IMG/VR virus record: IMGVR_UViG_3300044712_000982 | Coordinates: 21,373-85,372 of that record | Length of the DNA: 64,000 bases | DNA from: a virus | Direction: 5' to 3' (one strand) | Shown here: positions 1 to 64,000 of the stretch, one piece after another | Layout of the letters: each line of letters starts with the position of its first letter | Position numbering within the stretch: position 1 is the stretch's first letter | Notes under the pieces: generated by a model | Seen by the model: only the letters and a program-made list of their open reading frames with translations | The model's database searches: none | What the model was told of the DNA's origin: nothing | Translations under genes and position numbers: made by a program

Positions 1-1
1 C

Positions 2-235
2 TGCGCCGGAGGCGTGTCATGCCCACACCGTCGTTGCGTCAACCCATGGCATCTAGAACCCGTCACGAAGGAAGAGAACGCACGTCGCAGCAATAAGCCC
101 AAGCGATCCAGTTGCCCACATGGACATGAATACAGTACCGAGAATACATACATAAATAAGCTCGGTAGACAAGTTTGCAGAACGTGCGCAAAGCGTTCTC
201 AGCAGAGATACGAGCAGCGACGGAAGGTGGCATAA
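2..235 (+). CDS. HNH endonuclease, 5' truncated by window edge
   Basis: HRRCVNPWHLEPVTKEEN HNH motif followed by CPHGH...CRTC zinc finger; AT-richer than flanks. Confidence 0.75.
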   Translation, partial: CAGGVSCPHRRCVNPWHLEPVTKEENARRSNKPKRSSCPHGHEYSTENTYINKLGRQVCRTCAKRSQQRYEQRRKVA

Positions 236-711
236 TGGCGGGCGACACTCCGATAACGATTCATGGCAACATTACGGGCGACATCGATCTACGCTTTACA
301 CCAAGCGGTGCCGCGACATGCAAGTTCACCGTCGCGTCGACACCACGACGCTTCGACAAGAACGCGAACACATGGGTCGACGGCGACCCGCTGTTCATGC
401 GCTGCACCGCATGGCGGCAACTCGCAGAGAATATCGCTGAGAGTACCGGCAAGGGGTCCCGAGTCATCGTTTCTGGCAATCTCAAGCTGGAGCGATGGGA
501 AAGCAAGGAAGGCGAAAAAAAATCCGCGCTCGTCTTGGAGGTCGACGACTTCGGGCTGTCGCTGAAGTTCGCGACAGGGAAGGTGCAGCGCATGGCGCGC
601 ACATCCGGCGGTGGCACGTCTGGCGGTGGCAGCGCGGCTGCTGGTGACGATCCGTGGGCGTCGTCGAAGCCAACCGGCGGGTCGGGCTTCGACGACCAGC
701 CGCCGTTCTGA
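235..711 (+). CDS. ssb: single-stranded DNA-binding protein
   Basis: MAGDTPITIHGNITGDIDLRFTPSGAA, WRQLAENIAES, Gly-rich linker, acidic DDQPPF tail; ATG overlaps upstream TAA. Confidence 0.95.
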   Translation: MAGDTPITIHGNITGDIDLRFTPSGAATCKFTVASTPRRFDKNANTWVDGDPLFMRCTAWRQLAENIAESTGKGSRVIVSGNLKLERWESKEGEKKSALVLEVDDFGLSLKFATGKVQRMARTSGGGTSGGGSAAAGDDPWASSKPTGGSGFDDQPPF

Positions 712-730
712 GCTGCTGAGACGTTGCGTG

Positions 731-748
731 GGCCGGGGTGACCCGGCC
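731..748 (+). terminator. GC hairpin after ssb
   Basis: GGCCGGG-gtga-CCCGGCC, weak T tract. Confidence 0.35.
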
Positions 749-778
749 TCGCCTGTTTGATCCACAACATAGACGGGG

Positions 779-1057
779 ATGATCATGAGAGTTTTGAGGC
801 GAACACCAGGACACCCAGACGAATGGCGCACCCAAGGCGCCTGCCAAGGACAAGACCCACTCCTGTTCTGGCCAGACGACGAACGCGGCAAAACCCGCGA
901 ACACATCAACAAGCAAGCCAAAAGCATCTGCAGCGAATGCGACGTCCTCCACAAATGCTTCGCATGGGCCATCCGCAACGAACGATACGGAACATGGGGC
1001 GGCCACACCGAAGAAGAACGCTCAAAAATACGGCGCAAAGCAGGGGCTGCCGCATGA
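779..1057 (+). CDS. whiB: WhiB-family Fe-S transcription regulator
   Basis: W..QGAC, AKSICSECDVLHKC, YGTWGGHTEEER (four Cys plus the G-x-W-G-G turn). Confidence 0.92.
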   Translation: MIMRVLRRTPGHPDEWRTQGACQGQDPLLFWPDDERGKTREHINKQAKSICSECDVLHKCFAWAIRNERYGTWGGHTEEERSKIRRKAGAAA

Positions 1058-1416
1058 GACCAACAGCAAATCCGAGACCGCGATGCCGATGCGGCAATCT
1101 CGCGCGGCTCGACTACGACACGTGCTGGGGCTGCTGGACACCACCCAACGACACCGTCAACGGCGAGCCCGAATGGCTGCCGCCAGATTGTGACGCCGCC
1201 GACGAACCAAACGCACTACCGGCCGCAGCACGCAGACAAGACCGCCGCATCAACCGGCCCATCGCCGACGACGACCGGGAACGAATCATCGCAGCATGGC
1301 AACAAATCCCGACCCTTGCCCACGTCGCAGCAGCCACCCACCGGTCCACCACCACCGTCGCGAAGATCCTGCATGAGTCCGGCATCCGCCCACTCCGAAC
1401 CAAGGCAACGCCGTGA
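1054..1416 (+). CDS. hypothetical protein with Zn ribbon and C-terminal HTH
   Basis: CRC..CWGC; LAHVAAATHRSTTTVAKIL; ATGA coupling. Confidence 0.55.
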   Translation: MRPTANPRPRCRCGNLARLDYDTCWGCWTPPNDTVNGEPEWLPPDCDAADEPNALPAAARRQDRRINRPIADDDRERIIAAWQQIPTLAHVAAATHRSTTTVAKILHESGIRPLRTKATP

Positions 1417-1856
1417 ACTGCCCACTCTGCGGATGCGAGATGACACAGCTCATCGGCGACGTGTGTCCGCTCTGCTGGATCCCGCCACTCGCCCACCGCG
1501 CCCCCGACGCCCGTCCGGCGAAGAGACCACCGAAACGCACCAGCGCCGCCGAGGTGGCAGAGATCATGCGACGCCACGCCGCAGGGCACTCCCCCGCCAG
1601 GATCGCCGCCGCGCTCGGCCGCGCCTACTCGACGGTGTGCATGATCCTCGGCGACCAGCACCAGCGCCGTGTGCGGGTGCCCGTCGACAAGGCGGAGACA
1701 CGCAGGATCATCGCCGCCTACGGCCGTCCAGGCGCAACCGTCAAAACGCTCGCGCCTGTGTTCTGCCGCGACCAGGCGACTATCGCCGCCGTGCTACGGG
1801 ATGCCGGGGTGCTGCGCTCGGTGGGCGGCGACCGCAAAACACGGAGGAGCAGTTGA
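1413..1856 (+). CDS. Zn-ribbon and tandem HTH protein
   Basis: CPLC..CPLC; SPARIAAALGRAYSTVCMIL; second HTH-like segment. Confidence 0.6.
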   Translation: MNCPLCGCEMTQLIGDVCPLCWIPPLAHRAPDARPAKRPPKRTSAAEVAEIMRRHAAGHSPARIAAALGRAYSTVCMILGDQHQRRVRVPVDKAETRRIIAAYGRPGATVKTLAPVFCRDQATIAAVLRDAGVLRSVGGDRKTRRSS

Positions 1857-2104
1857 ACACACCACCAAATCCAATCAAGTCGATCAACATTCGGCTTGGG
1901 GTGGCGGCCCGGCGCCGCCAACTCCGCGAACAACTCGGACTCACGCCGCAACAACTCGCCGCGCGGATCTTGGTTACGCCGCAACTCCACGTCAGCGCAG
2001 AAACCCTGACCGACTGGGAGAACGCCGCCTACTGGCCGATGCCCGACGTGTCCGAGAAGTGGCGGCAGGCACTCCGCAACGCACAACGACGGAGGCGACG
2101 TTGA
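1853..2104 (+). CDS. XRE-family HTH protein
   Basis: LREQLGLTPQQLA...ETLTDWEN; TTG start overlapping upstream stop. Confidence 0.65.
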   Translation: MNTPPNPIKSINIRLGVAARRRQLREQLGLTPQQLAARILVTPQLHVSAETLTDWENAAYWPMPDVSEKWRQALRNAQRRRRR

Positions 2105-2243
2105 ACCGACTCGGCCCGAACGATCGCGAACCCGGCGACTCCCCCGGATCCCGGATGTGGCACGCCGCGCACGGATATGACTGCACGGCGCCGTGCCGGC
2201 ATCGACCCGAACTGGTCGACGACGCAGAGGACGGCGAGGGGTC

Positions 2244-2462
2244 GTGACCTACGTCGATCCGGTCGTCGCCGCGCTGACAGCCGAACGCAAACGCCGACGC
2301 TGGACACACGAACAGCTCGCGAAACGCGCCCGCGTCGGGAGAAGCACCATCTCCCGCTTCGAGGCCGGGCGGCACTCGCCGACGCTCGTGGTGGTACGCG
2401 CCATCGCAACGGCGCTGGGGCGGAACATCGCGCTGCCGGAACAGCAGGTGATACGCGAGTGA
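2244..2462 (+). CDS. XRE-family HTH (Cro-like) regulator
   Basis: WTHEQLAKRARVGRSTISRFEAGRHSPTL. Confidence 0.85.
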   Translation: MTYVDPVVAALTAERKRRRWTHEQLAKRARVGRSTISRFEAGRHSPTLVVVRAIATALGRNIALPEQQVIRE

Positions 2463-2518
2463 GGTGGACACGCACGTGTGGCCCGGCCGGATGGTCGGGC
2501 TATGCGGCGTTGCAGGGG

Positions 2519-2758
2519 TCAGACCGGTTTTCCTTCGGCGATTCGCTTCGCGCGCGTGTCTGCGCGCCATCTCCGGATCGGCCCGCGCTTCTTCCCGGGC
2601 AGAGGTGTTGCCGGATGCTCCGCGCGCCACTCCATGTAGTCCCGGATGTCTTGAGCGCGGCCGAGGTCTCCTGTGACCTCGGTGTAGGCATCGAAGATCG
2701 GCGCGGGTACGCGGAAGCGACGGACGTCGGTCGTTGTCTTCTCCGCTTCCTCGGACAT
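2519..2758 (-). CDS. small ribbon-helix-helix-like regulator, copy 1
   Basis: RRFRVPAPIF strand-helix pattern; paralog of 6664-6867 sharing D-R-Y-EW...P-TPLPG-RGP. Confidence 0.6.
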   Translation of the reverse strand: MSEEAEKTTTDVRRFRVPAPIFDAYTEVTGDLGRAQDIRDYMEWRAEHPATPLPGKKRGPIRRWRADTRAKRIAEGKPV

Positions 2759-2827
2759 GGGCCGAGGGTACGACAGTTGCCCTCCGGATGTCTACAACCG
2801 CGACCACATCGACGTCTGGCGTGTGGC

Positions 2828-2864
2828 TTGATTTGTGGCACACCAGCAGCTACGTTTGTGGCAC
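2828..2864 (+). promoter_or_regulatory. sigma70-type promoter of the modification operon with overlapping direct repeats
   Basis: TTGATT-17 nt-TACGTT; TTTGTGGCAC at 2832-2841 and 2855-2864. Confidence 0.55.
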
Positions 2865-2889
2865 CAAAACTGATCACACTGGAGGCAGC

Positions 2890-4046
2890 GTGAGAGACGC
2901 CGAACTGTGCGCCGGCTTCGGGGGCTTGCACCTCGGCCTCCAACTCGCCGGACTCCCCGTCCATCTCGCGTGGTACGCCGAAAACGACCCCGCACCATCC
3001 GTCGTCATGGCCACCCACCACCCCGACACCCCCAACATCGGCGACATCACCACCGCCAACTGGGACGCAGCCGAACCGGTCGACATCCTCTGCGCCGGAT
3101 TTCCATGCCAGCCGTTCTCCCTCGCAGGGAAACGGCGCGGATCAGCCGACGAACGTCACCTCTGGCTCACCGGCGTGCTCCCCGCGATCACGACGCTTGA
3201 GCCCGAGGTCTTCTTCGGCGAGAACGTCCCCGGGCTGCTCACCATCGAACGCGGCGAGGTTTTCCGCGCGATCCTCACCGACCTCACCGCGCGCAACTAC
3301 ACCATCCGCTGGACCACCATCGGCGCCTGCAAAGTCGGCCTGTGCCACCACCGGCACCGCGTCTTCATCCTCGCAACCCGCCAGATCGGCGAACTCCCAC
3401 CCGAGTTGGGCATGCCGATCTCGGCCTGGTCCAGGGGCCGCAGCCGCAACCCGTGGCCGCGCGACGGAGTATGCGCGGGCGGCGAAGTGTGGGACGAACC
3501 TACCGACCACTGCCACAAGACCGGCCTACTGCCCACCCCGACCGCGACACCGTACGGCAACAACCAGACCGACAGCCCGGGTGCCGCCGTGCGCCCATCA
3601 CTCGACGCCCTCGCGCCACTCCTACCGACGCCACGCGCATCCGACGGCGAAAAGGGCGGCCCGAACCAGCGCGGATCATCCGGCGACCTCGCCCTACCCG
3701 CCGCCGTGCAGCCCGAACGGTGGGGCCAGTACGCCGAGGCCGTGTGGCGACACGAACTCATCACCGGCATGCGCGCACCCGACCCGACCATCACCGGCAA
3801 ACGCGGCGGACGTCGCCTCAATCCGGAGCTCACAGAGTGGATGCAAGGGCTACCGGCCGGGTGGATCACCGGCTCGATCCTGCCCGACAAGGACCCGCGT
3901 CCGGACCGCATCGACCGGAACGCCGCTAACAAGATCGCTGGAAACGGCGTGGCTGTTCCCGCCGTGGCTGCCGCCGTGCGCCGGCTACTCGACCGTGCTG
4001 GCTGGGCCGCGCTGCCATCCCAACCCGCACCGGAGGTGCAGCATGA
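2890..4046 (+). CDS. DNA (cytosine-5) methyltransferase; no in-frame stop at the expected end
   Basis: LCAGFGG (motif I), GFPCQPFS (IV), ENV (VI), HRHRVFIL (VIII), GNGVAVP (X); end set at the out-of-frame TGA 4044-4046, while the frame itself stays open to 5595. Confidence 0.9.
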
Positions 4047-4546
4047 GCAAGTTTCTATACGCGTTCGGCGCGTCGGTCGCCTACCTCGGCACGATCGTTG
4101 CCGCGAACTGGGCCATCGCAACGTTCGGCGCGGTCCCGGTCGGGTTCGGGCTCGTAGCACCCGCTGCGGTCTGGTTCGCAGGTCTCGCGTTCACGCTCCG
4201 GGACCTACTTCACGACGCAGCCGGACGCTGGGCGGTGCTCGCCGCAACTGCTGTCGGTGCGGTCTTGTCGGCCGCCGTCGCGGGTCCGGCCATGGCGCTG
4301 GCATCGGGCGTCGCGTTCGGCGTATCGGAGCTGGCGGACTTTGCCGTCTATGCCCCGTTGCGCCGTCGCCGCTGGCTCCTCGCCGTGGCCGCATCCAACG
4401 CATTCGGACTCGTGGCCGATTCGCTGCTGTTCCTCTGGCTGGCGTTTGGGTCGCTCGCGTTCCTGCCGGGCCAGATCGTCGGCAAAACCTGGATGACGAT
4501 CCTCGCCGTCGCAGTCCTCGCAGTGTGGCGGAGGTGCCGCAGGTGA
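4043..4546 (+). CDS. VUT/YhhQ-family (queuosine precursor type) membrane transporter
   Basis: Multi-TM protein with AANW, LAFTLRDL, FGVSELADFAVY, SNAFGLVADSLLFL, GQIVGK; GGAGG RBS. Confidence 0.8.
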   Translation: MSKFLYAFGASVAYLGTIVAANWAIATFGAVPVGFGLVAPAAVWFAGLAFTLRDLLHDAAGRWAVLAATAVGAVLSAAVAGPAMALASGVAFGVSELADFAVYAPLRRRRWLLAVAASNAFGLVADSLLFLWLAFGSLAFLPGQIVGKTWMTILAVAVLAVWRRCRR

Positions 4547-5392
4547 GGCTCTACCTCGGCGTGGACGTCGGCTGGCTCAACCGGCCCGAGATGGCTGGTA
4601 CGCCGCGCTGCGTCTCCCGCAACCGACTCGCCGGGCGTCGCAGCATCCAGCGCGCCAACGGGCCGATCCTCATCGACTCCGGTGCTTTCACCGAACTCAA
4701 AACCCACGGCCGGTGGCGCATCACCCCCGCAGAATACGTCGCCGAGGTGCGCCGCTACGTCGCAGCGATCGGGCCAGACAACGTCGTGGCCGTCGGGCCG
4801 ATGGACTGGATGTGCGAGTCCGTGGTCATCGACGGAGGCGTCACGAAAGACGGGCGCTTCGCCGGTACTCGTGCGGCCATCGGCATGCCAGACGCGAGCC
4901 TCGACGAGTGCATCGCTGAGCATCAGCGCCGCACCGTCGCCAACTACCTCGAACTCCGGGCGCTCGCGCCTGACCTGCCGATCATGCCCGTCTTGCAGGG
5001 CTCGACCCTCGACCAGTACCTCCGCTGCGTCGACATGTACCGGACGGCTGGTGTTGAACTGCGCACGGTGCCGCTCGTCGGGCTCGGCTCCGTCTGTCGA
5101 CGGCAGGCGTCGGACGAGATCGACCTGATCGTCACCACCCTCGAATCGCTCGGGATGTCCCTGCACGGGTTCGGCGTCAAGTCCGGCGGACTCGCCGCGT
5201 ATGGGCCGCTCCTCACCTCCGCCGACTCGATGGCCTGGTCCTACGGCGCCCGGAAACGCGGCGGCCGGTGCGTCCACGGGCTTGTCAGGTGGGAGACCAA
5301 CTGTCCCGCGTGGGCTGCCGCGTGGTGGCGCCGAACCACGGCACGTATCAACTGCGCGCAACCCGCGCTCGACCTTTGGAGTGCCGTCATGA
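4543..5392 (+). CDS. tRNA-guanine transglycosylase-fold (DpdA-like) protein
   Basis: ILIDSGAFTEL, PMDWMCE, IMPVLQG, GLGSVCRR, LHGFGVK, SADSMAWS; frame continues into 5389-5595. Confidence 0.7.
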
Positions 5393-5595
5393 CCGTCACC
5401 GCCACGTGGACGCGCCCCACGTGCGACACCTGCCGCGCGGTCTACACCCCGACCGGCCCGTACTGGGACGGCACCAACGACCGCATCGACGCCATGGCCC
5501 GCGCCGCCGGTTGGGGCATTGCCGTTGGTGTCACCCACGGTGGGCGCCCGTATGCGGCAGCGGCGTGCCCGACCTGCCGCCGTGGTGGTGCATGA
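5389..5595 (+). CDS. small Cys-rich protein, in frame with the TGT-like gene
   Basis: CDTC..CPTC; own GGAG RBS and ATG. Confidence 0.45.
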   Translation: MTVTATWTRPTCDTCRAVYTPTGPYWDGTNDRIDAMARAAGWGIAVGVTHGGRPYAAAACPTCRRGGA

Positions 5596-5999
5596 TGGGC
5601 GGCCAGCGAATCTCCAGCCAGCGGGTCGCCGAACTCGTCGCCCACTACCGACGGCACCGGTCAGCAGCCGCGGCGGCTCGATCTGTCGAGTGCTCCACAA
5701 GCGCCGCGATCAAGCACCTGCGCGCGGCCGGCATTGGGGTAACGTCGCCACCCCCGCCGGTCCGGACCGTGTGGGTCGACTTCGATAGCGCCGCGTTCTT
5801 CGCCGCCGTCGACGATGCCCGGCGCGAGCGGGGCGTGTCGTGGCGGACCGTGCTCGTCGAGGCCGGCATCAAGGGCGCTTCGTTCATCACCCGGTTTACT
5901 GGCGGGCAGACCCCGGATGCCAACAATTTGGTGCGTCTGCTGGCGTGGCTCGGCACGACCGACATGGGCCCGTACATGCGTAGCCGTGGTGATGCGTGA
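5592..5999 (+). CDS. double-HTH protein
   Basis: SAAAAARSVECSTSAAIKHL; RGVSWRTVLVEAGI...TPDANNLVRLLAWL. Confidence 0.6.
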   Translation: MMGGQRISSQRVAELVAHYRRHRSAAAAARSVECSTSAAIKHLRAAGIGVTSPPPPVRTVWVDFDSAAFFAAVDDARRERGVSWRTVLVEAGIKGASFITRFTGGQTPDANNLVRLLAWLGTTDMGPYMRSRGDA

Positions 6000-6607
6000 T
6001 GCCCGTGGCTTTGTTCCCGCCGGTCACCCACGGCGGCGCCGACCCGCGGCACTACGCCGACGCTGTGCCGCTGACGGAGGCGTTGCGGTGGATGCGCGGC
6101 CCGGGTAACGCGCGCTGGCATCGGGTCAGGTGGGGCGTCCGGCACGGCGACCACGTCAGTTGGTCGTACTGGTGCAACCCCGCGTCGTCGTTCAAGCTCG
6201 GCGGCCCGTACCAGCTCGACGAGTTGGCCGACGGCGAACCGACGTGCGCGAGGTGCGTCGAGCTGGCCGAGCGTCACGACCAGGACGGCATTCCCCTCGA
6301 CGTCGACCGGTACCGGCAGTGGGCTGATCTCGCACGCCGCCCCGCCGTCTGCCCCGGGTCGCGGCGGGCCGAACTGTGCCGGCCCTTTGACGAGACGCTG
6401 CGGGTCGGAGTGTGCCTCGCCTGCGGCGTCACCGAACAGGTCCGGCCGTACAGCGGCTACACCCGGTCCAGCTACGGGCTCGCGCGACACGCCCCGAATT
6501 TGGAGTTGCTCGACCCGTGCCCGTGGCACGAGTGGCGAGACGTGGTCGCCGTGGGTGAGGCGGCCGGGTGCAGGTGCGGATGGCATCAACGGGAGGCGCT
6601 GGAGTGA
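5996..6607 (+). CDS. hypothetical Cys/His-rich phage protein
   Basis: Coupled ORF, several CxxC motifs. Confidence 0.5.
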   Translation: MMPVALFPPVTHGGADPRHYADAVPLTEALRWMRGPGNARWHRVRWGVRHGDHVSWSYWCNPASSFKLGGPYQLDELADGEPTCARCVELAERHDQDGIPLDVDRYRQWADLARRPAVCPGSRRAELCRPFDETLRVGVCLACGVTEQVRPYSGYTRSSYGLARHAPNLELLDPCPWHEWRDVVAVGEAAGCRCGWHQREALE

Positions 6608-6663
6608 CGTGTGTATATGCAGATAGCCCGACCTTCACTAGGTCGGGCTGTTGGCGTTGGTGG

Positions 6664-6867
6664 TCAGGCGTTCGCGCTGGTGGACTTGTTCCTCACGACT
6701 GGTCCGCGGCGCCGGCCGGGCAGCGGCGTGCGGGGATTGTCGACGCGCCACTCGATGTAGGCCCGCAGGTCGGCGGCTCTGCCGTGGTTTCCGACGACTC
6801 CGGCGTACTCGGCCCACAGCTCGGCGTTGACGCGGATTCCGCGCATTTCGCTTTCTGTCTTGGCCAC
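6664..6867 (-). CDS. small ribbon-helix-helix-like regulator, copy 2
   Basis: RGIRVNAELW; paralog of 2519-2758. Confidence 0.6.
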   Translation of the reverse strand: MAKTESEMRGIRVNAELWAEYAGVVGNHGRAADLRAYIEWRVDNPRTPLPGRRRGPVVRNKSTSANA

Positions 6868-6935
6868 GTCTTGAGGGTAGCTGGACTGGTCAAAGAGGTC
6901 AACAAGTGGTCATACGAACAGTTGTACATCACAGC

Positions 6936-6964
6936 TTGACTGACTTGTCATTTAGCAATACATT
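6936..6964 (+). promoter_or_regulatory. sigma70-type promoter of the replication operon
   Basis: TTGACT-17 nt-TACATT in an AT-rich intergenic region. Confidence 0.7.
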
Positions 6965-6999
6965 TGTGTAGTCGATCACGGAGCGAGGGGAACCGCCCG

Positions 7000-7899
7000 A
7001 TGGCACGAACGGAAGCGCCGCAGGACCTGAGGCCGTACGTCCGGGTCATGACGGACCTGCCGCTTCACCCCAAACTGGCGCCCCTCGACAACCCGGCCGC
7101 CGGATGGACCTACGTCGTCTCGCTCTGCTACTGCGGCCAGAGCCTCACCGACGGGCACTTCCCCGTCGCCGCCGTGTTACGTCTGGCCGGCACCGACAAG
7201 GACGTGGCGGAGGCACTTGTCGAGCAGGGACTATGGCACTTGCCAGGACACGACTGCGAAGAATGCGACCAGCCGCGCTCCGGGCAGGCCGTCGTGCACG
7301 ACTACCTCAAACACCAGCGGTCATCGGCCGAAGCGCGCGACCTGAGCGAAAAGCGCCGAGAGGCAGGTCGACGCGGGGCAAAGGCCCGATGGGGATCACG
7401 ATCCGACGATGCCGACATGGCAAATGCTATGGCAAATGCCATGCCAAGTGCTGAGCAAGTGCCATGGCAAAACGATGGCAACGTGATGGCAGAGGAGAGT
7501 AGAGGAGAGAAGAAGAGAGAAGAGAAGAACAAGAAGACTTCGTCTTCTTCTCGTCGGAGAACCGACGAGCCTCCTCGACCAGACGTCGACCGACTCTGCG
7601 CACATCTCGTCGACAAGATCGTCAGCAACGGCTCTCGGCGTCCGACCATCACGAAGGCATGGCGGGATGCCGCCCGACTCATGCTCGACCGCGACGGCCG
7701 CACCGTCGAGCAGGTGATCAAAGCCATCGACTGGTGCCAGCGTGACGAGTTTTGGCGCGTCAACATCCTGTCGATGCCGACCCTGCGCGAAAAGTACGAC
7801 CGACTCCGACTCTCGGCGCAGCGCTCAGCCACCAACCAACCGTACGAAAACCCTCAAAACGAAGACGATTACGACGCGTGGAAAGGACCAAAGCCGTGA
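7000..7899 (+). CDS. phage replication initiator (lambda O/DnaD-like organisation)
   Basis: N-terminal HPKL...DGHFP, VHDYLKHQ; C-terminal AIDWCQRDEFWRVNILSMPTLREKYDRL; internal repeats; sits upstream of loader and helicase. Confidence 0.75.
   Translation: MARTEAPQDLRPYVRVMTDLPLHPKLAPLDNPAAGWTYVVSLCYCGQSLTDGHFPVAAVLRLAGTDKDVAEALVEQGLWHLPGHDCEECDQPRSGQAVVHDYLKHQRSSAEARDLSEKRREAGRRGAKARWGSRSDDADMANAMANAMPSAEQVPWQNDGNVMAEESRGEKKREEKNKKTSSSSRRRTDEPPRPDVDRLCAHLVDKIVSNGSRRPTITKAWRDAARLMLDRDGRTVEQVIKAIDWCQRDEFWRVNILSMPTLREKYDRLRLSAQRSATNQPYENPQNEDDYDAWKGPKP
7417..7537. repeat. putative replication origin: iterons plus purine tract inside the initiator gene
   Basis: ATGGCA(A) five times plus one ATGCCAA, followed by an A/G tract of about 45 nt. 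Confidence 0.55.
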
Positions 7900-8492
7900 C
7901 ATCCACGGAGACCTTCGACATGGTCGGACTGCGGACCGAACAGGCCCGCCATAATCTCGCCAAGATCCCCGTCATGTTCACCGACGAGATCGACATCCAC
8001 CCCGAGATCCGGGCATGGGTCGACAGCTACGCCGGCGACCCACAGACAACCCCGTCGATCGTCCTCTCCGGTCCGACCGGAGTCGGCAAGACCCACCAGG
8101 CATACCAGGCGATCCGCGAAGCCAGCCGAGCCCGCGCCGCAAACGGCAAGGCAACCTTCTGGCTCGCCACCAGCCACCCCGACCTCAACGCCACCCAACG
8201 CGTTGGCGCCGACCCAGACACCTCGCCAACCGTCGCCCTCGCCCGCTACATCAACGTCGACCTCCTCCTACTCGATGACGTCGGGGCGGGCAAGCAGACC
8301 GACTGGACTGCCGACACGCTCTACCGGCTCATCGACCACCGGTGGTCGAACCTGCGCCCAACGATCTACGCCACCAACCTCACCCCAAAGCAGATCACCG
8401 CGACACTCGGCGACCGCGTCGCATCCCGCATCGCCGACGCCATCCAGGTCATCATCAAGGGCGACGATCGACGCTGGGGGCGCGCCCGGTGA
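7896..8492 (+). CDS. DnaC/IstB-like AAA+ helicase loader
   Basis: SGPTGVGKT Walker A, LLLLDDVG Walker B, LIDHRW, TIYATNL, LGDRVASR. Confidence 0.9.
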   Translation: MTSTETFDMVGLRTEQARHNLAKIPVMFTDEIDIHPEIRAWVDSYAGDPQTTPSIVLSGPTGVGKTHQAYQAIREASRARAANGKATFWLATSHPDLNATQRVGADPDTSPTVALARYINVDLLLLDDVGAGKQTDWTADTLYRLIDHRWSNLRPTIYATNLTPKQITATLGDRVASRIADAIQVIIKGDDRRWGRAR

Positions 8493-9868
8493 CCGCCACG
8501 ATCCAGCCACAGACGGTTCCGGGCGAGGCTGAGCGGTGGGAGTCGCAACGCTACGACCTTGCCGCCGAGCGGGCAATCCTCGGCTGCCTCATGCTCAACC
8601 CCACCACCATCGCCGAAGCTGAGGCAAAACTCGCCAAGGACGCGTTCTACCGGCCGATCCACGGCAAAATCTTCGAAGCCGTCGCCGAACTCGCAGCCGA
8701 AGGCAAACCAACCGACGCGATTGCGGTAGCCGCCCGGCTCGCAGACCGCGGCTACCTCGGCGAGGTCGGAGGCGGCCCGTACCTGTGCGAACTCATGGAA
8801 TCCGTGCCGCTCGTCGCGAACATCGGCCACTACATCCGCATCGTCGCCGGGCTCCACCAACTACGGATACTCCGCTCAACCATCGACTACGCCTCCCAGC
8901 TCCTCTCAGCCGCCAGCCACGACGAAGCCGACCAGGTCACCCAGCAGATCCTCGACAGGATCGTGGACACCAACCGGGCCACAACCAGCGACGACGGACC
9001 AAAACCATGGTCCGAACTCGTCGGCCCGCTACTCGACGAGATCGAAGCCCGAGGTCAGCGCACCCCGGAAGAACAAGCCGAGCACGTCATCACAACCGGC
9101 TGGACCGACGTCGACCGGCAACTCTGCGGCGGCGGCAAACCAGGCCAACTCATCGTCATTGCCGGACGCCCTGGATCAGGAAAGTCGATCTCGGCCATGT
9201 GCTGGGCGCAGCACGCCGCCATGGACCAGGGCATACCCGCCGCCGTGTTCTCCCTCGAAATGGGCAAGACAGAACTCGGCTGCCGGCTCGCCGCAGCGGC
9301 CACCGGAGTGCCGCTACACAAGATCGACGCGGGCGACCTCGACGACCGCGACTGGGTGAAACTCGGTCGATGGGCTGGCGACACCAGCACGGCGCCGCTA
9401 TTTATCGACGACACCCCAACCATGACAGTGGCCGACATACGGGCTAGGTCGCGGAGACTCAAGCAGCAACACGGCATCCGCATGATCGTCGTCGACTATC
9501 TCCAGCTCGTCTCATCCGGCAGAGCCGAGAACCGTCAAGCCGCCGTTGCCGCGATGAGCCGCGGATTCAAACTCCTCGCGAAAGAACTCGAATGCGTCGT
9601 CATCCTCGTCGCGCAACTCAACCGCGGGCCAGAATCACGACAGGACAAACGCCCCGAGGTATCCGATCTCCGCGAGTCCGGAGCGATCGAGGCCGACGCC
9701 GACACGGTGATCCTCGTCCACGCCATGGACAGCAACGACAGCCCCCGAGCCGGCGAAGTCGACCTGATCATCGGCAAACAGCGTGGCGGGCCGACCGGCA
9801 CGCAAACTCTCGCAGACCAGCGGCATTTCACACGCTTTGTCTCGATGGCGCTGGAGGATGCGCCGTGA
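8489..9868 (+). CDS. dnaB: replicative DNA helicase
   Basis: AERAILG, AGRPGSGKS, FSLEM, VDYLQL, AQLNRGPE, SDLRESGAIEADAD. Confidence 0.96.
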   Translation: MTATIQPQTVPGEAERWESQRYDLAAERAILGCLMLNPTTIAEAEAKLAKDAFYRPIHGKIFEAVAELAAEGKPTDAIAVAARLADRGYLGEVGGGPYLCELMESVPLVANIGHYIRIVAGLHQLRILRSTIDYASQLLSAASHDEADQVTQQILDRIVDTNRATTSDDGPKPWSELVGPLLDEIEARGQRTPEEQAEHVITTGWTDVDRQLCGGGKPGQLIVIAGRPGSGKSISAMCWAQHAAMDQGIPAAVFSLEMGKTELGCRLAAAATGVPLHKIDAGDLDDRDWVKLGRWAGDTSTAPLFIDDTPTMTVADIRARSRRLKQQHGIRMIVVDYLQLVSSGRAENRQAAVAAMSRGFKLLAKELECVVILVAQLNRGPESRQDKRPEVSDLRESGAIEADADTVILVHAMDSNDSPRAGEVDLIIGKQRGGPTGTQTLADQRHFTRFVSMALEDAP

Positions 9869-10023
9869 CCACGTCAGATCAGCGCCGCAAGGAGATACCG
9901 CGCGGGTCATTTCCGGACCGGCGACCAGTCAACGGCCACTATCCCGACTGCCCATACGGCCACCTCGGCGGGAACCCGGATACCTGCGGAATCTGCCAAG
10001 CCATCACCAAGGGGAAAACGTGA
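9865..10023 (+). CDS. small hypothetical protein
   Basis: GTGA-coupled at both ends, H/C motif. Confidence 0.4.
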   Translation: MTTSDQRRKEIPRGSFPDRRPVNGHYPDCPYGHLGGNPDTCGICQAITKGKT

Positions 10024-10343
10024 ACTGGTTTCCGACTGCCGCCGAGGTCGAGGCAGACCGGCGCGCGGCATCCCCAACCCCGTGCACCAGCGGCGGAGCC
10101 CCAACGAACTTCGCCGAGAAATGGCGCTACCTGCCCGGCGGAACCGTCGTCCACGCAGTCGGCCCCGACCACCGCCACGCCACCGGACTCAACGCCGACG
10201 CCGAATGCGGCTACGGCCCGTGGGACCCGTGCGACTGGCGCGGCACCGGCTCGCAGTCCGAATACGAAACCGCCGACCGGCTCCCACCCTGCACGCGATG
10301 CCTGCGCGCCATGGGCCTCAACCCCGCCGCCTACCGCAACTGA
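10020..10343 (+). CDS. hypothetical protein
   Basis: Coupled ORF with host-like codon usage. Confidence 0.5.
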   Translation: MNWFPTAAEVEADRRAASPTPCTSGGAPTNFAEKWRYLPGGTVVHAVGPDHRHATGLNADAECGYGPWDPCDWRGTGSQSEYETADRLPPCTRCLRAMGLNPAAYRN

Positions 10344-10364
10344 CCCACGCAAAGGAGACACCCA

Positions 10365-11162
10365 GTGAGCCCGCCCACCGTTATCCCGATCCCAGACATC
10401 AAGATCGGGGGCCGATACCGTCGCTACGGCAACATCACGCCGCTCGCCGCCGACGTGCGCCGTAACGGCATCCGGCACCCGATCATCGTCACCAGCAGTG
10501 GACAGCTAGTGGACGGCTGGCGCCGCATTCAAGCCGCAACCCGTTGCGCCGCAACGGAAATCATCACGATCGAGTCGGACAGCATCCCCGAGATCGCAGA
10601 CATCATGGCAGGGATGCCTGCTGGCGAGCAGTGCCGGTTCAGTGACCTGATGCGCCACATCGACCTGATCTTCGAGTTGGATGCGAACGACGCGGAACGT
10701 CGCAGGATCGCCAACTCATCGTCGGCGGGACGTGGCGAACGGCGTGGCGGGAACGTCGGCGGGGCGCGGGGGTGCGCGTGCCGGATGCTGCGGATCTCGT
10801 TTCCGACATATGGGCGTGCCCGCTACCTGTGGGCGCGAGCTAGCAACAACCAGCAACTCGTCGCCGATCTCGATGCCGGCAAGATCAGCGTCAACCGGGC
10901 CTACGACATTGTCCGCGCGGCTGATCTTGCCGCGCGTCAATCGGCGACGGCCACAGATCGGCCGGACATGGCATCCCAACTCGGGGCGGTCAAAATGATC
11001 GCGGCCCAATGTGAGGGCATCGCCCACGGCATCCGCAGCCTCGGGATGATCTCCGAATCACCAGAGGACGCTGACCGGCTCACCCGACGCCTGAAGGCGA
11101 GCCGGTCAGCCATCACCAAGTTGATCAACCAACTCAACCGGAAGGAAACCAACCATGCCTAG
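10365..11162 (+). CDS. ParB/Srx N-terminal-domain protein with HTH
   Basis: LAADVRRNGIRHPIIV...LVDGWRRIQA; GKISVNRAY. Confidence 0.75.
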   Translation: MSPPTVIPIPDIKIGGRYRRYGNITPLAADVRRNGIRHPIIVTSSGQLVDGWRRIQAATRCAATEIITIESDSIPEIADIMAGMPAGEQCRFSDLMRHIDLIFELDANDAERRRIANSSSAGRGERRGGNVGGARGCACRMLRISFPTYGRARYLWARASNNQQLVADLDAGKISVNRAYDIVRAADLAARQSATATDRPDMASQLGAVKMIAAQCEGIAHGIRSLGMISESPEDADRLTRRLKASRSAITKLINQLNRKETNHA

Positions 11163-11922
11163 TGTGGAGCAAATCCCAGCCAACCGCCTCAAGGTCCCCA
11201 CGAAAATCCAGCGGCGACTCGACGTCAAGCGCGTCGAAAAGATGCTGGAAGAGTTCGACCTCGACGCCGTCGGCGCACTCACCGTGTCGCGCCGCGGCGG
11301 GGACCTCCTGGTCGTCGACGGTCAACACCGGGCCGAGGCGCTCCGGAAATCCGGCAACGGATCGACCCCCGTCCAGTGCATCGTCTACGACGGGCTCACC
11401 GAGCAGGATGAGGCGAAACTGTTTCGCCTCGCCAACAACACGAAGCGACTCGGCCCGATCGACCTGTTCAAGGCCCGCGTGATCGAAGGTGACACCACCG
11501 CATGTGACATCGACAAGATTCTGAAGGCTCGAGGCTGGAGGGTCGGATTCGGCGGCGACGGCGGATCATTCGGGGCGATCGCGGCCTTCGAGCGGATCTA
11601 CCAGGTCGACCGGAGCGTCGCCGTCAACACGATCAACGTCCTGACCGCCGCGTTCGGCATGACTCCGGCCGGAGTCAACGGCGCCATCATTACCGGCGTC
11701 GGCAACGTCATCGCCCACTACGGTGAGCAGCTCAACATCAACTCCCTGGCCACACGGCTCGGCCGAATCGATCCGGTCGAACTGCGGGCATCGGCGCAGA
11801 CCCTTTCGAGGTCGCGAGTCCGGAGGGTAAGCATTTCGAGCGCACTGTCCGGGCTCGTAGTCGAGGAGTACAACGCCAAGCCGAGATCCGAATCCACGCG
11901 ACTGCCCGACTGGCGCTACTAG
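11155..11922 (+). CDS. second ParB/Srx-like protein
   Basis: IQRRLD...GALTVSRR...VVDGQHRAEAL...EAKLF. Confidence 0.7.
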   Translation: MPSVEQIPANRLKVPTKIQRRLDVKRVEKMLEEFDLDAVGALTVSRRGGDLLVVDGQHRAEALRKSGNGSTPVQCIVYDGLTEQDEAKLFRLANNTKRLGPIDLFKARVIEGDTTACDIDKILKARGWRVGFGGDGGSFGAIAAFERIYQVDRSVAVNTINVLTAAFGMTPAGVNGAIITGVGNVIAHYGEQLNINSLATRLGRIDPVELRASAQTLSRSRVRRVSISSALSGLVVEEYNAKPRSESTRLPDWRY

Positions 11923-12069
11923 CAACCACCATCCGAGCGACGTCGAGCCGGAGTCGCTTCCTGGGGACCCTGAAACATCAGTACCCACACCAACCCACCA
12001 ACAACCCCCGTGCGCCCGCCAGGGACGCCCTCAGCAGGCGCACGGGGCCGACGTGAAGGAGCACGACCC

Positions 12070-12351
12070 ATGCCAGACACCAACGACGACGCCCGCCGAG
12101 CCGCACGATCCCGACTCACCGCCGCCCAACGCGAATACGACGCCGCCATCAACGCCGTCCTCGCCGCCAACCACGGACCCGGACCCAACGCGGCACGCGA
12201 CGCGCGACGCGCCGCACGAGCCGCGAAAACACCCGGGGTTGCAGGGAAGGCTGCGGGAGTGGTCGTGGGAGGAGCGATGCTCGTGCTGTTCACCCTCGCC
12301 GTAGCGTTCGGCGCCGGGTGGAACGCAACGAAGGCGGTGTGGGGCGAGTGA
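12070..12351 (+). CDS. small protein with C-terminal TM helix
   Basis: GVVVGGAMLVLFTLAVAFGAGW. Confidence 0.5.
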   Translation: MPDTNDDARRAARSRLTAAQREYDAAINAVLAANHGPGPNAARDARRAARAAKTPGVAGKAAGVVVGGAMLVLFTLAVAFGAGWNATKAVWGE

Positions 12352-12425
12352 CGTCCTCCAAGGGCCCGATCACCGACGCCGAGCGCAAGGAAATCCTCGA
12401 CCTCCACAAGTAGGGCCTCAGTGTC

Positions 12426-12662
12426 ATGCAAATCGGAATGCGGATATCCAACCCGCGTGGCCGCTCAGCGATAAGTCGAGCCGGCTACGAGCCGATAGTG
12501 AAAAACCAATCCGCAGTCGAACAGCGATTTTCGCCAGAACGGCTCGACGCGATAGCGGCAGCGATCGAATCGCGTGAACTAAACATCACCCGCGCGGCGG
12601 CCGAGTTGCAAATGTCGCGGGGCGCAGTGCATCGGTGGCTGAAACGGCGGGGGCAGACGTGA
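12426..12662 (+). CDS. small HTH protein
   Basis: LNITRAAAELQMSRGAVHRWLK. Confidence 0.65.
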   Translation: MQIGMRISNPRGRSAISRAGYEPIVKNQSAVEQRFSPERLDAIAAAIESRELNITRAAAELQMSRGAVHRWLKRRGQT

Positions 12663-12892
12663 GTCGGGTCGTCTGTCGATATCCTGGCTGCTCAGCCGTG
12701 CTGACAGACCCGATCAGCGTCGCCCGCGGATGGGGCCCGAAACACGATCCCGACCAGGCTGCGCGACGAGCACTGAAACCGCCAGCCGTGCGGCGCCCGA
12801 GAATGCCCGACACGCCAAGGAAAGGTGACGTCGACGGGCAAGACGATTTACTAGAACTACTACGAGAAGAAGGGCACGGAAATGCAGATTGA
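12659..12892 (+). CDS. small Zn-binding phage protein (DUF6011-like)
   Basis: C..C..LTDPISVARGWGP. Confidence 0.55.
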   Translation: MSRVVCRYPGCSAVLTDPISVARGWGPKHDPDQAARRALKPPAVRRPRMPDTPRKGDVDGQDDLLELLREEGHGNAD

Positions 12893-13106
12893 ATGGCGAA
12901 GATCGACGAAATACAAGGAAGCGCACTGCGTCGAGATCGGCGCCATCGGGCGGCGCAGCACCAAATGTGAGTCGCACCATTGCGTGGCCGTCGACAGGCC
13001 CGCAGTCGACCAGGTTCACATGCGCGACTCGAAAAACCCGGACGGGCCGGTGCTGACGTTCGGCGCCGGGGCGTGGCGGGTGTTCCTGGCCGGACTGAAG
13101 CGCTGA
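12882..13106 (+). CDS. DUF397 (BldB-like) protein with duplicated N-terminal motif
   Basis: WRRSTK..HCVE, repeated as RRSTK..HCVA; then RDSKNPDGPVLTF..AW..FL. Confidence 0.85.
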   Translation: MQIEWRRSTKYKEAHCVEIGAIGRRSTKCESHHCVAVDRPAVDQVHMRDSKNPDGPVLTFGAGAWRVFLAGLKR

Positions 13107-13214
13107 CGGCGACTGGCCCCCTCCCAGCCGATTCACGGCCGCGTGACCTGCGCAAACGATGATCGTCGCGCTACCATCTGCACCAGTCGCACAACCCGGA
13201 AACTGGGGGCATAG

Positions 13215-13925
13215 ATGGGCATAAACGGGCGGCCGCTCTGCGCAACCAAATGCGCCATCCCCCGCCGCCACACCGACGGCTGCAACAACAACCAATGCCG
13301 CGGCTGCCTCCCCGCACCCGCAGCCGACGGACTCAACCTCTGCCAACACCACGCCGACCGCATCCCCACCGACGCACGCAAAGCCGCCGACCTCCACGAC
13401 GCCATCCTCGACCGCATCACCAGCGGCAGCCACGAAGAGCACGAGCGGACGTCCGGGGGCGAGAAAGGGGTCGGCCTATCGCTAGACCCCGCCGCGGTCG
13501 ACGCCCGCGACAACATCCGGGCCGTGCTCGTCGGCTGGTGCCGACTCATCGCCGAGGAGCGCGGATTCGCCCTACCGGCCAATGATGTGACCGCGATGGG
13601 CGCCTACGTCGCCCGCTCCGGACAGTGGCTCGCCGCACACCCAGCCGCAGCCGATGCATCAGCCGAACTCGCCGAACTCGTGTCCCGCGCGCACCCGATC
13701 GCCTACCCGTCCGGCGTCCGAACCATCGAAATCGGGCCATGCCCGCACGACGGATGCGACGGCACCGTCAAAGCCCGGATGCGCGCCGCCGACAGCATGT
13801 TGCCGTCCGAGCTGGCGTGCAGCGCCGAGGAAGAGCACGTGTGGCCCGCCTACGAATGGCGGAGGTTCGGCCAGATGGTCGCAGGCAGAAGCGGATACCA
13901 GCAGGTGCCGCAGAAAGCCGCGTAA
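13215..13925 (+). CDS. conserved-type actinophage Zn protein preceding the late genes
   Basis: N-terminal C/H cluster, GPCP..CDG..C near C terminus. Confidence 0.6.
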   Translation: MGINGRPLCATKCAIPRRHTDGCNNNQCRGCLPAPAADGLNLCQHHADRIPTDARKAADLHDAILDRITSGSHEEHERTSGGEKGVGLSLDPAAVDARDNIRAVLVGWCRLIAEERGFALPANDVTAMGAYVARSGQWLAAHPAAADASAELAELVSRAHPIAYPSGVRTIEIGPCPHDGCDGTVKARMRAADSMLPSELACSAEEEHVWPAYEWRRFGQMVAGRSGYQQVPQKAA

Positions 13926-13935
13926 AGGGGGCGCC

Positions 13936-14142
13936 GTGGTCACCTACATGACAGTCCAAGCGGTGATATCCATCTACTGCGTCAGGAAATCCTACGTCTA
14001 CCGCATGGCCAGCGAGCACCACTGGCGACGATATCGGCACCCCGACGGTGGCGTCAGATACCGATGGGAAGACGTCGACGACACGCTGAGCGGCGGCGCT
14101 GCTGGACGGCACGACCGGGCATCAGGTAAAGTCCGAGACTAA
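13936..14142 (+). CDS. small excisionase/MerR-like HTH protein
   Basis: YVYRMASEHHWRRY...VRYRWEDV. Confidence 0.45.
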   Translation: MVTYMTVQAVISIYCVRKSYVYRMASEHHWRRYRHPDGGVRYRWEDVDDTLSGGAAGRHDRASGKVRD

Positions 14143-14278
14143 TCCTGGGCGATGTGTCCCCAGGGACGACGGCCCGGCTCAATGAGCGCGGGCCTTTCAC
14201 ATACTCCGGTCCGCGACCCCACTGCGGACCGGCCATACCGGCAGGCGACGGCCGGGTGAGGGATGGTGAGAGGGGCCG

Positions 14279-14512
14279 GTGAGGGAGATTCGCCGACCCC
14301 TCGCCCTCGCAACCACCACAGCGATCGGGGCGGCAATCCTCACGGCCGGCATCGCCAGCATCGGTGAGCCGGTCGACATGCCACACTCGGCAGCGATGAT
14401 CGGCGCACTCGGGATCCTGTGGGGCGCACAACTCCTGATATGGCCCGGACGCAAACGAGGAGGCAACATGAACGCCTCCAATAACCACATGCGCAACGCC
14501 AATGGCAGTTGA
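14279..14512 (+). CDS. small two-TM membrane protein
   Basis: Two hydrophobic segments. Confidence 0.5.
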   Translation: MREIRRPLALATTTAIGAAILTAGIASIGEPVDMPHSAAMIGALGILWGAQLLIWPGRKRGGNMNASNNHMRNANGS

Positions 14513-15134
14513 CCGCAGGCACGGCTGCGATAAATGCGGCCAGCCACACCCGAAATGCTCGGCTCACCGAAAAAGCGACGGACAGCCGTGCGGACGTCAA
14601 CCAATGCGCGGCTTGAACGTATGCCGGCAGTGCGGCGGCGGTGCGATCCAGGCCAGGAACGCGGCGAAAGCACGGCTTACCGAAGCCGCTGCGGCGAAGG
14701 CAATGGACACATACGGACTCCCGGTCGAGGTCAATCCGGTTGATGCGCTTCTCGCCGAGGTTCACCGCACGGCCGGGCATGTGGCTTGGCTCGGGCAGCG
14801 GATCAAGGCGCTGCAAGAATCCGAATTGGTATGGGGCAAGACGGAGCAGGTCAGTAAGACCGCGACCGAATTTCCCGGTACCGATACGACTGAGGGCGCG
14901 GTGCCGAATGCGCTCCTCAAGTTGTATCAGCAGGAACGTGCACACTTGGTCGGGGTGTGTAAGACGGCGATTGCCGCTGGCTTGGATGAGCGGCGGGTGC
15001 GGCTGGCCGAGTCGCAAGGGGCGATGATCGCGCAGGTGATCCGCGCAATCCTCGGCGACCTTGACCTGTCGGCGCAGCAGCAGTCGATGGTTGCCGAGGT
15101 CGTGCCGCGGCATTTGCGGATGCTCGCGGCCTGA
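14502..15134 (+). CDS. terS: terminase small subunit
   Basis: CSAHRKSDGQPC..CRQCGG-type N terminus, LDERRVRLAE; immediately upstream of TerL. Confidence 0.7.
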   Translation: MAVDRRHGCDKCGQPHPKCSAHRKSDGQPCGRQPMRGLNVCRQCGGGAIQARNAAKARLTEAAAAKAMDTYGLPVEVNPVDALLAEVHRTAGHVAWLGQRIKALQESELVWGKTEQVSKTATEFPGTDTTEGAVPNALLKLYQQERAHLVGVCKTAIAAGLDERRVRLAESQGAMIAQVIRAILGDLDLSAQQQSMVAEVVPRHLRMLAA

Positions 15135-15148
15135 TCGGTGGTGGTGGC

Positions 15149-16639
15149 GTGACTGCGGTCCTGTCGCCGTGGGAGGCTGCGGCGCGACTGTTCGAGCCGA
15201 GGCGTCCGGTGGAGCCGTGCTCGTGGCCGTCGCCCGGTGCAATGGCGTGTGATCTTGACGCTCGGACGGTGCAGACTGCTGCGCTGAATCTGATTGATGA
15301 TGCGCTTGTCGATGTCGCTAACGGCGAGTGTTTGCGGCTGATGATTTCGATGAGTCCTCAAGAGGGCAAGTCTGAGAGGACGTCTCGGCGTTTTCCCTTG
15401 TGGGCGTTGCGCCGTAATCCGAATTTGCGGATCGCGATTGTTTCGTATGCTCATGGTGTCGCGCGGCGTTGGGGTCAGTTCATCCGCGACGACATCGTTA
15501 ACCACGGCGACAAGCTTGGTTTGGCTGTTGATCCGTCGTCGTCTGCGGCGCATGAGTGGAAGCTCGACGGGTACGACGGCGGGGTCTATTGTGTCGGAAT
15601 CAAAGGTTCGCTGACATCACGTGCCGTCGATCTGCTCATTATTGATGACCCATATAAGGATGGGGAACAGGCCGATTCGGCGGCCTGGCAGGAAACCGTC
15701 CGTGACTTCTGGACCGAAGTCGCAATTCCCCGGCTCGGGCCCGGTGTCGCCGTGGTCATCATTCAAACAAGATGGCGGCACGATGACCTGTCCGGCTGGC
15801 TGAAAGACCGCAACGACGGGGTTGCCTGGCGCGTCATCAACATCCCAGCCCAAGCCGACCATCGGCCCGAACTCGGCGAGGCCGACCCACTCGGCCGAGA
15901 GCCCGGCGAATACATGGCTTCCGCCCGCGGCCGGACCCCCGAACAATGGGAACAACGTCGCCGGGAGGTCGGCGAACGCTCTTGGAACGCGCTTTTTCAG
16001 GGGCGGCCAACGCCGGGCGAGGGAGGGCTGTTCCAGCGGTCCTGGTGGCGCCATTTCGACGCGATGCCGGCCTACCGGGCACCTGCGGGGACATGGCACG
16101 CCGACGCCGATCAGGTCATCCAATCATGGGACATGACATTCAAGGACACCAAAGGTTCCGACTACGTTGTCGGGCAGGTGTGGGCTCGCCGTGGCGCACA
16201 GGCGTGGCTCCTCGACCAGGTGCGCGACCGCATGGACTTCACCGCCACATGCAAAGCCGTCGAAGCGCTGTCGGCGAAATGGCCGCAGACGACGGCAAAA
16301 CTGGTCGAGGACAAGGCCAACGGCCCGGCCGTGATATCCCAGTTGCGCATGCATGTTCCGGGACTGATCGCCGTCGAGCCCGGAGGGTCGAAGTACGCCC
16401 GCGCGTCGGCTGTGGCGCCGCTGGTCGAGGCGGGAAACGTTTACATTCCGACGGCCGCGGTCGCGCCGTGGGTCGGATCTTTCGTTGAGGAGCTAGCCGG
16501 GTTCCCGGCGGCAAAGCATGACGATCAGGTCGATGCCGCGTCGCAGGCGCTGTCGAGGCTGATGCTCGGCGTTTCGGGTGTCGCATCGAGCGAGTGGCTG
16601 AATGCATACAAGAATGCATACAAGGATGCTGCTGGATGA
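15149..16639 (+). CDS. terL: terminase large subunit
   Basis: SPQEGKS, LLIIDDPYK, IQTRWRHDDL, SWDMTFK, EDKANG, HDDQVDA. Confidence 0.95.
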   Translation: MTAVLSPWEAAARLFEPRRPVEPCSWPSPGAMACDLDARTVQTAALNLIDDALVDVANGECLRLMISMSPQEGKSERTSRRFPLWALRRNPNLRIAIVSYAHGVARRWGQFIRDDIVNHGDKLGLAVDPSSSAAHEWKLDGYDGGVYCVGIKGSLTSRAVDLLIIDDPYKDGEQADSAAWQETVRDFWTEVAIPRLGPGVAVVIIQTRWRHDDLSGWLKDRNDGVAWRVINIPAQADHRPELGEADPLGREPGEYMASARGRTPEQWEQRRREVGERSWNALFQGRPTPGEGGLFQRSWWRHFDAMPAYRAPAGTWHADADQVIQSWDMTFKDTKGSDYVVGQVWARRGAQAWLLDQVRDRMDFTATCKAVEALSAKWPQTTAKLVEDKANGPAVISQLRMHVPGLIAVEPGGSKYARASAVAPLVEAGNVYIPTAAVAPWVGSFVEELAGFPAAKHDDQVDAASQALSRLMLGVSGVASSEWLNAYKNAYKDAAG

Positions 16640-16649
16640 CGGGGGGTGA

Positions 16650-19271
16650 ATGGTGGGGCGTCGCCGTACCCGTAGTCAGCGCACGGTCGTGAAGGCCGCC
16701 GCACCCACGATCACCCCGGCCGGCACGTTCACACCACAGCAGGTGCTCGGGTTGATGCAGGCCGCCCGAAGCGGGCAGGTCACGGGCGCGTTGGTGCCGC
16801 TGCCGCGGGTTGAGCCGCAGGTGGCGTTCGGGCCGGGCGTACCGCTCATCCCGGGCGCAATCGACCCGGTGCAGCCGTCCGGCCGCCCACTTCCGCGCCG
16901 CAACGAATATCCGGTCACGGCGAACCTGCCGGGCGTCACGGATCGGCTGGTGCCGTGGTCCGTGCTGCGCGACGCGGCAGAGCGCATCCCGCTGTTCCGC
17001 AAGTGCATCGAGATCCGCAAGAAGGAAGTGGCGACGGTCGAATGGACTGTCGCCGTCACCAAGGACGCCGTCAATGCGGCGCGTGAAGTCGACGGCGGGT
17101 CGAAAGTCGAGGTTGAGAAGGCGCTGCGGGAAAGGCTGGCGCCGGAAATCTCGCGGTGTACCGAGTTTTGGAGCGAGCCCGACCGGGACCAGGGGTACGC
17201 GTTCTCACGGTGGGTGACCGCCGTCCTCGAAGACCATTTGGTGTTGGATGCGATCGCGCTGTTTCCGCGTCGGACTCGGGGCGCGGTTGCCGGGCTCGGC
17301 AAAGACCTGTACGCGCTAGAATGCATCGACGGCAGTACGGTGAAGCCGTTGCGTGACCATCGTGGTGGTCGGCCGTTGCCCCCGAATCCGGCGTTTCAGC
17401 AGATTCTGCACGGATTCCCGCGCGGCGAATTCGTCGCCGATGTTGACGGCGACGGGAACGTCATCAACGGGTACACTGCGGACCGGCTGATTTATCTGCG
17501 GTCCAACGTCCGATCGTTCACCCCGTACGGGCTGTCGGCCGTCGAGCAGGCGCTGATGGACGGCGACCTGTACCTGAAGCGCATGCAGTGGATGGGCTCT
17601 GAGTACACCGATGGCGTCATGCCCACCGGATGGCTCAAGCAGGACGGGTCAATGCTCGGCTGGACGCCGCAGCAGGTCATGGACTTCGAGCGGCAAATCA
17701 ACGACGTCTACGGCGGCCAGTCCGCGATGCGGCACAGGCTCCGTGTCCTGCCGCCGGGGATTGAGCCGGTCGAATCGACGGACGTGGCCGAACGGTACCG
17801 GCCCGAATACGACCTGCACCTGATCAAGTTGGTTGCGGGACATTTCGACGTCACCATTGCCGAATTGGGCTTCACGGAGCAGGGTGGCCTCGGGTCCACC
17901 GGGTGGCATGAGGGCCAGGCCGACATACAAAACCGGCGCGCCACCCGCCCCGACATGCAATGGCTACAGGAAACCCTGACCGACATTTCGCGTCGACACA
18001 TCGGCATGCCCCGAGAGTTGGAACTCAAATTCTTGGGCTTCGATTCCGAGGATGAGGCCGAAGCGGACACGGTCACCCAGAACAGGGTGTGCACCGCGCG
18101 GATGACCATCAATGAGGCGCGCGACCAGACCGGGCAGCCGCGCCTCGACATCCCCGAAGCCGACATGCCGCTACTCATCTCCGGGAACAACGTCACCGTC
18201 CTCGAAGGTGCCGCCGATCGGGCTGCGGCCGGCGCGGAACTCGCACAGCGGGCCATCGTGGGTAAGCAGCCCGCGGAAGACGATGACGGAGAGTCGCCGG
18301 CCCCACTGGGCGCCACATCCGACACCGAGGATGCCGACAGCCCGCCGAAGCCAGCCGCCGCCGAAGACGCCGAAGCGGAGAAGTCCGTCAAAGCGGAGAT
18401 CGGCGCGTACCGGCGTTGGCTCCGCAAAGGCCACACCTCGCGCCCATTCGTCGCCGCCCACCTCACGAAGGCCGACATCGCCACCTACGGACTCGACCCG
18501 GCCACCATCACCCCCGCCGCAGGGCGTGATGCCGACCCAAAAGCGTGGCCCGGGTGGTCCCGGGACCGGCAAACCGCCAACCACTGGGCGCCCATCCTCG
18601 CGCAGGCTTTGACTGGGGCACTGCCCGATAGCCTCACGGCCGACTACCGGCAGACCCACCCCGACGCGTCCGAGACCGAACCCGCCGAACAGTGGCTCGA
18701 CGACCGCCGCGGCAAAGTCACTGCCACACTCGCCGCGGTACTCATTCCGCTGATGCTCGACGGCGCAGTCATCGGCGCACTGTCCACACGCGCCCTCGCC
18801 GCCAGCGGCACCGCAGCCGGGGCGATCGCCTCAGTCGACTGGCTTGGCTGGCGCCCGGGTGACACCGACCGGGCACGGCAGATCCTCGCCGCCACCGGCG
18901 TCGACACGGCGATAGTCGAGGCCGAGTCGCGACGTGCCGCGCAACAACTCACCGCGGGCAGGCTCACGGCAGCAGCTGCTGCGATCGCGGCCGGCACGAG
19001 CATCACGGCAGCGCTCAACGCGTCGCCATGGGCCGCCATGGTCGCACTGACCGAGGTTGGTCGCGCTGCTGAAATCGCGGCGGCAGTGATCCAGCCGGCA
19101 ACCGGGATGCGCCACCAGCGGTGGTATCTCGACCCGCGGGTGGACAACTGCCCCATCTGCATCGAAAACGCCGAATCCGGCCCGCTGCCCGTTGGCGTGG
19201 CGTGGCCATCCGGGCACATCCGCCCGCCCGTCCACCCCTGGTGCCGCTGCCATCTCGGAGGAGCCTCGTGA
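16650..19271 (+). CDS. portal protein fused to a MuF-like minor head domain
   Basis: Portal motifs IDGSTVKP, YGLSAVE, FDVTIAELG, TINEAR; C-terminal CPICIEN..PPVHPWCRC. Confidence 0.85.
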   Translation: MVGRRRTRSQRTVVKAAAPTITPAGTFTPQQVLGLMQAARSGQVTGALVPLPRVEPQVAFGPGVPLIPGAIDPVQPSGRPLPRRNEYPVTANLPGVTDRLVPWSVLRDAAERIPLFRKCIEIRKKEVATVEWTVAVTKDAVNAAREVDGGSKVEVEKALRERLAPEISRCTEFWSEPDRDQGYAFSRWVTAVLEDHLVLDAIALFPRRTRGAVAGLGKDLYALECIDGSTVKPLRDHRGGRPLPPNPAFQQILHGFPRGEFVADVDGDGNVINGYTADRLIYLRSNVRSFTPYGLSAVEQALMDGDLYLKRMQWMGSEYTDGVMPTGWLKQDGSMLGWTPQQVMDFERQINDVYGGQSAMRHRLRVLPPGIEPVESTDVAERYRPEYDLHLIKLVAGHFDVTIAELGFTEQGGLGSTGWHEGQADIQNRRATRPDMQWLQETLTDISRRHIGMPRELELKFLGFDSEDEAEADTVTQNRVCTARMTINEARDQTGQPRLDIPEADMPLLISGNNVTVLEGAADRAAAGAELAQRAIVGKQPAEDDDGESPAPLGATSDTEDADSPPKPAAAEDAEAEKSVKAEIGAYRRWLRKGHTSRPFVAAHLTKADIATYGLDPATITPAAGRDADPKAWPGWSRDRQTANHWAPILAQALTGALPDSLTADYRQTHPDASETEPAEQWLDDRRGKVTATLAAVLIPLMLDGAVIGALSTRALAASGTAAGAIASVDWLGWRPGDTDRARQILAATGVDTAIVEAESRRAAQQLTAGRLTAAAAAIAAGTSITAALNASPWAAMVALTEVGRAAEIAAAVIQPATGMRHQRWYLDPRVDNCPICIENAESGPLPVGVAWPSGHIRPPVHPWCRCHLGGAS

Positions 19272-19552
19272 TCGTTCATCCCACGCCGTTTGCGGCCTCG
19301 GGTGTCATCGCCACCACCGCCAAGCGGTACGCCGGATTTTCGGTCCGGGAGACCGCCGGATCAACCGCGACCGTGCGGGTATGGGACTCCGCAACAGGCG
19401 CTACCGGCGCCGTGATGGAGGAGATCGCGCTCGTCGCGTACGAGTCAGCTCGCGAGTACTACCCGGCCGGCATCACCACATCGGGCCAGACCGGCATCTA
19501 CGTCGAGGTCGTGTCCGGCACGGTCACCGGATCGATCCGCAGGGAGGCATAG
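19268..19552 (+). CDS. small beta-rich hypothetical protein, possibly virion-associated
   Basis: Coupled ORF in the head module. Confidence 0.55.
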   Translation: MIVHPTPFAASGVIATTAKRYAGFSVRETAGSTATVRVWDSATGATGAVMEEIALVAYESAREYYPAGITTSGQTGIYVEVVSGTVTGSIRREA

Positions 19553-20001
19553 TGGCGCGGCAGATCACCGACGCGCAGAAGGCCGCCGCAGTCCAGCGCG
19601 TCAAGTCCGGCGAATCCAAGGCTGCTGTTGCCCGATCCCTTGGCGTGTCCGGCCCGACCGTCACCAACTGGATCAACGCCGCCGCCGCCGAGCAAGCAGA
19701 AGCCGCACCGAAATCTGAGGCGTCACGTTTCGCACCCCCAGCACCGGCAGAGGTCGTACCCCCGCCAGCGCCCGCGCCCAAACCGGTCGTCCCGGGTGAC
19801 GTCGCACCGCCCGCCACGCTCGCACCCATCCCCGGGCCGCAGCAGGCACCCACCCCGACCGTGGTCGCCGCACCCCCAGCACCCGTCCCGACCATCGCCA
19901 CGCGCGACGAAGTCTGCGGCATGTGCCGGCCACCGCAAGGTGTGCACCCGTGCGCGACGTCATTCACCTGTGCGCACGGCCATTGGGTATTGCACCTCTG
20001 A
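19552..20001 (+). CDS. HTH protein with Pro-rich linker and C-terminal Cys motif
   Basis: ESKAAVARSLGVSGPTVTNW; CGMC..C.HGH. Confidence 0.55.
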   Translation: MARQITDAQKAAAVQRVKSGESKAAVARSLGVSGPTVTNWINAAAAEQAEAAPKSEASRFAPPAPAEVVPPPAPAPKPVVPGDVAPPATLAPIPGPQQAPTPTVVAAPPAPVPTIATRDEVCGMCRPPQGVHPCATSFTCAHGHWVLHL

Positions 20002-20088
20002 CCCGGGCCTGACGTTGCGCGTCGGGGGACGGGCGGACTCAGGCCCGGCCCCCAATCAAAAGCCGTCCCCCACAGAGAAAGCGGAATC

Positions 20089-21036
20089 ATGCGCGTTGGA
20101 GTCACCGGCGGAGCCGGATTCATCGGCGGTCACGTCGTGGCCGAGTTGCGGGGCGCCGGCCACGACCCGATGGTGTTCGATACGCGTGGCCGCATCGCCC
20201 ACGGCGCACCGGTCATGATGGGCGACGTCCGCGACGCAACAGCCGTCACCGAGTTCGCAGCCCACGTCGATGCGATCATCCACCTTGCGGCGGTGCTGGG
20301 CACGCAGGAGACGATCACCAATCCGCGCCCGTCGGCCGAAACAAACATCATCGGCGCGTTGAACATCTTCGAAGCCGCAGCCCAGTACTCGCTGCCGACC
20401 GTCTATGCGGGCGTCGGGAACCATTGGATGCGCAACCACGGAACCGGCGCCTACACCATCTCGAAGACGGCCGCCGAGGACTTTGCGCGCATGCACAACG
20501 CCTACCGCGGCGGGCGCATTACCATCGTCAGGCCCGTCAATGCCTACGGCTGCGGGCAGTCGGTAGCCGCACCGTACGGCTCGTCGAAGGTCCGCAAGAT
20601 AACCCCCGCGTTCGTGTGTCGAGCATTGACCGGTGCGCCCATCGAGGTCTACGGCGACGGCACCCAAATCAGCGACATGGTCCACGTATCCGACGTCGCC
20701 CACGCCTTCGTCGCCGCCATCGACCACACCGCGCAGCATGGCGCCACCGTCAAGCCCGTCGAAGTCGGGCCGCCCACCAGCCACACCGTCAACCAGGTCG
20801 CTGAGCTGGTCATCAAGGCCGCCGCCGACCTCGGATACCCGCCCGTCGAACTGACACACCTGCCGATGCGGCCCGGAGAAGTCCCCAACGCCGTTGTGTC
20901 CGCCGACGTCTCGACCCTCGCGCAGGTAGGCATCGACCCGGGCGCATTCGTGCCGCTCGACGCGGGTATCTCCGGAACTGTCGCATGGTTCGCCGAGCAC
21001 TGGCTCCCCGGCTACCTCGCCAGCCGGTCGTCATGA
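20089..21036 (+). CDS. NAD-dependent nucleotide-sugar epimerase/dehydratase
   Basis: VTGGAGFIGGH, IIHLAA, YTISK (YxxxK), RPVNAYG, VYGDGTQISDMVHVSDVA. Confidence 0.92.
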   Translation: MRVGVTGGAGFIGGHVVAELRGAGHDPMVFDTRGRIAHGAPVMMGDVRDATAVTEFAAHVDAIIHLAAVLGTQETITNPRPSAETNIIGALNIFEAAAQYSLPTVYAGVGNHWMRNHGTGAYTISKTAAEDFARMHNAYRGGRITIVRPVNAYGCGQSVAAPYGSSKVRKITPAFVCRALTGAPIEVYGDGTQISDMVHVSDVAHAFVAAIDHTAQHGATVKPVEVGPPTSHTVNQVAELVIKAAADLGYPPVELTHLPMRPGEVPNAVVSADVSTLAQVGIDPGAFVPLDAGISGTVAWFAEHWLPGYLASRSS

Positions 21037-21236
21037 TGCCGCAGCTCGGCGAGGCCTACCGCTATCAGCCGCAGGGCATGACTGGCCATCCGGCATACGG
21101 GGTGCACGTGACCGTCGTCGGACTGATCCTCGACACGGCGACCGGAGCCAAGAAGATCCGCGTACACGGCCCGGACGGTGTCTACGAACCCACCGCCGAC
21201 ATCTTCGCCCGCGACTACTGGGGCCCACTCGCGTGA
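21033..21236 (+). CDS. small hypothetical protein
   Basis: ATGA/GTGA-coupled within the sugar cluster. Confidence 0.5.
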   Translation: MMPQLGEAYRYQPQGMTGHPAYGVHVTVVGLILDTATGAKKIRVHGPDGVYEPTADIFARDYWGPLA

Positions 21237-22237
21237 CCCGCATCCACTTCTGGTGCGCCGACGAAGCCGGGCAGGCGTTCTGGCGCATGCAACTGCCAGG
21301 CGAAGCACTACGGCGCCGCGGCCACCACGTCACCATCGGGCAGGCGTTCACCGTCGAACGACAGGGCGAGGCCGACGTGGTTGTGGGGCCGCGGATCTGC
21401 GAGCCGGCACCAACCGCCGTGTGGCAGCGACTAGCGGCTGAGGGACGCGCGCTCGTCTACGACGTCGACGACGATTACCTCAACGTCGATTCGACCAACG
21501 CGGACGCCGTCGTCTACTACGGCGACCCAGGACGCCGCGCTCGGATGATCGCCAACATCGAGGCAGCCACCGCCGTCACCTGCGTATCGCAACGCCTCGC
21601 CGACACCTACCGTCGCCACAATCCGAACACGGTGGTCGTGCCGAACGGGCTCCCCGCTCACGTGCTCGACTGGCGGCATTCCAGCCTCGGCCCGGTCACG
21701 CTCGGATGGGCCGGATCGAGCTCGACGCTCCCGGAGCTGGAGTTGATCGGCTCCCGGGTACGGCGATTCTGCGACCGCAACGCTGGCGTGCGGGTCCGCA
21801 CCGTCGGTGTCTGGCCCCGGGACCTCGCATCAGTTGGACTGCGCAGCGACGCCGTCGAATACGTCGGCTGGCGGACGCCCGGCGAAGAATACCTGCGGGC
21901 GTGCCAAGGGTTCGATGTGTGGCTGGCCCCGTACCGATCCACCGAATTCAACAGGTGCAAGGCTGCGACGAAAGCGATCGAGGCTGCCGCACTCGGTATC
22001 CCCATCATCGCATCGGCGATCGAACCCTACGAGCGGTTCGTGGAGCACGGCGTGACCGGTTTCCTGGTCCGCCGAGACCACGAATGGGACGGGTACATGC
22101 GGCAACTCGCCACTGACATCGACCTGCGTACGGCGATGGGGAAGGCCGCCCGCGACAAGGCTCGCAGCAACACGATCGAATCAATCGCGCCACAGTGGGA
22201 GGCGGCAATGGGCATCACCGCAGGGGTTGCGGCGTGA
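21233..22237 (+). CDS. GT-B fold (GT4-like) glycosyltransferase
   Basis: VYDVDDDY, VVVPNG, LGWAGS, KAIEAAALGIPIIAS..HGVTGFLV. Confidence 0.85.
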   Translation: MTRIHFWCADEAGQAFWRMQLPGEALRRRGHHVTIGQAFTVERQGEADVVVGPRICEPAPTAVWQRLAAEGRALVYDVDDDYLNVDSTNADAVVYYGDPGRRARMIANIEAATAVTCVSQRLADTYRRHNPNTVVVPNGLPAHVLDWRHSSLGPVTLGWAGSSSTLPELELIGSRVRRFCDRNAGVRVRTVGVWPRDLASVGLRSDAVEYVGWRTPGEEYLRACQGFDVWLAPYRSTEFNRCKAATKAIEAAALGIPIIASAIEPYERFVEHGVTGFLVRRDHEWDGYMRQLATDIDLRTAMGKAARDKARSNTIESIAPQWEAAMGITAGVAA

Positions 22238-23109
22238 GCGTCAACGGGCGCCCGACGATCGCGTGGACCCCTTGGGGGCGGAAGGTCACGACGTCGCTGC
22301 TGTATCGGCACCTGGCGCGTGACCACCGACGCGGCATTGTCGACGCCTGGTACCTGTACATGAATACCGACCCGGATCAGGTCGGTGATGTTGCCTACGC
22401 GCACGAACTGGCCGCGTCGCACGACTGGATTCACCTAGTCCACCGCCCGGCCGATGTTCCCGTCCTGTCGCCAAAGCAGCGCATGACCGGATTTGCCTAC
22501 CGCTATTTCACGAATGCCGACGCGGTGTATGTGCGGCTCGACGATGACATCATCTACATCCACGAAGATGCCATCACAACACTCGTGAATGCGAAACTTC
22601 AACAAGAATCGGTGCTGTGCGCATTCCCGATGACATGGAACAACGCCATTGTCTCGCACTTCGCGCAGCAGTACGGCAAGATACCCCGCGACTGGGGCAC
22701 CGTCGGCATGTACTGCATGGACCCGATCGGGTGGGCTAACGGCCAATTCGGAATCAGGATCCACAACCTCCTGCTGGAGAAGATCGAGCAGGGCCGTGTA
22801 GGTGACCTGTACCTGTACCAGGACGTTCCACTCCCGCCCGCCACCCAATTTTCCGTATCATGCTTCGCTACGGCCGGCAGCGACTACGCGATACTCCAGC
22901 CGCCCGGATTCCTCGGCTACAGCAACGACGCATACGGATGGGCCGAGGAAGAGAACTTCCACACCATCGAATGGCCGCGTCGCACCGGCAAAGTCAACAT
23001 GCTCATCGGCAACGCGTTGGTCTCCCACTACACGTTCGGGCCGCAACGCCAGGAGATCCTCGCAACCGACATTCTCGACCGCTACCGGGCGATCGCCGAG
23101 GCGCAATGA
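22234..23109 (+). CDS. putative GT-A fold glycosyltransferase
   Basis: WTPWGR start, YVRLDDDIIYIH (DxD), located between two GTs. Confidence 0.6.
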   Translation: MSVNGRPTIAWTPWGRKVTTSLLYRHLARDHRRGIVDAWYLYMNTDPDQVGDVAYAHELAASHDWIHLVHRPADVPVLSPKQRMTGFAYRYFTNADAVYVRLDDDIIYIHEDAITTLVNAKLQQESVLCAFPMTWNNAIVSHFAQQYGKIPRDWGTVGMYCMDPIGWANGQFGIRIHNLLLEKIEQGRVGDLYLYQDVPLPPATQFSVSCFATAGSDYAILQPPGFLGYSNDAYGWAEEENFHTIEWPRRTGKVNMLIGNALVSHYTFGPQRQEILATDILDRYRAIAEAQ

Positions 23110-23870
23110 GCAGCAGCGGCCGAACCGAACCGGCCCCCCTCAAAGTCGGCGTATGCGTGCCAGTACTCAACTCTCTGCCGTGGATCGAAAACCTGATCAC
23201 GTCGATCGAGGCGCAAACCTACCAGCCATTCTGCCTGTATTTTGTGGTCGACCGGAACGCGGACGGTACCGACGATGGCACCTGGGATTTCATGTCCTGC
23301 CGGTGGGGCAACTACAGCCTGACTCGCAACGATGTCCATCTTGGCTGGCCGGCGTCACTGAATCGGGCAGCCTTTTTCGCCGTCGACCACGGTTGCGATG
23401 CGTTGTTCGTTGCGAATGCGGACGATTGGCTTCGCCTCGACTGCCTCGAAAAGGCGGTTGCCGCACTACCGGGATACGACTGGGTGAATGTGTACGGCCA
23501 GCAGGTCGGCGGCCGGGACGTGGTCATGGAGTCGATTCCGCCGACGTCACTGGCGGAGCTGACGACACACACGCCGTGCACCAACTTCGCCCTCATCACG
23601 GCCAAAGCGTGGCAGGAGGTTGGCGGGTATGCCGAAGACCTCGGTCTTGCTGGGCTTGGCGCGGGCTATGAGGACTGGGAATTTTGGGTTCGCATGGTCA
23701 AAGCCCGGCTGCGCGGCAATGTGGTGAAAGAGCCGCTCTACTACTACCGCATGCACGAAGGCCAGCTGCACAGGCTGACCACGGCGCGGCACGCCGAAGC
23801 CGTGGATCTCATCATGCGGCGGCACCCCGACTTGGCGCGGATAGCACGCAAGCGGCGCAACGGCGACTGA
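23106..23870 (+). CDS. GT2-family glycosyltransferase
   Basis: VCVPVLN..SIEAQTY, SLNRA, NADDWL, YEDWEFWVR, EPLYYYR. Confidence 0.9.
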   Translation: MSSSGRTEPAPLKVGVCVPVLNSLPWIENLITSIEAQTYQPFCLYFVVDRNADGTDDGTWDFMSCRWGNYSLTRNDVHLGWPASLNRAAFFAVDHGCDALFVANADDWLRLDCLEKAVAALPGYDWVNVYGQQVGGRDVVMESIPPTSLAELTTHTPCTNFALITAKAWQEVGGYAEDLGLAGLGAGYEDWEFWVRMVKARLRGNVVKEPLYYYRMHEGQLHRLTTARHAEAVDLIMRRHPDLARIARKRRNGD

Positions 23871-23880
23871 GGGGGTGACC

Positions 23881-24786
23881 ATGGCCGGCGAACACTCGGA
23901 AGACTGCGCAAACGCGACCGGCAAGATTTGCGTCTGCTCATGCCGAGGATCGATGCACGGCATGGCCCATACCGATGGACACAACGCTCACGTGTCCAGG
24001 CTCGCCGAAGTCACCATGCCAGACGACGGCAGCACGCCAGTGGAACGGGAAAAGCATCCAGTCATCGTCGCGCAGGTCGACAACGACGCCGACCACTTCA
24101 TCCGCCATGAAGAGGACCAGTCCGAACGACTCAATCTCAATGCGCTCAGCGACGACGAACTTATGGCCGAGTTCAACGCGGCGGCCGAACGGGGAGACGA
24201 CGCGGCGGCACAGCGCATCTTCGATGAAATGGGTTGGCGTGAACAGAACATGGACACGCCAACCGGCGACGCGGGCGGCGGCGAGGACGGATGGCTTTCC
24301 GGCGGCAGCGACCTCGGCCATTGGAATGATCAGTCCGCGCCCGAGGACAGTCGCGTTGACGATCTGGTGGCTCGCGGTTGGGACTATCTGGAAGCCTACG
24401 CGGAAGTCCACGACCTAAATCCGGAACAGTTGCGCCGCGACGAGGCATCGTCTGCGGTTGAGCGCGGAGTTGGCGAAACGCTGGAACGATCGGTCCGGCG
24501 ACAGTACGACGAGTAGGTCAACCTGCAATACATTGCAGCCGAGACCGCCGTTCGGGGCCACATGCTCTCGCGTGAAGGTAAACGCGCCAACGTCGATCCG
24601 ATAACGCTGTTCTCTGGCCCAACGGCTCGTGCCAGGAAGCACGCATCCGAAGACCTGCTCCGATGGTGGGCGGATAACGGAAGGATGACGTACGCCGAGT
24701 TTCGCGCCCAGATTCTTGGTCGGGAGTCCGACGTGGAGTCGGCCAAGAAAACGCGCATGCAGTCGAACGCGAAGGACTTCATCTGA
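23881..24786 (+). pseudogene. head-module gene interrupted by a single in-frame TAG (24514-24516)
   Basis: RRQYDE*VNLQYIAAETAVRGHMLS continues in frame into ORF 24562-24786. Confidence 0.65.
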
Positions 24787-26699
24787 TGGCCAAATCGAAG
24801 CAGCCGTCAGCTGACGCGACTGACATCATGCACGCGCGTCGTCTCGGCGTTTTCGCGGGGCGTCGTGGCTTGGCGGTCACGAGTTGTCCATTTCGGGCGG
24901 ACGGCGATGCGCGACAGAGGGCGTTGTCGCTGGCGTGGGTACGCGGATTCCTGTCGGTGCGTGGTGGCGAAAGTGTCTCGTATGAATCAGATGAGGCGGC
25001 CAACATCGGGGCCGTCGAAAAAAGCGACGGAGCGGTTATGACTGATGTTGCCTACGCTTGGGCGCCTATCACTAAGACCGTCAAGCAGGACGACGGAACG
25101 CTGATGGTGTACGGGCCTGCCATTTCGACTGACCTTGACAGCGATGGCCAGCGATTCAGCCAGGAATTTATCGATAAGGCTATGCCTGCGTGGCTAAGGG
25201 ACGGGGCTAACGTCAGAGAACAGCACGACCCGAAACGGGCCGTTGGAGTAGGTGTTGGCCTTACTCGCGGCGACGACGGGGCGCAGCTTCTTGCGGCGAA
25301 GGTCGTCGACTCCGAGGCAATCAAGAAGGTCGACCACAAGGTTCTTCGTGGATTCAGTGTCGGGGTCCGTGAGCCGCGCATTGTCATGGGGAAGGCTGAC
25401 GCGCCCGGCGGGGAGATCGTGGGGGGCCGGGTAATCGAAGTGAGCCTCGTCGATAGACCAGCCAACGGTCGATGCCTATTCGAAATGGCCAAGGCCGACG
25501 GTTCCGGCGCACTTCAGCCCATCGATGACCCGAAGGTGGTCGAGCACGACGACACCCCGGACGCAACCAAGTCCGATGTGCCGGACGTCGAGAAGCGTGA
25601 CTTTCCCGCGAAAGAGCGCGAAGAGGCCGCCGAATCCGGCGAGGCAATGAAGGACGGCGCCTACCCGGTCAAGTCGAAGTCCGATCTCCGCAACGCCATT
25701 AAGGCGGTCGGTCGAGGCGGCGCCGACCACGACGCGATCCGCCGGCACATCATCGCCCGCGCGAAGGCGCTCGGACTCACCGACATGATCCCCGACAACT
25801 GGGGGCCGGACGGCGCACTCAAGGGCTCCGAGAAGACGGAATCCGCGGACGGCATCCTCAAGGCTCTCGCCGATCTCGACCTCGCCAAGGTCGACGGGGA
25901 AGGTCCGCGTGACGAGTCGCAGGATCTCGCCGGGGCACGTGACGCGCTCGGGTGTCTCGCCGCGCTGATCCAGCACGAGGCGCAGTCGCTGGGCATGGGC
26001 CAGTTCGACGAGGCCATCGACATCCAGATCCTGCTGCGCGCGGTCGATGCGCTGCGCTGGTTCGTCGAGCGAGAGCAGGCCGAAGCCGCAGGCACCGCGG
26101 CGGCAGCCGTTGCCATGCCAGCCGTGGTGGAGATGTCGGACGCACCGGACCTCACCAAGTCCGACGAGCCCGAGACGACGACCCCACCGGAGGAGCAGTC
26201 GCCCGCCGTGACCGACGAATCGGCCGACGTAGCTACTCCAGAGACCCCCGCCGACCCGGCCCCACAGTCGGAACCGGCGGTCACGAAGACCGACGTACCG
26301 ACCCTGACCAAGGCCGACGTCGCCGACCTGATCAAAACCGCAGTTGCGGAGGCCACGACTGCCGCCGAACAGCGCGAAAAGGACCTCATCGTGAAGGTCG
26401 ACGCGCAGGCCGCAGCCCTGGCAAAGGCAACCGAGCGGATCGACGCCCAGTCGGCGGACCTCACCAAGGCGCTCAGCGAGTTGGAGGCGGTCAAGGCGCT
26501 GCCCGAGCCTGGCGGGCCGGTGCTCACGCGCACCGCCGTGCAGGACCAGGCGGCACGCTATTCGGATGCCGATCTGCTGAAGGCCGAGGCGGCGAAACTT
26601 TTGCAGAAGGCCGACGGAATGGCCGACCTCACCCTCCGCGAGGGTTACCGCGAGCTGGCAGAGAAGAAGCTCGCGCAGGCCGCCCAGATCGCCATCTGA
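24786..26699 (+). CDS. prohead protease / scaffold polyprotein with N-terminal CP-x-W small domain
   Basis: NVREQHD, GFSVG, EVSLVDRPAN protease motifs; KRDF...IPDNW domain; acidic/Pro-rich then helical scaffold tail; alternative ATG at 25038. Confidence 0.8.
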   Translation: MAKSKQPSADATDIMHARRLGVFAGRRGLAVTSCPFRADGDARQRALSLAWVRGFLSVRGGESVSYESDEAANIGAVEKSDGAVMTDVAYAWAPITKTVKQDDGTLMVYGPAISTDLDSDGQRFSQEFIDKAMPAWLRDGANVREQHDPKRAVGVGVGLTRGDDGAQLLAAKVVDSEAIKKVDHKVLRGFSVGVREPRIVMGKADAPGGEIVGGRVIEVSLVDRPANGRCLFEMAKADGSGALQPIDDPKVVEHDDTPDATKSDVPDVEKRDFPAKEREEAAESGEAMKDGAYPVKSKSDLRNAIKAVGRGGADHDAIRRHIIARAKALGLTDMIPDNWGPDGALKGSEKTESADGILKALADLDLAKVDGEGPRDESQDLAGARDALGCLAALIQHEAQSLGMGQFDEAIDIQILLRAVDALRWFVEREQAEAAGTAAAAVAMPAVVEMSDAPDLTKSDEPETTTPPEEQSPAVTDESADVATPETPADPAPQSEPAVTKTDVPTLTKADVADLIKTAVAEATTAAEQREKDLIVKVDAQAAALAKATERIDAQSADLTKALSELEAVKALPEPGGPVLTRTAVQDQAARYSDADLLKAEAAKLLQKADGMADLTLREGYRELAEKKLAQAAQIAI

Positions 26700-26745
26700 C
26701 CACATCAACCAATTCCGGAACCCCCCAGAGTGCGGGGGTTTCTGC

Positions 26746-28530
26746 ATGTCTGGAGACAACATCATGGCTCTGCCTCCCGTCGAAAACCTGTTCGGCGGCG
26801 CACCGGATGCGCCGCGGCTGTCCCCCGCCGAGGTCGCGACCCGCTTCGACGAATTCCTCAGCAAGGTCGATTCCGCGCCGCAGCGGACGATCACCCGCGA
26901 GGAGGCGGCGGCGCTCGGATCCGGATCGTCGGTCAGCTTCGACGCGCCCGAGACGCCGTACGCGTCCCTGACGAAGGCGCTCGCTGCGCCCTCGATCGTC
27001 AAGTCGATGTCGGCCGAGTCGCTGGCCAGTGTCACGGCGACGCTGGAGCAGCTCAAGGCGCAGGTCCCGGATCTGGCGAAGGACATCAGTCTCACGTCGC
27101 CGGTGTCGACGGGTCTGGTCGCGTTCGACCTTGAGGCCCCGGCGAAGATGCTTACGCCCCGGCCGACGCCGCTGCGGAACCGGGTGATCCGGCGCAAGGG
27201 TGTCGGCACGTCGCACCGATTCAAGAAGATCACCGGGTTCACGGGTACCGGCACTGGTGGTGTCGGCGTGCTCCGTCCGGGCATCGCATCGACGACCCAG
27301 ACCAACTTCGCCGTATCCGGCTCCTCGAACGCCCTGTACTACAACCGTGGGCCGAAGATCTCCTACGCCGGTGAAGACGTCGTCGTCCCCTACATCCAGT
27401 TCGGCGTATCCGACGAGGTGACGTGGGCCGCGCAGTACTCCGGCCAGGGCTACCAGGACATTCGGCAGCTCTCCCGCACGTCGCTGCTCTACAGCTCGAT
27501 GCTGATGGAGGAGCGCGTTCTGCTCTACGGCCGCGGCACCGCCTCCGGGTTCGCGGGCGTCCTCGCCGCGCCGACCGGTGTTGCTGTCACCGCGCGGACC
27601 GCAGCGAGCAACGAGACCGCCCTCACCTCGGGCACCTACATCTATGTGCGGGTGTGCGCGGAGATGGGCGACTTCGGACTGTCGCAGGCGTCGGCGGTCG
27701 CCTACAACGCGAGCCCGACCACCACGGGCCAGGTCGTTGACGTCACGTACACCCTGCCGGCCGGTGCGACCGGCGCGCGGGTGTTCGTCACCTCCAACAC
27801 CTCCGCCTCCGACCCGGGCGATGCGTCGAAGTACCTGTACGCCACACGGTCCGGGTACAACACCACGGCGATCCACGGGACCCTGCCTACCTCCGCGAGC
27901 CCGGCCGTCACCGCATGGACCGACGCCCGCGGCGTGGCCATCAACCTCACCAGCGCCGACGGAGGCAGCGCCGACGCCAACGAGTACGACGGACTGTGGG
28001 CCTACTGCTCCGGCACCTCGGCCGGCTACACCAACACGCTCAACACGACCCTGTCGACCACATCACCCGGGTCCGAGTGGCAGACCGGCTTCGCATCGAT
28101 GTACGACAGCGTGAAGGCCGACCCGGACCGGATCATGATGTCCGGGCAGGACCGCAAGCAGCTCTCCGAGGCGATGCGGTCGGGCGGCTCCAACTCGGCG
28201 TACCGGCTGACCGTCCGGCAGGACGAACTGACCGGCGTCAGTCTCGGTGACGTCGTGACGACCATCTACAACGAGGTCACCGGCAAGGCCGTGGACATCG
28301 AGGTGCATCCGTGGCTGCCGCAGGGCAACAGCCTGATCGTGTCGGACACGCTGCCGATGCCCGACTCGCAGGTTTCTGAGGTCTTCGCCGTGTGGAACGT
28401 GCAGGACCTCATGGGCGTGGACTGGCCGGTGAACCAGTTCGCGTACGAGTCGTCGTCCTACTGGTACGGTACCGCGATCTGTTACGCCCCCGGATGGCTC
28501 GGCTCCATTTCCGGCATCAAGAAGTCCTGA
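26746..28530 (+). CDS. major capsid protein with large internal insertion
   Basis: Follows scaffold; PTPLRNR, LMEERVLLYG, IEVHPWLPQG; followed by a terminator. Confidence 0.8.
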   Translation: MSGDNIMALPPVENLFGGAPDAPRLSPAEVATRFDEFLSKVDSAPQRTITREEAAALGSGSSVSFDAPETPYASLTKALAAPSIVKSMSAESLASVTATLEQLKAQVPDLAKDISLTSPVSTGLVAFDLEAPAKMLTPRPTPLRNRVIRRKGVGTSHRFKKITGFTGTGTGGVGVLRPGIASTTQTNFAVSGSSNALYYNRGPKISYAGEDVVVPYIQFGVSDEVTWAAQYSGQGYQDIRQLSRTSLLYSSMLMEERVLLYGRGTASGFAGVLAAPTGVAVTARTAASNETALTSGTYIYVRVCAEMGDFGLSQASAVAYNASPTTTGQVVDVTYTLPAGATGARVFVTSNTSASDPGDASKYLYATRSGYNTTAIHGTLPTSASPAVTAWTDARGVAINLTSADGGSADANEYDGLWAYCSGTSAGYTNTLNTTLSTTSPGSEWQTGFASMYDSVKADPDRIMMSGQDRKQLSEAMRSGGSNSAYRLTVRQDELTGVSLGDVVTTIYNEVTGKAVDIEVHPWLPQGNSLIVSDTLPMPDSQVSEVFAVWNVQDLMGVDWPVNQFAYESSSYWYGTAICYAPGWLGSISGIKKS

Positions 28531-28545
28531 CGTCCGTCAATGTGT

Positions 28546-28569
28546 TGGGGGTGGCTTCGGCTGCCCCCA
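28546..28569 (+). terminator. hairpin after capsid gene
   Basis: TGGGGGTGGC-TTCG-GCTGCCCCCA. Confidence 0.5.
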
Positions 28570-28588
28570 GTACGCCGAAAGGGGCTCT

Positions 28589-28852
28589 ATGGCAACGCGC
28601 ATGTGCATGCCCGACAACGCCTGCCGTGGAATATCCGTCGAGGGCGCACAAACGGGCGGCACCACCCACTACAGCGGCCACATCGTTGACGTCGACAATC
28701 CGCGCCACGTCCGGGCGCTGCGATCCATGGGTGCGTTCGTGGCGTCCGCTACCGGCGCCCGCGCAACCGGCGGATACGCCTGCCTCAACTGCGGATTCCA
28801 GTCGTATTTCAAAGCGTGTTCCCGCTGCGGCGGCGAATGCGTCCCGGCCTGA
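28589..28852 (+). CDS. small Zn-ribbon protein
   Basis: CLNCGF..CSRCG. Confidence 0.6.
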   Translation: MATRMCMPDNACRGISVEGAQTGGTTHYSGHIVDVDNPRHVRALRSMGAFVASATGARATGGYACLNCGFQSYFKACSRCGGECVPA

Positions 28853-28866
28853 TTTGAGGGGGTGCC

Positions 28867-29748
28867 GTGCTCACATCACCATACGTGTCGGTCAAAGAGT
28901 TCCGCGCGGCGCCGACATTCCTCGATTCGGAGAATCTGCGGACCGGACAGTCCCCGGACTATCAGGACGCCGAACTGCTCAACGTGTTGCTGCGAGCCTC
29001 GGCGTGGGCCGACAATTTCGTCTCGGCCGGCGGGTTCGCAGCGCATACCCGCACAGACCAGCTTCGTGCCCGGTCGGACAGGTACGGGCGGCTACGACTC
29101 AACCCCGACCACATTCCCGTCGCCGCCGTCTCGTCGATCGCGTACGGCGCGACAATGAGCAACCTGACGACTCTCACCAGCCCGACTGTGTGGATCGAGG
29201 ACGAGCGACAGGTTGTTGCCGAACTGGCCGGGGTTTCAGCGTGGTCGGGTGCGCTGCAATTCGGCGCACCAATGTCCAGTGACCTATTTGTCCGCTGGAC
29301 ATACACAGCCGGATATGTGACAACGAATCTCGCGGCATCAACATCGGCTGGCGCAACGTCGATCACCGTCGCCGACGCGACTGGTATCACCGTCGACACG
29401 GTACTGCGACTGTGGAACCCGGGCAAAGAGGAAGCGGTCACCGTCGACGCGGCGTATGTCGCCGGGTCAACGACGGTCCCGCTCACTGCCGCAACGACGT
29501 ACGCCCATGCCGTCACGGCAGGCGCGGGCGGCGTCATCGGGGTTTCCGCGCTGCCCGCCGACGTCCACCAGGCCATCATCAACTACGCGGTGGCGCTGCT
29601 CATGCGGCCCGATACAACCGCCGAAGACCAATTTCCGTCAACCACGGTCACATCGACGACCCGCCGTGACGACCCGCGGCGTGACGACGCGGCCGGGCTG
29701 GTTACTGAGGCGAAACGGATCCTCCGCTCGTACCGTAAGGCCCGCTAG
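28867..29748 (+). CDS. head-to-tail adaptor
   Basis: Position; LLRASAWADNF, YTAGY, LPADVHQA. Confidence 0.65.
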   Translation: MLTSPYVSVKEFRAAPTFLDSENLRTGQSPDYQDAELLNVLLRASAWADNFVSAGGFAAHTRTDQLRARSDRYGRLRLNPDHIPVAAVSSIAYGATMSNLTTLTSPTVWIEDERQVVAELAGVSAWSGALQFGAPMSSDLFVRWTYTAGYVTTNLAASTSAGATSITVADATGITVDTVLRLWNPGKEEAVTVDAAYVAGSTTVPLTAATTYAHAVTAGAGGVIGVSALPADVHQAIINYAVALLMRPDTTAEDQFPSTTVTSTTRRDDPRRDDAAGLVTEAKRILRSYRKAR

Positions 29749-30278
29749 TGACAGCAGCATCGGTCCTCAACCAACTGTGCGTCTACTTCGGTGGCGCCTA
29801 CGACGACGACAGCCGCTCGTACCGTTCGCCGCAGGTCGACGGGCTCGGCGCGGTACGGCGCGCATTCTCGAAACGCGTCGACCACGTCGACTACGTACTC
29901 GACGACATTGCCGACAGTGGCGCGCTCATGGTGGTGCAACTATCGCACGGCGATGAGCGTCGGGTCGCGTTCGGTGGTGCCACATCCGGTGTGAAGCGGC
30001 GCCATTTTCAGGCTGACCTTCACGTCTTTGTCCGATCAACTGCCGCTTTCGCGGAGGACGCGCACGATTTCACGCTCGGGCTCCTCGACGGAATCATCGA
30101 GCGCGTGCATGCGGATCGGACATGCGGCTCTGGCGGGTTCGAAAACGGCGGGTTTCAGGTCGGCGAGGGCGACGCCCCCACGTTTGAGTGGGATTTGACG
30201 CCGGCCGAGACGGCTGCGGAGTTGACGAAACTGTACCTGCACATTGTCACTGACGTACTCGAATACGTGCAGGCTTAA
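29748..30278 (+). CDS. tail completion/terminator-like protein
   Basis: Position and size between adaptor and tail tube. Confidence 0.5.
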   Translation: MTAASVLNQLCVYFGGAYDDDSRSYRSPQVDGLGAVRRAFSKRVDHVDYVLDDIADSGALMVVQLSHGDERRVAFGGATSGVKRRHFQADLHVFVRSTAAFAEDAHDFTLGLLDGIIERVHADRTCGSGGFENGGFQVGEGDAPTFEWDLTPAETAAELTKLYLHIVTDVLEYVQA

Positions 30279-30295
30279 ATCCTCGGGGAGAATCC

Positions 30296-30550
30296 ATGTC
30301 GCGCGCCAAACGTGCGCCGGTCGATGCTGCGCCACTGGCCGAGATTGCCGAAATGTCTGACCGTTTCGAGGGCGTTCCGCGCTGGAAATACGTCGGTACA
30401 GAGCGGCGGATCTATACGAATGTGCCGGTCACGGTCGACCAGGGTGATGTGATGCCGCATGCAGAGATCCCCGCCGAGGATGGCTGCTGGGAATCTGCCA
30501 CCGGCGACTACAACCGACTGCCCGACAACTACACGATTCCGGGGGTGTGA
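30296..30550 (+). CDS. small hypothetical protein
   Basis: GGAG RBS, coupled to tail tube. Confidence 0.45.
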   Translation: MSRAKRAPVDAAPLAEIAEMSDRFEGVPRWKYVGTERRIYTNVPVTVDQGDVMPHAEIPAEDGCWESATGDYNRLPDNYTIPGV

Positions 30551-31575
30551 CCGTGCCGAACCCGACCACGTTCAGCAGCCAGAAGCAATTCATTGGCGTC
30601 GCGAAGGAAACGACACAGGGCACGGCCATACAGCCAACCCACACGATGCTTGTCGAAAAGTTTGAGCCCGAGGATCAGATCACGTGGCTCGATGACACGT
30701 CGTTGCGTGGGTCGATGCCGGAACTGTACGGGCGTGTCCTCGGACCACAGAAGGTCGAATGGTCGCTGTCTGGAAACTGGTATCCGGACACCTTCGGTTT
30801 CCTCGCGAACAACATTCTCGGGGATATCGCCACGACCGGGGCTTCGGCGCCGTATGCGCACGCCATGTCGACGCTCAACACTGGTACGTCGCAGCCCGGA
30901 TCGTTGACGATCACCGACTATCAGGGCACCCCGGCAACATACCCGGCCCGCACCTACGCCGGCTGCTGCCTGTCGGAGTTGACGATCAAGGGCAACGCAG
31001 AGTCGTCGCTGATTCAGGTTGAGGCGAAGGGTATCGGCTGGGGGCCGTCTGCGATTGCTGGTGCGACGCCGACGTCGTCTCCGTCGACGGAGGTGGCGTT
31101 TGCGGCGTGGCGAACGGCGCTTGGTATTGCCGGTGCCGCGTCGGGTGGGACGCAGGTCAAGACGGTGGGTGAGTGGGAGGTGGCGATCAAGCGGGATTTG
31201 CAGCCGATTTACACGGCGCAGAATTCGTCGTCGCCGTACTGGATTCACCGCGGCAAAATCGGCGTTTCGGGCAAGCTCAAGTTTGTGGTTGCGGCGGATG
31301 AGACTCCGTTGACGTACATGTTGAACAACACGCAGCCACGTGTCGAGTTGACGTTCAACAATGCGCTCGCGTCGTCGGCTTCCGGCTACCGCGCCATGAC
31401 GATGAACATGACGAATGCCGCGTTCAAGACGTCGAAGATCGACCGCGGTTCGTCGGCGGTCGGCTACGAGACCGAGTTCGACGCGATCGCGAACACGACC
31501 GACGCTGGCGCGTCGGCGGGATACTCCCCCATCAAAATCACACTCAACAACGCCATCGCCGCATCAACCTACTAG
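30547..31575 (+). CDS. major tail tube protein
   Basis: FIGVAKETTQG start, S/T-rich beta protein of 342 aa upstream of chaperone and tape measure. Confidence 0.8.
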   Translation: MTVPNPTTFSSQKQFIGVAKETTQGTAIQPTHTMLVEKFEPEDQITWLDDTSLRGSMPELYGRVLGPQKVEWSLSGNWYPDTFGFLANNILGDIATTGASAPYAHAMSTLNTGTSQPGSLTITDYQGTPATYPARTYAGCCLSELTIKGNAESSLIQVEAKGIGWGPSAIAGATPTSSPSTEVAFAAWRTALGIAGAASGGTQVKTVGEWEVAIKRDLQPIYTAQNSSSPYWIHRGKIGVSGKLKFVVAADETPLTYMLNNTQPRVELTFNNALASSASGYRAMTMNMTNAAFKTSKIDRGSSAVGYETEFDAIANTTDAGASAGYSPIKITLNNAIAASTY

Positions 31576-31596
31576 TCGCACAGCACGGAGCAGCCA

Positions 31597-31974
31597 ATGA
31601 GCACTGAAGGCACCATCGTCCGCCGCATCGACCTGCCGTCGGGTGGGTGGGTCGAGTTCCGCGACCCCAGCTCGATCCGCGCGAAGCACAAGCGGAAGGT
31701 CATGCGTGGTATCGACAACCCGGAGAAGCAGGCGGCGGCGGCTCTCGATCTGACTGAGGGTATCGCAGCGATGTTCATCGAACGCTGGGACATTCCGGAA
31801 CTGCCGAATCTGCCGCTGCCGATCGACGACCTGAACGTGTTCGATCTGCTCACCGTGGCCGACTACGACGCGATCGTCGACGCGGCACGTCCGGCAATCG
31901 TCCTGTTCTTCCCGACGTCCACGCCCGACGATGCGGGAACACCGGGGACCCCTACGCTGCCCGCCAGCGGCTGA
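31597..31974 (+). CDS. tail assembly chaperone
   Basis: Position; about 125 aa; overlapping -1 frame ORF follows. Confidence 0.7.
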   Translation: MSTEGTIVRRIDLPSGGWVEFRDPSSIRAKHKRKVMRGIDNPEKQAAAALDLTEGIAAMFIERWDIPELPNLPLPIDDLNVFDLLTVADYDAIVDAARPAIVLFFPTSTPDDAGTPGTPTLPASG

Positions 31975-32198
31975 GGGCACAGCTCACTGGCGGGGATGTT
32001 CGTTTGCCGGTCTCCGGTGAGGAGCGGTGGATGGATGAGGCGGCCTACTATCACGGGTTCGCGAAAGAATACGGCTGGACCCCGGATCAGGTCGATAATG
32101 CCCCGGCGCTGCTGGTTGACCGGATGATGATTGTCGCCCATACGTGCCACGAGATTGAGGCCGAGCGAAACAAGCCGTCACTCATTCAGGGGCGCTAA
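31944..32198 (+). CDS. tail assembly chaperone extension (probable -1 frameshift product)
   Basis: -1 frame open: GDPYAARQRL...YGWTPDQVDN. Confidence 0.55.
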   Translation, partial: GDPYAARQRLRAQLTGGDVRLPVSGEERWMDEAAYYHGFAKEYGWTPDQVDNAPALLVDRMMIVAHTCHEIEAERNKPSLIQGR

Positions 32199-32629
32199 TG
32201 GGTTCGGTGAAGAACCTCCGCGAAGTGAACGCGGGGCTCAACAAGCTGCGCCGCAAGGGCGACCGGGCGGCCCGCAAGTCCGGGAAGAACATTGCCGGCG
32301 ATGTGCAGCTCGTCGCGCGGGCGCTGTTGACGTCGCGGTCGCATCCGCGGGGCACGAAAACGCCGTCACCGCCGTGGACGCCACCAGCGATGATTTCCGG
32401 GGATTTGGCGCGGTCGGTGTTGGTGGTTGGCCCGACCGGTGGCGCTGAGGGCTATGTGCATCACAAGGTCGGGCCGACTGGCGTGCAGGGCCGCATCCAA
32501 GAGTTGGGTGGCGTGACCGGCGCCGGATATCGCACGAAACTGCCGCCCCGGCCCTATTTGCTGCCGGCGTGGCGTCAGGTCAAGCAGTGGGTTCCGCGGA
32601 TCGTCGAGGACGCCTGGCGGTCGAGTTGA
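32198..32629 (+). CDS. HK97 gp10-like neck/tail completion protein
   Basis: SGDLARSV, QELGG, LPPRPYLLPA. Confidence 0.65.
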   Translation: MGSVKNLREVNAGLNKLRRKGDRAARKSGKNIAGDVQLVARALLTSRSHPRGTKTPSPPWTPPAMISGDLARSVLVVGPTGGAEGYVHHKVGPTGVQGRIQELGGVTGAGYRTKLPPRPYLLPAWRQVKQWVPRIVEDAWRSS

Positions 32630-32641
32630 TGGGGGTGCGTC

Positions 32642-35260
32642 GTGCCTGAATTCTTGCCCCCCGCAGTGCTGGAAATCATGTCGAAGTTCGACGATACCGG
32701 TATCGCAAAGGCGATGGCGGCGATGAAAGAACTCGACGCGATGAAAGCGACCGCGAAAGTCAAAATTGACGTCGAGGGCCGCGCTGAATTGACCGCCCTG
32801 AAGGCGCAGATCGCGACCCTGCGCGACAAGAGCGTCAAAATCAAGGTCAATACTGAGCGATCCGGCGTTGATGGCGGCGCTGGCATGCCGTCGATTCCGG
32901 GCGGCGACTCTGGCGCTGCGCAGATCGAGCAGATCGGGTCGTCCGCAGCCAGCGCCGGTAGCCGCATGAGCGTCATGTATTACGCGCTCGCCGCGGTCGC
33001 TGGTGTCCTGCCGATGATCGGTCCGCTGGCAGCAGTCGCGGCGGCGGGGGTTGTGGCGCTCGGTTCGGCTGCCGCCGCAGCCGGTGCCGGTTTGGGCACG
33101 ATGCTCCTCGGGTTCACCGGCCCGGTAAAGGCCGTGCAGCTCATGGGGCAGGCGTCGAAGGCGGCGGCCGGGTCGTCGTCGGACGCCACGTCGAAAATGT
33201 ATCGACAGGCATCTGCGGCTGAGGCGTTGGCGGCGTCAGAGCGGTCCCTGGTCAGTGTGCAGCGCGACGCGGCGCGGGTGCAGGACGATTTGACGGCGGC
33301 GCGGGAGGCGGCACGCCGGTCGATCGAGGACATGAATCTCGATTTGGCCGACGGCGACCGCGCCCAGCGACAAGCATCGCTGAACGTCCGTAAAGCGTTG
33401 GAGGAGGTCAGGCGGGTCCGCGGTGATTCCTCGGCGAGCCGCACCGAGCGGGAGCAGTCGAGGCTCACCTATGAGCAGGCGCAGGCTGACCTGTCGAGGC
33501 TCGGCGTCACCCAGGGGCGACTCGCGACGGATACGGCTGACGCGAACCGCCGCGGGGTCGAGGGTTCCGACCAGGTCCGCACTGCGCAGGAACGCATTCT
33601 CGACACTCAGGATCGGCTGATCGCGGCGACGGTAGCGGTTGCCGCCGCGCATCGGCAGGTTGAGCAGGCTGCGATCGAGACTGGCGCCGCGGGTTCGGCG
33701 GCGATGAATCAACTGGGTGATGCGCTGGCGAAACTGTCGCCCGAAGGCCGCCGGTTCGCGTATTTCCTGCGGGGTCTGATTGATGGGCCGCTGGCGGAGT
33801 TGCAGCGCACGGCGGAGGCTGGGCTGCTGCCGGGTGTGCAGCGCGGTGTTGAGTCGCTGTTGCCGTATTTCCCGCAGTTGAATGAGTTTGTTGGGAAGCT
33901 CGCGAAGGTCCTCGGTGACTTGTTTGAGGCGGGTTTGAAGGCGCTCGCGAATCCCGAGTGGCGGGCGTTTTTCAAGTACATGGGTGATACTGCCGGGCCA
34001 GCGTTGACTGGTATCGCCAAGATTTTGGGGAATGTCGCGGAAGGTTTCGCGTCGCTGATTGTCGCGTTCGCGCCGACAACGAAGCAGATGGGTGAGGGCC
34101 TTGTCGGGTTGACGCGGAAGTTCGCGGACTGGGCCGCCGGATTGTCGAAGTCGGAGTCGTTCAACAAGTTCATCGACTACGTGAAAGAGAATGGTCCGAA
34201 ACTGGTTGAGATTGTCGGCAATCTGGTCACCGGCTTCATCAACTTCATGAAGAACACGTCCGGCAGCGGCAGCAAGATGCTCGATTTCGTGGTGGCGTTG
34301 ACGCGGCTGATGGACACGTTCAGCCAGTCGCCGATCGGCGCGAAAATCATGTACGGGTCGCTTGACACGATCCTGCCTATCCTCACTGCGCTCATCAACG
34401 GCTTGAATTCGCTGCTTCAGGCCGGTTCGGGCATGTGGGAAACGCTGCGTGGTGCGGGTCAGGCGGCGTGGGGCATCCTGTCGCCGATTTTCGAGGGCAT
34501 CAAGAATGCGGCGTTGATGGTCGGCGGCGCGTTCGTGACACTGTGGACGACGTTCATCAAGCCGCTATGGGACAACACGATGGTGATTTTCCAGGTCGGG
34601 TGGACGTTCCTGCAAATCATCTTCGGCCTGTGGACGATGGCGTTCAACGCGATCGGGCAAGTGTTCCGGGCACTGTACGACAATTTTATTGCACCGATTT
34701 GGAACAATTTCATTAAGCCGATCTTCCAGGCGATCGGGACGTTCCTCTTTGACAATGTTGTGCCGCGCGTGCGGAGCGCAGTCGACACGATCGGGCGGAT
34801 CTGGCACGGCATCATCGACCTGCTCCGGACCCCGCTGCGTGTCGCCGTGAACTTCATCAACGACAACCTCATCGAGGGCTACAACAAACTCGCCCGTAAA
34901 GTCGGCGGACCGAAAATCGACCCGATCAACATTCGCGGCTTCGCGACCGGTGGTGTCGTGCCCGGTGTTGACCGCGGCTACGACTCGGTGCTGGCAATGC
35001 TCCGCCCGCAGGAGGGCATCCTCATTCCGGAGGCAACCCGCGCGTTGGGTGGTGCTGCCGGTATCGGTGCGATCAACGCCGCAGCCCGGTCAGGGAGTCT
35101 CGGCCCGCAGCTGTTTGGGCCGGTCGGGAATGGCGCACCGTCGTCGATCATTGTTGAGAACCATGTTCATTTGATGCTGGATGGGCAAGAGCTTGTCGGC
35201 GGGTTGACGGTGTCGGCGCAGCAAACCAAATTCCGGTCCGGCGTTTCGGGGATGAGCTGA
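32642..35260 (+). CDS. tape measure protein
   Basis: Long Ala/Gly helical protein, W/F-periodic C-terminal repeats, [18 protein letters not shown]. Confidence 0.9.
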
Positions 35261-38200
35261 TGGCATACACTGAAGTCACTGTTGTCGGTACGTATCTCGG
35301 GCCGGACGGGACGCCCCTTGAGGGTGCGCAGGTACGGTTCTCGCCGAACGTCCCGACGCTCAAAGACTCCGACGGCAACACGGTCATTGTGCGTGGTGAG
35401 GGCATTGTCGTCACGCTCGACGCGACCGGCAGCTTCAGCCAAGCATTGGCGGCCACAGATGACGCGAACCTCACACCGGCCGGATGGTCGTGGAAGGTTC
35501 GTGAATTCTTCGAACCGAACCGGTCCTGGTTTTTGGCGGTCCCGGCCGCGACCGTCGGCGATCTGAACATCGCGGACGTCGCGCAGTATGAGGTCGCACC
35601 GGACCTGATTACCTATCCGTCGCGCACCGACTTCGACACGCACGTGGCGAAGACCGCCAATGTTCACGGCATTACCGACGCCACTGTCCTCGAAACCCAG
35701 GCCGGGGCACAAAGCAAAGTCAACACGCACGCCGCTGTCACGACCGGCGCGCACGGCATCCCCGACCCGACCACGCTCGTAGTCACATCGGACGCCCGGC
35801 TCACGGACGCACGCCCCCCGACCGCCCACGCAGGCAACCATGCGACGGCAGGTGGCGATCCGCTCACCCCGACCGCGATCGGCGCCGCATCGGCATCACA
35901 CACGCACCTCGCCGCAGACGTCACGGATCTCGGGCTCGCCGCGCACGTCGCAGCCACCACGTCGGTGCACGGCATCCCCGACACGTCGGCGCTCGAAACC
36001 ACGACCGGTAGCGCCGCTAAGGTCTCGTCCCATGCGGCGGCGTCGGATCCGCACGGGGATCGGGCGGCGGCATCGGCTGCACTGTCGGCCCACACGTCGG
36101 CGACCACCTCGGTCCACGGAATCGCCGACACCTCGGCGCTCGAAACGACGACGGGCGCCGCAGCCAAGGTCTCCGCGCATGCTGTCGCCGCGGATCCCCA
36201 CGGGGACCGTTCGTACGCCGACGGCGCAGCATCGTCGGCGGTTTCGGCGCATGCCGCTGCGACCGACCCCCACGGCGATAGGTCCTTTGCGACGTCCGGG
36301 ATTTCGGCGCACGTCTCCGCGGCCGATCCGCATTCGGACCGCTCGTACGCCGACGGGATTCTCTCAACCCACGCTGCCGACACCACCTCCGTCCATGGGA
36401 TCGCGGATACTGCCGCGCTGGAGACCGCGGCCGGGGCGGCGTCCAAGGTTTCGACGCACACCGTTGCGTCCGATCCGCACGGGGACCGCGCCTACACGGA
36501 TGGCCAGCTCTCGACGCACGCCAGCGATACGACGAGCGTGCACGGGATCGTCGATACGTCGCTGCTCGAAACATCGGCTGGCGCAACGGCGAAGGTGTCC
36601 GGGCATGCTGGCGCGAGTGATCCACACGGAGACCGTAGTTACGCCGACGGAATTGTGTCGACCCATGCCACCGACACGACGTCCGTCCATGGAATCACCG
36701 ATACGTCCGCACTTCAGACGACCTCGGCGTGCACTGCGGCGATCAGCAACCATGCGGTCGCATCCGATCCGCACGGGGATCGCGCGTATACGGACGCGCA
36801 GGTAACCACTCGGGTGCCGACGTCCCGGACCATCTCGCCGGGCACGGGCCTCACGGGTGGTGGCGCGCTCGGATCGAACATCACGATCTCCGCAGACGTC
36901 GGCACCACTCCGGGGACGCTGGCCGACGGCGCTGCCCCCGGAGCCGCGCTGGCGTCCGCCAATGCCTATACCGACCAGACCTACGTCAGCGTAGATCCCA
37001 GGCTCGATGAGCTAGAGGCGATCGCGGCCGGGCTGGGCGGCGCTGCCGTACTCGGTGTCGGTACTACGGCGGGGACGGTTGCGGCCGGCGACGACTCGCG
37101 GATCACCGGGGCCGCTCAGAAGGCCAGCAATCTTTCGGATCTAGCGTCTGCTGCTACCGCCCGGACGAACCTCGGGTTGGGTGGTGCTGCGACCCTCAGC
37201 GTCGGCACAACTGCAGGCACGGTCGCGGCCGGCAATGACTCGCGCCTCTCGGACTCGCGGACGCCAACCGCGCACGCTGGCACGCACGCCGCGGGGCAGG
37301 CGGACGTCGTCACGCCCGCGGCGATCGGCGCGCAGCCGGCCGATGCGACGCTGACGGCGCTGGCCGGGCTGGACGCTACGGCTGGCCTGATCACACAGAC
37401 CGCAGCCGATACCTTCGTACGGCGGTCGATCGCCGCAGCCAACACCATGGTGACGGTCACGAATCCGGCTGGTACGGCCGGCAATCCGACGATCGGGGTC
37501 ACGCCAGCGAATTTCACGGGCATCCCACAGTCGGCAGTCACGAACCTGACGACGGATCTCGGCAACAAGCAGGCCGCCGATGCCGACCTGACAGCGATCG
37601 CCGGTCTGACTCCAGCCGATAACGACCTGGTCCAGCGGAAATCCGGGGCATGGACGAATCGCACCCCTGCGCAGGTTAAGGTGGACTTGTCGCTCGCAAA
37701 GGCTGATGTCGGCCTCGGGGGCGTCGACAACACCAGCGACGTGAATAAGCCGATCTCGACAGCCACCCAGACGGCGCTGGACGGCAAAGCGCAAGAAGCA
37801 GAGTTTTTCGCCGACTTCCCAAATGGCGTAGGCGACCAAAAAGTGGACGTTTACTTCACGGCCCCAAACTCATTCGGCGGATTTATAGACGTCGCCATCG
37901 CGGGAATGTACGGGAACGTGAACGCCTACGGCAAGCTGGCCGCCACATATGCGGCAATGATATCCGCGCCCAGCACGATTAACTCTACGTCGCTGACCTA
38001 CATGGAGTCTGTGTCCAACCTAGCAACCCACTTTGCTTTGATGCCGCTGGCATGGGATGCGGTAAGCTCCCGCTTCAAAATCACAATTGCACATAGGACA
38101 TCACTGGGCAACAAGATTGGGATCACGGTCCGTTTCCGTGCCGCGCAGGCCGGATACAAGACCGCCATAGCCACAGTGGGCATTGGCTCCGTATACACCA

Positions 38201-38529
38201 CAGACGCGACGGTGGCTGCTGCGGCGGTGCCCTGGCAGCAGCCGGCCGATGCGACGCTGACGGCGCTGGCCGGGCTGGACGCTACGGCTGGCCTGATCAC
38301 ACAGACCGCAGCCGATACCTTCGTACGGCGGTCGCTGGCGGTCGCCGGTGGTCTGACCATCGCAAATGCGGATGGCGCTGCAGGCAATCCCACCGTCACA
38401 GCAGGGGCGGCAGACATGAATTTCGCGACCAATGCGGTCGGGCCGACGCTTGTCGATACGGATGGGTCGGGGAAGCGTTACCGCCTGAAAGTTTCCGGTG
38501 GCGTGCTAGGAATCGTGCAGGTTGTGTGA
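35260..38529 (+). CDS. long tail fibre / receptor-binding protein
   Basis: Anchor-like N terminus, His-containing repeats, [31 protein letters not shown] and [18 protein letters not shown] fibre motifs. Confidence 0.8.
35640..36800 (+). repeat. His-rich coding tandem repeats
   Basis: Six VHGI.D...LET units and seven DPH[GS]DR units. Confidence 0.85.
37332..38334 (+). repeat. perfect 97-bp direct repeat (37332-37428 and 38238-38334)
   Basis: GCAGCCGGCCGATGCGACG...TTCGTACGGCGGTCG read as identical in both copies. Confidence 0.9.
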
Positions 38530-38530
38530 C

Positions 38531-38815
38531 ATGGATCTGACACGCGCGGACAACTACTATCCACTGTCAGCCGAGAAATTCAAAGCGGTCGCCTGGACGA
38601 TGGAGACCAAGCTGGCCGAATTCGAACGCCTTTATGGTGGCATGCGAGTCATCCGGATGACACCGGAGCCTGAGCGTGCACTTGTCGTTGCCATCGAGGG
38701 GACGCAGCGGCAGATCCAGATGGGTGAGGTTCTGCGCGTCAATCAGCTGACCGGCGCGATGCGCGTAATGACGCAGGAGGATTTCCTCGCGGAGCATGGC
38801 GTCGCACAGTCGTAG
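38531..38815 (+). CDS. small hypothetical protein
   Basis: ORF between fibre and minor tail gene. Confidence 0.45.
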   Translation: MDLTRADNYYPLSAEKFKAVAWTMETKLAEFERLYGGMRVIRMTPEPERALVVAIEGTQRQIQMGEVLRVNQLTGAMRVMTQEDFLAEHGVAQS

Positions 38816-38855
38816 GACATACGCAGCAGTAGGTAGACGGGGAAGGGGGTGAATC

Positions 38856-41342
38856 GTGGTCGCATCGTGGCGCCCTGATCTGGCGGTCCAGCTCGCGTTC
38901 AACGCCGATCCGAACGATCCGTCCGCTGTGCCGACGTGGGTTGATTTGTCGCACCTGTTTATGCGCATGGCATCGTGTAAGCGCGGCCGGCAGTACGAGT
39001 TGGATCAGAATCAGGCGAATGCGCCGACGCTCGAATTCTATGACCCGAGCGAGCTACTGAATCCGGCGAACACGGCAAGCCCCTATTATGGATATCTGGT
39101 GCCGTATCGGCAGATACTGATTCAGGGAATGTGGCCAAACACCACAACCGGAAACATTCTCAACACGGCCGGATCGATCCTGTATGACGGTGACCCGTAT
39201 AACGGGTCGTTCGAGTCGTATGCGCCGGGCGCACTGCCGGGCTGGCTCACAGGTGTCGGCGGGACGATCCCGGCGGTGGTTGCGTCAACTCCCTATCAGG
39301 GCGCGAATTGTGCCGTTTGGACAGTTGGTGGGGGGGCAACGGTACAGGGCGCCGAATTCTCCCTACCGTGTATTCCGGGGCGCCAATACACAGTGTCGGC
39401 GTATGTGCAGCAAACGTCGGCCTCGACGCAGCAGATCACGGTGGACGGTTCGGCCGGCACTTCGACGACCACAATCAACGCGTATGTGCGGTTGTCGAAG
39501 ACGTTCACCGCGACGCAACCTAGCCACACGTGCCGGGTCGCGACGACCGGCACAGCGGTTGCCGGGATCGTACGACTGGACGCGGTGCAGCATGAGCAGT
39601 CCGCGTCGGCTACCGCGTTCACGACGACCGGGCCGATCATCTATCCGGTGTTCCGAGGGTTCATCGAACGGTTCCCGCGGACGTGGCGACATCGTGGCGT
39701 CATGGGTTTGTGTGCGGCGAAAGCCGTGGACGCTTTCGGGCCGCTGAATCGGTTCAAGGTCGATACGGAGGTCCGGGGTAGTATCAATGCGCTCGAACCC
39801 GACTATTATTGGCCGTTGGGTGAGCCGGACGGTACGACGACGTGGGGTGGGAACGGTACCCAGTATTTGACGGCCATATCGTCGCCGTATGGTGGTGGGC
39901 CGCTCGATTCGGGTGTTGCGCACGGCATTCCGGGGGATCCTGGCGGTACCGGCGTTGAGATCACCCTCCCCGCATATATTGGCAATCCGCAGGGGACGTT
40001 GCTGTATGGTGGCGGGCCGAATTCGCCGATTGTGACTGGCGGTTCGGGGGCGTCGTGGGCGTTGTCGGTGGCGATCTGGTATGCCCGCACCGATGTTGAC
40101 GATTCGAAGTACCAGATTGTGATGCTGTCTGCGCCCGGGTTGAATAATGTTCCGCTGTCGTTGGCGATGTCGGACGCCGGTGGCGGCGCGGTTGATTTCG
40201 AGTTGGCCACTTGGGTTGGTATTCCGTCCGGTATTGCGACGGTCGGATCGTTCGACTACGACGAAGAACCCCACCTGTTGGTTGCGAATGTGTCTGTCGC
40301 TGCGGACACGTTGACGCAAGAGTTGTGGGTTGACGGCACATATTACGGGTCGAACACGGAGACGTGCAGTACCCTGTTTGGCACCGCGACGCCTGATCTG
40401 GTGGCGAACACGGTCACTGTCGGCGGGTTTGTTGCCGACCTCGGATATTGCACCGTCAACGCAGGCTTGTATTCGCACGTCGCGATTTGGGATCGTGTCC
40501 TCACGTCGACCGAGGTCACGGCACTGTATGTTGCCGGCCGTGGCAGCGGCAACGAAACAGCCGGCGACCGCATTTACCGCTACCTGTCGTACGGCTGGTC
40601 CGGTGAAGTGTATGTCAACCCTGGACGTTCAACAATGGGCGTCAACGCACTAGCGAGGCGGACGGCGCTCCTCGCCGCATGCCAGGATGTTACGGTCACC
40701 GAGAACGGCAACTTTTGGGCCGACAGTGCGGGCGTGGTGCGGTTCGCGGGCCGGGACGAACGCTACCAGGCATTAACCGCAGTGTGCACATTCGGGGAAG
40801 ACGTGGCCGGCGGGGAATATCCGTACGGTGAGGGAATCGTCTACGACATCGACCCGATGCGCATCTACAACGAAGTCACGGTCACCAACTCGGGCGGCAT
40901 TGTTTCGCGGCGAACAGACCCAACAAGCATCAAACGGTTTTTCCCGAATTCGTTCGAGCGCACCATTAATGTCGCCGACGACAATGAGGCGATCGCCTGC
41001 GCGCAGTGGATCCTGACGGGCCATAAGGATCCGCAGCAGCGTGTGGCGTCGTTGACGCTGGATCCGGCGTCGAATCCGACCCTGTGGACTGTTGTGCTCG
41101 GCTTGGAAGTCGGGGATCGGGTGACGGTGAAGACCCGCCCGAAAGCCGCAAATAGTGGTGCCGGTTTCACAATGTCCGGGGACTATTTCGTCGAGTCGAT
41201 TTCACATGACACGGTCGATATGGATGCTGGGGTTTGGCGGACGACGTTGACGATGTCGCCGGTCCCGGTGTTGAGGCCGTTCATTCTCGATGATGCCACA
41301 TACGGCGTGTTGGATGACACGTCGTGCACAACCGTGTATTGA
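38856..41342 (+). CDS. minor tail (distal tail/hub-like) protein with carbohydrate-binding and LamG-like domains
   Basis: GRQYELD, NGSFES CBM-like start, YYWPLGE and HVAIWDRVLTSTEVTALY (LamG-like), IYNEVTV. Confidence 0.75.
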   Translation: MVASWRPDLAVQLAFNADPNDPSAVPTWVDLSHLFMRMASCKRGRQYELDQNQANAPTLEFYDPSELLNPANTASPYYGYLVPYRQILIQGMWPNTTTGNILNTAGSILYDGDPYNGSFESYAPGALPGWLTGVGGTIPAVVASTPYQGANCAVWTVGGGATVQGAEFSLPCIPGRQYTVSAYVQQTSASTQQITVDGSAGTSTTTINAYVRLSKTFTATQPSHTCRVATTGTAVAGIVRLDAVQHEQSASATAFTTTGPIIYPVFRGFIERFPRTWRHRGVMGLCAAKAVDAFGPLNRFKVDTEVRGSINALEPDYYWPLGEPDGTTTWGGNGTQYLTAISSPYGGGPLDSGVAHGIPGDPGGTGVEITLPAYIGNPQGTLLYGGGPNSPIVTGGSGASWALSVAIWYARTDVDDSKYQIVMLSAPGLNNVPLSLAMSDAGGGAVDFELATWVGIPSGIATVGSFDYDEEPHLLVANVSVAADTLTQELWVDGTYYGSNTETCSTLFGTATPDLVANTVTVGGFVADLGYCTVNAGLYSHVAIWDRVLTSTEVTALYVAGRGSGNETAGDRIYRYLSYGWSGEVYVNPGRSTMGVNALARRTALLAACQDVTVTENGNFWADSAGVVRFAGRDERYQALTAVCTFGEDVAGGEYPYGEGIVYDIDPMRIYNEVTVTNSGGIVSRRTDPTSIKRFFPNSFERTINVADDNEAIACAQWILTGHKDPQQRVASLTLDPASNPTLWTVVLGLEVGDRVTVKTRPKAANSGAGFTMSGDYFVESISHDTVDMDAGVWRTTLTMSPVPVLRPFILDDATYGVLDDTSCTTVY

Positions 41343-41354
41343 CGGGGGGAAATT

Positions 41355-41873
41355 GTGGGTGGTGTAACCAGTTCGGGGTTTGTTCCCGGCGTGCTGTATT
41401 CGGCCGATCTGACTGCTGCCGTCGACTGGGGTCGGCCGGTGTATGCGCTGAAGACCGCGGACCAGGCGCGGAACAGCAGCACAACATTGACGGACGACAC
41501 AGAGTTGACGGTCCCGGTCGTGGCGTCGGCGAAGTACGCGCTCGACCTGTTTCTCTACTATGATGCGACGGCCGGGGTCGATATCAAGTTTGGGTTCACA
41601 TTCCCGGCCGGTGCGACATTGACGTTCGGCGGGATCTGTTATCTCGTGGGCGGCTCGTTCACGATCGCGATGCTCCGGGCGCAGCGTGCCACGTCGGGGT
41701 CGACGACACTGGCCGCGTCTGGTGGCACCACACCCCATACGCGGATCGACGGGACGTTGATTACTGGTGCGACGGCCGGGGATTTGACGTTGCAGTGGGC
41801 GCAGAACACGTCGAATGCGGCTGCAACGACGGTGAAGACCGATTCTTTGCTGCGTCTGACGCGGTTTGCCTAA
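41355..41873 (+). CDS. minor tail protein
   Basis: G.LYSADL start, LQWAQNTSNA..TTV. Confidence 0.65.
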   Translation: MGGVTSSGFVPGVLYSADLTAAVDWGRPVYALKTADQARNSSTTLTDDTELTVPVVASAKYALDLFLYYDATAGVDIKFGFTFPAGATLTFGGICYLVGGSFTIAMLRAQRATSGSTTLAASGGTTPHTRIDGTLITGATAGDLTLQWAQNTSNAAATTVKTDSLLRLTRFA

Positions 41874-41902
41874 ACGCACAATTCACCCTGTGAGGTTTCC
41901 GC

Positions 41903-42745
41903 ATGGTTACGTTGGCGCCAGAAGCGCTGGCCTGGTTAGCTCGTGAATGGGAACACGGCATTGACACCGCGCGTGCCCGGAACGACGCTGCCACGTTCTC
42001 CGGGATCGTTGGCGACGCCCAACATCGGGCAGAAGGCGGCTACCACATCAGCCGCGAAGACCAGCCGGCCACGAATTACAGCATCTCGGACTTCTCCGAC
42101 GACCGTGAGGGGTCGTCGAATCTGGCCGCCGCCGTGGACATGACGATGGACCGCGAAGCGATGGTCATGGTGACGGGGCGCCTCGCCGCCGCGTGGTCGG
42201 TGCGGGATCCGAGGCTTGCCAACGTGCGCGCATTCAACGGCACATTGGATGGGGTCAACGCGTGCCGATGGGATGCCGCGAATGATCCGAACGTGACGAC
42301 TTGGGCGGACTCCACGCATTTGTGGCACGTGCACCTTGAGGTGTTCCGCAAGTACGCCGATGACGTGGAGACCGCACGCAACATTCTTTCAGTGATTCTC
42401 GGAGCCGGAAACGACAGCGCGGAGGGCGACATGCAGTTGGATGAGCAGTTCGACATTCCCGATTGGGATAAGACGTGGGGTGGCCCGGAGCGGACATCGG
42501 TGCAGACGGCGTTGGCTGTTTCGCAGCGTCGGTCGTTCCTGGCGTGGCGGTCGACGAAGGATGTCGTGGCGAAGGTCGACGAACTGACAAAGAAGGTCGA
42601 CGCGTTGGCTGCGAGGCCCGCGACGACGGTCGACCTCGGCGATGGGGGGCGGGCGGCACTTGCCGATCTGACGGCGAAGGTCGACCGGATCGTGGCCGCG
42701 CTGGAGTCAGCCGGCGCTGGGCTTGGCAAGGCGGACGGCCGGTGA
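41903..42745 (+). CDS. endolysin, putative Zn peptidase (M15/LAS-like)
   Basis: GYHIS..AAVD..HLWHVH; first gene after tail module; helical C terminus. Confidence 0.6.
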   Translation: MVTLAPEALAWLAREWEHGIDTARARNDAATFSGIVGDAQHRAEGGYHISREDQPATNYSISDFSDDREGSSNLAAAVDMTMDREAMVMVTGRLAAAWSVRDPRLANVRAFNGTLDGVNACRWDAANDPNVTTWADSTHLWHVHLEVFRKYADDVETARNILSVILGAGNDSAEGDMQLDEQFDIPDWDKTWGGPERTSVQTALAVSQRRSFLAWRSTKDVVAKVDELTKKVDALAARPATTVDLGDGGRAALADLTAKVDRIVAALESAGAGLGKADGR

Positions 42746-42922
42746 GCCCGTTGATCGGTACGGGTGAGCATCCGACGGTGGGCGTGTCGGCGCGGGTGGA
42801 TCAGGTGTGCGCCCGGGTGGACATGGTGACGCGCGAGCTGCGGACGCTGGCCGAGGTTGCGTTGGTGCGACCCCCGCTGCGCACAGTCCCGCCGCAGCGC
42901 TGACGAAGGGACGCGGGGGGTC

Positions 42923-43162
42923 ATGGCGGTAGGGGATCGGGAGTTTGGGGCGCTGCTGGAGCGCGTAGACGGGCTGGCGGAGGCGCTGCACGAGGCGCTG
43001 CCGGCGTTGCAACGGCGGGACACGTGCCAGTTGACGTGCGGCGCGCTGGAGCGGCGCGTGGCGGCACTTGAGGGGCGTCCGGTGCGGTTGTGGCCGCTAC
43101 TGATCGGCGCGGCCGGGGTACTGGTGGCGATCGCTGCGCTGGTCGTGTCGCTGGCCAAGTAG
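42923..43162 (+). CDS. lysis-cassette membrane protein (coiled coil plus TM)
   Basis: LERRVAALE then WPLLIGAAGVLVAIAALVVSL. Confidence 0.6.
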   Translation: MAVGDREFGALLERVDGLAEALHEALPALQRRDTCQLTCGALERRVAALEGRPVRLWPLLIGAAGVLVAIAALVVSLAK

Positions 43163-43228
43163 GATCGCGGCAACGCCAAGGGGTGGCGAGGGGTGCGGGG
43201 GTCGACTACGGTCGGCCCCCGTCGGCGT

Positions 43229-43486
43229 CTATCCGGCGGCGCGGAGTTGCCCGAGGTCGGGCAGTTGCGACCACGCCCACGGCGTTTCGTAGACGGCGCG
43301 TGCGGGCTCCGGGGTGGTCCAGCAGATCCCGAGTCCGCCCATGGGGGCAACCCAATACAGAGTGTGGCCGAGTCCGGGCGCCCGGCCGATTCGCAGGGTG
43401 ATTTTCCGGCTGGCGATGGTTTCGGAGCCGGGGAGCCGTAGCGGGTTGATGGGTCTACCGCCGTATGGCCATCGATTCTCGCCCAT
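43229..43486 (-). CDS. small counter-oriented hypothetical protein (leaderless)
   Basis: TACGAT 6 nt upstream of ATG; hairpin GGGGGTCGAC-TACG-GTCGGCCCCC downstream. Confidence 0.4.
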   Translation of the reverse strand: MGENRWPYGGRPINPLRLPGSETIASRKITLRIGRAPGLGHTLYWVAPMGGLGICWTTPEPARAVYETPWAWSQLPDLGQLRAAG

Positions 43487-43589
43487 CTCGTGATCGTACC
43501 GCTGGGCTCTGACGTTTCGTAGACGTTCATTCGCGCGGCCGGATTCATAGGTTCGGCCGCTTTCTTGCATTCCAAGATCGGGGGATCTC

Positions 43590-43808
43590 ATGTACGGACG
43601 CAAATTCTGGACGGCGGCAGTCGAAAGGGCGACCAAAACACTCGCGCAAACACTGCTGACCGTGCTGCCGATCGGGGTTGGGATCGCGGATCTGCCGTGG
43701 CTGGCCGGGCTGTCGATCGCCGCATCGGCCGCAGTCTTGTCGCTGTTGACGTCGGTCGGGTCGGCGCAGGTCCGCGATGACACGCCGTCGCTCGTGGGTG
43801 ATCGGTGA
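43590..43808 (+). CDS. holin (r1t-like)
   Basis: FW..AVERA.KT.AQT..W.AGLS.AA.AAVLSLLTS. Confidence 0.85.
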   Translation: MYGRKFWTAAVERATKTLAQTLLTVLPIGVGIADLPWLAGLSIAASAAVLSLLTSVGSAQVRDDTPSLVGDR

Positions 43809-44209
43809 CCGCGCAGCCGCCACGGTGCCGACAGACGATCTTCGCCAACCCGGACGATCCGGGCGCGCCGCTCGGCAACTGTTTGCAGGCTGCTATCGCG
43901 TCGATGCTCGGGTTGCCGCTCGACTCGGTGCCGCACTTCGTGCAGGTCGAGGCGGACGGCGGGCGCCCGTTCGGTGTGATCCTGCGCGAGTTCCTTGAGG
44001 CTCGCGGTTTCGAGCTCGCAATCGACGTCGACCCGGAGCCGGGTGAGGAGTACCTCGCGATCGGCAAGTCACCGCGCGGCCAGGGCCTGTACCACTGCGC
44101 GATCTACCGGGACGGCGTGCTGGTCCACGACCCGCACCCGGACGACACCGGCGTGGCCGAGGTGACCCGCCGGTGGGTGCTGCGCCACACGGACGGTGGC
44201 GTGCGGTGA
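43805..44209 (+). CDS. hypothetical phage protein
   Basis: GNCLQAAIASML..SPRG..HC..HDPHP. Confidence 0.65.
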   Translation: MTAQPPRCRQTIFANPDDPGAPLGNCLQAAIASMLGLPLDSVPHFVQVEADGGRPFGVILREFLEARGFELAIDVDPEPGEEYLAIGKSPRGQGLYHCAIYRDGVLVHDPHPDDTGVAEVTRRWVLRHTDGGVR

Positions 44210-44427
44210 GCCGCAGATTCGAGCTTCACGCCGACGCGCCGGAATCAACGGGACGGTTGGTCATCGCGGGAGTTGGGATCGTCGCGGAGGGCATCGAGTT
44301 CGGCGACGGGACGGCGGTGGTGCGCTGGCGTGAGGACCCCCCGTCGACCTGCATGTGGGGCTCAATCGCCGAGATGGGTTTGGCGCAGGCGGCGTCTAGG
44401 GTGCAGATCGTGTGGGTCGACCGTTGA
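44206..44427 (+). CDS. small hypothetical protein
   Basis: RRFEL..VAEGIEFGDGTAVVRW. Confidence 0.55.
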   Translation: MSRRFELHADAPESTGRLVIAGVGIVAEGIEFGDGTAVVRWREDPPSTCMWGSIAEMGLAQAASRVQIVWVDR

Positions 44428-44545
44428 CGCCGCAAGCCTGGCTGATCGTGCTGGCGGTCGCGTCGCTCGCCGTGATGGTGGTCAACGCGACGCTGCCGGC
44501 CTGCCAGACGAGGTACATGCGCCGCGCAGACCAGCGGGCCGAACG

Positions 44546-45190
44546 TCAGCCGTAGACCCATTCGACGGCGGTCTTCCCGTCGCGGGAGGTTTGCCGCAGC
44601 GTCCACCGCTGGCTGCGGTATGCGGCGTCGACGTGGACCTCCAGGTCTGTGACTTTGCGCGTGGCCCCAGCGGGGAGCGGGTTGTCGAGGACCGTGGTTG
44701 CGGAGACGTCGGAGCCGTTGGTGTCGATGCCGCGTAGGTGGATCGTGTCGGGGTCGATGGGTTCGGTGCCGGCGGTGATGGTTGCGGGGGCGACGAAGAC
44801 GGACTTGTTGCCGCAGTCGTCGCAGGGCGAATAGGTCGGCTTGCTGATGGTGATGGTGTAGCCGTCGATCGCGGCGGGCTGTCCCCATTGTGCGGGCGTG
44901 ACGGTGGCCGACGTCGATGGCGTTGGCGTCCCGAATGCGGCTTTCAGTTCGTCGATCGCGTGTAGCTGTTCGTCGGTGGCCTTGTTGATGCGGTAGCCGG
45001 CGCCGTAGGCGATCGTGCCGGCCCCTGCCACGAGTACGAGTCCGGTGGCGAACGCGACGGCCAGGGCGACGGGGTCTGTGCGGGTGCTGGTCACCGGCTG
45101 AGTGTCGCGGATCTGGGGCGGCACGCCGAGCCGTTCGCCCGGTAGTGGGCGGGGCGGAAGGTTCGATTCCGCCCGTTTTATATAGATCAC
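44546..45190 (-). CDS. membrane-anchored exported protein (Ig-like), moron
   Basis: One TM, PTPSTS linker, beta-rich domain. Confidence 0.55.
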   Translation of the reverse strand: MIYIKRAESNLPPRPLPGERLGVPPQIRDTQPVTSTRTDPVALAVAFATGLVLVAGAGTIAYGAGYRINKATDEQLHAIDELKAAFGTPTPSTSATVTPAQWGQPAAIDGYTITISKPTYSPCDDCGNKSVFVAPATITAGTEPIDPDTIHLRGIDTNGSDVSATTVLDNPLPAGATRKVTDLEVHVDAAYRSQRWTLRQTSRDGKTAVEWVYG

Positions 45191-45394
45191 ATACGACTCA
45201 CCGCATCGATCCCGGTGCGGTGTTTTTGCTGCTCACGCGGTAGAATCTGCCTACAACTAAAGACGGGCCGGGAGTGCGCTTAGGCAACGCACTTGATCCC
45301 GGCCCTTGATCGGACAACACAGTCGAAGGAGCGTCCGACCCATGTGCGAGGGTAATGCACGAACAGACGTGCGCGCGGATAGCGGCGGCGGCCT

Positions 45395-46348
45395 GTGATG
45401 TACGACGATGATCCGGCCGACGAAACCGCTCGGCCGACGGCGGCCCCACACGAGTGGTTCGGGCTCGTCAAGCGGGCACGCCTCGGCACCAGCCACCTCG
45501 GCCGTGAGCGCAAGCGGGCACTACTTGCCTTCGGGACCTATGCGGACACCGGCAAGGAAAACGGACAGGTGCCCGGCGAGCACGTTCACTGCGGCGTTGC
45601 CAGGCTGGCTACCGATCTGGAGATCGGGTTCTCGACAGCCCAGCGGTACCTCGCGTGGATGCGCAGTACCGGTCTGATCGAGCTGACGGCGAAAGGAAGC
45701 TACCGACTCGGGCTCGCTGACGAGTATCGGCTGACGCTCCCGACTCCGGAGCAGGCCGATGAGTTACGAATCTTGGATCCGAGCGCGTACAAGGAGCTTG
45801 TCGGCGGGAAGGTCCGGGCGAACAAGTCGAGGCACAAGCCGAAGGTTTCGGACCTCACCTTGACTGAGGTCCGAACCTGTGGACAAGCCGGTGACGTTGG
45901 CGACGATCCCGGCGAGTCTTTGGACCTCACACTGACTGAGGTCCAAAGTGCGTTTCGGACCTCGATTCCGGATGGTTCGGACCTCAGTCAGTGTGAGGCC
46001 CCACCGAACCTAGATCTCACCGACCCTATGTATTTGACCGAACCTGAAATGGTTGATCTTGCAGCTAGGGTTACCCATACGCGCGCGCGAGGCTGTGGAC
46101 GACGAGATCCTGATCAAGGGGAAGTAAGCGGCACGGCTCCGCCGGCCGCCGCGATCAGACCTCCCCGACAGGGCGCGATACCCGAGCAACCGAAACCGTC
46201 GGAAGAACGCGAATACACCGACGACAGGAAGATCACCAACGCAATCAAGGCCGGATACTGCCCAAGCTGCTACCTCGTCGGCGACTTCACCCCCGTCGCC
46301 AACGGCGCACGAACCTGCCAGCACCACGCAAAGATAGGCGCGGCATGA
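45395..46348 (+). CDS. second replication-initiator-like winged-HTH protein
   Basis: LLAFGTYAD..HCGVARLATDLEIGFSTAQRYLAWMRSTGLIEL..GLADEYRLT; internal palindromes. Confidence 0.65.
   Translation: MMYDDDPADETARPTAAPHEWFGLVKRARLGTSHLGRERKRALLAFGTYADTGKENGQVPGEHVHCGVARLATDLEIGFSTAQRYLAWMRSTGLIELTAKGSYRLGLADEYRLTLPTPEQADELRILDPSAYKELVGGKVRANKSRHKPKVSDLTLTEVRTCGQAGDVGDDPGESLDLTLTEVQSAFRTSIPDGSDLSQCEAPPNLDLTDPMYLTEPEMVDLAARVTHTRARGCGRRDPDQGEVSGTAPPAAAIRPPRQGAIPEQPKPSEEREYTDDRKITNAIKAGYCPSCYLVGDFTPVANGARTCQHHAKIGAA
45847..46002. repeat. three palindromic sites with 7-bp spacers
   Basis: TTCGGACCTCA-CCTTGAC-TGAGGTCCGAA; TTTGGACCTCA-CACTGAC-TGAGGTCCAAA; TTCGGACCTCA-GTCAGTG-TGAGGCCCC; extra half-site at 45953. 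Confidence 0.85.
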
Positions 46349-46554
46349 ACCGAGTGATCGAATTTCCAGGCCGCCGTCAGCCCCGTAGGGACCTCCCCGA
46401 CCGCACAATCCCAGCAGTCGTCACCCTCATCGCCGAACATCTCGTCGACACCGTCGCCGCCGCACTGGAAGCCGAAGGAGTCGAATTCGAGACCCGCGAA
46501 CGCGTCACCCGGAGACTCCTGCTGACCGAACACGAACGCGAGGCGCAGGCATGA
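46345..46554 (+). CDS. small hypothetical protein
   Basis: ATGA-coupled. Confidence 0.5.
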   Translation: MNRVIEFPGRRQPRRDLPDRTIPAVVTLIAEHLVDTVAAALEAEGVEFETRERVTRRLLLTEHEREAQA

Positions 46555-46798
46555 CCAGTCGCAGCCAGTCCGGGAATCCGCCAACTGGTTCCGACCAGGA
46601 AAAACGTCGAGTTTCCGCAGGCTGCGACTGGCGACTGGATCCCAGGCTGCGGCAGATTACCCACGAAGAGCACGACTGGCCGGCGCCGGTCGGTAGAGGT
46701 TCAAGGGGAACTCCGGTACCCCTGATGCGTTTCGGCCAGCACGTGACAGCCACCGACGCCGAGAACTTCGGCACCCACGAACGCGAGAGGATGGCCGC

Positions 46799-47041
46799 AT
46801 GAGTACTCCCGACCTTCCCCGAGACGACCGACTCTTTGCACCCGAGCCGCAACGGGGACCACTCCGCGACTCCGTCCCGTCGCCGAAACGCAACGCCAGG
46901 CCGCTGCCGGCGCTGTTCGCCGAACTCCGCAACGTCCTCAGCGCAATGGACGCAGCCATGTCCGCCGAGGGCGCGACGCCAGAATTCCGCACCCGCGTCA
47001 CGAACCGGCTCGTCTGGGGCCAGCCGGACGGGCCGACGTGA
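46799..47041 (+). CDS. small hypothetical protein
   Basis: ATGA-coupled. Confidence 0.45.
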   Translation: MSTPDLPRDDRLFAPEPQRGPLRDSVPSPKRNARPLPALFAELRNVLSAMDAAMSAEGATPEFRTRVTNRLVWGQPDGPT

Positions 47042-47287
47042 TCGGCGCGGTTGGGATGATGGCGGCATGAAAGACCACGTTCACCTACGCCGCGGCTCGG
47101 ACGGCCTGTACTCGTTCCCCGAAGACGACGACCTCACCGAACGGTTCGCTGCGGCGATCCGCGCCCGGCGCCGACCCAAGATTCTGCACCCGACGCGCCG
47201 CGCCGCCGTGGCATGGACCGTCAAGTGCGCGTGGCTGCGACTGCGAAACAAGATTGCGATCGCATACCTACAGATTCGGTACCGACG

Positions 47288-47914
47288 ATGAAAGCCGGCG
47301 GAGACGTGACCTGCGATGATGTGCCGGTGGGGAACATTGGTGAATCAATCCGTCGTCGCCGCAACCTGATATCGATGTCACAGGCCGAGCTTGGCTGGCT
47401 CGCCGGGGTAGCTGGAGGAACAGTCAAGAAGGTGGAAGGTGGCAGGCAGCCAGAATCGGGAACGGCTGCGAACATCTCGCTAGCGCTCGGATGCATGCCG
47501 CCGACCAATCCGGCCAACATGGAGCTGACCGAGGTCTTCTCGGCAACCGCCACCCGGCTAGCTACGCGCGCCATCATCGCCCACGATGTCTCGGATGCGA
47601 TAGCCGCGTGCTGGCGTGATGTTGTTGCGTGCCGTGGCGGCAGCGTGCTCGGCGAGTTGTGCAGCATCCTGGAGTCTCGGATGTCTCCGCCGGAGTTCGA
47701 GATGTTCGAACGTGAGGTTGCGGCTTTACGTGAGCACGAGCCAGCCGTTTCCGCCGAGCCGGCTGCTACACGCGACCGAGACTTCGCGGCGAACGCCACC
47801 GCAGCGATCGAGCAGGCTGCCGCAAGCGCTGGGCTGATCTCGGACCCGCGCGATGCTGCCGCGATGTGGCTTCAGGTCGCTGCGGCGTGGATCGATCTGG
47901 ACCGTCGGCCGTGA
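47288..47914 (+). CDS. XRE-family HTH regulator with C-terminal domain
   Basis: IRRRRNLISMSQAELGWLAGVAGGTVKKVEGG. Confidence 0.75.
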   Translation: MKAGGDVTCDDVPVGNIGESIRRRRNLISMSQAELGWLAGVAGGTVKKVEGGRQPESGTAANISLALGCMPPTNPANMELTEVFSATATRLATRAIIAHDVSDAIAACWRDVVACRGGSVLGELCSILESRMSPPEFEMFEREVAALREHEPAVSAEPAATRDRDFAANATAAIEQAAASAGLISDPRDAAAMWLQVAAAWIDLDRRP

Positions 47915-48474
47915 GCGCGACATGCGAGGACGGCGCGAGGCCCGCGGCCATCGACCTGCACCGTCTCGGCGAACTCGTCATGGATCGCATGCTGAAGGTC
48001 GAGCGGCGGCGCCCAGACCTCGCCGACCCCAGCACCGCCACAGCGCTCCCGGACAGGCTCGACGTCTCCGTTGGCCTGCTCCGCAACGGCACCTGGGTCG
48101 AATGGCACGCGACGCTCGAAGTCCACGAGGAGAACGGCACATGGTGGGCGGCCGGCGACGGCGTCAACGCAGTCGGCACCGACATCGACGAGTTGGCCGA
48201 CATGATCGCTGGGGCGGTCGAAATGGCAGCCTGCGATGATGGCAACGTGACTACCTCAACCGCAACGCCGCCCGTGTCGGATGTGAGCCCGGAGTCCCCG
48301 CAGTATTCGATGGTGCCGCACGGCGACGAGCCGCAGGCGACCATCCGTTGGATGATCGTTTGTGATGAGGGGTGGCGCACCTCGATCGTGTGCGAAGGCA
48401 TGTACGAGTGGGCCGCGAAATGGCTGCTCGGCGTGCTCGGCAGGAATCCGTACGCGCCGGAGACGCGCCCGTGA
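47911..48474 (+). CDS. hypothetical protein
   Basis: Coupled ORF. Confidence 0.45.
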   Translation: MSATCEDGARPAAIDLHRLGELVMDRMLKVERRRPDLADPSTATALPDRLDVSVGLLRNGTWVEWHATLEVHEENGTWWAAGDGVNAVGTDIDELADMIAGAVEMAACDDGNVTTSTATPPVSDVSPESPQYSMVPHGDEPQATIRWMIVCDEGWRTSIVCEGMYEWAAKWLLGVLGRNPYAPETRP

Positions 48475-49028
48475 AATCGATGATCTGCAACGTGCGCATC
48501 GCCGACGCCGATGCCGTCGAGGAAAAGTTTGGCGAGGCCGCACACGTCATATCGACGCTCCGGGCCATCCTCGCCGATAGAGAACGCGAACTGCTGGAAC
48601 TGAAAGGCCCATGCTTCACTCGGCGATGCCGGCTGCACTACGCACACTCCGGGCCGTGCGACATCGAGCGCGATTCGATGACCGCGACCCGTTTCCGGAT
48701 CCGGCCGTTCGACGTCGATGCCATCCAATGGACCGGCCGGGACTGCTGTTTCACCGAGGAGCGTATCCAAAGTCTCGTCGGCCCGGACACGTTCGAGTAC
48801 GTCGTCGAAGAGGACCGCGCCAACTCCGACGACCCGGACGCGTCGGCAGCGCTGCGTGACCACGACCACGGCGTGTGGCGGCCCGTCAAGGACGGAACGT
48901 GGATCGTCCGACGGTGCGACACCGGGCGGGTGTTCCGGCTCGCTGACGACGCGTTCAGGGCCGCGTACGAGCCGCTGCCGTACGTGGTTGACGAAGCCGG
49001 CGTGCACATCTACGAGGAGGCGCCGTGA
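48471..49028 (+). CDS. two small phage domains in one ORF
   Basis: LKGPC..CRLHYAHSGPC, then internal MTATRF..VDAIQWTG..GTWIVR..F..AYE starting at 48678. Confidence 0.55.
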   Translation: MKSMICNVRIADADAVEEKFGEAAHVISTLRAILADRERELLELKGPCFTRRCRLHYAHSGPCDIERDSMTATRFRIRPFDVDAIQWTGRDCCFTEERIQSLVGPDTFEYVVEEDRANSDDPDASAALRDHDHGVWRPVKDGTWIVRRCDTGRVFRLADDAFRAAYEPLPYVVDEAGVHIYEEAP

Positions 49029-49182
49029 GCAAGGTTCCGTGCGAGCCGTCCGCCGACATCCGTCAGGCGGCATCAGCGATGTGGCAAATTTACGTCGCGT
49101 TGACCGGCGAGGGATTCACCGAGCGGCAGGCACTCATCATCATCGGGCAGATGCTCGCTGCGGGCACGAATCGGAGCAGCGA

Positions 49183-49512
49183 ATGACCACCCCCCTAGCT
49201 CAGGTGGCCTACGCCGCGTACGGTGCCACGACCGGCGGTCTCAACTACCGCGGCGAGCCGATGCCAGAGTGGGCCGACCTCGGAGACCGGATCCAAGGCG
49301 CGTGGATTGCTGCCGCGCATGCTGTGGTCGATGCGGTCGAGGACCGGTCCAAGCCGGAGCCCCGGGAGTGGAAGCCGGTCCCGACGCATCGGCACCTGCG
49401 GTACGAATGCGCCGCCCACCGGACACCGCTCGGCGGCTGCAAATGCATGATCATGGACGGCGACGAGGTTGAGGTGCGCACCGCCGACTGTGTCTCTTGG
49501 TGCCCGTCGTGA
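49183..49512 (+). CDS. hypothetical phage protein
   Basis: LAQVAYAAYG..NYRGEPMPEWADL..W.AAA. Confidence 0.6.
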   Translation: MTTPLAQVAYAAYGATTGGLNYRGEPMPEWADLGDRIQGAWIAAAHAVVDAVEDRSKPEPREWKPVPTHRHLRYECAAHRTPLGGCKCMIMDGDEVEVRTADCVSWCPS

Positions 49513-49934
49513 CCGACGTCGAGGATCCGCTCGCTGACCGGCCCCGCGGGACCACCCCCGCCGTCGACTGGCGCCAGCTCGCCGCGCGTGTCGACCAGCG
49601 CGCCGCCGAGATTGCTGCTGGGCTCCAACGGCCCACCGGGCTCCAGCCGGGCGAGGAACGCGCCGCCGCGATCCGCGAGGTCTTCCGAAGCTGGCTTATG
49701 GGCGCCGAGGCGACCGAAGATCTCGAATTCGAGCGTGGATGCCTCGGCCGGCAAATTGAGGCCGAGCGGCAACGACGACTGCGCGACTGCGCCGACCTTC
49801 AAGTGCGGCTCGCTGATGCCCGTGCTGATGCGGCCGCTGGGCTGCGGCGATGGTGCAATGAGCGCACGGTGCCGTCACGGTATCGGCGCGATGGGGTCGA
49901 ACTGGCTACTAAGTGGCTTGAGGACGGCCGATGA
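49509..49934 (+). CDS. hypothetical protein
   Basis: Last gene of the coupled + strand run. Confidence 0.5.
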   Translation: MTDVEDPLADRPRGTTPAVDWRQLAARVDQRAAEIAAGLQRPTGLQPGEERAAAIREVFRSWLMGAEATEDLEFERGCLGRQIEAERQRRLRDCADLQVRLADARADAAAGLRRWCNERTVPSRYRRDGVELATKWLEDGR

Positions 49935-50146
49935 ATCGCGACGGTTTCAACCGTTACAACGGTTCCGACATATGCCCAGTGTCGGTGTCGCGAACCCACG
50001 ACGCGCGCCGTGACGGCACCTGCCGTTGGCGTGAACGCCGTTGCGCCTACCCAGTGGCCCGCCCGAAACCGGTACGCGTCGTCAGCGTGCTCGACGACGC
50101 GTACCGATACATGTGGGACCCGGACTACGGGCTCACTCCCTGACCG

Positions 50147-51280
50147 TCACTTCTTCGCATCGAGTCGCACCGGCATCATCAGGTACACGTACCCACCCAT
50201 CGGCGCACCGTCGCCATCCGCGGGCGTCAACGTGGCCGGATTCTTCGGCTCATTGAACGACAGCGTCGCCATCGAAGTCCCGACCGACGCCAACCCATCG
50301 AGCAGATATTGATGGTTGAACGCGATCGTCATCGACTCGCCGTTGTACGTGCAGTCCATGGCCTCGCTGGCGCGGGCGTCCTCGCTGCCGCTGGCCTCGA
50401 CGACAAGACCGTCGTCGCTGAACGACAGCCGGATCGGGGTCGAGCGCTCGGCGACCAGGGCCACCCGCTTCACAACCTCCGCCAGCTCGCCGACGACGAC
50501 CGTCGCGGTGGCGGCGAACGAGTCTGGGATGAGTCGACGAACCGGCGGGAATTCGCCGTCGATCAGCCGCGACGTGGTGCGCCGTGCGCCAGCCGCGAAC
50601 CCGATCATGCCCTCGCCGATGGTGCCGCGCGACAGCGCAACCCCGACCGTCCCGGCGCCACCGATCGTCTTCGCCATGCCCTCCAGCGTGCGCGCCGGAA
50701 TCAGCGCCGACATGCCGCATGCCGGGTCGTCGGGCGTCCACGGAATGTCGCACACGGCCAGCCGGAACCGGTCGGTGGCGAGCATCGTCAACGTGTCGCC
50801 GGACAACTCCAGCCGGACCCCGGCGAGGATCGGCAAGTTGTCGTCACGTCCAGCGGCGACGGCCGTACGTGCTACCGCCCAGGCGAACACGCCAGCGTCG
50901 ACGCTGCCGGCCGAACCTGGCATGGGTGGCAGTGCCGGGTAGTCCTCGACCGCCATCGTCGGGAGCGTGAACCGGCCCGACCCGCACACGATCTCGACCT
51001 GCGCGCCGACCGTCGAGATGTCGACCGGCTTGTTGGGCAGCACCTTGGCGATGTCGGCGATCAGCCTCCCCGACACGAGCACGGCGCCCGGCTCGGAGAC
51101 GTGCGCCGGGACCGTCGTCTCGTTCGACACTTCGAAGTCGAAGCCGCTCACGGTCAGGTGATCGCCGTCGGCGCGCAGCATCACACCAGCCAGGATCGGC
51201 AACTGCGTCCGGGTCGGAAGTGCCTTCGCCGTTGCGGTCACGGCCGAGGCCAGGTCGTCACGGCCAATACGGATCTTCAT
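50147..51280 (-). CDS. dnaN: DNA polymerase III beta sliding clamp
   Basis: LPILAGV, SGFDFEVS, MLATDRFRLA, LIDGEFP, IAFNHQYLLDG, YLMMPVR. Confidence 0.95.
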   Translation of the reverse strand: MKIRIGRDDLASAVTATAKALPTRTQLPILAGVMLRADGDHLTVSGFDFEVSNETTVPAHVSEPGAVLVSGRLIADIAKVLPNKPVDISTVGAQVEIVCGSGRFTLPTMAVEDYPALPPMPGSAGSVDAGVFAWAVARTAVAAGRDDNLPILAGVRLELSGDTLTMLATDRFRLAVCDIPWTPDDPACGMSALIPARTLEGMAKTIGGAGTVGVALSRGTIGEGMIGFAAGARRTTSRLIDGEFPPVRRLIPDSFAATATVVVGELAEVVKRVALVAERSTPIRLSFSDDGLVVEASGSEDARASEAMDCTYNGESMTIAFNHQYLLDGLASVGTSMATLSFNEPKNPATLTPADGDGAPMGGYVYLMMPVRLDAKK

Positions 51281-51531
51281 TCGATTCCCTCCAGTATCGC
51301 GTAGGCGACCGCGGCCACCTGGACTAGTTCTTCACGGAGCGCGTCCGGGTCGCAGTCGAGCGCGGCCCGTGCGACCTCCCCGCATTCCTCCGTCAATACG
51401 GCAACCTTCACCATTAGCGGCACGTCGGGGCTGGAGCAGTCCCCGTGGCCGTGCGCATGCTGGCGTCCCCACAGCCGACGTTGCCGCGCACGCTCGGCGG
51501 CAACGTCGGCTGTAATGTCGTCGAATTTCAC
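51277..51531 (-). CDS. MazG-like nucleotide pyrophosphohydrolase
   Basis: VLTEECGEVARA..LREELVQVAAVA. Confidence 0.8.
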   Translation of the reverse strand: MKFDDITADVAAERARQRRLWGRQHAHGHGDCSSPDVPLMVKVAVLTEECGEVARAALDCDPDALREELVQVAAVAYAILEGIE

Positions 51532-53501
51532 AGCTCGAACAGCCGCGGCTGCGACATCTCGTCGTCGAGACCGCGCAGCGTCTTGACTGCGGTCTCCCAG
51601 TAGGACGGCTTCAGTTCGATGCCGAGCGCGCGGCGTCCCCGCTTGACGGACACATACAGCTCGGATCCGATGCCGGCGAACGGCGTGAACACAGTCTCGC
51701 CCTGCCGTGAATACATCCGGACGCACCGGTCGATGAAATCCAACTGGAGAGGACAGTTGTGAACGACGGCGCCCTCCGCGACGAAAGAGGCGTCGTCCTC
51801 CACCTGAAGGTCCCATACCTCTGCGAATCCTGAGGGCTGCGAACGGCGCACCTTCTTCCATGCTCCGTCGGTGTCTATCCACCCAGACTGGCGGTATCCC
51901 TCACTGTTCCGAAAGGCGAAGATCCAGTCCTGGCGGGCAACGACCGACCGACCGTCGATCACGTGCTTGCGTTCTGGTCGGCCAGCGTAAACGCTCGCCA
52001 CCACGCCACGGGCACGCTGTGCCACCATGGCCATGCCCAGCAGGAGCGCCCGAGATACCGACGATGCCGTCCACCGGTCGTAGCGTCCGACGTAGTGACC
52101 ATCGGCCGACAGATATCCGGCCAACAGTGCCTCCGCTTTCGGCTGTGGCAACGTCAGAAGTTCCCCCGGCACTCGCTTTCGATGGGCACCCTCGCCGCAA
52201 CGGGCTAGCGTGGCGCGGAGGTCGGGTGACAGGTTCCTGAGGCTGACTTGGATGTCGGTGCCGGGGTCATGGGCCGCCCCTGCCTGGTGCCCCAGTCGCT
52301 CCGAAAGTTCGGCGAATTCACCCCGCGCGCACGACAGGATGAACTGACCCGTTCCGCCCCGTACGCCACTACGGCGATGAGCCGACGCTCGGTGTCCATC
52401 GCCCAGCCACCTACCAATGACCCAACACTCATGCTCGCTGAGTGGTGACTCTTCTATCGGAGGCAACGGAAGGTTGAGGTACGAACCCAGCGTTTCAGAT
52501 GCCGGAATCCACTCCGGCGCAGCAGACTGGGCTCGAGCCTTGGCATGAGGCCCAACACCCCGACGGGCCCACAGCATATGGTCGGCGGTGGTACGAAGAT
52601 CTGCAACCCCCTGGGCGCATGTACGAATCACCGGCTCAATGCCGTTGCACCGCTTCGCGGTTACCGCACGCCATCGGCCATGGTGGGTCAATACCTCGCC
52701 CCCCACCGGTACGGTCTCGATCGGCACGTACCCGTCCCGGGTAAGCACCAGCGATCCTTCGGCCAAGCAGATGTGCCTCTCATCCTCCGGATCGCGGCCG
52801 GCACGGACGTTGAGCGTGTTCGTCTCCTTGATGTCGGTCCATACCGGAGAGATGTGCTCACCGCCGAGCGCGGCACCCTCGCCACGGTCGAACCAGATCG
52901 GCGACGCCCACTCGATCCACTCATCGTTGGTGAAGTCCCCACCCTTCGCGTCGTGCGGGATCTTCGCCGCGTTGTCGCCGGGCTTCTTGAAAATCAGAAG
53001 GTAGTCGGCGAGTGCCGGGCGGATACCCATCGAATCGCGGTTCTTGGTCTGAAATGCGAGCGAATACGAATGCGTGCGGATACTCTGCGCCTGCGGGTCT
53101 TTCCAGATCGTAGCCTCCCCATAGAAGATCCATCCCTCATCCTGGAATGCCCGGATCACGTCGCCGCGGAAGTCGGTCAGTCCGATGTGCCCGTGGGTGA
53201 CCTTCGACGTCGTGAGCTGCTGAACGTGCACGCAGGCGTTGCGTCCCGGCTTCGTGATCCGCAGCTGCTCACGGATGATGAACCGGTAGTGGTCCAGGAA
53301 TTCCGTACGGGTGGACGAGTTGCCCAGGTCGCGGACGCTCGGCGAATAGACGAAGAGCGAAGCGAACGGGGGGCTACACACTGACAGGTCGACCGACTCA
53401 TCCGGAATCTCGGCCATGCGCTCGCACGAGTCGCCGAGCATGAGCCGCCACATGTCGCCGCATGCGTCGTCGGTCACGTATCCGTCGGTCTCGGTGGTCA
53501 C
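51528..53501 (-). CDS. DNA N6-adenine/N4-cytosine methyltransferase with intein
   Basis: LGDSCE, SVCSPPF, KPGRNACVH; after intein CPLQLDFIDRC, FTPFAGIGSE. Confidence 0.9.
   Translation of the reverse strand: MTTETDGYVTDDACGDMWRLMLGDSCERMAEIPDESVDLSVCSPPFASLFVYSPSVRDLGNSSTRTEFLDHYRFIIREQLRITKPGRNACVHVQQLTTSKVTHGHIGLTDFRGDVIRAFQDEGWIFYGEATIWKDPQAQSIRTHSYSLAFQTKNRDSMGIRPALADYLLIFKKPGDNAAKIPHDAKGGDFTNDEWIEWASPIWFDRGEGAALGGEHISPVWTDIKETNTLNVRAGRDPEDERHICLAEGSLVLTRDGYVPIETVPVGGEVLTHHGRWRAVTAKRCNGIEPVIRTCAQGVADLRTTADHMLWARRGVGPHAKARAQSAAPEWIPASETLGSYLNLPLPPIEESPLSEHECWVIGRWLGDGHRASAHRRSGVRGGTGQFILSCARGEFAELSERLGHQAGAAHDPGTDIQVSLRNLSPDLRATLARCGEGAHRKRVPGELLTLPQPKAEALLAGYLSADGHYVGRYDRWTASSVSRALLLGMAMVAQRARGVVASVYAGRPERKHVIDGRSVVARQDWIFAFRNSEGYRQSGWIDTDGAWKKVRRSQPSGFAEVWDLQVEDDASFVAEGAVVHNCPLQLDFIDRCVRMYSRQGETVFTPFAGIGSELYVSVKRGRRALGIELKPSYWETAVKTLRGLDDEMSQPRLFEL
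51756..52769 (-). mobile_element. intein (338 aa) with LAGLIDADG homing endonuclease
   Basis: C1-LAEGSLVLT, T.DH block B, GRWLGDG and LAGYLSADG, VWDLQVEDDASFVAEGAVVHN followed by Cys+1. Confidence 0.93.
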
Positions 53502-55213
53502 TGCGATTCTCCGATCAGCGTGTTGCGGGACTGCATGGCGGTGACGAGCGCTTCGATCATCTGTGCCGCGTCTGATTCTTTCCGTGCGACGTTTGCCGCA
53601 ATCTGCGATTCCAGCTCGGACAGCACGACGTGCACGTTGACGATGCGCGCCTGACCGTACCGGTAGCAGCGGCGAATGGCCTGGTAGTAAGACTCGTATG
53701 AGTCAGACAGTCCAACAAATGCCATCCTGGCGCAATGCTGCCAGTTCATTCCAAACGAATACATTCCTGGTTTTACTACCAGGATTCGGAACTTTCCTGC
53801 GCGCCATTCCTGGTCAATCTCGACGCGCCTACCGACGGGAGTACGGCCGTCGATTCCGCGACATTCGTCGCCGAGTGCTGATACTAGCGCGTCTTGTTCG
53901 TCATTCAATCCACACCAGATGACCCACTGGTCCCGGCACGCATGATGTACCGGTACAATGCCATCATCCGGAGCGGATCGTCCTGCAGGTGACCCATCGC
54001 CAGGTTGCATGGCTGACAAAGAACACCGCGGACCATGCCGGTCGTATGGTTGTGGTCGATGTGCAGCCGAACCGTCTGATCCACATGATGATTCGCCCCA
54101 CATGCCTGACATCCGAGATCGAGCATCATCTCGATCTCGTCCCGGCTCAATCCGTACTGCCACGCCCTCCGCTGTAGGGGTTGACGTTTGCGATACTCGG
54201 ATACTTGGCGCTTGATCTCCTCCCGGTGCTTCGCGTCCAGCGCGTAGCGTTCGCGCCGCAAAGCATTCCTCCGCTCGTTCAGTTCCGGAGTTCGCTCCCA
54301 TTTTTCCTTGTTGGCCAAATAGTAGGCCCTGCTGTACTCTCTGCGATCCGCAGTCACTAACTAATTGTACAGCCCTATCAACCCGCGCGCTTAGGGTTGA
54401 ACGACGCACTTTCGCGCGTCCCCCGACCCCTCCGAGGTCAGTGGCGAACAGTTGACCCTCCGCCTCGACTTCGACCGGGATCAACTCCGGAACGATGTTG
54501 AGTCCCGGCAGGTTGTAGCCGGTGTCCGGGTAGCCGACGTCGGACGGTCGGCGGAGAGCAATCGCCCACGTCGACATCCACCGGAACATCGGGCCTTTCG
54601 CGTGGCCTTTGAGTCGCCATCCGTCCGAGTCGTGGACGAAGTAGCTGGCCAACATTTCCACGCGGGGCATGACCCCGAGGAATTCGGCCTGACTAGTGAG
54701 TTCCTCCGGGTCGTTGGGGGCCGGCGTGGCGGTGCATGCGAGCCGGTACGGCACGTCACGGAAGTGGGTGATGAGTTTCGTGCGGGTCTTGCCGTCGGAC
54801 TGCTTGAGGATGCTGGCCTCGTCGAGACATACAGCACCGAACAGCGCGGGCGAAAAGTGGTCGATCATCTCATAGTTGGTGACCCACACCCCGGGCCCGG
54901 TTACGTCATCGCCAGATCGTACGTACCGCGCGGTTACGTCGACCTTGGCGGCCTCGCGGACGGTCTGCTGGCACACGGCCAGCGGTGCGACAATCAGTGA
55001 CGTGTCGGCCGACAGCCGGCACCATTCGATCTGCTGGATCGTCTTGCCGAGCCCCGTATCTTCCCACATCGCCGCGCGCCCGACCCTGACCGCCCATTTG
55101 ACGATCCTGGCCTGCCATGGGTGCAGCATTGGGTGAACGTCTGACACGTCAATGTCACGGCCGAGATGCGACGCGGATCGTACCTTGCGCGCGAGGAATT
55201 CGGCGTAGCTCAC
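53498..55213 (-). CDS. SNF2/SF2 helicase-like protein with an insertion of about 135 aa
   Basis: DTGLGKT, LDEASILK, LACTATPAPND, WCGLNDEQ, GMNWQHC, QAIRRCYRYGQ. Confidence 0.9.
   Translation of the reverse strand: MSYAEFLARKVRSASHLGRDIDVSDVHPMLHPWQARIVKWAVRVGRAAMWEDTGLGKTIQQIEWCRLSADTSLIVAPLAVCQQTVREAAKVDVTARYVRSGDDVTGPGVWVTNYEMIDHFSPALFGAVCLDEASILKQSDGKTRTKLITHFRDVPYRLACTATPAPNDPEELTSQAEFLGVMPRVEMLASYFVHDSDGWRLKGHAKGPMFRWMSTWAIALRRPSDVGYPDTGYNLPGLNIVPELIPVEVEAEGQLFATDLGGVGGRAKVRRSTLSARVDRAVQLVSDCGSQRVQQGLLFGQQGKMGANSGTERAEECFAARTLRAGREAPGGDQAPSIRVSQTSTPTAEGVAVRIEPGRDRDDARSRMSGMWGESSCGSDGSAAHRPQPYDRHGPRCSLSAMQPGDGSPAGRSAPDDGIVPVHHACRDQWVIWCGLNDEQDALVSALGDECRGIDGRTPVGRRVEIDQEWRAGKFRILVVKPGMYSFGMNWQHCARMAFVGLSDSYESYYQAIRRCYRYGQARIVNVHVVLSELESQIAANVARKESDAAQMIEALVTAMQSRNTLIGESQ
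53905..54357 (-). mobile_element. endonuclease VII-family homing endonuclease nested in the +1 frame of the helicase
   Basis: YGLS..CQACG..LHIDHNHTTGMVRGVLCQPCNLAMGHLQDD. Confidence 0.88.
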
Positions 55214-55374
55214 TGGGCACGCTCGCGGTCAACGTCGAGCGACTGCTCGACGAGCACGATCAGTGCCGCGTTACGGCTCAGTCCTCGTCGCTTGGCGTAT
55301 TCGCCGAGTCTGGCATGTAGCTCATGTGGGAGCCGGTAGGTGCGTACGACCGGCTCCATCTGCTTGCTTGGCAT
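55210..55374 (-). CDS. Arc/RHH-family repressor (leaderless)
   Basis: VRTYRLPHELHARLGEYAKRRGLSRNAALIVLVE; TATGGT 6 nt upstream of ATG. Confidence 0.8.
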   Translation of the reverse strand: MPSKQMEPVVRTYRLPHELHARLGEYAKRRGLSRNAALIVLVEQSLDVDRERAQ

Positions 55375-55516
55375 GCCAGAACCATACCACACTGATACCG
55401 CGCCGGTTCACGTACGGTGCAAAACTGGTGGCGCGTCACGGTGACCTTGGCCATGTAGCCAGCCACGCCACCTGAGATGATGGCCGCACGGACGAGCCGA
55501 AAACGCCAGAAGCCGG

Positions 55517-55780
55517 CTAGCGCCAGGCGGTCTCTGGCTCGTCGAGCGGCACCGCCGAGAACGGATCCACCGTCTTGGCCTGTTCGGGCTCCACGGGCGC
55601 ACTGACGGCTTTCTGTGCGGCGCGTGCGAGGATGGCAGTGCGTTCGGACTGGGCTCGGAGCCGTTCGAGGACTGCATCTTGCCGAGCCCGTCGCTCTTGG
55701 GCGTCCTGCCTCACTTTGGCCCGGCGGATCATGGCGGCGTATTCGGGGTCACATTGGGAGAGGATCACGACGTCTTCCAT
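55517..55780 (-). CDS. small hypothetical protein
   Basis: CACAAT 6 nt upstream of ATG. Confidence 0.45.
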   Translation of the reverse strand: MEDVVILSQCDPEYAAMIRRAKVRQDAQERRARQDAVLERLRAQSERTAILARAAQKAVSAPVEPEQAKTVDPFSAVPLDEPETAWR

Positions 55781-55839
55781 GCGCCCATTGTGCCTGATGA
55801 TTCCCGCCGGGCGCTAATTCACTCAAGCGTGATTGCGAT

Positions 55840-55869
55840 TTGCCATTCTGTGGAATGGTGGAGTGTAAT
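55840..55869 (+). promoter_or_regulatory. promoter of lsr2
   Basis: TTGCCA-18 nt-TGTAAT. Confidence 0.5.
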
Positions 55870-55876
55870 AGCCGAC

Positions 55877-56233
55877 ATGGCGAAGCGAGTAATCCACATG
55901 CTGGTTGATGACCTCGACGGCGGGGACGCGAACGAGACGGTGCGGTTTGCGCTGGATGGCGCCCAGTACGACATTGACCTGTCGGAGAAGAACGCGGCGA
56001 CCCTGCGCGAAGTGTTGGCGCCATGGGTTGCGGCCGGCACGAAGGTCGCACGCGGGGGCGTCGTGAGTCGCATCGCCGACAGCGGAAAGCGCCGGCCGAC
56101 CGGCCTCAACCGGGAGCAGAACAAGGTAATCCGGGAGTGGGCGCAGTCGAAGGGCATCGTGCTGTCGGATCGCGGCCGTATCGCCAAGGAGATCGTTGCC
56201 CGATACAACGCTGAGGCCGGCGTCGCTGCCTGA
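55877..56233 (+). CDS. lsr2: Lsr2 nucleoid-associated protein / xenogeneic silencer
   Basis: LVDDLDGG.A.ETVRFALDG..Y.IDLS..NA; IREWA..G..LSDRGRI. Confidence 0.96.
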   Translation: MAKRVIHMLVDDLDGGDANETVRFALDGAQYDIDLSEKNAATLREVLAPWVAAGTKVARGGVVSRIADSGKRRPTGLNREQNKVIREWAQSKGIVLSDRGRIAKEIVARYNAEAGVAA

Positions 56234-56248
56234 GCGTTTCGATCCTTC

Positions 56249-56285
56249 CGGGGTCTCGGCGTGTGCCGGGGCCCCGTTTCGTTGT
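56249..56285 (+). terminator. intrinsic terminator after lsr2
   Basis: CGGGGTCTCGGC-GTGT-GCCGGGGCCCCG then TTTCGTTGT. Confidence 0.7.
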
Positions 56286-56474
56286 GTGTGTCGCTGGCCA
56301 CACATGGGGTGTTTGCGGCATTTCGGGCGCGCTATCCACCGTTCGGGGGCATTGAGTCGAGCCGTTGCCCGTGACACGCCGAGCCCACCGGCTGTTAGTT
56401 GGCTGGGAGCCTCGCATGTTCGGCGTGTGTCTATCCTCGGAGGGTTCGTCACGAACACCCCGGAAAGGATAGAT

Positions 56475-57152
56475 ATGCGTATCTCTACCGTGCTCGGTGG
56501 CATCGCCGCCGGACTCGCACTCACCGCAGGACTCGCCGCACCCGCCGCCGCTACCGGTGAGGCCGTCGGCGCAGAGTGCACCACCGCTGGCACCGAAGCC
56601 AAGTCAGGCGACGTCACCCTGATCTGTGACCAGTCCACGAAGAAGTGGACCGTCAAGGTCGACGTATCCAAGACCGAGACCACCACCAACGCCACCCAGG
56701 GCCAGGGCGCCAACACGGACCAGAAGGCCAAGGGCGACGGCACCAACCAGCAATCCTGCAACCAGCAGATGCAGGCCGGACAGACCATCGCCGGCAACCA
56801 GTACTGCCTGATCGCCAAGGGCGACATCAACCTCAACATCGCAGCCGCGAAGCCGGCCGACTGCAACGGCGCCACCTGCAACGGACTCCCCGCCGAGGTG
56901 CAGGTCCAGTGCTCAGCCGGGCAGACGGCCACGATCGAGGCCGCGGGTGGGGCGAAGGCCACCTACTCGTGCGCGAAGGCCGCAAACGGCACGACCACGA
57001 TGAAGAAGGCCGCCGCCGCGTCGTCTGGCGATAGCCTTCCGGTGACGGGCGCGAAGTCGCTTATCATCACGGCGGTCGGCTTCACCGTGCTTGCGATCGG
57101 CGCGGCGCTGTTCTTGGTGGCGCGTCGCCGTCGGGTGAGCTTCACCGCGTAG
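56475..57152 (+). CDS. sortase-anchored (LPXTG) secreted surface protein
   Basis: Signal peptide ending APAAA, eight Cys, LPVTG, TM segment, RRRR. Confidence 0.85.
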   Translation: MRISTVLGGIAAGLALTAGLAAPAAATGEAVGAECTTAGTEAKSGDVTLICDQSTKKWTVKVDVSKTETTTNATQGQGANTDQKAKGDGTNQQSCNQQMQAGQTIAGNQYCLIAKGDINLNIAAAKPADCNGATCNGLPAEVQVQCSAGQTATIEAAGGAKATYSCAKAANGTTTMKKAAAASSGDSLPVTGAKSLIITAVGFTVLAIGAALFLVARRRRVSFTA

Positions 57153-57275
57153 TCTGAGGTCGACCAGCTCGTGTACTGATCACCGCATAGCGTCGCCCCC
57201 GGCCATGGGAACAGGTCGGGGGCGTCGTGTTTACATGATGGCAAGGGAGATGTAAGGCGCGATTACACGATCGAG

Positions 57276-57644
57276 CTACTTGCCGAGCCACGGCCGGAGC
57301 GTGCGCGCACGATCGACCCCAGCATCCCGCGCAACCTCAACCTCCGACCGGCCCTTGGCGATCTCGGCGATACACGCTGCCTTGAGCCGCTGCTCGACAT
57401 CGGCGAGCGTTTGCCTTGCGCGGATCCGCTCATCCCGGAGGTCGGTGAGGCTGATCGCGCCCTCCGGTGGCACGATCCGGACCGTGTAGTGCCCGAATTC
57501 GGTCAGCCGCTCGTACTGCCTGTCGGCTTCGTCGGCGGTGAGCGCATAGGCGTGAGCGTATTCGCCCTGCCGGATGGTTCCGTGTACCGACCATCGTGGG
57601 CCGCGCGCGGTGATGAGCCGGTGGAGTGACGTCGTCCCGATCAT
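57276..57644 (-). CDS. protein with C-terminal HTH
   Basis: GRSEVEVARDAGVDR..LRPWLGK. Confidence 0.6.
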   Translation of the reverse strand: MIGTTSLHRLITARGPRWSVHGTIRQGEYAHAYALTADEADRQYERLTEFGHYTVRIVPPEGAISLTDLRDERIRARQTLADVEQRLKAACIAEIAKGRSEVEVARDAGVDRARTLRPWLGK

Positions 57645-58000
57645 TTCTGGTCCTCCTGCGTGGTGGTTTCGCTGGCCTTGACGGCCTCGCCGATGCCGTC
57701 GCGGATCCAGCCGGGCACGCTGTCGGCGTATCGGCCGGTGCGGTAGGCGGTAATGTGGATTTGGTTGTCGGCGTCGGACCACCAGACCTTGGTGACGACT
57801 CCGAGGATGTCGCGGGCGCGGGCGTTGCTGATCGACTCGCCGTCGAGGGTGGCGCCGCAGATGTTGCCGGTGTTGTAGCGGGAGACTTCGAGGCCGATGA
57901 GTTCGGGCCAGCTGTTGAAGTAGACGCGGACCTCGCCGGTGCTGGGGTGGGTCCAGGCGTTGCCGCCGATGCGGATCATCTGGTCTTTGGTGTAGGTCAT
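57641..58000 (-). CDS. hypothetical phage protein
   Basis: GEVRVYFN, YNTGNICGATLDGESISN, KVWW. Confidence 0.6.
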   Translation of the reverse strand: MTYTKDQMIRIGGNAWTHPSTGEVRVYFNSWPELIGLEVSRYNTGNICGATLDGESISNARARDILGVVTKVWWSDADNQIHITAYRTGRYADSVPGWIRDGIGEAVKASETTTQEDQK

Positions 58001-58022
58001 CGCCCTGGTCCTCTCGCTCGCT

Positions 58023-58065
58023 TCTGTAGACCACTCTACACGACACATGTTGAGTGGTCTACAGA
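58023..58065. promoter_or_regulatory. 14-bp perfect inverted repeat overlapping a minus-strand promoter
   Basis: TCTGTAGACCACTC-15 nt-GAGTGGTCTACAGA. Confidence 0.65.
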
Positions 58066-58078
58066 ACCCACGAACGAG

Positions 58079-58621
58079 TCAACCCACCAGCGCCAGCACA
58101 GACACCACCCCAGCCGCCACCAACACCGGGCGCACCAGCCACAACTCAACCCGACACCCCCGCCGCCCGGTCTTGAACCGCAATGGCACCCACACCCCGA
58201 CCGGCCGGCGACACCACGGCCCGAACAGCGGTGCACCAGCGTCTGTTAGGCAATCTCCGAGCACGTGGACAACATGCCCAGCACCGACCGCCAGGCCCAC
58301 CCACCACAGCGAAGGCTCGACCAGCGCCGCCAGCGCGCCCACCGCGAGCCCGAGCATCACGCCGACGATCCCCCAATGCGTCGGCCCGCGATGCCCGCAC
58401 CCGAGCCGGACCCCGGCCGACACGAGCCGCGACACCCACCCCAGCGACCGCGACGCCATCGACTGCGGATGGTCGAGGTCAGGCAGAAGCGCGCCAACCC
58501 CGCACAGCACGGCACCAGCGACCGTGGGGACCAGTCCGGGCGCGTGACCCACCTGCGCTAGCCCGGCGCACCCGGCCGTCCACACCACGGCGCCGGAAAG
58601 TCGGTGCGTTACGCCCATCAT
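58079..58621 (-). CDS. membrane-bound metal-dependent hydrolase (YdjM-like)
   Basis: THRLSG, GALLPDLDHP, HRGPTH, HVLGDCLT..G.PLF. Confidence 0.85.
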   Translation of the reverse strand: MMGVTHRLSGAVVWTAGCAGLAQVGHAPGLVPTVAGAVLCGVGALLPDLDHPQSMASRSLGWVSRLVSAGVRLGCGHRGPTHWGIVGVMLGLAVGALAALVEPSLWWVGLAVGAGHVVHVLGDCLTDAGAPLFGPWCRRPVGVWVPLRFKTGRRGCRVELWLVRPVLVAAGVVSVLALVG

Positions 58622-58757
58622 CGCAACGCACCTGCGACGAGCGCGGCGCCGACCATCAGGCCGATGGCGGAGGGCCACCACGCGGCGACCCGCAGCCACA
58701 GCGCCGGCCGGGGCACGATGGCGATGACCTCTGCGGTCACGACGGGTACGAGTTGGC

Positions 58758-60653
58758 TCACGACGTCACCTGCCAGGGGGTTCCGCTGCCGCTTGGCTGC
58801 CTGATGTCTCCGGACTCGCGCAGCTCGGCGAGTACGGCACGGAGTTGCGCAGGCCTGACCGGGCAGTCGGGCCGATCGAGGAGGGCATTCGCTGTCTGCG
58901 GTGAGATCCGTAGCCGTGCGCGAATCCACTCCTTTGTCGAGGTGGGTTTCTGCGGCGGCGGGCTCGGGTGGACCCCGAATGCGGAGAGCCGGTCGGCGAC
59001 AGCGGCGGCTGCGCTTCCGAACGTTTCGCGAGGCGCGTCCGCTGCCGCTCGCCGCTGTTGCCCGCTGGTCGAGGGTTGCTCGGCTTGCTCGGGCTGGTCG
59101 ACGATCCACCTGATGGGGCGGCGGACGTGCCGCGCGGAGGCTGCGGCTTCGTCGAGGAACGGGACGCGTCCGAGCATGCCGATCCGTTCGGCTGCGCGGG
59201 AGTAGCCGCTTCCGGCGGTCTTCAGTTTCTTGCCGCCGATCTCGATCTCGATGGGGATGGAGAATGGGTCGCCGATGAAGTCGTCGGGGAGCACGGTGGT
59301 GCCACTGCCGCGGTTGGACAGTCGGAGGATGAGGGCGTTTCCGGCGACGGCGGCGTCACGGATCCGGATTGATCCGCCGAGTGATTTCATTTGCGGGAGT
59401 TGGGTGGCGAGGATGACGGAGACGCCGGTTTTGCGGCAGATCGCCATGATCTCTTCGAGCATCTCGACGATCTGACGGTCTTCGCTGGACATCGTGAGCA
59501 CCAGGTGGCATTCGTCGATGATGACGGCGAGTTGCCTGATCCCGAGCGCAATGATTTTCGGGTCCGCCTGGTCGTAGGCGTCGATACCTTCAGCCGCCAG
59601 CCGGGACGATCGTTCCATAACCTCGGCGTGGAGCCTGCGGATTAGGTCTTTCGTCGCCGTGACCCCGTTGTGGTATTCGCCGGCAGTGTCCCGCCATTTC
59701 GGCAGTGACTGGCCGTTTTGCGGGTCGCAGACGACGACCATCACACCGGCGTGGAGGAGGTTGTCGATGATGACGCCGAGTGCGCGGCTCTTCCCGGCGT
59801 TCGACGAGCCGACGATGAGCCCGTTGAGGGTTCCAGATCCTTCCTGCTGGTGGATCCAGGTGCACGGGGTGCCGTCGGCGTAGGTGATGATCTGGAAGCG
59901 TCCGTCGCGGTAGGTCGGGCCGGGGTAGCGAACGGGCAGTTGGATGTATGAGCGCTCGACGATGACGAGCTGGAGTTTCGCGGCGCGTCCGGTGCGTCGC
60001 CAACCAACTGAGCCTTCGGGGAGGTCGAGGCAGGTTTCGACGGCGGAGCCGGTCTTGACGACCTCCCCGATTTTCGTTCCTGGCAGGAGCCGGATTGTGG
60101 CTTCGATGACACCGGCGCGGACGGTCTTCGCCACGGTGAGCAGCGTATTTTTGCAGACCCCATGGCCGATGACTTCGGTGCGCCACCTCTGCACCCATTC
60201 GTCCGTCCGGTCGACCTCCGGCTCGGGGTCGGGCTCGACCACGTCACGTAGGTGACGCCACCACGGCCAGCCCAGGAGCGGGGTGACGATCGCCAGGATC
60301 GGAATTGAGGGGCCGTGGGTGAGCGGATCGGCCAGCAGCGCCCACAGTCCGAGCGTCCCGGTGATCACGGCTCGGTAGCAGCGAATCCATCCCGAGTGGG
60401 TGCGCCACCCGGCGGCGATGAGCACGGCGACCGCCACGGTGCCCCACTCCCACCAGCCGGACAGGTCGAGCCACCCGGAGGCGACGGCGGCGAGCCACGC
60501 TGTGGCGGCCCAGTACGCCGGCAGCATGCGCCGCCACGTGTGCTTGAGGATCCAGCCAGCCGCGATCAGCACCGCGGCGCCTGCCGTCGCGGATCCGGTG
60601 ACTGCCGCCCCGGCTGCCCGCTGTTTGATTCCTGCCGTCGCCATTTTGTTCAC
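58758..60653 (-). CDS. traB: FtsK/SpoIIIE-family TraB-like DNA translocase
   Basis: N-terminal TM helices, GSSNAGKS, VIIDECH, RKTGVSVILATQ, C-terminal winged-helix-like tail. Confidence 0.8.
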   Translation of the reverse strand: MNKMATAGIKQRAAGAAVTGSATAGAAVLIAAGWILKHTWRRMLPAYWAATAWLAAVASGWLDLSGWWEWGTVAVAVLIAAGWRTHSGWIRCYRAVITGTLGLWALLADPLTHGPSIPILAIVTPLLGWPWWRHLRDVVEPDPEPEVDRTDEWVQRWRTEVIGHGVCKNTLLTVAKTVRAGVIEATIRLLPGTKIGEVVKTGSAVETCLDLPEGSVGWRRTGRAAKLQLVIVERSYIQLPVRYPGPTYRDGRFQIITYADGTPCTWIHQQEGSGTLNGLIVGSSNAGKSRALGVIIDNLLHAGVMVVVCDPQNGQSLPKWRDTAGEYHNGVTATKDLIRRLHAEVMERSSRLAAEGIDAYDQADPKIIALGIRQLAVIIDECHLVLTMSSEDRQIVEMLEEIMAICRKTGVSVILATQLPQMKSLGGSIRIRDAAVAGNALILRLSNRGSGTTVLPDDFIGDPFSIPIEIEIGGKKLKTAGSGYSRAAERIGMLGRVPFLDEAAASARHVRRPIRWIVDQPEQAEQPSTSGQQRRAAADAPRETFGSAAAAVADRLSAFGVHPSPPPQKPTSTKEWIRARLRISPQTANALLDRPDCPVRPAQLRAVLAELRESGDIRQPSGSGTPWQVTS

Positions 60654-60704
60654 CTATCTGTGCGGCGGGGGGCGACCGGCGTGGTCGCCCCCCGCGTCGC
60701 GTGG

Positions 60705-61118
60705 TCAGCCTTCGAGGACTTCCCGGTCGGCGAGGTTCCCGGCGGCGTCGGCCGCGTCCGCCACCGCCCCGTCGCGGGCGTTGAAGTCGCTGGTGGCGGC
60801 GGTGAACGACTCGGTTGCCGCCTGCAACTTGGCTTCGGCGGACCGGGCTGATTCGGCGGCGGCGTGGTAGTCGGCGGCTGCTGACCGTGCCTGCGTGGCC
60901 GCGTCGCGGAGGTGCTCGACGGTCGAGGCGGCCATCTTCGCTGACTCGTAGTTGTCGGCGGCCTGCTCGAAGGTCGCGGCGGCGGCCTCGGCGGCCTCGG
61001 CGTTCTCTTCGAGCTGGGCGGCGGATGCGCCGGCGTTGGTGGCGGATTCCTCGGACCATTCGGCGCCTTGGGCGAATGCGGCGCGGATGGATTCGGGTCC
61101 TGCTGCCTCGGTGTTCAT
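60705..61118 (-). CDS. Ala-rich helical protein upstream of TraB (TraA-like position)
   Basis: Coiled-coil-like, 137 aa. Confidence 0.5.
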   Translation of the reverse strand: MNTEAAGPESIRAAFAQGAEWSEESATNAGASAAQLEENAEAAEAAAATFEQAADNYESAKMAASTVEHLRDAATQARSAAADYHAAAESARSAEAKLQAATESFTAATSDFNARDGAVADAADAAGNLADREVLEG

Positions 61119-61717
61119 GCTCCACTACCTTCGTTGATCTTGGGTGGTACGGATTCCAGTTCCGGGATGGGTCTCAGCTGCTGCGGACTGCCGCTCCGCG
61201 CGGGCCTCTTCGTCCTTCGGGCCGGCGACGGACGGCGCGTCGGCTCGGGCATCGTGTCTGGGTCTTCGTCGGTGTCGGTGTGGTGGATGTCGGTGTGTTG
61301 CTTCGACGCGTCGTCGGCGTTGCGTTTGAGCTGGTATGGACGGGATCGCCAGTCGCACAGGTCGCAGTTGCCGTACCAGTGCTTTGCCTGCCGGTCGTAT
61401 TCGATGGCGACGGGGCCTCGCGTGCGGCGTTCGCGGTAGATGGCGCGGCGCTCCTCTCGGCGTTGGCGGCGCTGCTCCCACCGTTCGGGGCGGCGTTCGC
61501 GGGCGGCGTCAGAGGCGTCCTCGATCAGGTCGGCGAAGTACTTGCCGATCGCCGACCTGGTGCGCTTCGGCTCCCTGCCGGCAGCCCGGTCGACGCGCTC
61601 GCGCTTTTCGCGTTCCTGCCTGCGCGGCGATGTCTTCCCGCGGGCTGCGGCGACGACGTCCTCGAAGATCAGGGCGATGACCTTCAGTGTGATGAGTACG
61701 AGTACGACGTCGACCAT
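61115..61717 (-). CDS. hypothetical membrane-anchored basic protein
   Basis: N-terminal TM, Arg-rich, CDLC. Confidence 0.5.
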   Translation of the reverse strand: MVDVVLVLITLKVIALIFEDVVAAARGKTSPRRQEREKRERVDRAAGREPKRTRSAIGKYFADLIEDASDAARERRPERWEQRRQRREERRAIYRERRTRGPVAIEYDRQAKHWYGNCDLCDWRSRPYQLKRNADDASKQHTDIHHTDTDEDPDTMPEPTRRPSPARRTKRPARSGSPQQLRPIPELESVPPKINEGSGA

Positions 61718-61719
61718 GG

Positions 61720-62100
61720 CTACCTCCTCTTGTTGCTGGCCTTGACGGCCCGCTCATTGATCGTGTGCGCGACGACAAGGCACACGGCTGCGATGGTCAT
61801 CGTTGAGGTGGTGGCGAGCCCGTAGCCGACTTGCTCGCCGACGAAGTCCCACAGGTCCGAGAAGCGCGACTGGATCCAGTCGGAGATCGGGCCGGGGATG
61901 TAGACGAGCAGGGTCGGCATGACGAGGGCGCCGACGATGGCGTCCTGGTTTGGGGTCTTGTCCTTGGCGATGTCGACGACGGCCTTCACGAGCAGGCCGA
62001 TCGTGAAGACGATGAGGACCATGGTGGTGGCGTCTGCGGCGAGGCCAGTCCCGGCCACGATCGCGAGGATGAACGCGCACCACGCGAACAGTTTCATCAT
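61720..62100 (-). CDS. multi-TM Spd-like membrane protein
   Basis: Three to four hydrophobic helices in the transfer module. Confidence 0.55.
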   Translation of the reverse strand: MMKLFAWCAFILAIVAGTGLAADATTMVLIVFTIGLLVKAVVDIAKDKTPNQDAIVGALVMPTLLVYIPGPISDWIQSRFSDLWDFVGEQVGYGLATTSTMTIAAVCLVVAHTINERAVKASNKRR

Positions 62101-62126
62101 GGTAGATCTCCTTTCCGGGAGTGGTG

Positions 62127-62504
62127 TCAGGCCGTCAGGTAGGTGATGATCAGCGCGACGCTCACGGCGAGCGTGCGGAGCGGATGGGTGAGGATCCACG
62201 AGACGAGGTGGAGCATCGCCCGTGGGATGAGCGCGAGGGCTGCCCAGGCGGTCAGCCAGATCTCCACCGCGGTCGCGTTGCCGTCGCGGATGGTGGTGGC
62301 GTCGGTGACGAGCTTGCAGAGCGGGTCCGGGCTGTCGGTCCAGACGGAGCGGATCGATGCGAGGTCGTCGACTGTGGCGCCGTAGACGTCACGGACAGTG
62401 ATTCTGGTACTGGAATCCGAACCAGAATCCGGCGTGCTGGTTTGTGCTGGTTTGGGATGATTCTGATCTGGGCGCGGATACGGAGAAGGGCGCCTACGGG
62501 CCAT
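62127..62504 (-). CDS. membrane protein of the transfer module
   Basis: GAGG RBS; W..WAAL..HLVSWILTHPLR TM end. Confidence 0.55.
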   Translation of the reverse strand: MARRRPSPYPRPDQNHPKPAQTSTPDSGSDSSTRITVRDVYGATVDDLASIRSVWTDSPDPLCKLVTDATTIRDGNATAVEIWLTAWAALALIPRAMLHLVSWILTHPLRTLAVSVALIITYLTA

Positions 62505-62601
62505 AGAAATGACCTCGGCCCCACCCGGACTGGAATCCACCCGGCCATGTGACTGTCCGTAGTCATCGTCACGTGCTGGCTGCGCACCCATCACTCCCAC
62601 C

Positions 62602-62724
62602 TCATCCCGTCACGTACGCCACGATCGCTACGACGACCAGCACGAAACCGCACGTGACGATCACGGTTGCGATCGCGCGCAGCGGGTTCGATCCGTACTG
62701 GTGCGTCCCGTTGTGCTGGTCCAT
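62602..62724 (-). CDS. 40-aa TM peptide (not in the ORF track)
   Basis: MDQHNGTHQYGSNPLRAIATVIVTCGFVLVVVAIVAYVTG. Confidence 0.45.
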   Translation of the reverse strand: MDQHNGTHQYGSNPLRAIATVIVTCGFVLVVVAIVAYVTG

Positions 62725-62855
62725 CACGTCGACCCGCCGATCAGCAGCCCGCACGCGAGACCAGCGACGATCGCGACGGTCACGGCGAGGGCGAGGATCG
62801 GGCTACGGGGAACCGACGCGAACGTCTCGCCAAGCACCCGACGTGCGTAGATCAT
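62724..62855 (-). CDS. 43-aa TM peptide
   Basis: GGAG RBS; ILALAVTVAIVAGLACGLLI. Confidence 0.45.
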   Translation of the reverse strand: MIYARRVLGETFASVPRSPILALAVTVAIVAGLACGLLIGGST

Positions 62856-62869
62856 GACGTTTCTCCTGG

Positions 62870-63307
62870 TCAGTGGCTTGTGAGGTGCCTGCGCCGGTTG
62901 CGCATGGCCGAGGCGATTCGGCGGCACGTCCATGTGATGGCCGGGTGCGCGATGGTCGCGAGTGCGGCACCGGCCGTGACTGCCGCGAGTTGCCCCGACC
63001 CGAGGTGCCATCCGTGGACGCCAACGACGTACCAGCCGATACCGCAGGTCACGGCCGCGATGGTCGCCGCGGATGGGGCATCGGCCCACGCGTCGGCGAG
63101 CCTGGAACGGATGGGGTGGGCTGCGCGCTGCGGGTCGGGCCACGGATCGCCGGTCTTCCATGCGTAGAGGGCGTCGTCGACCTCGTCCATTGCCTCGGAG
63201 AGCAGGCTCCGGAGGTGGTCGACGGTCGCTTCGTCGATGTGCTCGTTGGCGGCAATCGCGGTGTCGACGGCGATGATGGCGTCGAGTGCGCTGGTTGGGT
63301 CGTTCAT
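62870..63307 (-). CDS. protein with two C-terminal TM helices
   Basis: GGGAG RBS; MNDPTSALDAII start. Confidence 0.5.
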   Translation of the reverse strand: MNDPTSALDAIIAVDTAIAANEHIDEATVDHLRSLLSEAMDEVDDALYAWKTGDPWPDPQRAAHPIRSRLADAWADAPSAATIAAVTCGIGWYVVGVHGWHLGSGQLAAVTAGAALATIAHPAITWTCRRIASAMRNRRRHLTSH

Positions 63308-63542
63308 GACGTTGCTCCCTGCGTGAGCCGGTCGAGTGCGTCCGCCACCTCGGTGACGGTGGTTGCTGCCGCGTCTGCGGCGTCCATGGCGGTTGCCGTA
63401 GTCGCCGTTGCGGGCGGCTCGGAACGTGTGGTGCATGGTCGTGGATGCGCCGCGGAGTTCCTCGGCGAGCGCGCGGATCGCGGCCACTTCGGCGGGGGTC
63501 ATGACCAGTACCTGCCGTATGCGAGCACGAGTTCGACGATGG

Positions 63543-64000
63543 TCATCGGGTCTCCTCAGGCTGGGCGGCTTCTGCAATTGCGCGGTCGATGAGGTCTTGC
63601 ACCGCTGGGTAGCCGATACCGACGCCGTTGCGGGCGTTGCGGATGGCGTCGTAGACGGCGCGTTGTCCGGGTGCGTTGCGGCCTTTGTTGCGGGCGGTTG
63701 CAACGAGTGGCCGGACGATGTTCATGAGGTCGTCGTCGCCGGTTGCAACTGGATCTGCAACGTGGTCGACGGCTGGTGTTGCAACGGGCTCGGCCGGGCT
63801 GGCTGTAGGCGCCTCTGTGGGTGTTGCAACTGGCCCTGGGCGCGGCGTTGCAACTGTCGCGGCTGGTGCCGTTGCGGGCTTCCGTTGCGGTCGCCGGCGG
63901 CTCTTCGTCCGGGTGGCCTTTCGGCTGGTGGGGCGTGTTGCAGCCGGTGTTGCAACCAGTTCGGCGGCGGGTGTTGCAACGGCCGGGGCGACGTCTGCAA
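63543..64000 (-). CDS. Spd-like protein C terminus (VAT repeats plus terminal HTH), 5' truncated
   Basis: Frame from 63998 is open: repeated VATP, then PGQRAVYDAIR..GIGYPAVQDLI. Confidence 0.6.
   Translation of the reverse strand, partial: ADVAPAVATPAAELVATPAATRPTSRKATRTKSRRRPQRKPATAPAATVATPRPGPVATPTEAPTASPAEPVATPAVDHVADPVATGDDDLMNIVRPLVATARNKGRNAPGQRAVYDAIRNARNGVGIGYPAVQDLIDRAIAEAAQPEETR
63697..63980. repeat. seven copies of the 8-bp palindrome GTTGCAAC
   Basis: Starts at 63697, 63742, 63778, 63823, 63847, 63949, 63973, plus near-copies. Confidence 0.9.

Follow-up and report, generated by a model that had tools for sequence, protein, structure and literature searches.

A short VUT/QPTR membrane protein gene beside a DpdA-family transglycosylase gene in a soil phage: a candidate import-and-insert module for DNA modification

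The DNA analysed here, referred to as the window, is a stretch of 64,000 nucleotides (positions 21,373 to 85,372) of IMG/VR record IMGVR_UViG_3300044712_000982, an uncultivated phage genome from soil or rhizosphere. The window is part of a complete genome of 106,285 bp, which has a completeness rating of 100% and carries direct terminal repeats. Two small RHH-like genes on the minus strand bracket a co-oriented run of genes on the plus strand. The first (2519..2758, 79 aa, our own gene call) is divergent from the cassette, and the second (6664..6867, 67 aa), which closes the bracket, is its paralogue, with 49% identity over 57 aa by BLASTP (E 7e-21). The intergenic region upstream of the cassette (2759..2889, plus strand) presumably serves as its promoter and operator. 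It contains two exact copies of TTGTGGCAC, at 2833-2841 and 2856-2864, a 9-mer that shows no enrichment elsewhere in the window; no sigma-70 consensus was found in 2759..2889. The run itself consists of a C5 cytosine DNA methyltransferase gene (2890..4042), whose GTG start is preceded by GGAGG, a gene for a short VUT/QPTR (YhhQ-type) membrane protein of 167 aa (4043..4546), the 282-aa core of a DpdA-family guanine transglycosylase (4543..5388), a zinc-ribbon-like small gene of 68 aa (5389..5595), orf135 (5592..5999) and orf203 (5996..6607). A sequence-only reading had described the first three as a C5 methyltransferase, a VUT/YhhQ-like transporter and a TGT-fold protein, and profile matches recover all of them at 2890-5595 on the plus strand, with Pfam E-values of 3e-39, 3e-9 and 3e-59, respectively. 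The motifs it quoted are likewise present, DSGAF at 4675, PVLQG at 4987 and HGFG at 5164. Neighbours of the cassette include genes for SSB, a replication initiator, a DnaC-like loader, DnaB and DNA methylases. A megablast search with the cassette found no match among 50,697 phage records, and the nearest cellular homologues are found in filamentous actinomycetes.

The VUT protein matches PF02592 above the gathering score (37.9 bits versus a cutoff of 27.2) and aligns over its full length with phrog_4899 (E 9e-38). The expected relationship to YhhQ holds at the level of the Pfam family but not at that of the NCBIfam equivalogs, as the scores for TIGR00697 (35.4 bits versus 50.95) and NF008406 (26.5 versus 252) are both below cutoff. 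E. coli YhhQ/QPTR (COG1738, PF02592) is an importer of preQ0 and preQ1. Homology to it extends along the whole length of the phage protein, with 38% identity over 71 aa (E 7e-10) and an invariant Asn, Asp, Ser and Asp distributed across the helices, and a crude Kyte-Doolittle scan combined with alignment to E. coli YhhQ gives six hydrophobic segments in the 167 aa. However, YhhQ has 221 aa, and the phage protein is without a middle segment of ~20 residues and the C-terminal 30 residues. These comparisons place the protein as a homologue of the queuosine precursor transporters but in a distinct short subfamily (phrog_4899), and make it a candidate importer of 7-deazaguanine bases. Substrates within the YhhQ/QPTR family vary between species (PMC11130926).

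The VUT stop overlaps the start of the DpdA frame as GTGA, and this frame, from GTG 4543 to 5595, matches PF23859 (E 3.3e-59, 200.7 bits versus a cutoff of 27) and phrog_1279 (E 2e-64). An AF2 model of the protein has a mean pLDDT of 83, with values of 93-99 over most of residues 1-230, and Foldseek returned 7ui4 as its top solved match, followed by 1iq8 (ArcTGT) and by bacterial and eukaryotic TGTs, all at a probability of 1.00. Both the profile and the structural comparison bear out the assignment to DpdA. The 7ui4 structure is the DpdA of Salmonella Montevideo, the DNA preQ0 insertase of a bacterial Dpd restriction-modification system. The two proteins share the TIM-barrel TGT fold (Foldseek E 1.9e-6), with the catalytic, base-reading and nucleophile aspartates arranged in the same order; they differ in that identity is 15%, the TM score is 0.41, and the window protein lacks the large Ins8 insertion. 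It was the fold search that provided this link, as PDB sequence and profile searches with DpdA gave chance matches only.

Loss of the TGT catalytic aspartates had been named beforehand as an observation that would speak against DNA modification. Instead, D45, D88 and D228 are all present, and the key residues D45-S-G-A-F49, D88, Q152, H208-G-F-G and D228-S are invariant in 32 homologues, the aspartates of DSGAF, PxD and ADS being invariant in the DpdA family. Based on a mapping by motif and not on superposed coordinates, D45, F49, D88 and D228 match D95, F99, D130 and D256 of SmDpdA in order and spacing, and the roles of SmDpdA D95, D130 and D256 have been described (PMC10164549). The same motifs are kept in the DpdA proteins of phages CAjan and Orion. 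When compared with the relative L002, which carries the same trio as three separate genes, DpdA shows 93% amino acid identity and a dN/dS of 0.08, and VUT a dN/dS of 0.14, values that indicate purifying selection on both. A DpdB partner was not identified, nor were DpdC-K genes seen among the neighbours scanned. We also considered a ParB-like protein as a DpdB equivalent, given that a ParB-like gene adjoins DpdA in phage Rosebush, but that gene has no match in this genome. Two ParB-like genes do occur at 10365-11919; no evidence ties them to the cassette.

A DpdA-type gene lies beside the short VUT gene in 77 of 80 viral contigs from IMG/VR, within 700 nt in all but one of the 77 (76/77), and a Que gene is found within 5 kb in only 2 to 3 of the 80. 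At least three DpdA lineages, dissimilar to one another, supply the queries that best match the DpdA genes of these loci. The pairing is also seen in 8 of 9 lineages of cultured or deposited phages, namely Aoka, the cluster-P mycobacteriophages, RHph_N3_2, RHph_X2_30, Pam5, phiLM21, CRP-701 and CAjan, and QueC and QueD are absent from the four paired phages that were searched. Linkage of VUT and DpdA is near-obligate across viruses, and the module is widespread and not special to this genome, which contributes no new component to it. The comparison strongly and independently supports the earlier suggestion that the phage imports a precursor and inserts it. Phage YhhQ homologues and 'DpdA-only' phages have already been noted in the literature (PMC6884629, PMC7544227). 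In actinomycete genomes, VUT is located directly upstream in 17 of 80 DpdA loci. The proposed coupling of the pair to a methyltransferase is more restricted: the methyltransferase gene is indeed present upstream in the window, but the arrangement is lineage-specific, with a C5 methyltransferase gene within 5 kb in only 6 of the 80 VUT loci.

Among the cultured phages, phiLM21 of Sinorhizobium (p025/p026) has a VUT-DpdA pair in which DpdA belongs to the same family as that of the window (36% identity). The same two-gene arrangement is found in Aoka of Arthrobacter (gp38/gp40), StevieRay and other cluster-P phages of Mycobacterium (gp53/gp54), Pam5 of Pseudanabaena (gp28/gp30), the Rhizobium phages RHph_N3_2 and RHph_X2_30, and the Roseobacter phage CRP-701. 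However, the DpdA-like proteins of the cultured phages are mostly shorter (~210-230 aa) and of other lineages, and a methylase gene is nearby in only some. Those of Aoka, StevieRay, Pam5 and the RHph phages, as well as CAjan DpdA, have no Pfam match, and the assignment of the short proteins to DpdA follows GenBank annotation, shared motifs and mutual BLAST. The searched literature holds no modification test for cultured phages with the pair other than CAjan (phiLM21, Aoka, StevieRay and others).

Taken together, we read the locus, with moderate confidence, as an anti-restriction operon with an import-and-insert core and a C5 methylase. According to this model, the operon would be expressed early in infection by a tailed, actinophage-like virus. 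Located in the host membrane, the VUT/QPTR protein would import an external 7-deazaguanine base, most likely preQ0 and possibly preQ1 or queuine. DpdA would then exchange guanine in the phage DNA for the imported base by a TGT-type double-displacement reaction, in which Asp228 would be the nucleophile and Asp45 the general acid/base, with Asp88 and Gln152 reading the base. Independently, the C5 methylase of the same operon would add 5-methylcytosine. We infer the direction of transport, the substrate, DNA and not tRNA as the target, and the modification itself. Stacking of these modifications with m6A or m4C, which the sequence-only reading raised, is speculation, as is its suggestion that the modified base is an uncharacterised one; the N6/N4 methylase gene is present at 51531-53501 but is interrupted by an intein.

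A broader proposal, which we put forward tentatively, is that short VUT plus DpdA could form a self-sufficient, portable module through which phages of hosts that lack a queuosine pathway hypermodify their DNA with 7-deazaguanines from the environment, such as preQ0, preQ1, queuine or the deazapurine intermediates that neighbouring actinomycetes release. How well such a phage resists restriction would then vary with its chemical surroundings, and the existence of 'DpdA-only' phages would also be explained. No precursor pathway is present in the largest group of DpdA phages, whose single tested representative, Orion, is unmodified (Hutinet et al. 2019, PMC6884629); salvage is one answer suggested for such phages by the near-obligate pairing of importer and DpdA. 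Phage StevieRay in M. smegmatis, Aoka and phiLM21 offer tractable systems, in which preQ0 feeding should switch modification on. If true, phage restriction resistance would be conditional on environmental metabolites, which bears on the ecology of soil phages and on host-range engineering.

The source of the base is where the import-and-insert reading meets its best-placed alternative, namely that the base comes from the preQ0 pathway of the host and that VUT is a dispensable supplement. The window had been described as lacking FolE, QueD, QueE and QueC, and this holds for the complete 106,285-bp genome: searches with PF06508, PF01242, PF04055, PF01227 and PF14489 gave no match at E<=1 for QueC, PTPS/QueD, radical SAM (QueE), GTP cyclohydrolase I (FolE) or QueF, and the preQ0 enzymes of Rosebush and CAjan gave no tblastn match. 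The host may nevertheless supply preQ0, because 3 of 5 actinomycete genomes with a VUT-DpdA pair also encode a full-length QueC (E ~1e-73). Phage CAjan (Seuratvirus) provides a precedent. Its VUT, the 'preQ0 transporter' gp41, is of the same short type (159 aa), has the LRD, SE-x-AD-x-x-VY and DS motifs in common with the window protein, and is clustered with DpdA gp35, which bears LDSGAF and CDS motifs. CAjan DNA carries dPreQ0 in a dpdA-dependent manner, and deletion of its VUT/yhhQ homologue leaves the modification at wild-type level (PMC7544227). However, CAjan differs from the window phage in encoding FolE, QueD, QueE and QueC, and therefore its transporter is dispensable; in addition, its DpdA is of another lineage, without a PF23859 match, and there is no C5 methylase in the cluster. 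Also in keeping with supply by the host, the closest DpdA relatives of the window protein (loci L009-L012) have no VUT. On the other side, real QueC is absent from 2 of the 5 host genomes, M. smegmatis, which is host to cluster-P phages with the module, has no preQ0 pathway (PMC6884629), and a dispensable VUT would make it hard to explain why the viral gene almost always adjoins DpdA and usually has no Que gene nearby. We consider a dispensable transporter to be rather unlikely here.

The state of the methyltransferase gene raises the question of whether the cassette is functional at all. Its product matches PF00145 (E 2.7e-39, 135.9 bits) and TIGR00675 (124.9 bits versus a cutoff of 100.65), as well as phrog_116/363 over residues 5-368, and motifs I (CAGFGG), IV (GFPCQ), VI (ENV) and X (GNGV) are all visible in the alignment. 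Nevertheless, it is not a discrete gene: there is no in-frame stop in 2890-5593, and a single 901-codon frame, open from 2734, runs from the methyltransferase start at 2890 through the VUT region into DpdA and the zinc-ribbon segment, ending at 5595. The methyltransferases of the relatives L002 and L001 end at the TGA of an ATGA stop/start overlap (…EVPA* and …GGAA*), and the window is one base shorter in the corresponding segment (4026..4046), where its frame-0 reading ends GGAA*. The comparison indicates that the stop was lost because a recent one-base deletion, confined to the last few methyltransferase codons, put the ancestral TGA (4044-4046) out of frame. The region is identical in Logan contigs from two runs at 21-25x depth, which, although the runs are flagged as possible sources and are not independent samples, rules out an artefact of the JGI assembler as the cause. 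One further contig, L008, bears the same DpdA; it is 100% identical and probably represents the source record. We considered a programmed frameshift that would rescue the stop; no slippery heptamer was seen by eye upstream of 4044. Ribosomes starting at 2890 would read ~165 out-of-frame codons over VUT and would then be in the correct frame for DpdA and the zinc-ribbon segment.

One explanation is that the cassette is silent or decaying and the DNA unmodified, the lost methyltransferase stop and the run-on of DpdA being signs of erosion. Two missing stops within 2.7 kb fit such decay, as does the higher dN/dS of the methyltransferase (0.30 versus L002, at 73% amino acid identity), and Mycobacterium phage Orion is an unmodified phage with the same DpdA family. 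Orion gp20 (PF23859, E 1.9e-142) is 43% identical to the window DpdA with all motifs kept, and Orion is likewise a phage without the preQ0 pathway. It belongs to the 'group 3' DpdA-only phages, its virion DNA contains no 7-deazaguanine, and the authors' reason was that the precursor is lacking in M. smegmatis (PMC6884629). As the only tested member of the PF23859 lineage, Orion gp20 leaves that lineage with no member shown to modify DNA. In contrast to the window phage, which adds a putative importer, Orion is absent from the VUT matches. Furthermore, the window DpdA and VUT are intact, under strong purifying selection versus L002, and retain their own starts and GGAGG ribosome-binding sites, the one at 4032-4036 still lying ahead of the VUT ATG at 4043. 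The deletion affects the last few methyltransferase codons only, and in this genome 13% of windows contain, by chance, an alternative frame that stays open for 167 codons. Decay thus appears improbable, and the import-and-insert operon remains our preferred reading.

That the pair instead acts on RNA, importing queuosine precursors and altering tRNA to tune translation, is very unlikely: the fold is common to tRNA-guanine transglycosylases, but the best solved match is the DNA insertase, neither a PUA nor any other tRNA-binding domain accompanies the 282-aa core, and the gene lies among those for replication proteins and DNA methylase listed above. Some phages do have genes of the Q pathway without DpdA (PMC6884629). 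Equally hard to credit is a purposeful 901-codon frame encoding methylase, DpdA and zinc-ribbon in one bifunctional protein whose linker is overprinted by the transporter gene, for although the frame stays open between 2890 and 5595 and its sequence is identical in the contigs of both runs, the L002 genes are separate with normal overlapping stops, GC3 shows the coding frame moving to that of VUT at ~4000-4540 and then back, so that the linker is non-coding in the methyltransferase frame, the translation of the linker is Arg-rich with no family match, chance openness is again 13% per window, and the zinc-ribbon is free-standing elsewhere.

The 68 codons that end the DpdA reading frame (5389-5595) form a separate small gene that is in frame with DpdA, with a GGAG and ATG of its own and a CxxC…CxxC pattern. 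All DpdA relatives end before this segment (~80% coverage), the L002 protein at …LDLWGAATRR*, and its pLDDT is below 60 in the AF2 model. In L104 a homologue of 71 aa with 74% identity stands alone after a C5 methyltransferase gene. The start of orf135, HTH-like by eye, overlaps the preceding stop (ATGA), and the co-oriented run ends with the Cys/His-rich orf203. No Pfam, PHROG or NCBIfam family was matched by orf135, the zinc-ribbon or orf203, and Atlas gave no fold lead for orf203. We considered orf203 as a new DpdA partner and rejected it, as DpdA is its neighbour in 3 of 80 actinomycete loci and is absent from its vicinity in two other phage contigs. Relatives of orf203 form 69 representative clusters of proteins of ~200 aa.

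The virus record that supplies the window (bases 21373-85372 of 106,285 bp) has direct terminal repeats, is rated 100% complete and has a G+C content of 65.7%. The source genome is that of a tailed phage, with terminase (15425-16636), portal (16689-19268), a DNA polymerase III beta clamp, an SNF2 helicase and an FtsK-like ATPase. A gene for an NAD-dependent sugar epimerase/dehydratase (20089-21033, + strand) sits within the structural module, downstream of the portal. Sequencing runs containing the phage sequence are rhizosphere metagenomes only, and the closest cellular homologues of the methylase and DpdA are in filamentous actinomycetes (Micromonospora, Actinoplanes, Streptomyces). A sequence-only reading had placed a C5 methylase, a VUT/YhhQ-like transporter and a TGT-fold gene at 2890-5595 (+), and family profiles identify all three there, near the genes for SSB (175-708), a replication initiator (7000-7896), a DnaC-like loader (7878-8489) and DnaB (8489-9865). 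GTG 2890, preceded by a GGAGG, is the start codon of the methylase (PF00145, E 2.7e-39; TIGR00675, 124.9 bits against a cutoff of 100.65), whose match to PHROG methyltransferase families extends to residue 368. The score of the 167-aa VUT (4043-4546, +) exceeds Pfam's threshold for Vut_1, and with phrog_4899 the match runs end to end (E 9e-38). DpdA (+; PF23859, E 3.3e-59) starts at GTG 4543, its start overlapping the VUT stop as GTGA, and the DSGAF, PVLQG and HGFG motifs read from the sequence lie at 4675, 4987 and 5164. By third-position G+C, the coding frame switches from that of the methylase to that of VUT near 4000 and returns near 4540.

The association of VUT with DpdA is the strongest result of our sequence comparisons. 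The window VUT aligns with E. coli YhhQ along its length (38% over 71 aa, E 7e-10) and has invariant polar residues of the helices in common with it; it is 54 residues shorter, however, and falls under the NCBIfam equivalog cutoff. CAjan gp41, the "preQ0 transporter" of a proven dPreQ0 cluster, has this same short form. A DpdA-type gene lies no more than three genes from VUT in Aoka, cluster-P mycobacteriophages, RHph_N3_2, RHph_X2_30, Pam5, phiLM21, CRP-701 and CAjan, the only exception among deposited phages with VUT being an 8.8-kb unannotated fragment. The CRP-701 gene, gp6 (L016:2358-2957), lies directly upstream of VUT and shares 48% identity with the Aoka and StevieRay DpdA-like proteins; its database label, ssDNA-binding protein, is probably wrong. 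Among the best 80 VUT loci in IMG/VR, 77 have a flanking DpdA-type gene, within 700 nt in 76 of the 77; of the other three, two have VUT near a contig end (L143, L146) and one has a QueC-like match instead (L176). The queries that best match the DpdA neighbours come from at least three lineages, none of which detects the others by BLAST, and the VUTs nearest to that of the window are paired with other DpdA types. The two genes have thus been brought together on repeated occasions, a pattern that favours a functional link. VUT also lies directly upstream in 17 of 80 PF23859 loci in actinomycete genomes.

Precursor synthesis genes are largely missing from this setting. A Que gene occurs within 5 kb in only two to three of the best 80 IMG/VR VUT loci and within 6 kb in none of the 80 actinomycete PF23859 loci, and neither QueC nor QueD was found in the whole genomes of four VUT-DpdA phages. 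The absence of FolE, QueD, QueE and QueC reported for the window extends to the complete 106,285-bp genome: profiles for QueC, PTPS/QueD, radical SAM, GTP cyclohydrolase I and QueF gave no match at E<=1, where control genomes gave matches for each, and the CAjan and Rosebush enzymes used as tblastn queries found nothing. On balance we lean towards a mechanism in which the operon is expressed early, amid the replication genes, VUT brings a 7-deazaguanine base into the cell, DpdA substitutes this base for guanine in the phage DNA by way of a covalent intermediate at Asp228, and the C5 methylase independently adds 5mC, the two modifications together blunting host restriction. Among QPTR transporters the substrate ranges over preQ0/preQ1 and queuine (PMC11130926). 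The main rival, that the host supplies preQ0 and VUT is merely a supplement, is credible but unlikely; a CAjan transporter deletion mutant was unaffected, and three of five actinomycete genomes carrying VUT-DpdA have a genuine QueC. YhhQ homologues in CAjan, EC151 and Seuratvirus phages accompany complete pathways (PMC7544227, PMC8310023), and Hutinet et al. 2019 described a DpdA-only phage group, suggested host supply or uptake, and noted YhhQ homologues in some phages, uncorrelated with any group (PMC6884629). The window cassette is therefore of a kind already known; what the comparison adds is that the short VUT almost always comes with DpdA and usually has no pathway close by, a point of which we found no mention in the searchable literature.

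Three further readings are less likely than host supply, and two of them concern the reading frame. The methylase frame is stop-free from 2734 to 5593. A related contig, L002, 81% identical in DNA over 2891-5384, carries the same trio as separate ORFs of 376, 167 and 285 aa with four-base overlaps, and its methylase, like that of a second relative, L001, stops at the TGA of the next gene's ATGA. Just upstream of the ATGA, within ~4026-4042, the window is one base shorter than both, a deletion that puts the TGA at 4044-4046 out of the methylase frame; the window's alternative frame ends GGAA*, like L001. The open frame traverses the VUT gene, 13% of 167-codon windows in this G+C-rich genome being stop-free in the same relative frame, and happens to join DpdA in phase. 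The 68 codons that close the "DpdA" ORF (5389-5595) are missing from every relative, the L002 DpdA ending LDLWGAATRR*. This segment has its own GGAG and ATG, and its product is 74% identical to a free-standing 71-aa CxxC…CxxC protein encoded after a C5 methylase on contig L104. A 901-codon frame thus takes in three genes and has the transporter gene overprinted on it. Over 2700-5700 the window is identical to Logan contigs of two runs (25x and 21x depth), possibly the source sample, so the deletion is not a single-assembler artefact. The JGI annotation of the source contig includes VUT and DpdA and no methylase. That the cassette is silent or eroding seems improbable: compared with L002, dN/dS is lowest for DpdA (0.08), followed by VUT (0.14) and the methylase (0.30), values indicating that the enzymes are being kept, and the stop appears to have been lost recently. 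A purposeful fusion protein is highly unlikely. The zinc-ribbon homologue on L104 (620-835) follows its methylase via an ATGA overlap, and this small protein may travel with DNA-modification genes.

Action on tRNA, the third reading, is very doubtful; the window DpdA lacks a PUA domain and any other domain for binding tRNA. Its AlphaFold model, for which 32 homologues were used (pLDDT 93-99 across most of the core, <60 in the tail), has as its top solved match the DNA preQ0 insertase DpdA (7ui4), followed by archaeosine, bacterial and eukaryotic TGTs, all at probability 1.00. The catalytic Asp residues, whose absence had been named as refuting the proposal, are in place: D45, D88 and D228 are invariant among homologues, as are S46, F49, Q152, G180, G182, H208, G209, G211 and S229. 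In Salmonella DpdA, mutagenesis and modelling assigned D95 (acid/base), F99 (gate), D130 (base recognition) and D256 (nucleophile) (PMC10164549), and the order and spacing of the invariant residues, assigned by motif, fit these four. CAjan DpdA and Orion gp20 carry the same motifs. The DpdAs of CAjan and Rosebush, both phage enzymes tied to measured dPreQ0 and the only two such, gave no match to PF23859. Orion gp20 does match it (E 1.9e-142) and shares 43% identity with the window DpdA. Orion DNA contained no 7-deazaguanine, for which its authors blame a missing preQ0 source in phage and host (PMC6884629). One PF23859 subgroup of ~500-aa actinomycete and metagenome proteins (P0140-P0153) has an N-terminal extension of ~215 aa that belongs to no Pfam family.

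The proposed coupling to a C5 methylase describes this cassette but does not generalize, as such a gene is nearby in only 6 of the best 80 IMG/VR VUT loci and 5 of 80 DpdA loci; by this count it is outside the conserved VUT-DpdA core. The m6A/m4C methylase proposed at 51528-53501 exists as an N6/N4 DNA methylase gene (51531-53501, - strand) but is split by an intein-like insert, with Hint, intein-splicing and LAGLIDADG matches at residues 244-582 and the methylase domain resuming at 517-639. Two neighbouring ParB-like genes (10365-11159 and 11164-11919, +) were also seen, the second a DUF6551 protein with a weak DndB match. A ParB fold is found in bacterial DpdB, and in Rosebush a ParB-like gene adjoins DpdA; Rosebush gp1 (ParB-like) has no match in the window phage's genome.

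Downstream of the DpdA frame, co-oriented and overlapping, are the HTH-like orf135 and the Cys/His-rich orf203 (5996-6607, +), both without a family match. Two paralogous small genes on the opposite strand (49% identity, E 7e-21) flank the cassette run on both sides. The orf203 family comprises ~200-aa proteins in 69 clusters with no known function (members at 6864-7463 in L073 and L078 and 4722-5282 in L036), adjoining DpdA in three actinomycete genomes and standing without DpdA alongside in two other phage contigs. In tblastn, orf203 also matches L001:4482-4883 (36% identity, E 6.5e-12), a stretch that overlaps the L001 methylase at its 3' end in another frame; either an overlapping gene or an artefact of composition may account for this match. 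Between a divergent RHH-like gene and the methylase lie two exact copies of TTGTGGCAC (2833-2841 and 2856-2864), 23 bp apart, which may be an operator.

Follow-up and report, generated by a model that had tools for sequence, protein, structure and literature searches.

A glycosyltransferase cassette in the head operon of a 106-kb soil phage and its possible role in virion glycosylation

Introduction

To our knowledge, phage-particle glycoproteins have been reported only for a few mycobacteriophages, whose virion glycan is a reported shield against antibodies. Phage-borne glycosyltransferases are also known to act on the host surface: TarP is a prophage-encoded, soluble wall teichoic acid glycosyltransferase of Staphylococcus aureus. 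Mycobacteriophage Corndog (cluster O), which is without an integrase, carries a methyltransferase gene and three glycosyltransferase genes between those for portal and protease (PMC4351075). PMC12363180, citing Freeman et al. 2023, names Corndog, Che8 and Myrna as phages with reported glycosylated proteins, and a later paper calls Corndog gp38 and Che8 gp110 essential for capsid glycosylation. Here, we compare these systems with a set of sugar-enzyme genes in the head operon of an uncultured soil phage.

Results

The window analyzed here is a stretch of 64,000 nucleotides from a complete, 106-kb phage genome with terminal repeats, found in only two sequencing runs, both rhizosphere DNA metagenomes. 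The hosts of this phage are Streptomyces-like bacteria. From the terminase gene (15149) to the tail genes, every called gene is on the plus strand except for one 74-aa minus-strand ORF, which is regarded as a shadow of a helix-turn-helix (HTH) gene. The features in and around the cassette are as follows:

16650..19271, plus strand: portal-MuF fusion, 873 aa, the upstream landmark (phrog_2662 portal, E 3e-71; weak match to Pfam Phage_portal)
19268..19552, plus strand: 94-aa ORF whose start overlaps the portal stop (GTGA); GC3 0.82
19552..20001, plus strand: 149-aa HTH protein (HTH_23, E 7e-7) with a Pro-rich linker and a Cys/His-rich C-terminus
20089..21036, plus strand: extended-SDR NDP-sugar epimerase/dehydratase-type enzyme, 315 aa (P0001; PF01370, E 2.2e-36)
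21033..21236, plus strand: 67-aa ORF that exactly fills the gap between the SDR and GT-B genes, with ATGA and GTGA overlaps; GC3 0.84
21233..22237, plus strand: GT4-type GT-B glycosyltransferase, 334 aa (P0003; Glyco_trans_1_4, E 4e-10; phrog_7162, E 8e-53)
22234..23109, plus strand: X, GT-A-fold glycosyltransferase by AF2 model and Corndog gp36 homology, 291 aa (P0004)
23106..23870, plus strand: GT2 (GT-A) glycosyltransferase, 254 aa (P0005; PF00535, 39.9 bits against a cut-off of 23.3)
23881..24516, plus strand: 211-aa acidic protein with an N-terminal Cys/His cluster (weak match to the non-catalytic part of phrog_1752)
Between the 211-aa and 637-aa genes, downstream of the cassette: 74-aa ORF
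24786..26699, plus strand: putative prohead protease/scaffold fusion, 637 aa, the downstream landmark (phrog_21715, E 8e-26; phrog_80, E 1e-8; phrog_617)
26746..28530, plus strand: major capsid protein, 594 aa (phrog_13692, E 3e-86; weak match to SU10_MCP)

A preliminary description of this DNA had proposed a cluster of four overlapping enzyme genes between the portal-MuF and protease genes. The four enzymes are where it placed them on the plus strand, but positions 20089-23870 hold five genes, the 67-aa ORF being the addition; their order is extended-SDR, 67-aa ORF, GT4, X, GT2. All four junctions, as read from the sequence, are 4-nt stop/start overlaps. The cassette is indeed flanked by the portal and protease genes, but it touches neither, with the 94-aa ORF and the HTH gene intervening upstream and the 211-aa and 74-aa ORFs downstream. 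For X and GT2, the starts of the longest ORFs (22195 and 22860) are too far upstream, and the coupled starts at 22234 and 23106 are preferred because they fit the N-termini of homologues. The cassette genes look like coding sequence, with GC3 values of 0.77-0.84 that resemble those of neighboring genes, and only 5-11 nt separate the GT2 stop from the start of the 211-aa gene. The cassette genes, in line with the head genes, leave no room between them for expression signals of their own. A consensus scan showed no promoter-like or terminator-like sites in or beside the cassette and found fewer of them across the 13-32 kb region than in shuffled sequence; similarly, the hairpin preceding the SDR gene, in a gap of 87 nt, is no stronger than those of shuffled sequence (z -0.54).

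Portal homologues in two related loci (L127 and L128) have both Phage_portal and Phage_Mu_F domains. The 637-aa protein matched nothing in Pfam and is tentatively called protease/scaffold-like from its PHROG matches, which include the head maturation protease family phrog_80. The capsid protein shares 23% identity with a protein annotated as major head protein in Alicyclobacillus phage MMB025 and has more than 2,800 homologues, many of them in Streptomyces and Kitasatospora. The 94-aa ORF has no family match and no counterpart in the gene tables of relatives L127-L129.

The SDR protein matches PF01370 (Epimerase) with 125.9 bits against a cut-off of 20.9, and phrog_540 with an E of 1e-51. Its AF2 model (pLDDT 91.4) has a two-domain fold with TM scores of 0.80-0.82 to UDP-hexose 4-epimerases, and both the GxxGxxG (TGGAGFIG) and YxxxK (Y122-x3-K126) motifs are present. 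In the alignment, the catalytic Ser/Thr of the Ser/Thr-Tyr-Lys triad is replaced by Val109, which aligns with Ser121 of PelX (mutated in the S121A/Y146F structure 6wj9) and with the Thr at the equivalent position in the T. maritima enzyme. This is shared within the family: Val109-Gly110-Asn111 is invariant or nearly so across 21 SDR members. No NCBIfam equivalog scored at or above its cut-off. A phage-made sugar is a plausible product of the enzyme.

The GT4 protein, with a C-terminal Glycos_transf_1-type domain, exceeds the Pfam cut-offs for Glyco_trans_1_4 (40.5 bits, cut-off 27), Glycos_transf_1 (34.4, cut-off 26.4) and Glyco_trans_1_2. It shares 31% identity with proteins annotated as glycosyltransferases in the Streptomyces phages KimJongPhill (gene 6) and Zuko (gene 5). 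The GT2 protein has an acidic DxD-type motif (N-A-D-D-W). It is an accessory member of the cassette, present in 23 of 82 related loci and there mostly located between GT-B and X rather than after X; it had no match among cultured phages, and its comparison with the Corndog gp37 family was not significant. The 67-aa ORF has neither a family match nor a cluster partner among the called proteins of the first 82 related loci. None of the five cassette proteins has a membrane-like segment (highest 19-residue hydropathy, 1.51), which we count in favor of a cytoplasmic acceptor. HMM searches of the 1,122 six-frame ORFs of the genome found no paralogues of the four enzymes elsewhere.

X has no Pfam or NCBIfam match. 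Its AF2 model is confident (pLDDT 93.4) and has the GT-A fold, with Foldseek matches to GT-A proteins at probability 1.0 and TM scores of about 0.5; the family has the invariant motifs R-x-DDD, EEE and CMD. Alignment of the X family with the family of Corndog gp36, Thibault gp15, Marvin gp80 and Phabba 244 by hhalign gave 95.4% (E 1.7e-8) over 250 columns, nearly the full length, at ca. 18% identity. An X-family HMM matched these same four proteins with E values from 3e-13 to 6e-9 and, below E 1, nothing else; reciprocally, X was the sole match of the gp36 HMM among the six-frame ORFs (E 1.5e-6). By these profile comparisons, X is a remote yet specific homologue of the Corndog gp36 glycosyltransferase family. 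Che8 gp108 was considered as a relative of X or gp36 and rejected. A direct sequence search of cultured phages with X gave only two Synechococcus phages, at 24% identity, and in the ESM Atlas the clusters closest to the X family are mainly viral. Homologues also occur in planctomycetes; in the one annotated locus (L112), X stands alone among unrelated chromosomal genes, and the other planctomycete loci have no SDR or GT-B nearby; none of these loci gives a functional clue. The top fold matches of X are collagen glycosyltransferases, which suggested a collagen-like fiber as target; this candidate was rejected, as no frame of the genome has a run of at least six Gly-X-Y triplets, and such runs lie nearby in only 7 of 80 related loci.

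The cassette is absent from three phages with related capsid proteins and is therefore an insertion in the 106-kb phage; the HTH gene possibly belongs to the inserted block. Pattern scans that used the single sequences of X and the portal found no relatives, and the cassette region has no nucleotide match among cultured phages. SDR, GT4 and X form a conserved mobile trio that recurs in at least 192 viral contigs and in many Streptomyces prophages, each time adjoining virion genes; none of the cultured phages searched has the three together. Among the sequencing runs listed for a Streptomyces prophage copy, none is of RNA. The trio lies 3' of the capsid gene in L108 (GC 0.44) and L052, 5' of terminase-portal in L036, and between tail-fiber and lysis genes in L002 and in prophages.

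The portal-scaffold junction is itself variable among relatives, with a different insert in L127. This would suit a site that is merely tolerant of insertion, with the enzymes serving some other cytoplasmic acceptor, such as a host protein, a glycolipid or a small molecule (antibiotic inactivation, for example); acceptors of many kinds are known for GT-B and GT-A enzymes. We regard this as very unlikely, given that the trio is tied to virion genes in many independent phage lineages and that mycobacteriophage cassettes contain a glycosyltransferase gene to which X is specifically related.

Glycosylation of bases in the phage DNA as a protection from restriction, known from T4 and other phages whose DNA is hypermodified, is more improbable still. 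The known routes begin with pyrimidines bearing a 5-hydroxymethyl or 5-hydroxy group, which thymidylate-synthase homologues or TET/JBP dioxygenases make. Neither PF00303 nor PF12851 matches anything in the complete genome of 106 kb, even with the threshold at E 1. The earlier view that DNA glycosylation is the less likely function, made from the window, thus holds genome-wide, and we reject this explanation because homologues of thymidylate synthase and TET/JBP are absent. A locus at 2890-5595 with a putative C5-methyltransferase and a TGT-fold gene speaks for it, as does the precedent of DNA-acting phage glycosyltransferases accompanied by sugar-nucleotide enzymes (PMC13326640); however, the cassette is in the head module, ca. 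15 kb away from that locus.

The main rival to virion glycosylation is remodeling of the host surface. The cassette would act on precursors of cell-envelope glycopolymers (teichoic-acid-like or other actinomycete wall polysaccharides) at the cytoplasmic face of the membrane, changing the phage receptor so that superinfection is excluded or progeny are kept off debris. The genes downstream of the cassette run toward it in 61 of 80 related loci, and where annotated these are tail genes, with the cassette lying between the last of them and the lysis genes, a classic site for lysogenic-conversion genes. This orientation suggests that the cassette is its own, possibly non-late, transcription unit in those loci, and it means that host-surface remodeling stays in contention for the cassette family as a whole. 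Moreover, close homologues of the cassette are common in Streptomyces chromosomes, and lipid-linked precursors can be modified by soluble transferases, as TarP, TarS and TarM do. In contrast, the cassette of the 106-kb phage is in line with, and coupled to, head genes, and unrelated phages carry it beside capsid or terminase genes. The phage has no flippase, polyprenyl-phosphate transferase or membrane segment to go with it, and no integrase, either tyrosine or serine recombinase, was found in the complete genome. X, furthermore, has its homologue among the glycosyltransferase genes of the Corndog cassette, and virion glycoproteins are reported for that phage. Remodeling that started late in the lytic cycle would have little time to act. 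On balance, we consider host-surface remodeling unlikely for this phage. Related capsid genes sit in Streptomyces and Kitasatospora chromosomes, so the phage may have a temperate or plasmid-like lifestyle.

Discussion

Late virion glycosylation, proposed in the preliminary description, remains the best-supported reading: the gp36 homology, the Corndog-like position, the coupling to head genes and the lack of both an integrase and membrane segments argue for it, whereas the lack of a gp38/gp110 homologue and the tail-facing arrangement of most relatives count against it. We therefore lean, with modest confidence, toward a horizontally acquired module for late glycosylation of the phage's own virion proteins in the host cytoplasm. 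The SDR enzyme would convert a host NDP-sugar into a modified donor by 4-epimerization or a related oxidation/reduction, and the three soluble transferases (GT4, X and GT2) would attach a short glycan to subunits of the capsid, the tail or both and lengthen it while these are made and assembled during late gene expression. The major capsid protein is a candidate acceptor. Such a glycan may shield or stabilize the particle surface, or alter adhesion. What the sequence shows is the identity of the enzymes, their coupling, position and insertion, and the homology of X to Corndog gp36; that the genes are transcribed together and late, that the acceptor is a protein, in which order the enzymes act and how the phage benefits are inferred.

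A broader proposal, which we think rather less probable than host-surface remodeling, joins the two functions. The trio would be an unrecognized, widespread mobile module of actinomycete phages that makes a defined glycan on virion proteins with an initiating enzyme unlike that of the mycobacteriophage system; in the many Streptomyces prophages where it is a unit of its own facing the tail genes, expression during lysogeny would in addition let it alter the host cell wall, so that one cassette would provide both virion coating and receptor masking. Because the trio occurs in prophages of several named Streptomyces strains, virion coating and host-surface conversion can be tested against each other directly.

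The cassette suggests that virion glycoproteins are also a trait of many phages that infect Streptomyces and its actinomycete relatives. Their enzyme set would be largely a different one, with a single unnamed glycosyltransferase family (X/gp36) as the shared core. That family could be used to find candidate glycosylating phages in sequence data and provides a first functional lead for hundreds of "hypothetical proteins".

Comparison with known systems

TarP and Gtr-type O-antigen conversion resemble the cassette in being based on phage-borne glycosyltransferases, and most relatives of the cassette lie close to genes for tail and lysis, a frequent location of conversion genes. The 106-kb phage differs from the Gtr type, with its membrane components and temperate phages, in that it has neither membrane components nor an integrase, and its cassette is coupled to head genes.

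KimJongPhill and Zuko (Zukovirus) have co-oriented SDR and GT-B genes directly upstream of terminase and portal (genes 4-6 in KimJongPhill). By hhalign, both correspond to cassette proteins: the SDR, annotated there as UDP-glucose dehydrogenase, at 98.3%, and the GT-B at 100%, with 31% identity. These phages have a methyltransferase in place of X and GT2, and no X homologue.

Che8, for which glycosylated proteins are reported as cited above, likewise encodes a set of three soluble glycosyltransferases (gp108-gp110). Its genes, however, are at the right end of the genome rather than in the head module, and the cassette has no detectable homology to any Che8 enzyme. An HMM for gp38/gp110 had no match among the six-frame ORFs at E 1, and hhalign probabilities were at most 1.1%; the initiating step would thus need to be done differently in the 106-kb phage.

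The mycobacteriophage cassettes of clusters J, S, I and C2 (Thibault, Marvin, Brujita and Phabba/Myrna type) are related to that of Corndog, and their position shifts between phages yet stays near virion genes, as it does for the trio. The Corndog genes gp35-gp38 share only one enzyme with the 106-kb phage, which has no counterpart of gp37, gp38 or the O-methyltransferase, whereas its SDR and GT4 enzymes are lacking among the Corndog portal-protease genes. In both phages, nevertheless, co-oriented glycosyltransferase genes lie in the structural module from portal to protease, there is no integrase, and one enzyme, X here and gp36 there, is homologous over its whole length.

Gene order and coupling of the cassette

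Plus-strand genes are densely packed between the large terminase gene (15149-16639) and the tail genes. We determined gene order and junctions by direct reading of the sequence and assigned families with Pfam, PHROGs and NCBIfam. The interval from the portal to the capsid reads as follows; X denotes a 291-aa protein.

Genes from portal to capsid (window positions, strand, product, junction)
16650-19271, +, portal-MuF
19268-19552, +, 94-aa ORF, GTGA overlap with portal-MuF
19552-20001, +, 149-aa HTH protein, 1-nt overlap with the 94-aa ORF
20089-21036, +, SDR enzyme (P0001), 87-nt gap after the HTH gene
21033-21236, +, 67-aa ORF, ATGA overlap with the SDR gene
21233-22237, +, GT-B, GTGA overlap with the 67-aa ORF
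22234-23109, +, X, GTGA overlap with the GT-B gene
23106-23870, +, GT2, ATGA overlap with the X gene
23881-24516, +, 211-aa protein, 5-11 nt gap after GT2
24562-24786, +, 74-aa ORF, 45-nt gap after the 211-aa gene
24786-26699, +, 637-aa protease/scaffold-like protein, 1-nt overlap with the 74-aa ORF
26746-28530, +, capsid protein, 46-nt gap after the 637-aa gene

The four overlapping-coupled sugar enzymes of the preliminary description are real, although its count of four genes overlooked the 67-aa ORF. On both sides small genes intervene between the cluster and the portal and protease-like genes, and the longest-ORF starts of X and GT2 are wrong, the coupled starts being the true ones. Third-position GC of the cassette genes (0.77-0.84) is coding-like and lies inside the range of their neighbors. 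A promoter and terminator scan found no site inside the cassette and nothing above chance across 13-32 kb, and a hairpin within the 87-nt gap before the SDR gene was no better than in shuffled sequence. We infer that the cassette is co-transcribed with the head genes.

The 67-aa ORF has 4-nt overlaps at both ends and a GC3 of 0.84; it matches no family and clusters with no called protein in the first 82 related loci, and may encode a small subunit, or an adaptor, peculiar to this phage. Between portal and cassette (19268-20001) lie the 94-aa ORF and the HTH protein, the latter with a Pro-rich linker and a Cys/His-rich C-terminus. Neither has a counterpart in the gene tables of three capsid relatives; the pair may have come in with the cassette, or the HTH protein may be its regulator. 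Directly after GT2, the 211-aa protein is acidic, with an N-terminal Cys/His cluster (C-x9-C-x-C-x-C...H-x3-H), and its sole, weak match is to a stretch of a protease PHROG outside the catalytic part.

The cassette is an insertion in the head module

In three phages or prophages whose capsid proteins are 62-66% identical to that of this phage, the scaffold/protease gene, or another small insert, comes directly after portal-MuF, and none of the three has sugar genes at this junction. The cassette is therefore an insertion in the head module of this phage. At the same junction, one of these relatives (66%-identical capsid) carries an insert of its own that encodes proteins of 327 aa (XepA-like) and 278 aa (L127:6534-8355); the portal-scaffold junction appears to tolerate insertions.

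The virus record is 106,285 bp long (the window being bases 21373-85372), has direct terminal repeats and is rated 100% complete in IMG/VR; GC content is ca. 65%. The region is present in two sequencing runs only, both rhizosphere DNA metagenomes. Since many of the >2,800 homologues of the capsid protein come from Streptomyces and Kitasatospora genomes, the host is most likely a Streptomyces-like actinomycete. No integrase was found in the phage genome.

X, a GT-A enzyme and homologue of Corndog gp36

A model of X built from 25 homologues (pLDDT 93.4) retrieved at probability 1.0 in Foldseek only GT-A glycosyltransferases, with TM ca. 0.5. The motifs R-x-DDD, EEE, CMD and QFSVS are invariant, and from these X is predicted to be an active DxD enzyme. 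When the X alignment was compared with gp36 of mycobacteriophage Corndog alone, the probability was 69.5%; against an alignment of the four-member gp36 family it was 95.4% (E 1.7e-8, 250 columns). The two families have in common an N-terminal xGR, DDD, NN(A/G) and H-x-x-F-x-P-Q. An X-family HMM (93 members) matched Thibault gp15, Marvin gp80, Corndog gp36 and Phabba 244 (2.8e-13 to 6.4e-9) and nothing else below E 1 among ca. 1,950 proteins, and in the reverse search the X ORF was the sole match of a gp36 HMM among 1,122 six-frame ORFs of the genome. X, which has no Pfam or NCBIfam model and is unnamed in its source databases, is thus a GT-A enzyme homologous to Corndog gp36. No homologues of Corndog gp37, Corndog gp38/Che8 gp110 or Che8 gp108 were found.

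The other enzymes of the cassette

P0001 has a Rossmann motif and YxxxK, and its model (pLDDT 91.4) superimposes on UDP-hexose 4-epimerases with TM 0.80-0.82, dehydratases and decarboxylases scoring nearly as well. It is certainly a sugar-nucleotide-type SDR, whose specific reaction we leave unnamed. In HMMER alignments, Val109 sits at the catalytic Ser/Thr position of PelX and the Thermotoga enzyme; Val-Gly-Asn (residues 109-111) replaces this extended-SDR site throughout the cassette SDR family, and the loop preceding the catalytic Tyr is ca. 12 residues shorter than in extended SDRs. The cassette enzyme may be something other than an ordinary 4-epimerase.

The GT-B protein is a GT4-type enzyme and GT2 a standard soluble GT-A enzyme; none of the five cassette proteins has a membrane-like segment. 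Transfer of sugar to cytoplasmic acceptors other than virion proteins seems improbable to us, and DNA glycosylation, for which an enzyme producing a hydroxylated base is missing, more improbable still.

SDR, GT4 and X form a widespread unit

X has at least 379 close homologues, every one unnamed, and relatives are encoded on 192 IMG/VR contigs. Alongside X, the 82 fetched loci encode the SDR enzyme in 75 cases (up to 70% identity), GT-B in 66 and GT2 in 23; the cassette genes share one strand, usually in the order SDR, GT-B, (GT2), X. Close members in genome collections are nearly all from Streptomyces, with a few from Acrocarpospora and Actinocrinis; strains whose prophages carry the trio include Streptomyces triculaminicus JCM 4242, S. 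capoamus JCM 4253, S. naphthomycinicus TML10 and Acrocarpospora phusangensis NBRC 108782. Planctomycetes and alphaproteobacteria have distant copies that stand alone, and in 50,697 cultured phage records the only matches to X are in two Synechococcus phages, at 24% identity.

On planctomycete MAG contigs (L110-L121) the homologues are ca. 30% identical, and BLAST detected neither an SDR nor a GT-B gene within 10 kb of them. At the sole planctomycete locus with annotated neighbors (L112), X lies among unrelated chromosomal genes, e.g. for a sulfatase and a BNR-repeat protein. These homologues point to a cellular branch of the family.

A gene for a 60-75-aa coiled-coil protein comes after X, on its strand, in 24 loci. 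Several relatives have, inserted between or beside cassette genes, genes that by their sequence motifs are HNH-type endonuclease-like and Cys-rich zinc-finger-like (L025:2465-3076, L029:6202-6774, L037:7177-7737, L036:3101-3565, L063:11585-11983); such inserts suggest homing elements, which may aid movement of the cassette. In some cassettes a ca. 230-aa protein directly after X (L050:10855-11538, L063:10843-11553, L068:950-1603) has motifs that, by eye, resemble a GT32-type DXD sugar-binding region; this putative enzyme would be a further swappable transferase.

Cassette position and function

Most Streptomyces prophage-type loci (L005-L067, L090-L103; e.g. L003:8073-10861) have the order tape measure, minor tail proteins, last tail gene, inverted cassette, holin, endolysin. 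Of 80 loci, 61 have a downstream flank that faces the cassette, and in 14 the genes on both sides run in its direction. Among co-oriented cassettes of unrelated phages, two lie after the capsid gene (L108, GC 0.44, and L052), one before terminase and portal (L036) and one between tail-fiber and holin genes (L002). What these loci share is closeness to morphogenesis genes, at positions that vary.

In most prophage relatives the cassette stands as a separate unit pointing toward the tail genes, which would suit conversion of the host surface, the main rival reading; it fits this phage less well, and we consider it rather unlikely here. The in-line coupled position, the homology to gp36, the soluble enzymes, the lack of an integrase and the recurrent placement near head and tail genes all fit glycosylation of the virion, the role originally proposed, which we regard as probable by a modest measure. 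A collagen-like fiber was tested as the target and rejected.

Comparison with known systems

In Corndog, the portal-to-protease interval encodes an O-methyltransferase, two glycosyltransferases and a putative N-acetylglucosaminyltransferase (PMC4351075); that phage lacks an integrase, and capsid modification was proposed in the same cluster O paper (PMC4351075). A later paper (PMC12363180), with Freeman et al. 2023 as its source, reports glycosylated proteins for Che8, Corndog and Myrna and calls Che8 gp110 and Corndog gp38 essential. Mycobacteriophage glycosyltransferase cassettes likewise lie near morphogenesis genes in varying positions: portal-protease in Corndog, after the capsid gene in Thibault, near minor tail genes in Marvin and at the genome end in Che8. 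The Streptomyces phages KimJongPhill and Zuko encode a GT-B like that of the cassette directly upstream of terminase; in KimJongPhill, the one of the pair examined, the GT-B gene is preceded by those for an SDR enzyme and a methyltransferase, with X absent. KimJongPhill gene 4 (L084:1199-2251), annotated as UDP-glucose dehydrogenase, matches the epimerase-type family of the cassette SDR (hhalign 98.3%), and its deposited name may be wrong.

The layout is already known from Corndog. Relative to the databases and papers searched, three results appear to be new: the SDR/GT4/X trio is defined as a mobile unit that is widespread among actinomycete phages, X is recognized as a GT-A homologue of Corndog gp36, and the cassette is shown to be inserted in the head module of this phage.

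Follow-up and report, generated by a model that had tools for sequence, protein, structure and literature searches.

The SNF2-like DNA helicase gene in the 64,000-nucleotide stretch of phage DNA analysed here (the window) most probably, with a probability of about 0.8, harbors a homing-endonuclease element that is nested out of frame and requires no splicing, the helicase being read through the insert and the nuclease being made separately. In the proposed explanation, an EndoVII-type HNH gene was inserted in the DNA encoding a surface linker between the RecA lobes of the helicase. The helicase mRNA would be translated straight through the insert, resulting in an extra disordered loop of ~140 residues, the sequence of which would be irrelevant provided that it contains no stop codon and has a length that is a multiple of three. 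For the nuclease, initiation would take place internally, in the +1 frame, at the GTG codon at position 54357. As suggested by related copies, the enzyme would cut insert-free helicase alleles, probably near the site coding for LV-AAEPxEPW, and repair from the occupied allele would copy in the element along with some flanking helicase sequence. Dual-coding overprinting in a tolerant inter-lobe linker, as suggested in the initial annotation of this DNA, is supported by the avoidance of stop codons in the helicase frame and by the lack of intron or intein signatures.

Layout of the nested nuclease gene and its helicase host

Alignment with more than 60 insert-free helicases fixes the boundaries of the insert between the LV and QW codons (Table 1) and indicates a net gain of ~137 codons between the two RecA lobes, in good agreement with the ~135 junk-like residues of the initial annotation. 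The 453-nt nuclease ORF covers the whole 429-nt insert. Its GTG start codon overlaps the Ser-Asp codons of the helicase sequence LVSD, and its TGA stop codon overlaps the Gly-Leu codons of QWVIWCGL, a sequence that is also encoded by insert-free alleles (alignment and three-frame view of the 3′ junction). The ORF list, the Pfam match, the frame offset and both junctions therefore bear out what had been noted initially, namely a complete EndoVII ORF on the same strand, in the +1 frame, starting within LVSD and ending within QWVIWCGL. The remark that a group I core would have no room outside the ORF also holds, because the insert lies wholly inside the nuclease ORF and contains no ORF-free sequence that could accommodate a ribozyme core.

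Table 1. Positions of the helicase gene, the insert and the nested nuclease gene in the window
Feature	Position	Strand	Description and basis
SNF2-like DNA helicase ORF	53498..55213	minus	571 aa, one unbroken frame including the insert; ORF list, Pfam
Helicase part upstream of insert	54359..55213	minus	aa 1-285, RecA lobe 1 and helical bundle, last codons LV
Inserted segment	53930..54358	minus	429 nt between LV and QW codons; alignment to insert-free helicases
EndoVII-type (His-Me/HNH) nuclease ORF	53905..54357	minus	150 aa, GTG start, +1 relative to helicase frame
AT-rich stretch just upstream of nuclease GTG	54358..54379	minus	Rare helicase codons; direct sequence reading
Nuclease ORF tail	53905..53929	minus	Last 8 codons and stop, within conserved helicase codons QWVIWCGL
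Helicase part downstream of insert	53498..53929	minus	RecA lobe 2, aa 430-571; alignments

Internal initiation at the GTG codon in the +1 frame is the probable mode of nuclease expression, and the AT-rich stretch immediately upstream probably provides a poorly structured initiation region. Direct reading of the sequence upstream of this GTG reveals no Shine-Dalgarno match, and a promoter scan of its vicinity gave no promoter-like site; in a relative (L005), GGAG is located 9 nt upstream of the nuclease ATG and is built from helicase codons. A terminator scan yielded one terminator-like site, which is on the opposite strand and at chance level. Ribosomal bypass and internal re-initiation, initially offered as alternatives, do not have to be invoked, given that selection maintains an open helicase frame; a frameshift fusion is likewise not needed, as the frame is continuous and the nuclease frame contains a TAG two codons ahead of its GTG start (direct sequence reading).

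The nuclease matches PF02945 (E 8.8e-17; 61.2 bits vs. a curated cutoff of 23.6) and contains the zinc-binding and catalytic motif CxxC...DH...CxxCN, in which Cys83, Cys86, Asp101, His102, His104, Cys114, Cys117 and Asn118 are the same in all four copies that were aligned (window, L005, L031, L011). Its profile matches in the PDB include Hpy99I (1.4e-12) and T4 endonuclease VII (gp49; 2.4e-6), with which it shares the zinc-binding Cys pairs, and the Asp-His and Asn catalytic motif of the His-Me finger fold. However, those enzymes are encoded by stand-alone genes and have resolvase or restriction roles, whereas the window nuclease is nested in a host gene, and the N-terminal half of the latter is basic and helical, unlike theirs. 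In the nuclease frame, GC3 exceeds GC1 and GC2, and the differences at codon positions 1/2/3 amount to 52/37/69 between the window and L005 and to 34/23/76 between Gordonia phage Malisha and L031. The distribution of these differences marks the nuclease frame as the one under protein-level purifying selection.

The helicase matches SNF2-rel_dom (E 6e-8) and Helicase_C (E 2e-6) in Pfam and retains every column that is invariant in 38 homologues, including Walker A GxGKT and DE. AF2 yields a confident two-lobe model (pLDDT mostly 85–97 in the upstream part and ~76–93 in the downstream part) in which residues 290–426, corresponding to the insert, have a pLDDT of 26–33 and no secondary structure. 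The peptide encoded by the insert in the helicase frame is of low complexity and predicted to be disordered, and its GC content by codon position (0.72/0.63/0.42) is unlike that of genes of the same genome. The long helicase carrying the insert is probably functional.

Stop-codon avoidance in the helicase frame

Synonymous shuffling, proposed initially as a gauge of chance openness, was performed by resampling the EndoVII ORF and counting stop codons in the helicase frame. In the window insert, 3.6–6.5 stops would be expected and none is present; the probability of an open helicase frame is <0.0002 with the ORF's own codons, 0.011 with genome codon usage and 0.017 with context-aware usage, though under a lenient null ~10% of 144-codon windows in the ordinary genes of this genome (65% GC) are open in the same relative frame. 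The same resampling gives 0.004–0.013 for L005 and 0.009 for L185. The nuclease proteins of these two relatives are only 55–56% identical to that of the window, and synonymous sites are therefore close to independent among the three tests.

Own-codon permutation of many other nested copies, including those with a different relative frame at the same site (type B, see below), gives P values of 0.07–0.73, which are not significant alone. A control consisting of free-standing nuclease homologues is needed because the codon make-up of nested copies itself already avoids stops. Of the 59 free-standing homologues, two have an open E+1 frame and none an open E+2 frame; the frame equivalent to the window's helicase frame is open in 0/59, and in 0/19 of those at similar GC. 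Conversely, the 17 nested copies (31–69% GC), including those from phages of 31–38% GC, contain no stop codon in the host frame, vs. 1–26 stops in the third frame. Where a nuclease locus is flanked by both helicase halves, the halves are always in one frame that is open across the nuclease ORF. At the level of sequence, these comparisons establish that stop codons are avoided in the helicase frame of the insert.

Relatives at the same helicase site and alternative explanations

The window copy, L005 and L185 constitute type A, in which the nuclease is +1 relative to the helicase frame, whereas type B copies, which occupy the same helicase site, have a relative frame of +2. Sequence patterns among type B relatives demonstrate recent mobility with co-conversion. 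The Gordonia phages Malisha and Squiddly have only 0–1 differences over ~800 nt centred on the insert, whereas most of the remainder of the gene has 3–33 per 100 nt. Over ~50 amino acids downstream of the junction, the Malisha helicase is nearer to L031/L011 than to the empty Holliday allele, to which it is 83% identical elsewhere, a tract that the comparison with Holliday identifies as co-conversion. The Malisha and L031 nucleases are 76% identical and their helicases 66%, and the empty alleles of Holliday and L182 adjoin occupied ones on the helicase tree. Compared with L011, L006 lacks 333 nt, including the start and N-terminal half of the nuclease, but the helicase frame is preserved, and its sequence identifies it as an in-frame decay product of a nested nuclease.

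Type A helicases are monophyletic (support 98 on the helicase tree), and their nuclease identities (55–56%) and helicase identities (67–70%) indicate co-divergence, so that there is no direct sign of recent homing for type A. A search of the helicase-frame insert against 5.8 billion proteins matched only the window's own protein, which leaves no close type A relatives for a test of recent homing; a megablast search of phage records with the helicase DNA gave no match, and the public reads that match the window phage are exclusively DNA contigs of two rhizosphere metagenomes, which are probably its source and in which neither RNA nor an empty allele nor variants were found. The window copy may still be mobile.

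Maintenance for a reason other than homing could nevertheless apply to type A. Its nuclease has stayed intact across ~30–35% helicase divergence, which hints at maintenance beyond simple homing, e.g., through exclusion of related phages or a role in recombination. The nuclease sequence may be kept transparent, i.e., devoid of stops, in the host frame regardless of whether the offset is +1 or +2, both of which occur at this helicase site. Furthermore, in Pacc40 gp60 and at a second site in helicases, both ends of the element have host-frame CxC...CxC pairs, which could form a zinc staple that pins the loop ends together. That all of these hold jointly, as an EndoVII lineage specialised for splicing-free residence with a zinc staple and maintenance beyond homing, is a tentative and rather unlikely combination.

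The strongest rival, which nonetheless is improbable, accepts the same layout and takes the nuclease to be domesticated rather than selfish: it would be passed on vertically along with the helicase and would serve, e.g., in resolving junctions, in packaging or as a weapon against co-infecting relatives. The monophyly of type A helicases and the tracking of helicase identity by nuclease identity are in line with this, as is the nuclease being intact and under purifying selection in all three type A copies. In addition, it is the sole EndoVII homologue in the 106-kb genome, and T4 endonuclease VII, a detectable relative, is a resolvase. However, the related type B copies at the same site exhibit recent lateral movement with co-conversion and, in L006, decay, and therefore the life cycle of a selfish element; the nuclease gene is absent from 65 of 68 metagenome helicase loci; and the best PDB relative is the sequence-specific nuclease Hpy99I, not a resolvase.

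Less probable still is that RNA splicing, either host-mediated or through an unrecognised self-splicing activity, eliminates the insert from helicase transcripts, the open frame being incidental. Homing endonuclease genes classically reside in group I introns, and some RNA structure may exist in the window insert, its single-sequence fold having a z of -2.4 (1/100 shuffles as good), although this signal is too slight to carry an argument. Group I introns also exist in actinophages, the example being the LittleE capsid gene as cited in PMC11855218. But Rfam detected no intron family in the window region at E ≤ 10 or in four related loci at E ≤ 1, where a chance flavivirus xrRNA match appeared in L006 only, outside the gene. 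RNAalifold of six inserts produced a weak consensus (-15 kcal/mol) with a positive covariation term and no supported common structure, conserved or covarying. The insert is moreover contained entirely within the nuclease ORF, and the deletion in L006 is in frame. If the RNA were spliced, host-frame stops would not be selected against, whereas 17/17 nested copies are stop-free, down to 31% GC.

The chance is slimmer still that the insert is a degenerate or unusual intein spliced from the protein, with the nuclease in another frame. The adjoining methylase gene carries an intein, true inteins with out-of-frame EndoVII-like genes inside them exist (10.1101/2025.01.02.630785), and, in the helicase frame, the first residue of the insert is Cys in both the window and L005, with His-His-Ala then Cys at the end in the former and His-Ala then Cys in the latter. 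However, the terminal Asn is missing in the window, and both the L185 insert (TD-GSQ...HHAP-RDQW) and type B copies are without the Cys residues. Pfam at E ≤ 10 on five helicase-frame insert peptides, including that of the window, returned nothing relevant and no Hint or intein match; the AF2 loop is unstructured; and the nuclease ORF overprints the whole insert, which leaves no free sequence for splicing blocks. Rfam, RNAalifold, Pfam and AF2 together are in accord with the initial description of an intron-free, intein-free insertion.

The least probable reading attributes the open frame to chance at high GC (65%, with 10% of ordinary 144-codon windows open at the same offset) and regards the helicase as a disrupted pseudogene. 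It is contradicted by the resampling (P 0.0002–0.017 for the window, with comparable values for L005 and L185), by the retention of all invariant helicase motifs and by the stop-free host frames of nested copies at 31–38% GC, and the sequences of the free-standing homologues (0/59) have already refuted it at the family level.

Relation to known systems

The nested element is not the undescribed mechanism suspected in the initial annotation: splicing-free, out-of-frame "hidden HNH" insertions have been reported in methylase and helicase-methylase genes of actinophages (Arsenault, Gosselin, Gogarten, Genes 2025, PMC11855218). Like the ShiLan domain and Pacc40 gp60 of mycobacteriophages, the window insert resides in a replication-module gene, close homologues of which lack it; no stop interrupts the host frame within it, and a same-strand, out-of-frame HNH-type ORF fills nearly all of it, beginning with a GTG near its 5′ end and terminating at the 3′ junction. 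Intron and intein signatures are lacking in both cases, and the host-frame peptide is predicted to be a loop. The disjunct, homing-like distribution of ShiLan/Pacc40 gp60 is seen here for type B relatives, whereas type A is a single clade. The window nuclease belongs to a different sequence family from the Pacc40 gp60 hidden ORF: tblastn at E ≤ 1e-3 with the window, L031, L098 and L101 nucleases gave no match to Pacc40 gp60. Further differences from the ShiLan/Pacc40 gp60 cases are the host site, which is the inter-lobe linker of a stand-alone SNF2-like helicase, and the relative frame, +1 in the window and +2 in type B at the same site.

The EndoVII-like genes located out of frame in actinophage inteins (10.1101/2025.01.02.630785) belong to the same nuclease family and are also on the same strand inside a host gene. 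However, these ORFs lie between the splicing blocks of a real intein and the insert is removed, whereas the window insert has no Hint domain and the host protein must therefore keep it. Free-standing homing endonuclease genes can split phage genes, as does mobE in Aeh1 nrdA (Gibb and Edgell 2007); this too is an intron- and intein-free endonuclease in an essential-type phage gene whose function is retained, but the host protein is made as two separately translated pieces, whereas in the window the host frame is continuous and overlaps the nuclease ORF.

To the ShiLan/Pacc40 gp60 work, the present analysis adds quantitative tests of stop avoidance, free-standing controls, tracts of co-conversion and an example of in-frame decay. 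According to the proposed explanation, no splicing is required for a homing endonuclease gene to persist in a replication-module gene when it shares the DNA of a surface linker with the host frame and leaves that frame free of stops. The phenomenon is wider than the methylase cases of 2025, extending to an EndoVII-type nuclease and to stand-alone SNF2-like helicases at at least two helicase sites; hosts of nested nucleases also include helicase-methylase fusions and a DUF5664-like gene, in phages of 31% to 69% GC. Malisha and Squiddly, which carry the insert, and Holliday, which lacks it, have all been isolated on Gordonia terrae strains and constitute a direct experimental system for read-through, internal initiation and homing. 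In the records of Malisha gp71 and Squiddly gp64, one long "DNA helicase" is annotated, and the nested nuclease was missed by gene callers and curators.

Layout of the nested nuclease gene

The 106-kb source record of the window, an IMG/VR virus, has a GC content of 65% and direct terminal repeats, and is present in two rhizosphere metagenomes. Within its SNF2-like helicase gene lies an endonuclease VII (EndoVII) ORF, whose GTG start shares bases with the helicase Ser-Asp codons of LVSD and whose TGA stop shares bases with the Gly-Leu codons of QWVIWCGL. The three-frame reading agrees exactly with the junctions, strand and +1 frame of the initial annotation, and its observation of an EndoVII ORF nested in an uninterrupted helicase frame is confirmed by ORFs, Pfam matches and junctions. 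Boundaries were set by comparison with >60 insert-free homologues, among them gp64 of mycobacteriophage Blexus and numerous loci from IMG/VR and metagenomes. In these homologues the helicase parts are connected by a linker that is short, variable and rich in Pro and Glu (typically LV-AAEPDEP-W). The net gain is ~137 codons, close to the ~135 residues first estimated, and the last eight nuclease codons and the stop are taken from conserved helicase sequence.

Features of the helicase locus (window coordinates)
Feature	Position	Strand	Remarks
N6/N4 DNA methylase gene	51528-53501	minus	directly downstream of helicase; overlaps helicase stop by 4 nt
SNF2-like helicase ORF	53498-55213	minus	single ORF, 571 aa; SNF2-rel_dom and Helicase_C matches
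EndoVII ORF	53905-54357	minus	150 aa, one base out of helicase frame; Pfam Endonuclease_7 E 8.8e-17
Insert between LV and QW codons	53930-54358	minus	429 nt

The same site is occupied in two ways: in type A (the window and related loci L005 and L185) the nuclease is +1 relative to the helicase frame, and in type B it is +2. Codon-position GC in the insert follows the real-gene pattern of this genome in the nuclease frame and not in the helicase frame, and differences between copies pile up at the third nuclease codon position (positions 1/2/3: 52/37/69 for the window versus L005; 34/23/76 for Gordonia phage Malisha versus the IMG/VR locus L031). The zinc and catalytic residues Cys83, Cys86, Asp101, His102, His104, Cys114, Cys117 and Asn118 are invariant among the window, L005, L031 and L011 (also IMG/VR), and the nuclease profile matches the solved structures of restriction endonuclease Hpy99I (1.4e-12) and T4 endonuclease VII (2.4e-6). 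Because the relative frame differs at the same site, the helicase-frame peptides of type A are unrelated to those of type B; the host-frame sequence is therefore a spacer only.

Maintenance of the open helicase frame

In the synonymous shuffling of the EndoVII ORF suggested in the initial annotation, the helicase frame stayed open in <0.0002 of trials when the nuclease's own codons were permuted, in 0.011 with genome codon usage and in 0.017 with usage conditioned on the next base. No helicase-frame stop occurs across the window nuclease ORF (3.6–6.5 expected under resampling), and all 28 T-ending nuclease codons lack a following AA, AG or GA. A lenient empirical null, ordinary window genes in the same relative frame, gives ~10% open. 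Resampling of the other type A loci, whose nucleases are only 55–56% identical to that of the window, yields 0.004–0.013 (L005) and 0.009 (L185).

As a family control, an IMG/VR pattern scan built from a four-nuclease alignment recovered 80 loci, and in 17 of these the nuclease is nested out of frame inside a longer same-strand ORF. Some host genes encode SNF2-like helicases, occupied either in the linker described here or at a second site, in RecA lobe 2; the others are helicase-methylase fusions and a DUF5664-like gene, and GC across the loci runs from 31% to 69%. The host frame is stop-free across the nuclease ORF in 17/17 nested copies, with 1–26 stops in the remaining frame, and wherever helicase halves flank a nuclease they are co-framed and open across it. 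Among free-standing homologues (n = 59, ≥120 aa), the E+1 frame, counted from the nuclease ORF, is open in 2/59, and E+2, the window's case, in 0/59. Selection therefore maintains an open host frame, a constraint that RNA splicing would not impose.

Introns and inteins were also sought directly. At E ≤ 10, Rfam returned no match in the window region; searches of four related loci gave no intron family, and consensus folding of six inserts gave no supported shared structure (−15 kcal/mol, covariation term positive); folded by itself, the window insert is a little more stable than its shuffled versions (z −2.4), which is weak contrary evidence. The earlier statement that there is no room for a group I core outside the ORF holds, as the whole insert is contained in the nuclease ORF. 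An intein signature is likewise lacking: for five inserts, the peptide read in the helicase frame gave no Pfam match (E ≤ 10), and AlphaFold2 (38-sequence alignment) predicts confident RecA lobes and an unstructured stretch at residues 290–426 (pLDDT 26–33). The window and L005 inserts are faintly intein-like, with Cys first and His-Ala last before another Cys; this reading was rejected as the terminal Asn is absent, L185 has neither Cys and type B has none of these residues.

Stop avoidance, the family control and the lack of a splicing signature thus support dual-coding overprinting in the inter-lobe linker, and read-through of the helicase with separate translation of the nuclease has a probability of roughly 0.8, judged from sequence. 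The simplest reading is that the nuclease would be translated by internal initiation on helicase mRNA. The helicase codons that lead up to the window GTG are rare and AT-rich, with a TAG in the nuclease frame two codons before it, no Shine-Dalgarno match ahead of it and no promoter-like site nearby. L005 has GGAG, composed of helicase codons, 9 nt ahead of its ATG, and type B copies have a 44-nt AT-richer leader.

Several loci from the scan show further arrangements. In L146 and L157 (GC 37–38%, AT-rich phages), a DUF5664/MazG-like gene hosts the out-of-frame nuclease, with 0 host-frame stops across ~190 codons versus 26 in the third frame. In L092 (GC 31%), a helicase-methylase fusion, the host frame is stop-free across the nested EndoVII; outside the insert, TAA replaces a Glu codon of the conserved SFE-LYQA motif, and this single in-frame stop reflects either a sequencing error or recent inactivation of the helicase. 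In L117, a helicase remnant ending straight after Walker A is fused in frame to an EndoVII C-terminal half and followed by a complete second EndoVII copy, a case of invasion that destroyed the host gene.

Mobility of type B copies and comparison with type A

Type B occurs in Gordonia phages Malisha and Squiddly, in IMG/VR loci L011, L025, L031 and L006, and in metagenome loci L168 and L186. In GenBank, Malisha gp71 and Squiddly gp64 are annotated solely as one long 'DNA helicase'; the 176-aa EndoVII ORF (2896-3426 in both L001, Malisha, and L002, Squiddly) is without annotation. In the helicase tree, both cluster with Holliday, a Gordonia phage whose allele is empty, among insert-free mycobacteriophage helicases, distant from other type B hosts. 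Homing by double-strand-break repair with co-conversion is pointed to by five features: Malisha and L031 are 76% identical in the nuclease and 66% in the helicase; ~50 Malisha helicase residues downstream of the junction are closer to L031/L011 than to Holliday, whereas outside them 25–30 of 30 positions match Holliday; Malisha and Squiddly have 0–1 differences across ~800 nt centred on the insert, versus 3–33 per 100 nt in most other gene parts; relative to the empty alleles of Holliday and L182, the element takes the place of 15 nt encoding AAEPG or AAEPD; and L006 is an L011-type copy minus 333 nt, which has lost the nuclease start and N-terminal half and preserved the helicase frame. L006 is a decay stage of the homing cycle, reachable here without precise excision.

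Among the three type A carriers compared, no such direct signs of homing were found; they form one helicase clade in which nuclease and helicase co-diverged, and a search of 5.8 billion proteins returned no close relatives of the window's insert. The window nuclease is either still homing or retained for another reason. In L168, the N-terminal half of the helicase is nearest to that of the window (73%) yet the element is type B, so both frame types are found at this site within a single helicase lineage. The HNH motif of the L168 nuclease contains an additional Cys-rich segment.

Related systems and adjacent elements

The initial annotation considered this a candidate for an undescribed mechanism, but hidden HNH insertions were published in 2025. 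The ShiLan domain and the Pacc40 gp60 insert were presented as out-of-frame hidden HNH genes in phage methylase or helicase-methylase genes, with an open host frame, no intron or intein and homing-like evolution; initiation of an SD-independent or leaderless type was proposed for Mycobacterium hosts (Arsenault, Gosselin and Gogarten, Genes 2025, PMC11855218). The window matches this layout and therefore belongs to a recently described kind; the mechanism is not new. It differs in nuclease family and host site: the Pacc40 insert occupies another helicase site, and its hidden ORF has no similarity to the window nuclease (tblastn, E ≤ 1e-3). The evidence for selection and mobility is stronger here than in the published cases. 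EndoVII-like genes also lie out of frame inside true inteins (Gosselin et al., bioRxiv 2025, 10.1101/2025.01.02.630785), but no Hint domain was found in the window insert.

The adjacent methylase (657 aa versus ~316 aa in Blexus) contains an intein of canonical appearance that starts CLAEGS, ends VVHN/C and includes a LAGLIDADG-like domain, so two different selfish elements occupy adjacent genes. This methylase has no ShiLan-type insert, although its family hosts the published ShiLan domain. The second EndoVII site (L092, L095, L096, L098, L107) is found in a different set of SNF2-like helicases, within the RecA2 lobe and immediately ahead of a VLVSKP-like strand. There, a CxC pair stands at each end of the host-frame insert, the 5′ one ahead of the nuclease start. 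Helicases without the insert have no such pairs; these brackets may act as a zinc staple keeping the loop ends together. The unrelated hidden-HNH insert of Pacc40 gp60 is bracketed likewise (CRCLC...CPC).

Follow-up and report, generated by a model that had tools for sequence, protein, structure and literature searches.

A putative plasmid-type translocation module in the genome of a tailed phage

A complete tailed-phage genome carries a gene module that is homologous and syntenic with a module of actinomycete plasmids, comprising a membrane-anchored FtsK-family ATPase, a DUF2637/SpdB-like helix-turn-helix (HTH) protein, and several small membrane proteins. We put at roughly 50 % the probability that this is a plasmid-type dsDNA translocation module, long resident in one tailed-phage lineage of Micromonosporaceae, that moves the phage genome. 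The module may carry phage DNA between cells independently of virus particles, in which case the phage genome would reach neighboring compartments without virions or receptors. Reading the element as a phage-AICE or phage-plasmid hybrid is plausible.

The module within the phage genome

The window, which is the whole 64,000-nucleotide stretch analyzed here, corresponds to bases 21373-85372 of IMGVR_UViG_3300044712_000982, a virus record of IMG/VR that consists of one 106,285-bp contig, bears direct terminal repeats, and has a CheckV completeness of 100 %. The genome encodes TerL, portal, tail tube, tape measure, and minor tail proteins, along with 32 tRNAs, and the sequence-only reading of a complete tailed phage is confirmed by these genes and by the terminal repeats. 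The sequence comes solely from a rhizosphere metagenome, where it occurs in two runs that may represent one and the same data set. A 46.5-kb Logan contig covers window positions 46000-64000 with zero differences and even depth, no flanking repeats longer than 15 bp were found around the module, and the module differs little in composition from the genome average (GC 67.5 vs 65.7 %, GC3 81.5 vs 78.8 %), with all of its ORFs intact. The module is thus embedded inside the phage genome rather than part of an adjacent, separate element, in agreement with the earlier remark that no junction or att scar is visible. Its co-orientation with phage DNA-metabolism genes also holds, as the block at 50147-55374, which encodes a sliding clamp, an intein-bearing methylase, and a SNF2 helicase, is likewise on the minus strand. 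The best named homologues of the sliding clamp are from Micromonosporaceae (62-65 % identity), and the host is therefore probably mycelial.

Profiles for Phage_integrase, Resolvase, and ParA-type (AAA_31) proteins had no match across the complete phage genome, and ParB_N matched only weakly. Therefore, neither the AICE state nor the plasmid state proposed from the window is established. A second DnaB/RecA-like gene with ACCTGTCC iterons, ~8 kb from the module, could be a plasmid-type replicon. With 32 tRNAs and neither integrase nor ParA found, the phage may be purely lytic, a life that would leave little time for transfer.

All module genes are on the minus strand. A gene for a YdjM-family inner-membrane hydrolase (58079..58699; Pfam YdjM E 1.5e-25, 90 bits) lies directly downstream of the ATPase gene, the same place that it occupies in the phage-type loci L006 and L031; the sequence-only reading gave it no name. 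The ATPase gene (P0072, 58758..60653) encodes a 631-aa TraB/Tra-like, membrane-anchored FtsK-family protein, assigned by profile, fold, and hhalign matches. Upstream of it, as had been described from the sequence, a helical protein and a run of small membrane proteins occupy 60705-63502 on the same strand. An Ala-rich helical protein of 137 aa (60705..61118; tblastn 39-48 % identity in 16 loci, 91 % in L006) and a 200-aa protein with a TM helix at its N terminus and a region rich in Arg and Glu (61115..61717; homology and TM prediction) correspond to the C-terminal and N-terminal parts, respectively, of a 430-668-aa protein encoded ahead of the ATPase on plasmids of Micromonosporaceae. The fused gene of the plasmids is split in this phage and in L006, and remains a single gene in L007 and L031. 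Next are a 126-aa protein with four predicted TM segments (61720..62100), an extra gene confined to phage-type loci and present in this phage and L007 (71 % identity), and a 154-aa protein with a hydrophobic C terminus (62127..62591; tblastn 37-49 % identity in 16 loci, 83 % in L006), which is kept in every homologous plasmid and phage locus. Two single-TM ORFs of 40 and 43 aa (62602..62855) are tentative gene calls from a gene caller and hydropathy, and a 210-aa protein with a hydrophobic C-terminal region (62870..63502; sequence and TM prediction) has no family match. Altogether, 61115-63502 accounts for six small proteins, and TM segments are predicted in most of them. The window ends within the SpdB-like/DUF2637-like gene, the 3′ part of which is at 63543..64000; the gene extends to window-equivalent 64892 (genome 84915-86264) and encodes 449 aa. 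Small HTH genes of non-GntR types are found at the operon start.

The FtsK-family ATPase and its relation to TraB

The ATPase is a TM-anchored FtsK protein with a winged-helix-like end, as the sequence-only reading had it. Residues 1-137 form the TM region, a multi-pass N terminus of four to five hydrophobic helices (helices 4-137), residues 150-520 form the motor, with Walker A GSSNAGKS and Walker B IIDE, and residues 570-631 form a C-terminal end of three helices plus a strand. The protein therefore combines an FtsK/HerA-type motor with an N-terminal membrane region and a C-terminal winged helix. Pfam FtsK_SpoIIIE matches it with E 1.3e-4, and its best curated NCBIfam match is plasmid_TraB, with E 2.3e-14. 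Foldseek returned TcpA and the FtsK motor as top PDB matches (E about 1e-12), and in AFDB Swiss-Prot the top fold match is pIJ101 Tra, nearly full length, with E 7.8e-19; the fold alignments to Tra and FtsK reach residue 631. In hhalign, pIJ101 Tra is matched with a probability of 94 % and E 9e-8, and the nearest Atlas clusters are named 'plasmid transfer protein TraB' (score 0.98). However, the ATPase scores 52.8 bits against NF041214, for which the equivalog cut-off is 800, and it was rejected as a curated TraB on that basis. Among its homologues, the L007 copy scores 38 bits and the L006, L031, pVMKU, and Streptomyces copies have no match. The TraB identity proposed earlier agrees with the best fold match but falls far short of the curated cut-off. 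A role as a type IV secretion system (T4SS) coupling protein (VirD4/TraG/TcpA) that works with a VirB4, a mating-pair channel, and a relaxase of the same element is not supported either, with VirD4, TraG, and TraD models at ≤15 bits and no candidate for VirB4 or a large relaxase among the phage ORFs of at least 400 aa.

The ATPase resembles pIJ101 Tra and pSVH1 TraB in size (about 620-770 aa), in its membrane N terminus, FtsK-type motor, and C-terminal winged helix, and in the position of its gene beside small membrane 'spread' genes. In contrast to these proteins, with which it shares about 15-28 % identity in the motor only, it is under the NF041214 cut-off, and no match to a GntR-type TraR, the kil-kor partner, was found among the scanned neighbors of its gene. 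A further difference concerns DNA recognition. The winged helix hardly differs between this phage and L006, whereas the repeat arrays of the two elements differ in motif, and no TRS-like repeat or motif was found that the loci share. The classic TraB-clt logic is therefore not reproduced, the winged helix is probably not the specificity reader of the array, and the view of the array as a TraB winged-helix site is not supported.

The SpdB-like protein and the RTTGCAAC array

The SpdB-like gene lies 3 kb upstream of the ATPase gene within one strand block, a tra/spd operon position, and encodes four TM helices, a helical domain, a disordered linker, and a C-terminal three-helix HTH. In an AF2 model, the four TM helices are long (pLDDT 80-93) and the C terminus forms a bundle of three helices. 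With a Pfam set lacking SpdB_N and HTH_SpdB_C, no match was obtained for the phage protein, which is under the DUF2637 threshold. Its homologues in the loci L010 and L018 pass that threshold, with 29.6 and 32.9 bits vs 22.8, and match the phage protein with E 1e-13. Ten of its 18 top matches among AFDB clusters are named DUF2637, and its nearest Atlas clusters carry DUF2637, SpdB_N, and HTH_SpdB_C. No sequence similarity to pIJ101 SpdB is detectable. SpdB2/DUF2637 homologues occur in phages phiC31 and VWB. The phage protein shares with SpdB2/DUF2637 proteins the four TM helices, the C-terminal HTH, and a gene upstream of the translocase, but differs from them in the array of sites within its own coding sequence and in its sub-threshold DUF2637 score. 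SpdB2 has been reported to bind DNA non-specifically (PMC4447253).

The SpdB-like gene contains 11 copies of the octamer RTTGCAAC, written in rare codons. Seven GTTGCAAC are inside the window (63697..64000, annotated without strand) and four ATTGCAAC lie beyond its end, up to window-equivalent 64175, and there are five TTGCAG/A variants as well. The strand-matches number 18, compared with 0.59 expected in 20 kb, and 12 of the genome's 16 TTGCAA sequences fall in the array. The tripeptide [VI]-A-T is written NTT-GCA in 11 of 11 cases in the array gene and in none of 41 in all other genes. Every homologous locus with an intact SpdB-like gene has an array, and its motif varies with the lineage: the plasmid motif is GCGGAAAY or CGGAAGC, as opposed to RTTGCAAC in this phage. 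Codon use in the plasmid arrays is similarly constrained, with AE[IT] always encoded by GCG GAA AYN while AEA and AEQ use GAG. The array is under DNA-level selection in both phage and plasmids. Its motif tracks the HTH type of the SpdB-like protein, not the TraB-like winged helix, and we infer that the SpdB-like protein is the putative array reader. A parallel exists in SpdA2 of pIJ101, which binds a palindrome within its own gene, the site constraining the peptide sequence (PMC4170104). As an Spd-operon DNA-binding protein, SpdA2 resembles the putatively DNA-binding phage protein in having sites inside its own coding region, but it is small and soluble with 2-3 copies of a 12-bp palindrome, and the phage protein is a 449-aa membrane protein with 8-bp sites in 11-16 copies.

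Relatives and possible functions of the module

The order SpdB-like protein, small proteins, TM/helical protein, ATPase is common to 16 Micromonosporaceae plasmid-type loci and three phage-like contigs, and phage-borne copies of the module occur in at least four phage-like contigs. The plasmids that share the gene order are 58-77 kb and belong to Micromonosporaceae, and the same architecture is found on a Streptomyces linear plasmid. In pVMKU-type plasmids (NC_015409, CP054924, CP108881, and others) the ATPase is 41-50 % identical over its full length, the order is SpdB-like, 154-aa, TM/helical, ATPase, and the SpdB-like gene contains a motif array. The next gene in these plasmids is a true FtsK, as opposed to YdjM in the phages, and unlike the phage they carry ParAB and a VirB4/VirD4/relaxase T4SS. 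The phage-borne ATPases form their own clade, with support of 100/100 and internal identity down to 56 %. In L007 the module adjoins integrase, holin, endolysin, and tail genes, and in L031 a DnaB-like gene, an Acb2/Tad1-like gene, and YdjM. Because the clade is well supported and divergent, and because of these neighboring phage genes, the comparison indicates that the phage clade is old and points to long retention under selection. The ATPase family was found in 5 of 301 sampled Micromonosporaceae genomes, and its closest homologues, which lie on T4SS plasmids, bear the annotation T4SS conjugative DNA transfer family protein. The earlier description of an actinomycete conjugation module thus stands as regards homology and synteny with the plasmid module. 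Its premise of single-protein TraB transfer is not established even in the plasmids, since those of the nearest homologues carry a full T4SS and a second FtsK, and this coexistence counts against a transfer function.

In the translocation reading, the module genes are all co-transcribed from a divergent promoter region past the window end. The SpdB-like HTH would bind the RTTGCAAC array in its own gene and so tether the phage genome to the membrane, and an ATPase hexamer could then pump the double-stranded genome through a channel to which the small membrane proteins contribute, either through the cross-walls of a hypha or from one hypha to another in contact with it. The same parts could instead serve segregation or maintenance without transfer to new cells, which we consider unlikely: the array would be centromere-like, the SpdB-like protein its membrane reader, and as septa close the FtsK-like pump would clear genomes from them or deliver genomes across, letting compartments and spores inherit an extrachromosomal prophage or replicating genome. 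[quoted passage not shown] However, lysogeny of this phage is only putative, the homologous plasmids already have ParAB, and L007 combines the module with an integrase, which argues that the module is not tied to extrachromosomal life.

It is improbable that the module acts instead in exclusion, competition, or host takeover, with the ATPase complex blocking or expelling incoming plasmid or phage DNA, or perturbing septa or envelope in a kil-like function of tra genes, so that the phage gains without moving its own genome. Consistent with this possibility, unregulated traB is toxic (Kil-Kor; PMC4447253), FtsK-like genes with no assigned role are present in several Streptomyces phages (PMC13587820; phrog_1358), and anti-defence genes occur at or near the module in relatives (Acb2/Tad1-like in L031, Acb5 in L035). 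But it leaves unexplained both why the element's own DNA has 11-16 cis sites that are under DNA-level selection and why arrays with lineage-specific motifs are conserved across plasmids and phages. Helper-dependent mobilization, in which the ATPase is a coupling-protein-like adaptor to the T4SS of co-resident pVMKU-type plasmids, is suggested by the annotation and plasmid location of the closest homologues and by TcpA, a T4SS coupling protein, as top PDB fold match. We regard it as very improbable: those plasmids have their own VirD4-like coupling protein, the VirD4, TraG, and TraD scores are negligible, all phage ORFs of at least 400 aa are otherwise assigned, leaving no candidate for VirB4 or a large relaxase, and the family is so sparse among sampled genomes. 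A decaying passenger, or a misassembly that attached a separate element to the phage, is hardly credible. The metagenome-only origin, from what may be one data set, and the slightly elevated GC of the module could point that way, but the junctions are spanned by one contig at even depth with zero differences, the genome has terminal repeats and 100 % completeness with all ORFs intact, the module likewise lies among phage genes in L006, L007, and L031, and the phage copies form their own clade with an array under selection.

A phage with plasmid-type transfer genes is not unprecedented, as pZL12 and PhiNon1 illustrate. [quoted passage not shown] These elements, which were discovered as plasmids of cultured strains, encode ParAB, integrases, or both (PMC4487206; PMC5431353), unlike this 106-kb phage with 32 tRNAs, in which ParA and integrase were not found. 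The phage portal had no match in the Streptomyces and Nonomuraea plasmid records, PhiNon1 included. Nonomuraea PhiNon1 has the same architecture: next to its lysis and tail genes lie a DUF2637 gene, several small genes, and an FtsK-like gene encoding 654 aa. The ATPase is only 24 % identical to its PhiNon1 counterpart.

The transfer-type module within the phage genome

The window is 64 kb of a single 106,285-bp contig (bases 21373–85372). IMG/VR lists this contig as viral and notes direct terminal repeats, and CheckV puts its completeness at 100%. Both contig ends consist of a 7-bp tandem repeat, (GGTGCTC)n, with long heptamer runs in direct orientation at 1–120 of L001 and 11100–11285 of L004, two stretches of the same contig. 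The terminal repeat by which the record counts as complete is thus a microsatellite-like array, and it may simply mark the break of a circular or concatemeric assembly. The sequence occurs in two rhizosphere metagenome runs and, in each, one 46.5-kb Logan contig spans 46000–64000 with zero differences and even depth; the two runs are maybe one data set and are not counted as independent support. Joints in the read alignment had sides of 20–21 bases that came from other organisms and were disregarded.

Gene calling with a self-trained codon model gave 167 genes in the phage genome. The sequence-only reading of the DNA as a tailed phage is borne out by a large terminase (Terminase_6C), portal, Phage_tube_2 tail tube, tape-measure protein, and minor tail proteins. 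Replication-type genes encode DnaB with a DnaC-like loader, a sliding clamp, and an SNF2 helicase. Other phage-typical genes include an N6/N4 DNA methylase split by an intein that shows both Hint and LAGLIDADG signatures (51528–53501, minus strand), the counterpart of which in the phage relative L035 has 319 residues and no intein, and a single 901-aa open reading frame that fuses a C5 cytosine methylase to the 7-deazaguanine DNA transglycosylase DpdA (2890–5595, plus strand). Outside the window, a gene in the early region of the phage (L001 9046–10650, plus strand) encodes 534 residues that include a TROVE (Ro60-like) domain, and an array of 32 tRNA genes, serving most amino acids, lies at L004 2436–5558 (genome ~97.4–100.6 kb, plus strand). 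Arrays of this kind are unusual in temperate elements, a hint that the phage may be lytic or have a broad host range.

All of the module features described from the sequence alone are present, on the minus strand. The ATPase gene (58758–60653, minus strand) encodes 631 residues, with several Trp/Ala-rich hydrophobic helices in residues 1–137, a Walker A motif GSSNAGKS, a Walker B motif IIDE, and a C-terminal helix-helix-helix-strand unit. Upstream of it on the same strand are genes for a helical protein of 137 residues, a TM/charged protein of 200 residues, a 126-aa protein with four TM helices, and a 154-aa protein, followed by two tiny TM open reading frames, a 210-aa protein, and the 449-aa SpdB-like protein, the gene for which crosses the window end. 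A gene for a YdjM-family membrane hydrolase lies downstream of the ATPase. ARAGORN called a tRNA-Ala(GGC) at 61431–61504 (plus strand), antisense to the 200-aa gene, which is probably spurious, as it has no Rfam tRNA match at gathering score. The stretch that separates the replication block from the module has genes for an Lsr2-like DNA-binding protein (55679–56233, plus strand) and an LPXTG cell-wall-anchored protein (56475–57152, plus strand), both kept beside the module in L035 and in L006, another phage-type locus. The reported lack of an att scar also holds, with no repeat flanking the module longer than 15 bp and none above chance, and the GC and GC3 of the module are near those of the remaining phage genome.

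The proposal that the DNA is a phage-AICE or phage-plasmid hybrid is plausible, but neither a tyrosine or serine recombinase nor a ParA-type ATPase was found in the phage genome, and ParB_N gave only a weak match. The genome has a second DnaB-N/RecA-like (AAA_25) gene. Just upstream of this AAA_25 gene, a gap contains at least seven copies of ACCTGTCC/GGACAGGT, several arranged as ACCTGTCCnGGACAGGT palindromes (L003 14620–14773, genome 94620–94773, outside the window), forming a candidate iteron origin. An analogous cluster of ACCTCAC adjoins the DnaB/AAA_25 gene of the phage-type locus L031. The best named homologues of the clamp all belong to Micromonosporaceae (Dactylosporangium, Virgisporangium, and Planosporangium; 62–65% identity), which makes a mycelial species of this family the most likely host. 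A search of Micromonosporaceae genomes with the portal gave a single match, at 46%, on a MAG contig of 3.5 kb; the genome that contains it has no ATPase match.

A phage-borne ATPase clade and its plasmid relatives

By sequence the ATPase is only modestly supported: it scores below the gathering threshold of the Pfam FtsK_SpoIIIE model, and its best curated NCBIfam model is plasmid_TraB (E = 2.3e-14). Profile matches in the PDB are to TcpA and FtsK, and an AF2 model (pLDDT 73.5) resembles the motors of both in fold (E ~1e-12). The top match among Swiss-Prot models, pIJ101 Tra, covers residues 49–631; next come FtsK proteins, with alignments that extend through the FtsK gamma domain. Over the motor, a 30-sequence profile of the ATPase aligns to pIJ101 Tra at a probability of 94%. 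The ESM-Atlas clusters closest to the protein bear the name 'plasmid transfer protein TraB', and full-length fold relatives are present in BFVD. The earlier assignment as a TraB/FtsK ATPase is thus correct in that the protein has a Tra/TraB-like build and a homologous motor, but with a score of 52.8 bits, where the cut-off is 800, it is not a curated TraB and instead belongs to a separate clade.

In a tree of five phage-clade proteins and 25 plasmid or bacterial copies, the ATPases of this phage, L006 (84% identity), a 2.9-kb contig (71%), L031 (56%), and L007 (56%) form one clade with support of 100/100, divided from the others by a long branch. L006 is a mosaic relative of the phage, with 81–97% nucleotide identity within shared blocks. 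L007, a contig of 76 kb, encodes an integrase, a holin, an endolysin, and a tail protein that falls in one PHROG with its counterpart in this phage. On L031, the DnaB/AAA_25 gene is accompanied by an Acb2/Tad1-like gene, the module, and YdjM. YdjM, and not FtsK, is the gene next after the ATPase in three of the phage-type loci: this phage, L006, and L031. The module is a stable component of these phages, and its occurrence in a phage-only clade among the phage genes of L006, L007, and L031 makes it very unlikely that it belongs to an adjacent, separate element, as the sequence-only reading had allowed. Near the module in L031 is a sponge-like anti-defence protein, an Acb2/Tad1 hairpin (3398–3622); another, Acb5, adjoins the clamp gene in L035 (6910–7335). 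L006 and L035 are ~94% identical, but the 4-kb SNF2 helicase/methylase/clamp block is missing from L006 (L006 13082–13434 compared with L035 2426–6485); this block behaves as a mobile cassette in this phage cluster. GenBank phages offered no close DNA or protein relative of the region or of its ATPase, and no close relative of the ATPase of PhiNon1, a published Nonomuraea plasmid-phage (PMC5431353). Scanning IMG/VR with the ATPase protein and the 30-sequence alignment yielded no relatives.

ATPase homologues at 41–50% identity were found only in Micromonosporaceae, on plasmids of 58–77 kb or contigs of similar size, and in five of 301 sampled genomes of the family. In pVMKU and its relatives, an SpdB-like gene, a 154-aa gene, a gene for a 430–668-aa TM/helical protein, and the ATPase occur in the same order as in the phage, with a true FtsK (369 bits to the FtsK model) directly after the ATPase. 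These plasmids also encode a separate T4SS, with VirD4-like, VirB4-like, and SCO6880-family proteins, MobC/relaxase, and an M23 peptidase. The Micromonospora plasmids pVMKU (NC_015409) and CP108881 each have both DNA-translocation systems, the VirB4/VirD4/relaxase T4SS and the SpdB-like/ATPase/FtsK module. Ahead of the latter are genes for a sigma factor, Lsr2, and a GGDEF protein, and a Pycsar effector gene is nearby. On plasmids the module may be a spread system beside the T4SS. Micromonospora T4SS plasmids are flagged here as carrying a second, uncharacterised DNA-translocation module. The same architecture, more diverged, is found on a Streptomyces linear plasmid and in PhiNon1, where it lies beside lysis and tail genes.

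An octamer array inside the SpdB-like gene

In its AF2 model, the SpdB-like protein (449 aa) combines four long TM helices with a helical domain, a disordered linker, and a three-helix bundle at the C-terminus. Ten of its 18 top AFDB cluster matches are named DUF2637, and its Atlas neighbours carry DUF2637, SpdB_N, and HTH_SpdB_C. Homologues in loci L010 and L018 exceed the DUF2637 threshold, while the phage protein itself falls below it. No similarity of the protein to pIJ101 SpdB was detectable, and the family profile gave no significant match to pIJ101 SpdB or to the DUF2637 protein of PhiNon1.

The 3' half of the gene contains 11 RTTGCAAC sites and five TTGCAG/A variants, and 12 of the 16 TTGCAA sequences in the genome fall there; in 20 kb, the octamer has 18 strand-matches against 0.59 expected by chance. 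The sites share one reading frame and encode [Val/Ile]-Ala-Thr. This tripeptide begins with NTT-GCA in 11/11 cases in the array and in 0/41 cases elsewhere in the phage (30,484 codons), where GCA, GTT, and ATT each account for only 11–14% of their codon family. Selection is thus shown to act on the DNA and not the peptide. An array occupies the same place in every homologous locus with an intact SpdB-like gene, with a motif that varies: CGTTGCA in L007, CGGAAGCAG in L006, ACGGACAY in L031, CGGAAGC in three plasmid-type loci, CGGAAAT in L020, and GCGGAAAY in pVMKU and ten others. The plasmids invariably encode AE[IT] as GCG GAA AYN, whereas their AEA and AEQ mostly use GAG, and the arrays there are also DNA-level features.

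One candidate reader of the array is the ATPase, with the array as its TraB clt. The winged helix of the ATPase (ALLDRPDCPV) is nearly invariant and essentially the same in this phage and L006 despite their unrelated motifs, which argues against this assignment. A search for a repeat common to all loci, as a TRS for the conserved winged helix, returned only GC-rich background words. The C-terminal HTH of the SpdB-like protein, in contrast, changes along with the motif class, and the SpdB-like genes of this phage and L006 are non-homologous although their ATPases are 84% identical. Since covariation of motif and HTH is confounded by descent, we infer only that the SpdB-like HTH may read the array. 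With the array inside the gene, array and protein travel as one cassette, an arrangement that fits the precedent of SpdA2 of pIJ101, which binds a palindrome within its own gene (PMC4170104). The result provides a directly testable idea about DNA choice, in which a membrane-bound HTH protein and its array appear to move together, apart from the motor.

Possible functions of the module

Our preferred reading, to which we assign a probability of about 0.5, is that the module is a Tra/Spd-like DNA translocation apparatus. In this process, the array and its membrane-bound reader would hold the phage genome at the membrane, and the FtsK-like hexamer would pump it through cross-walls or hyphal contacts. 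The same idea was raised by Thoma et al. for SpdB2 homologues in phiC31 and VWB (PMC4447253). The main rival is a role in segregation or maintenance, which is favoured by the absence of ParA and integrase from the phage and by the phenotype of SpdA2-sps; we consider it clearly less likely than translocation. Exclusion or host takeover appears improbable, and mobilisation by a T4SS helper slightly more so. That the module is a passenger or the product of misassembly is the least credible explanation.

A fuller version of the translocation reading is more tentative, and we think it somewhat doubtful as a whole: a large, tRNA-rich, possibly lytic phage would push its genome through cross-walls or contacts with a plasmid-derived FtsK-like pump, with the array read by the membrane-anchored SpdB-like HTH rather than by the winged helix of the translocase, the reader in the Streptomyces TraB-clt system, as a swappable 'address label plus reader' cassette common to Micromonosporaceae phages and plasmids. 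If true, a bacterial virus would thereby pass from cell to cell without virions. Movement of DNA between compartments or hyphae would give the phage lineage a second, receptor-free infection route that evades surface defences, would alter the view of phage spread and plaque containment in multicellular actinomycetes, and would let phage genomes travel by the path that antibiotic-producing bacteria use for conjugation.

The combination of a phage with tra function is not new. As described in papers that cite the original work, pZL12/phiZL12 of Streptomyces combines a lytic phage cycle with conjugal transfer that requires tra and the two genes beside it (Zhong et al, 2010, cited in PMC3583192, PMC4487206, and PMC5431353). 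PhiNon1, too, has the module. FtsK-like genes have also been recorded in several Streptomyces phages (PMC13587820). What is new is a distinct, phage-only ATPase clade in large phages without ParA, and in this phage also without an integrase, as part of a module common to Micromonosporaceae T4SS plasmids, together with lineage-specific octamer arrays within the SpdB-like gene that are uncoupled from the winged helix of the translocase.
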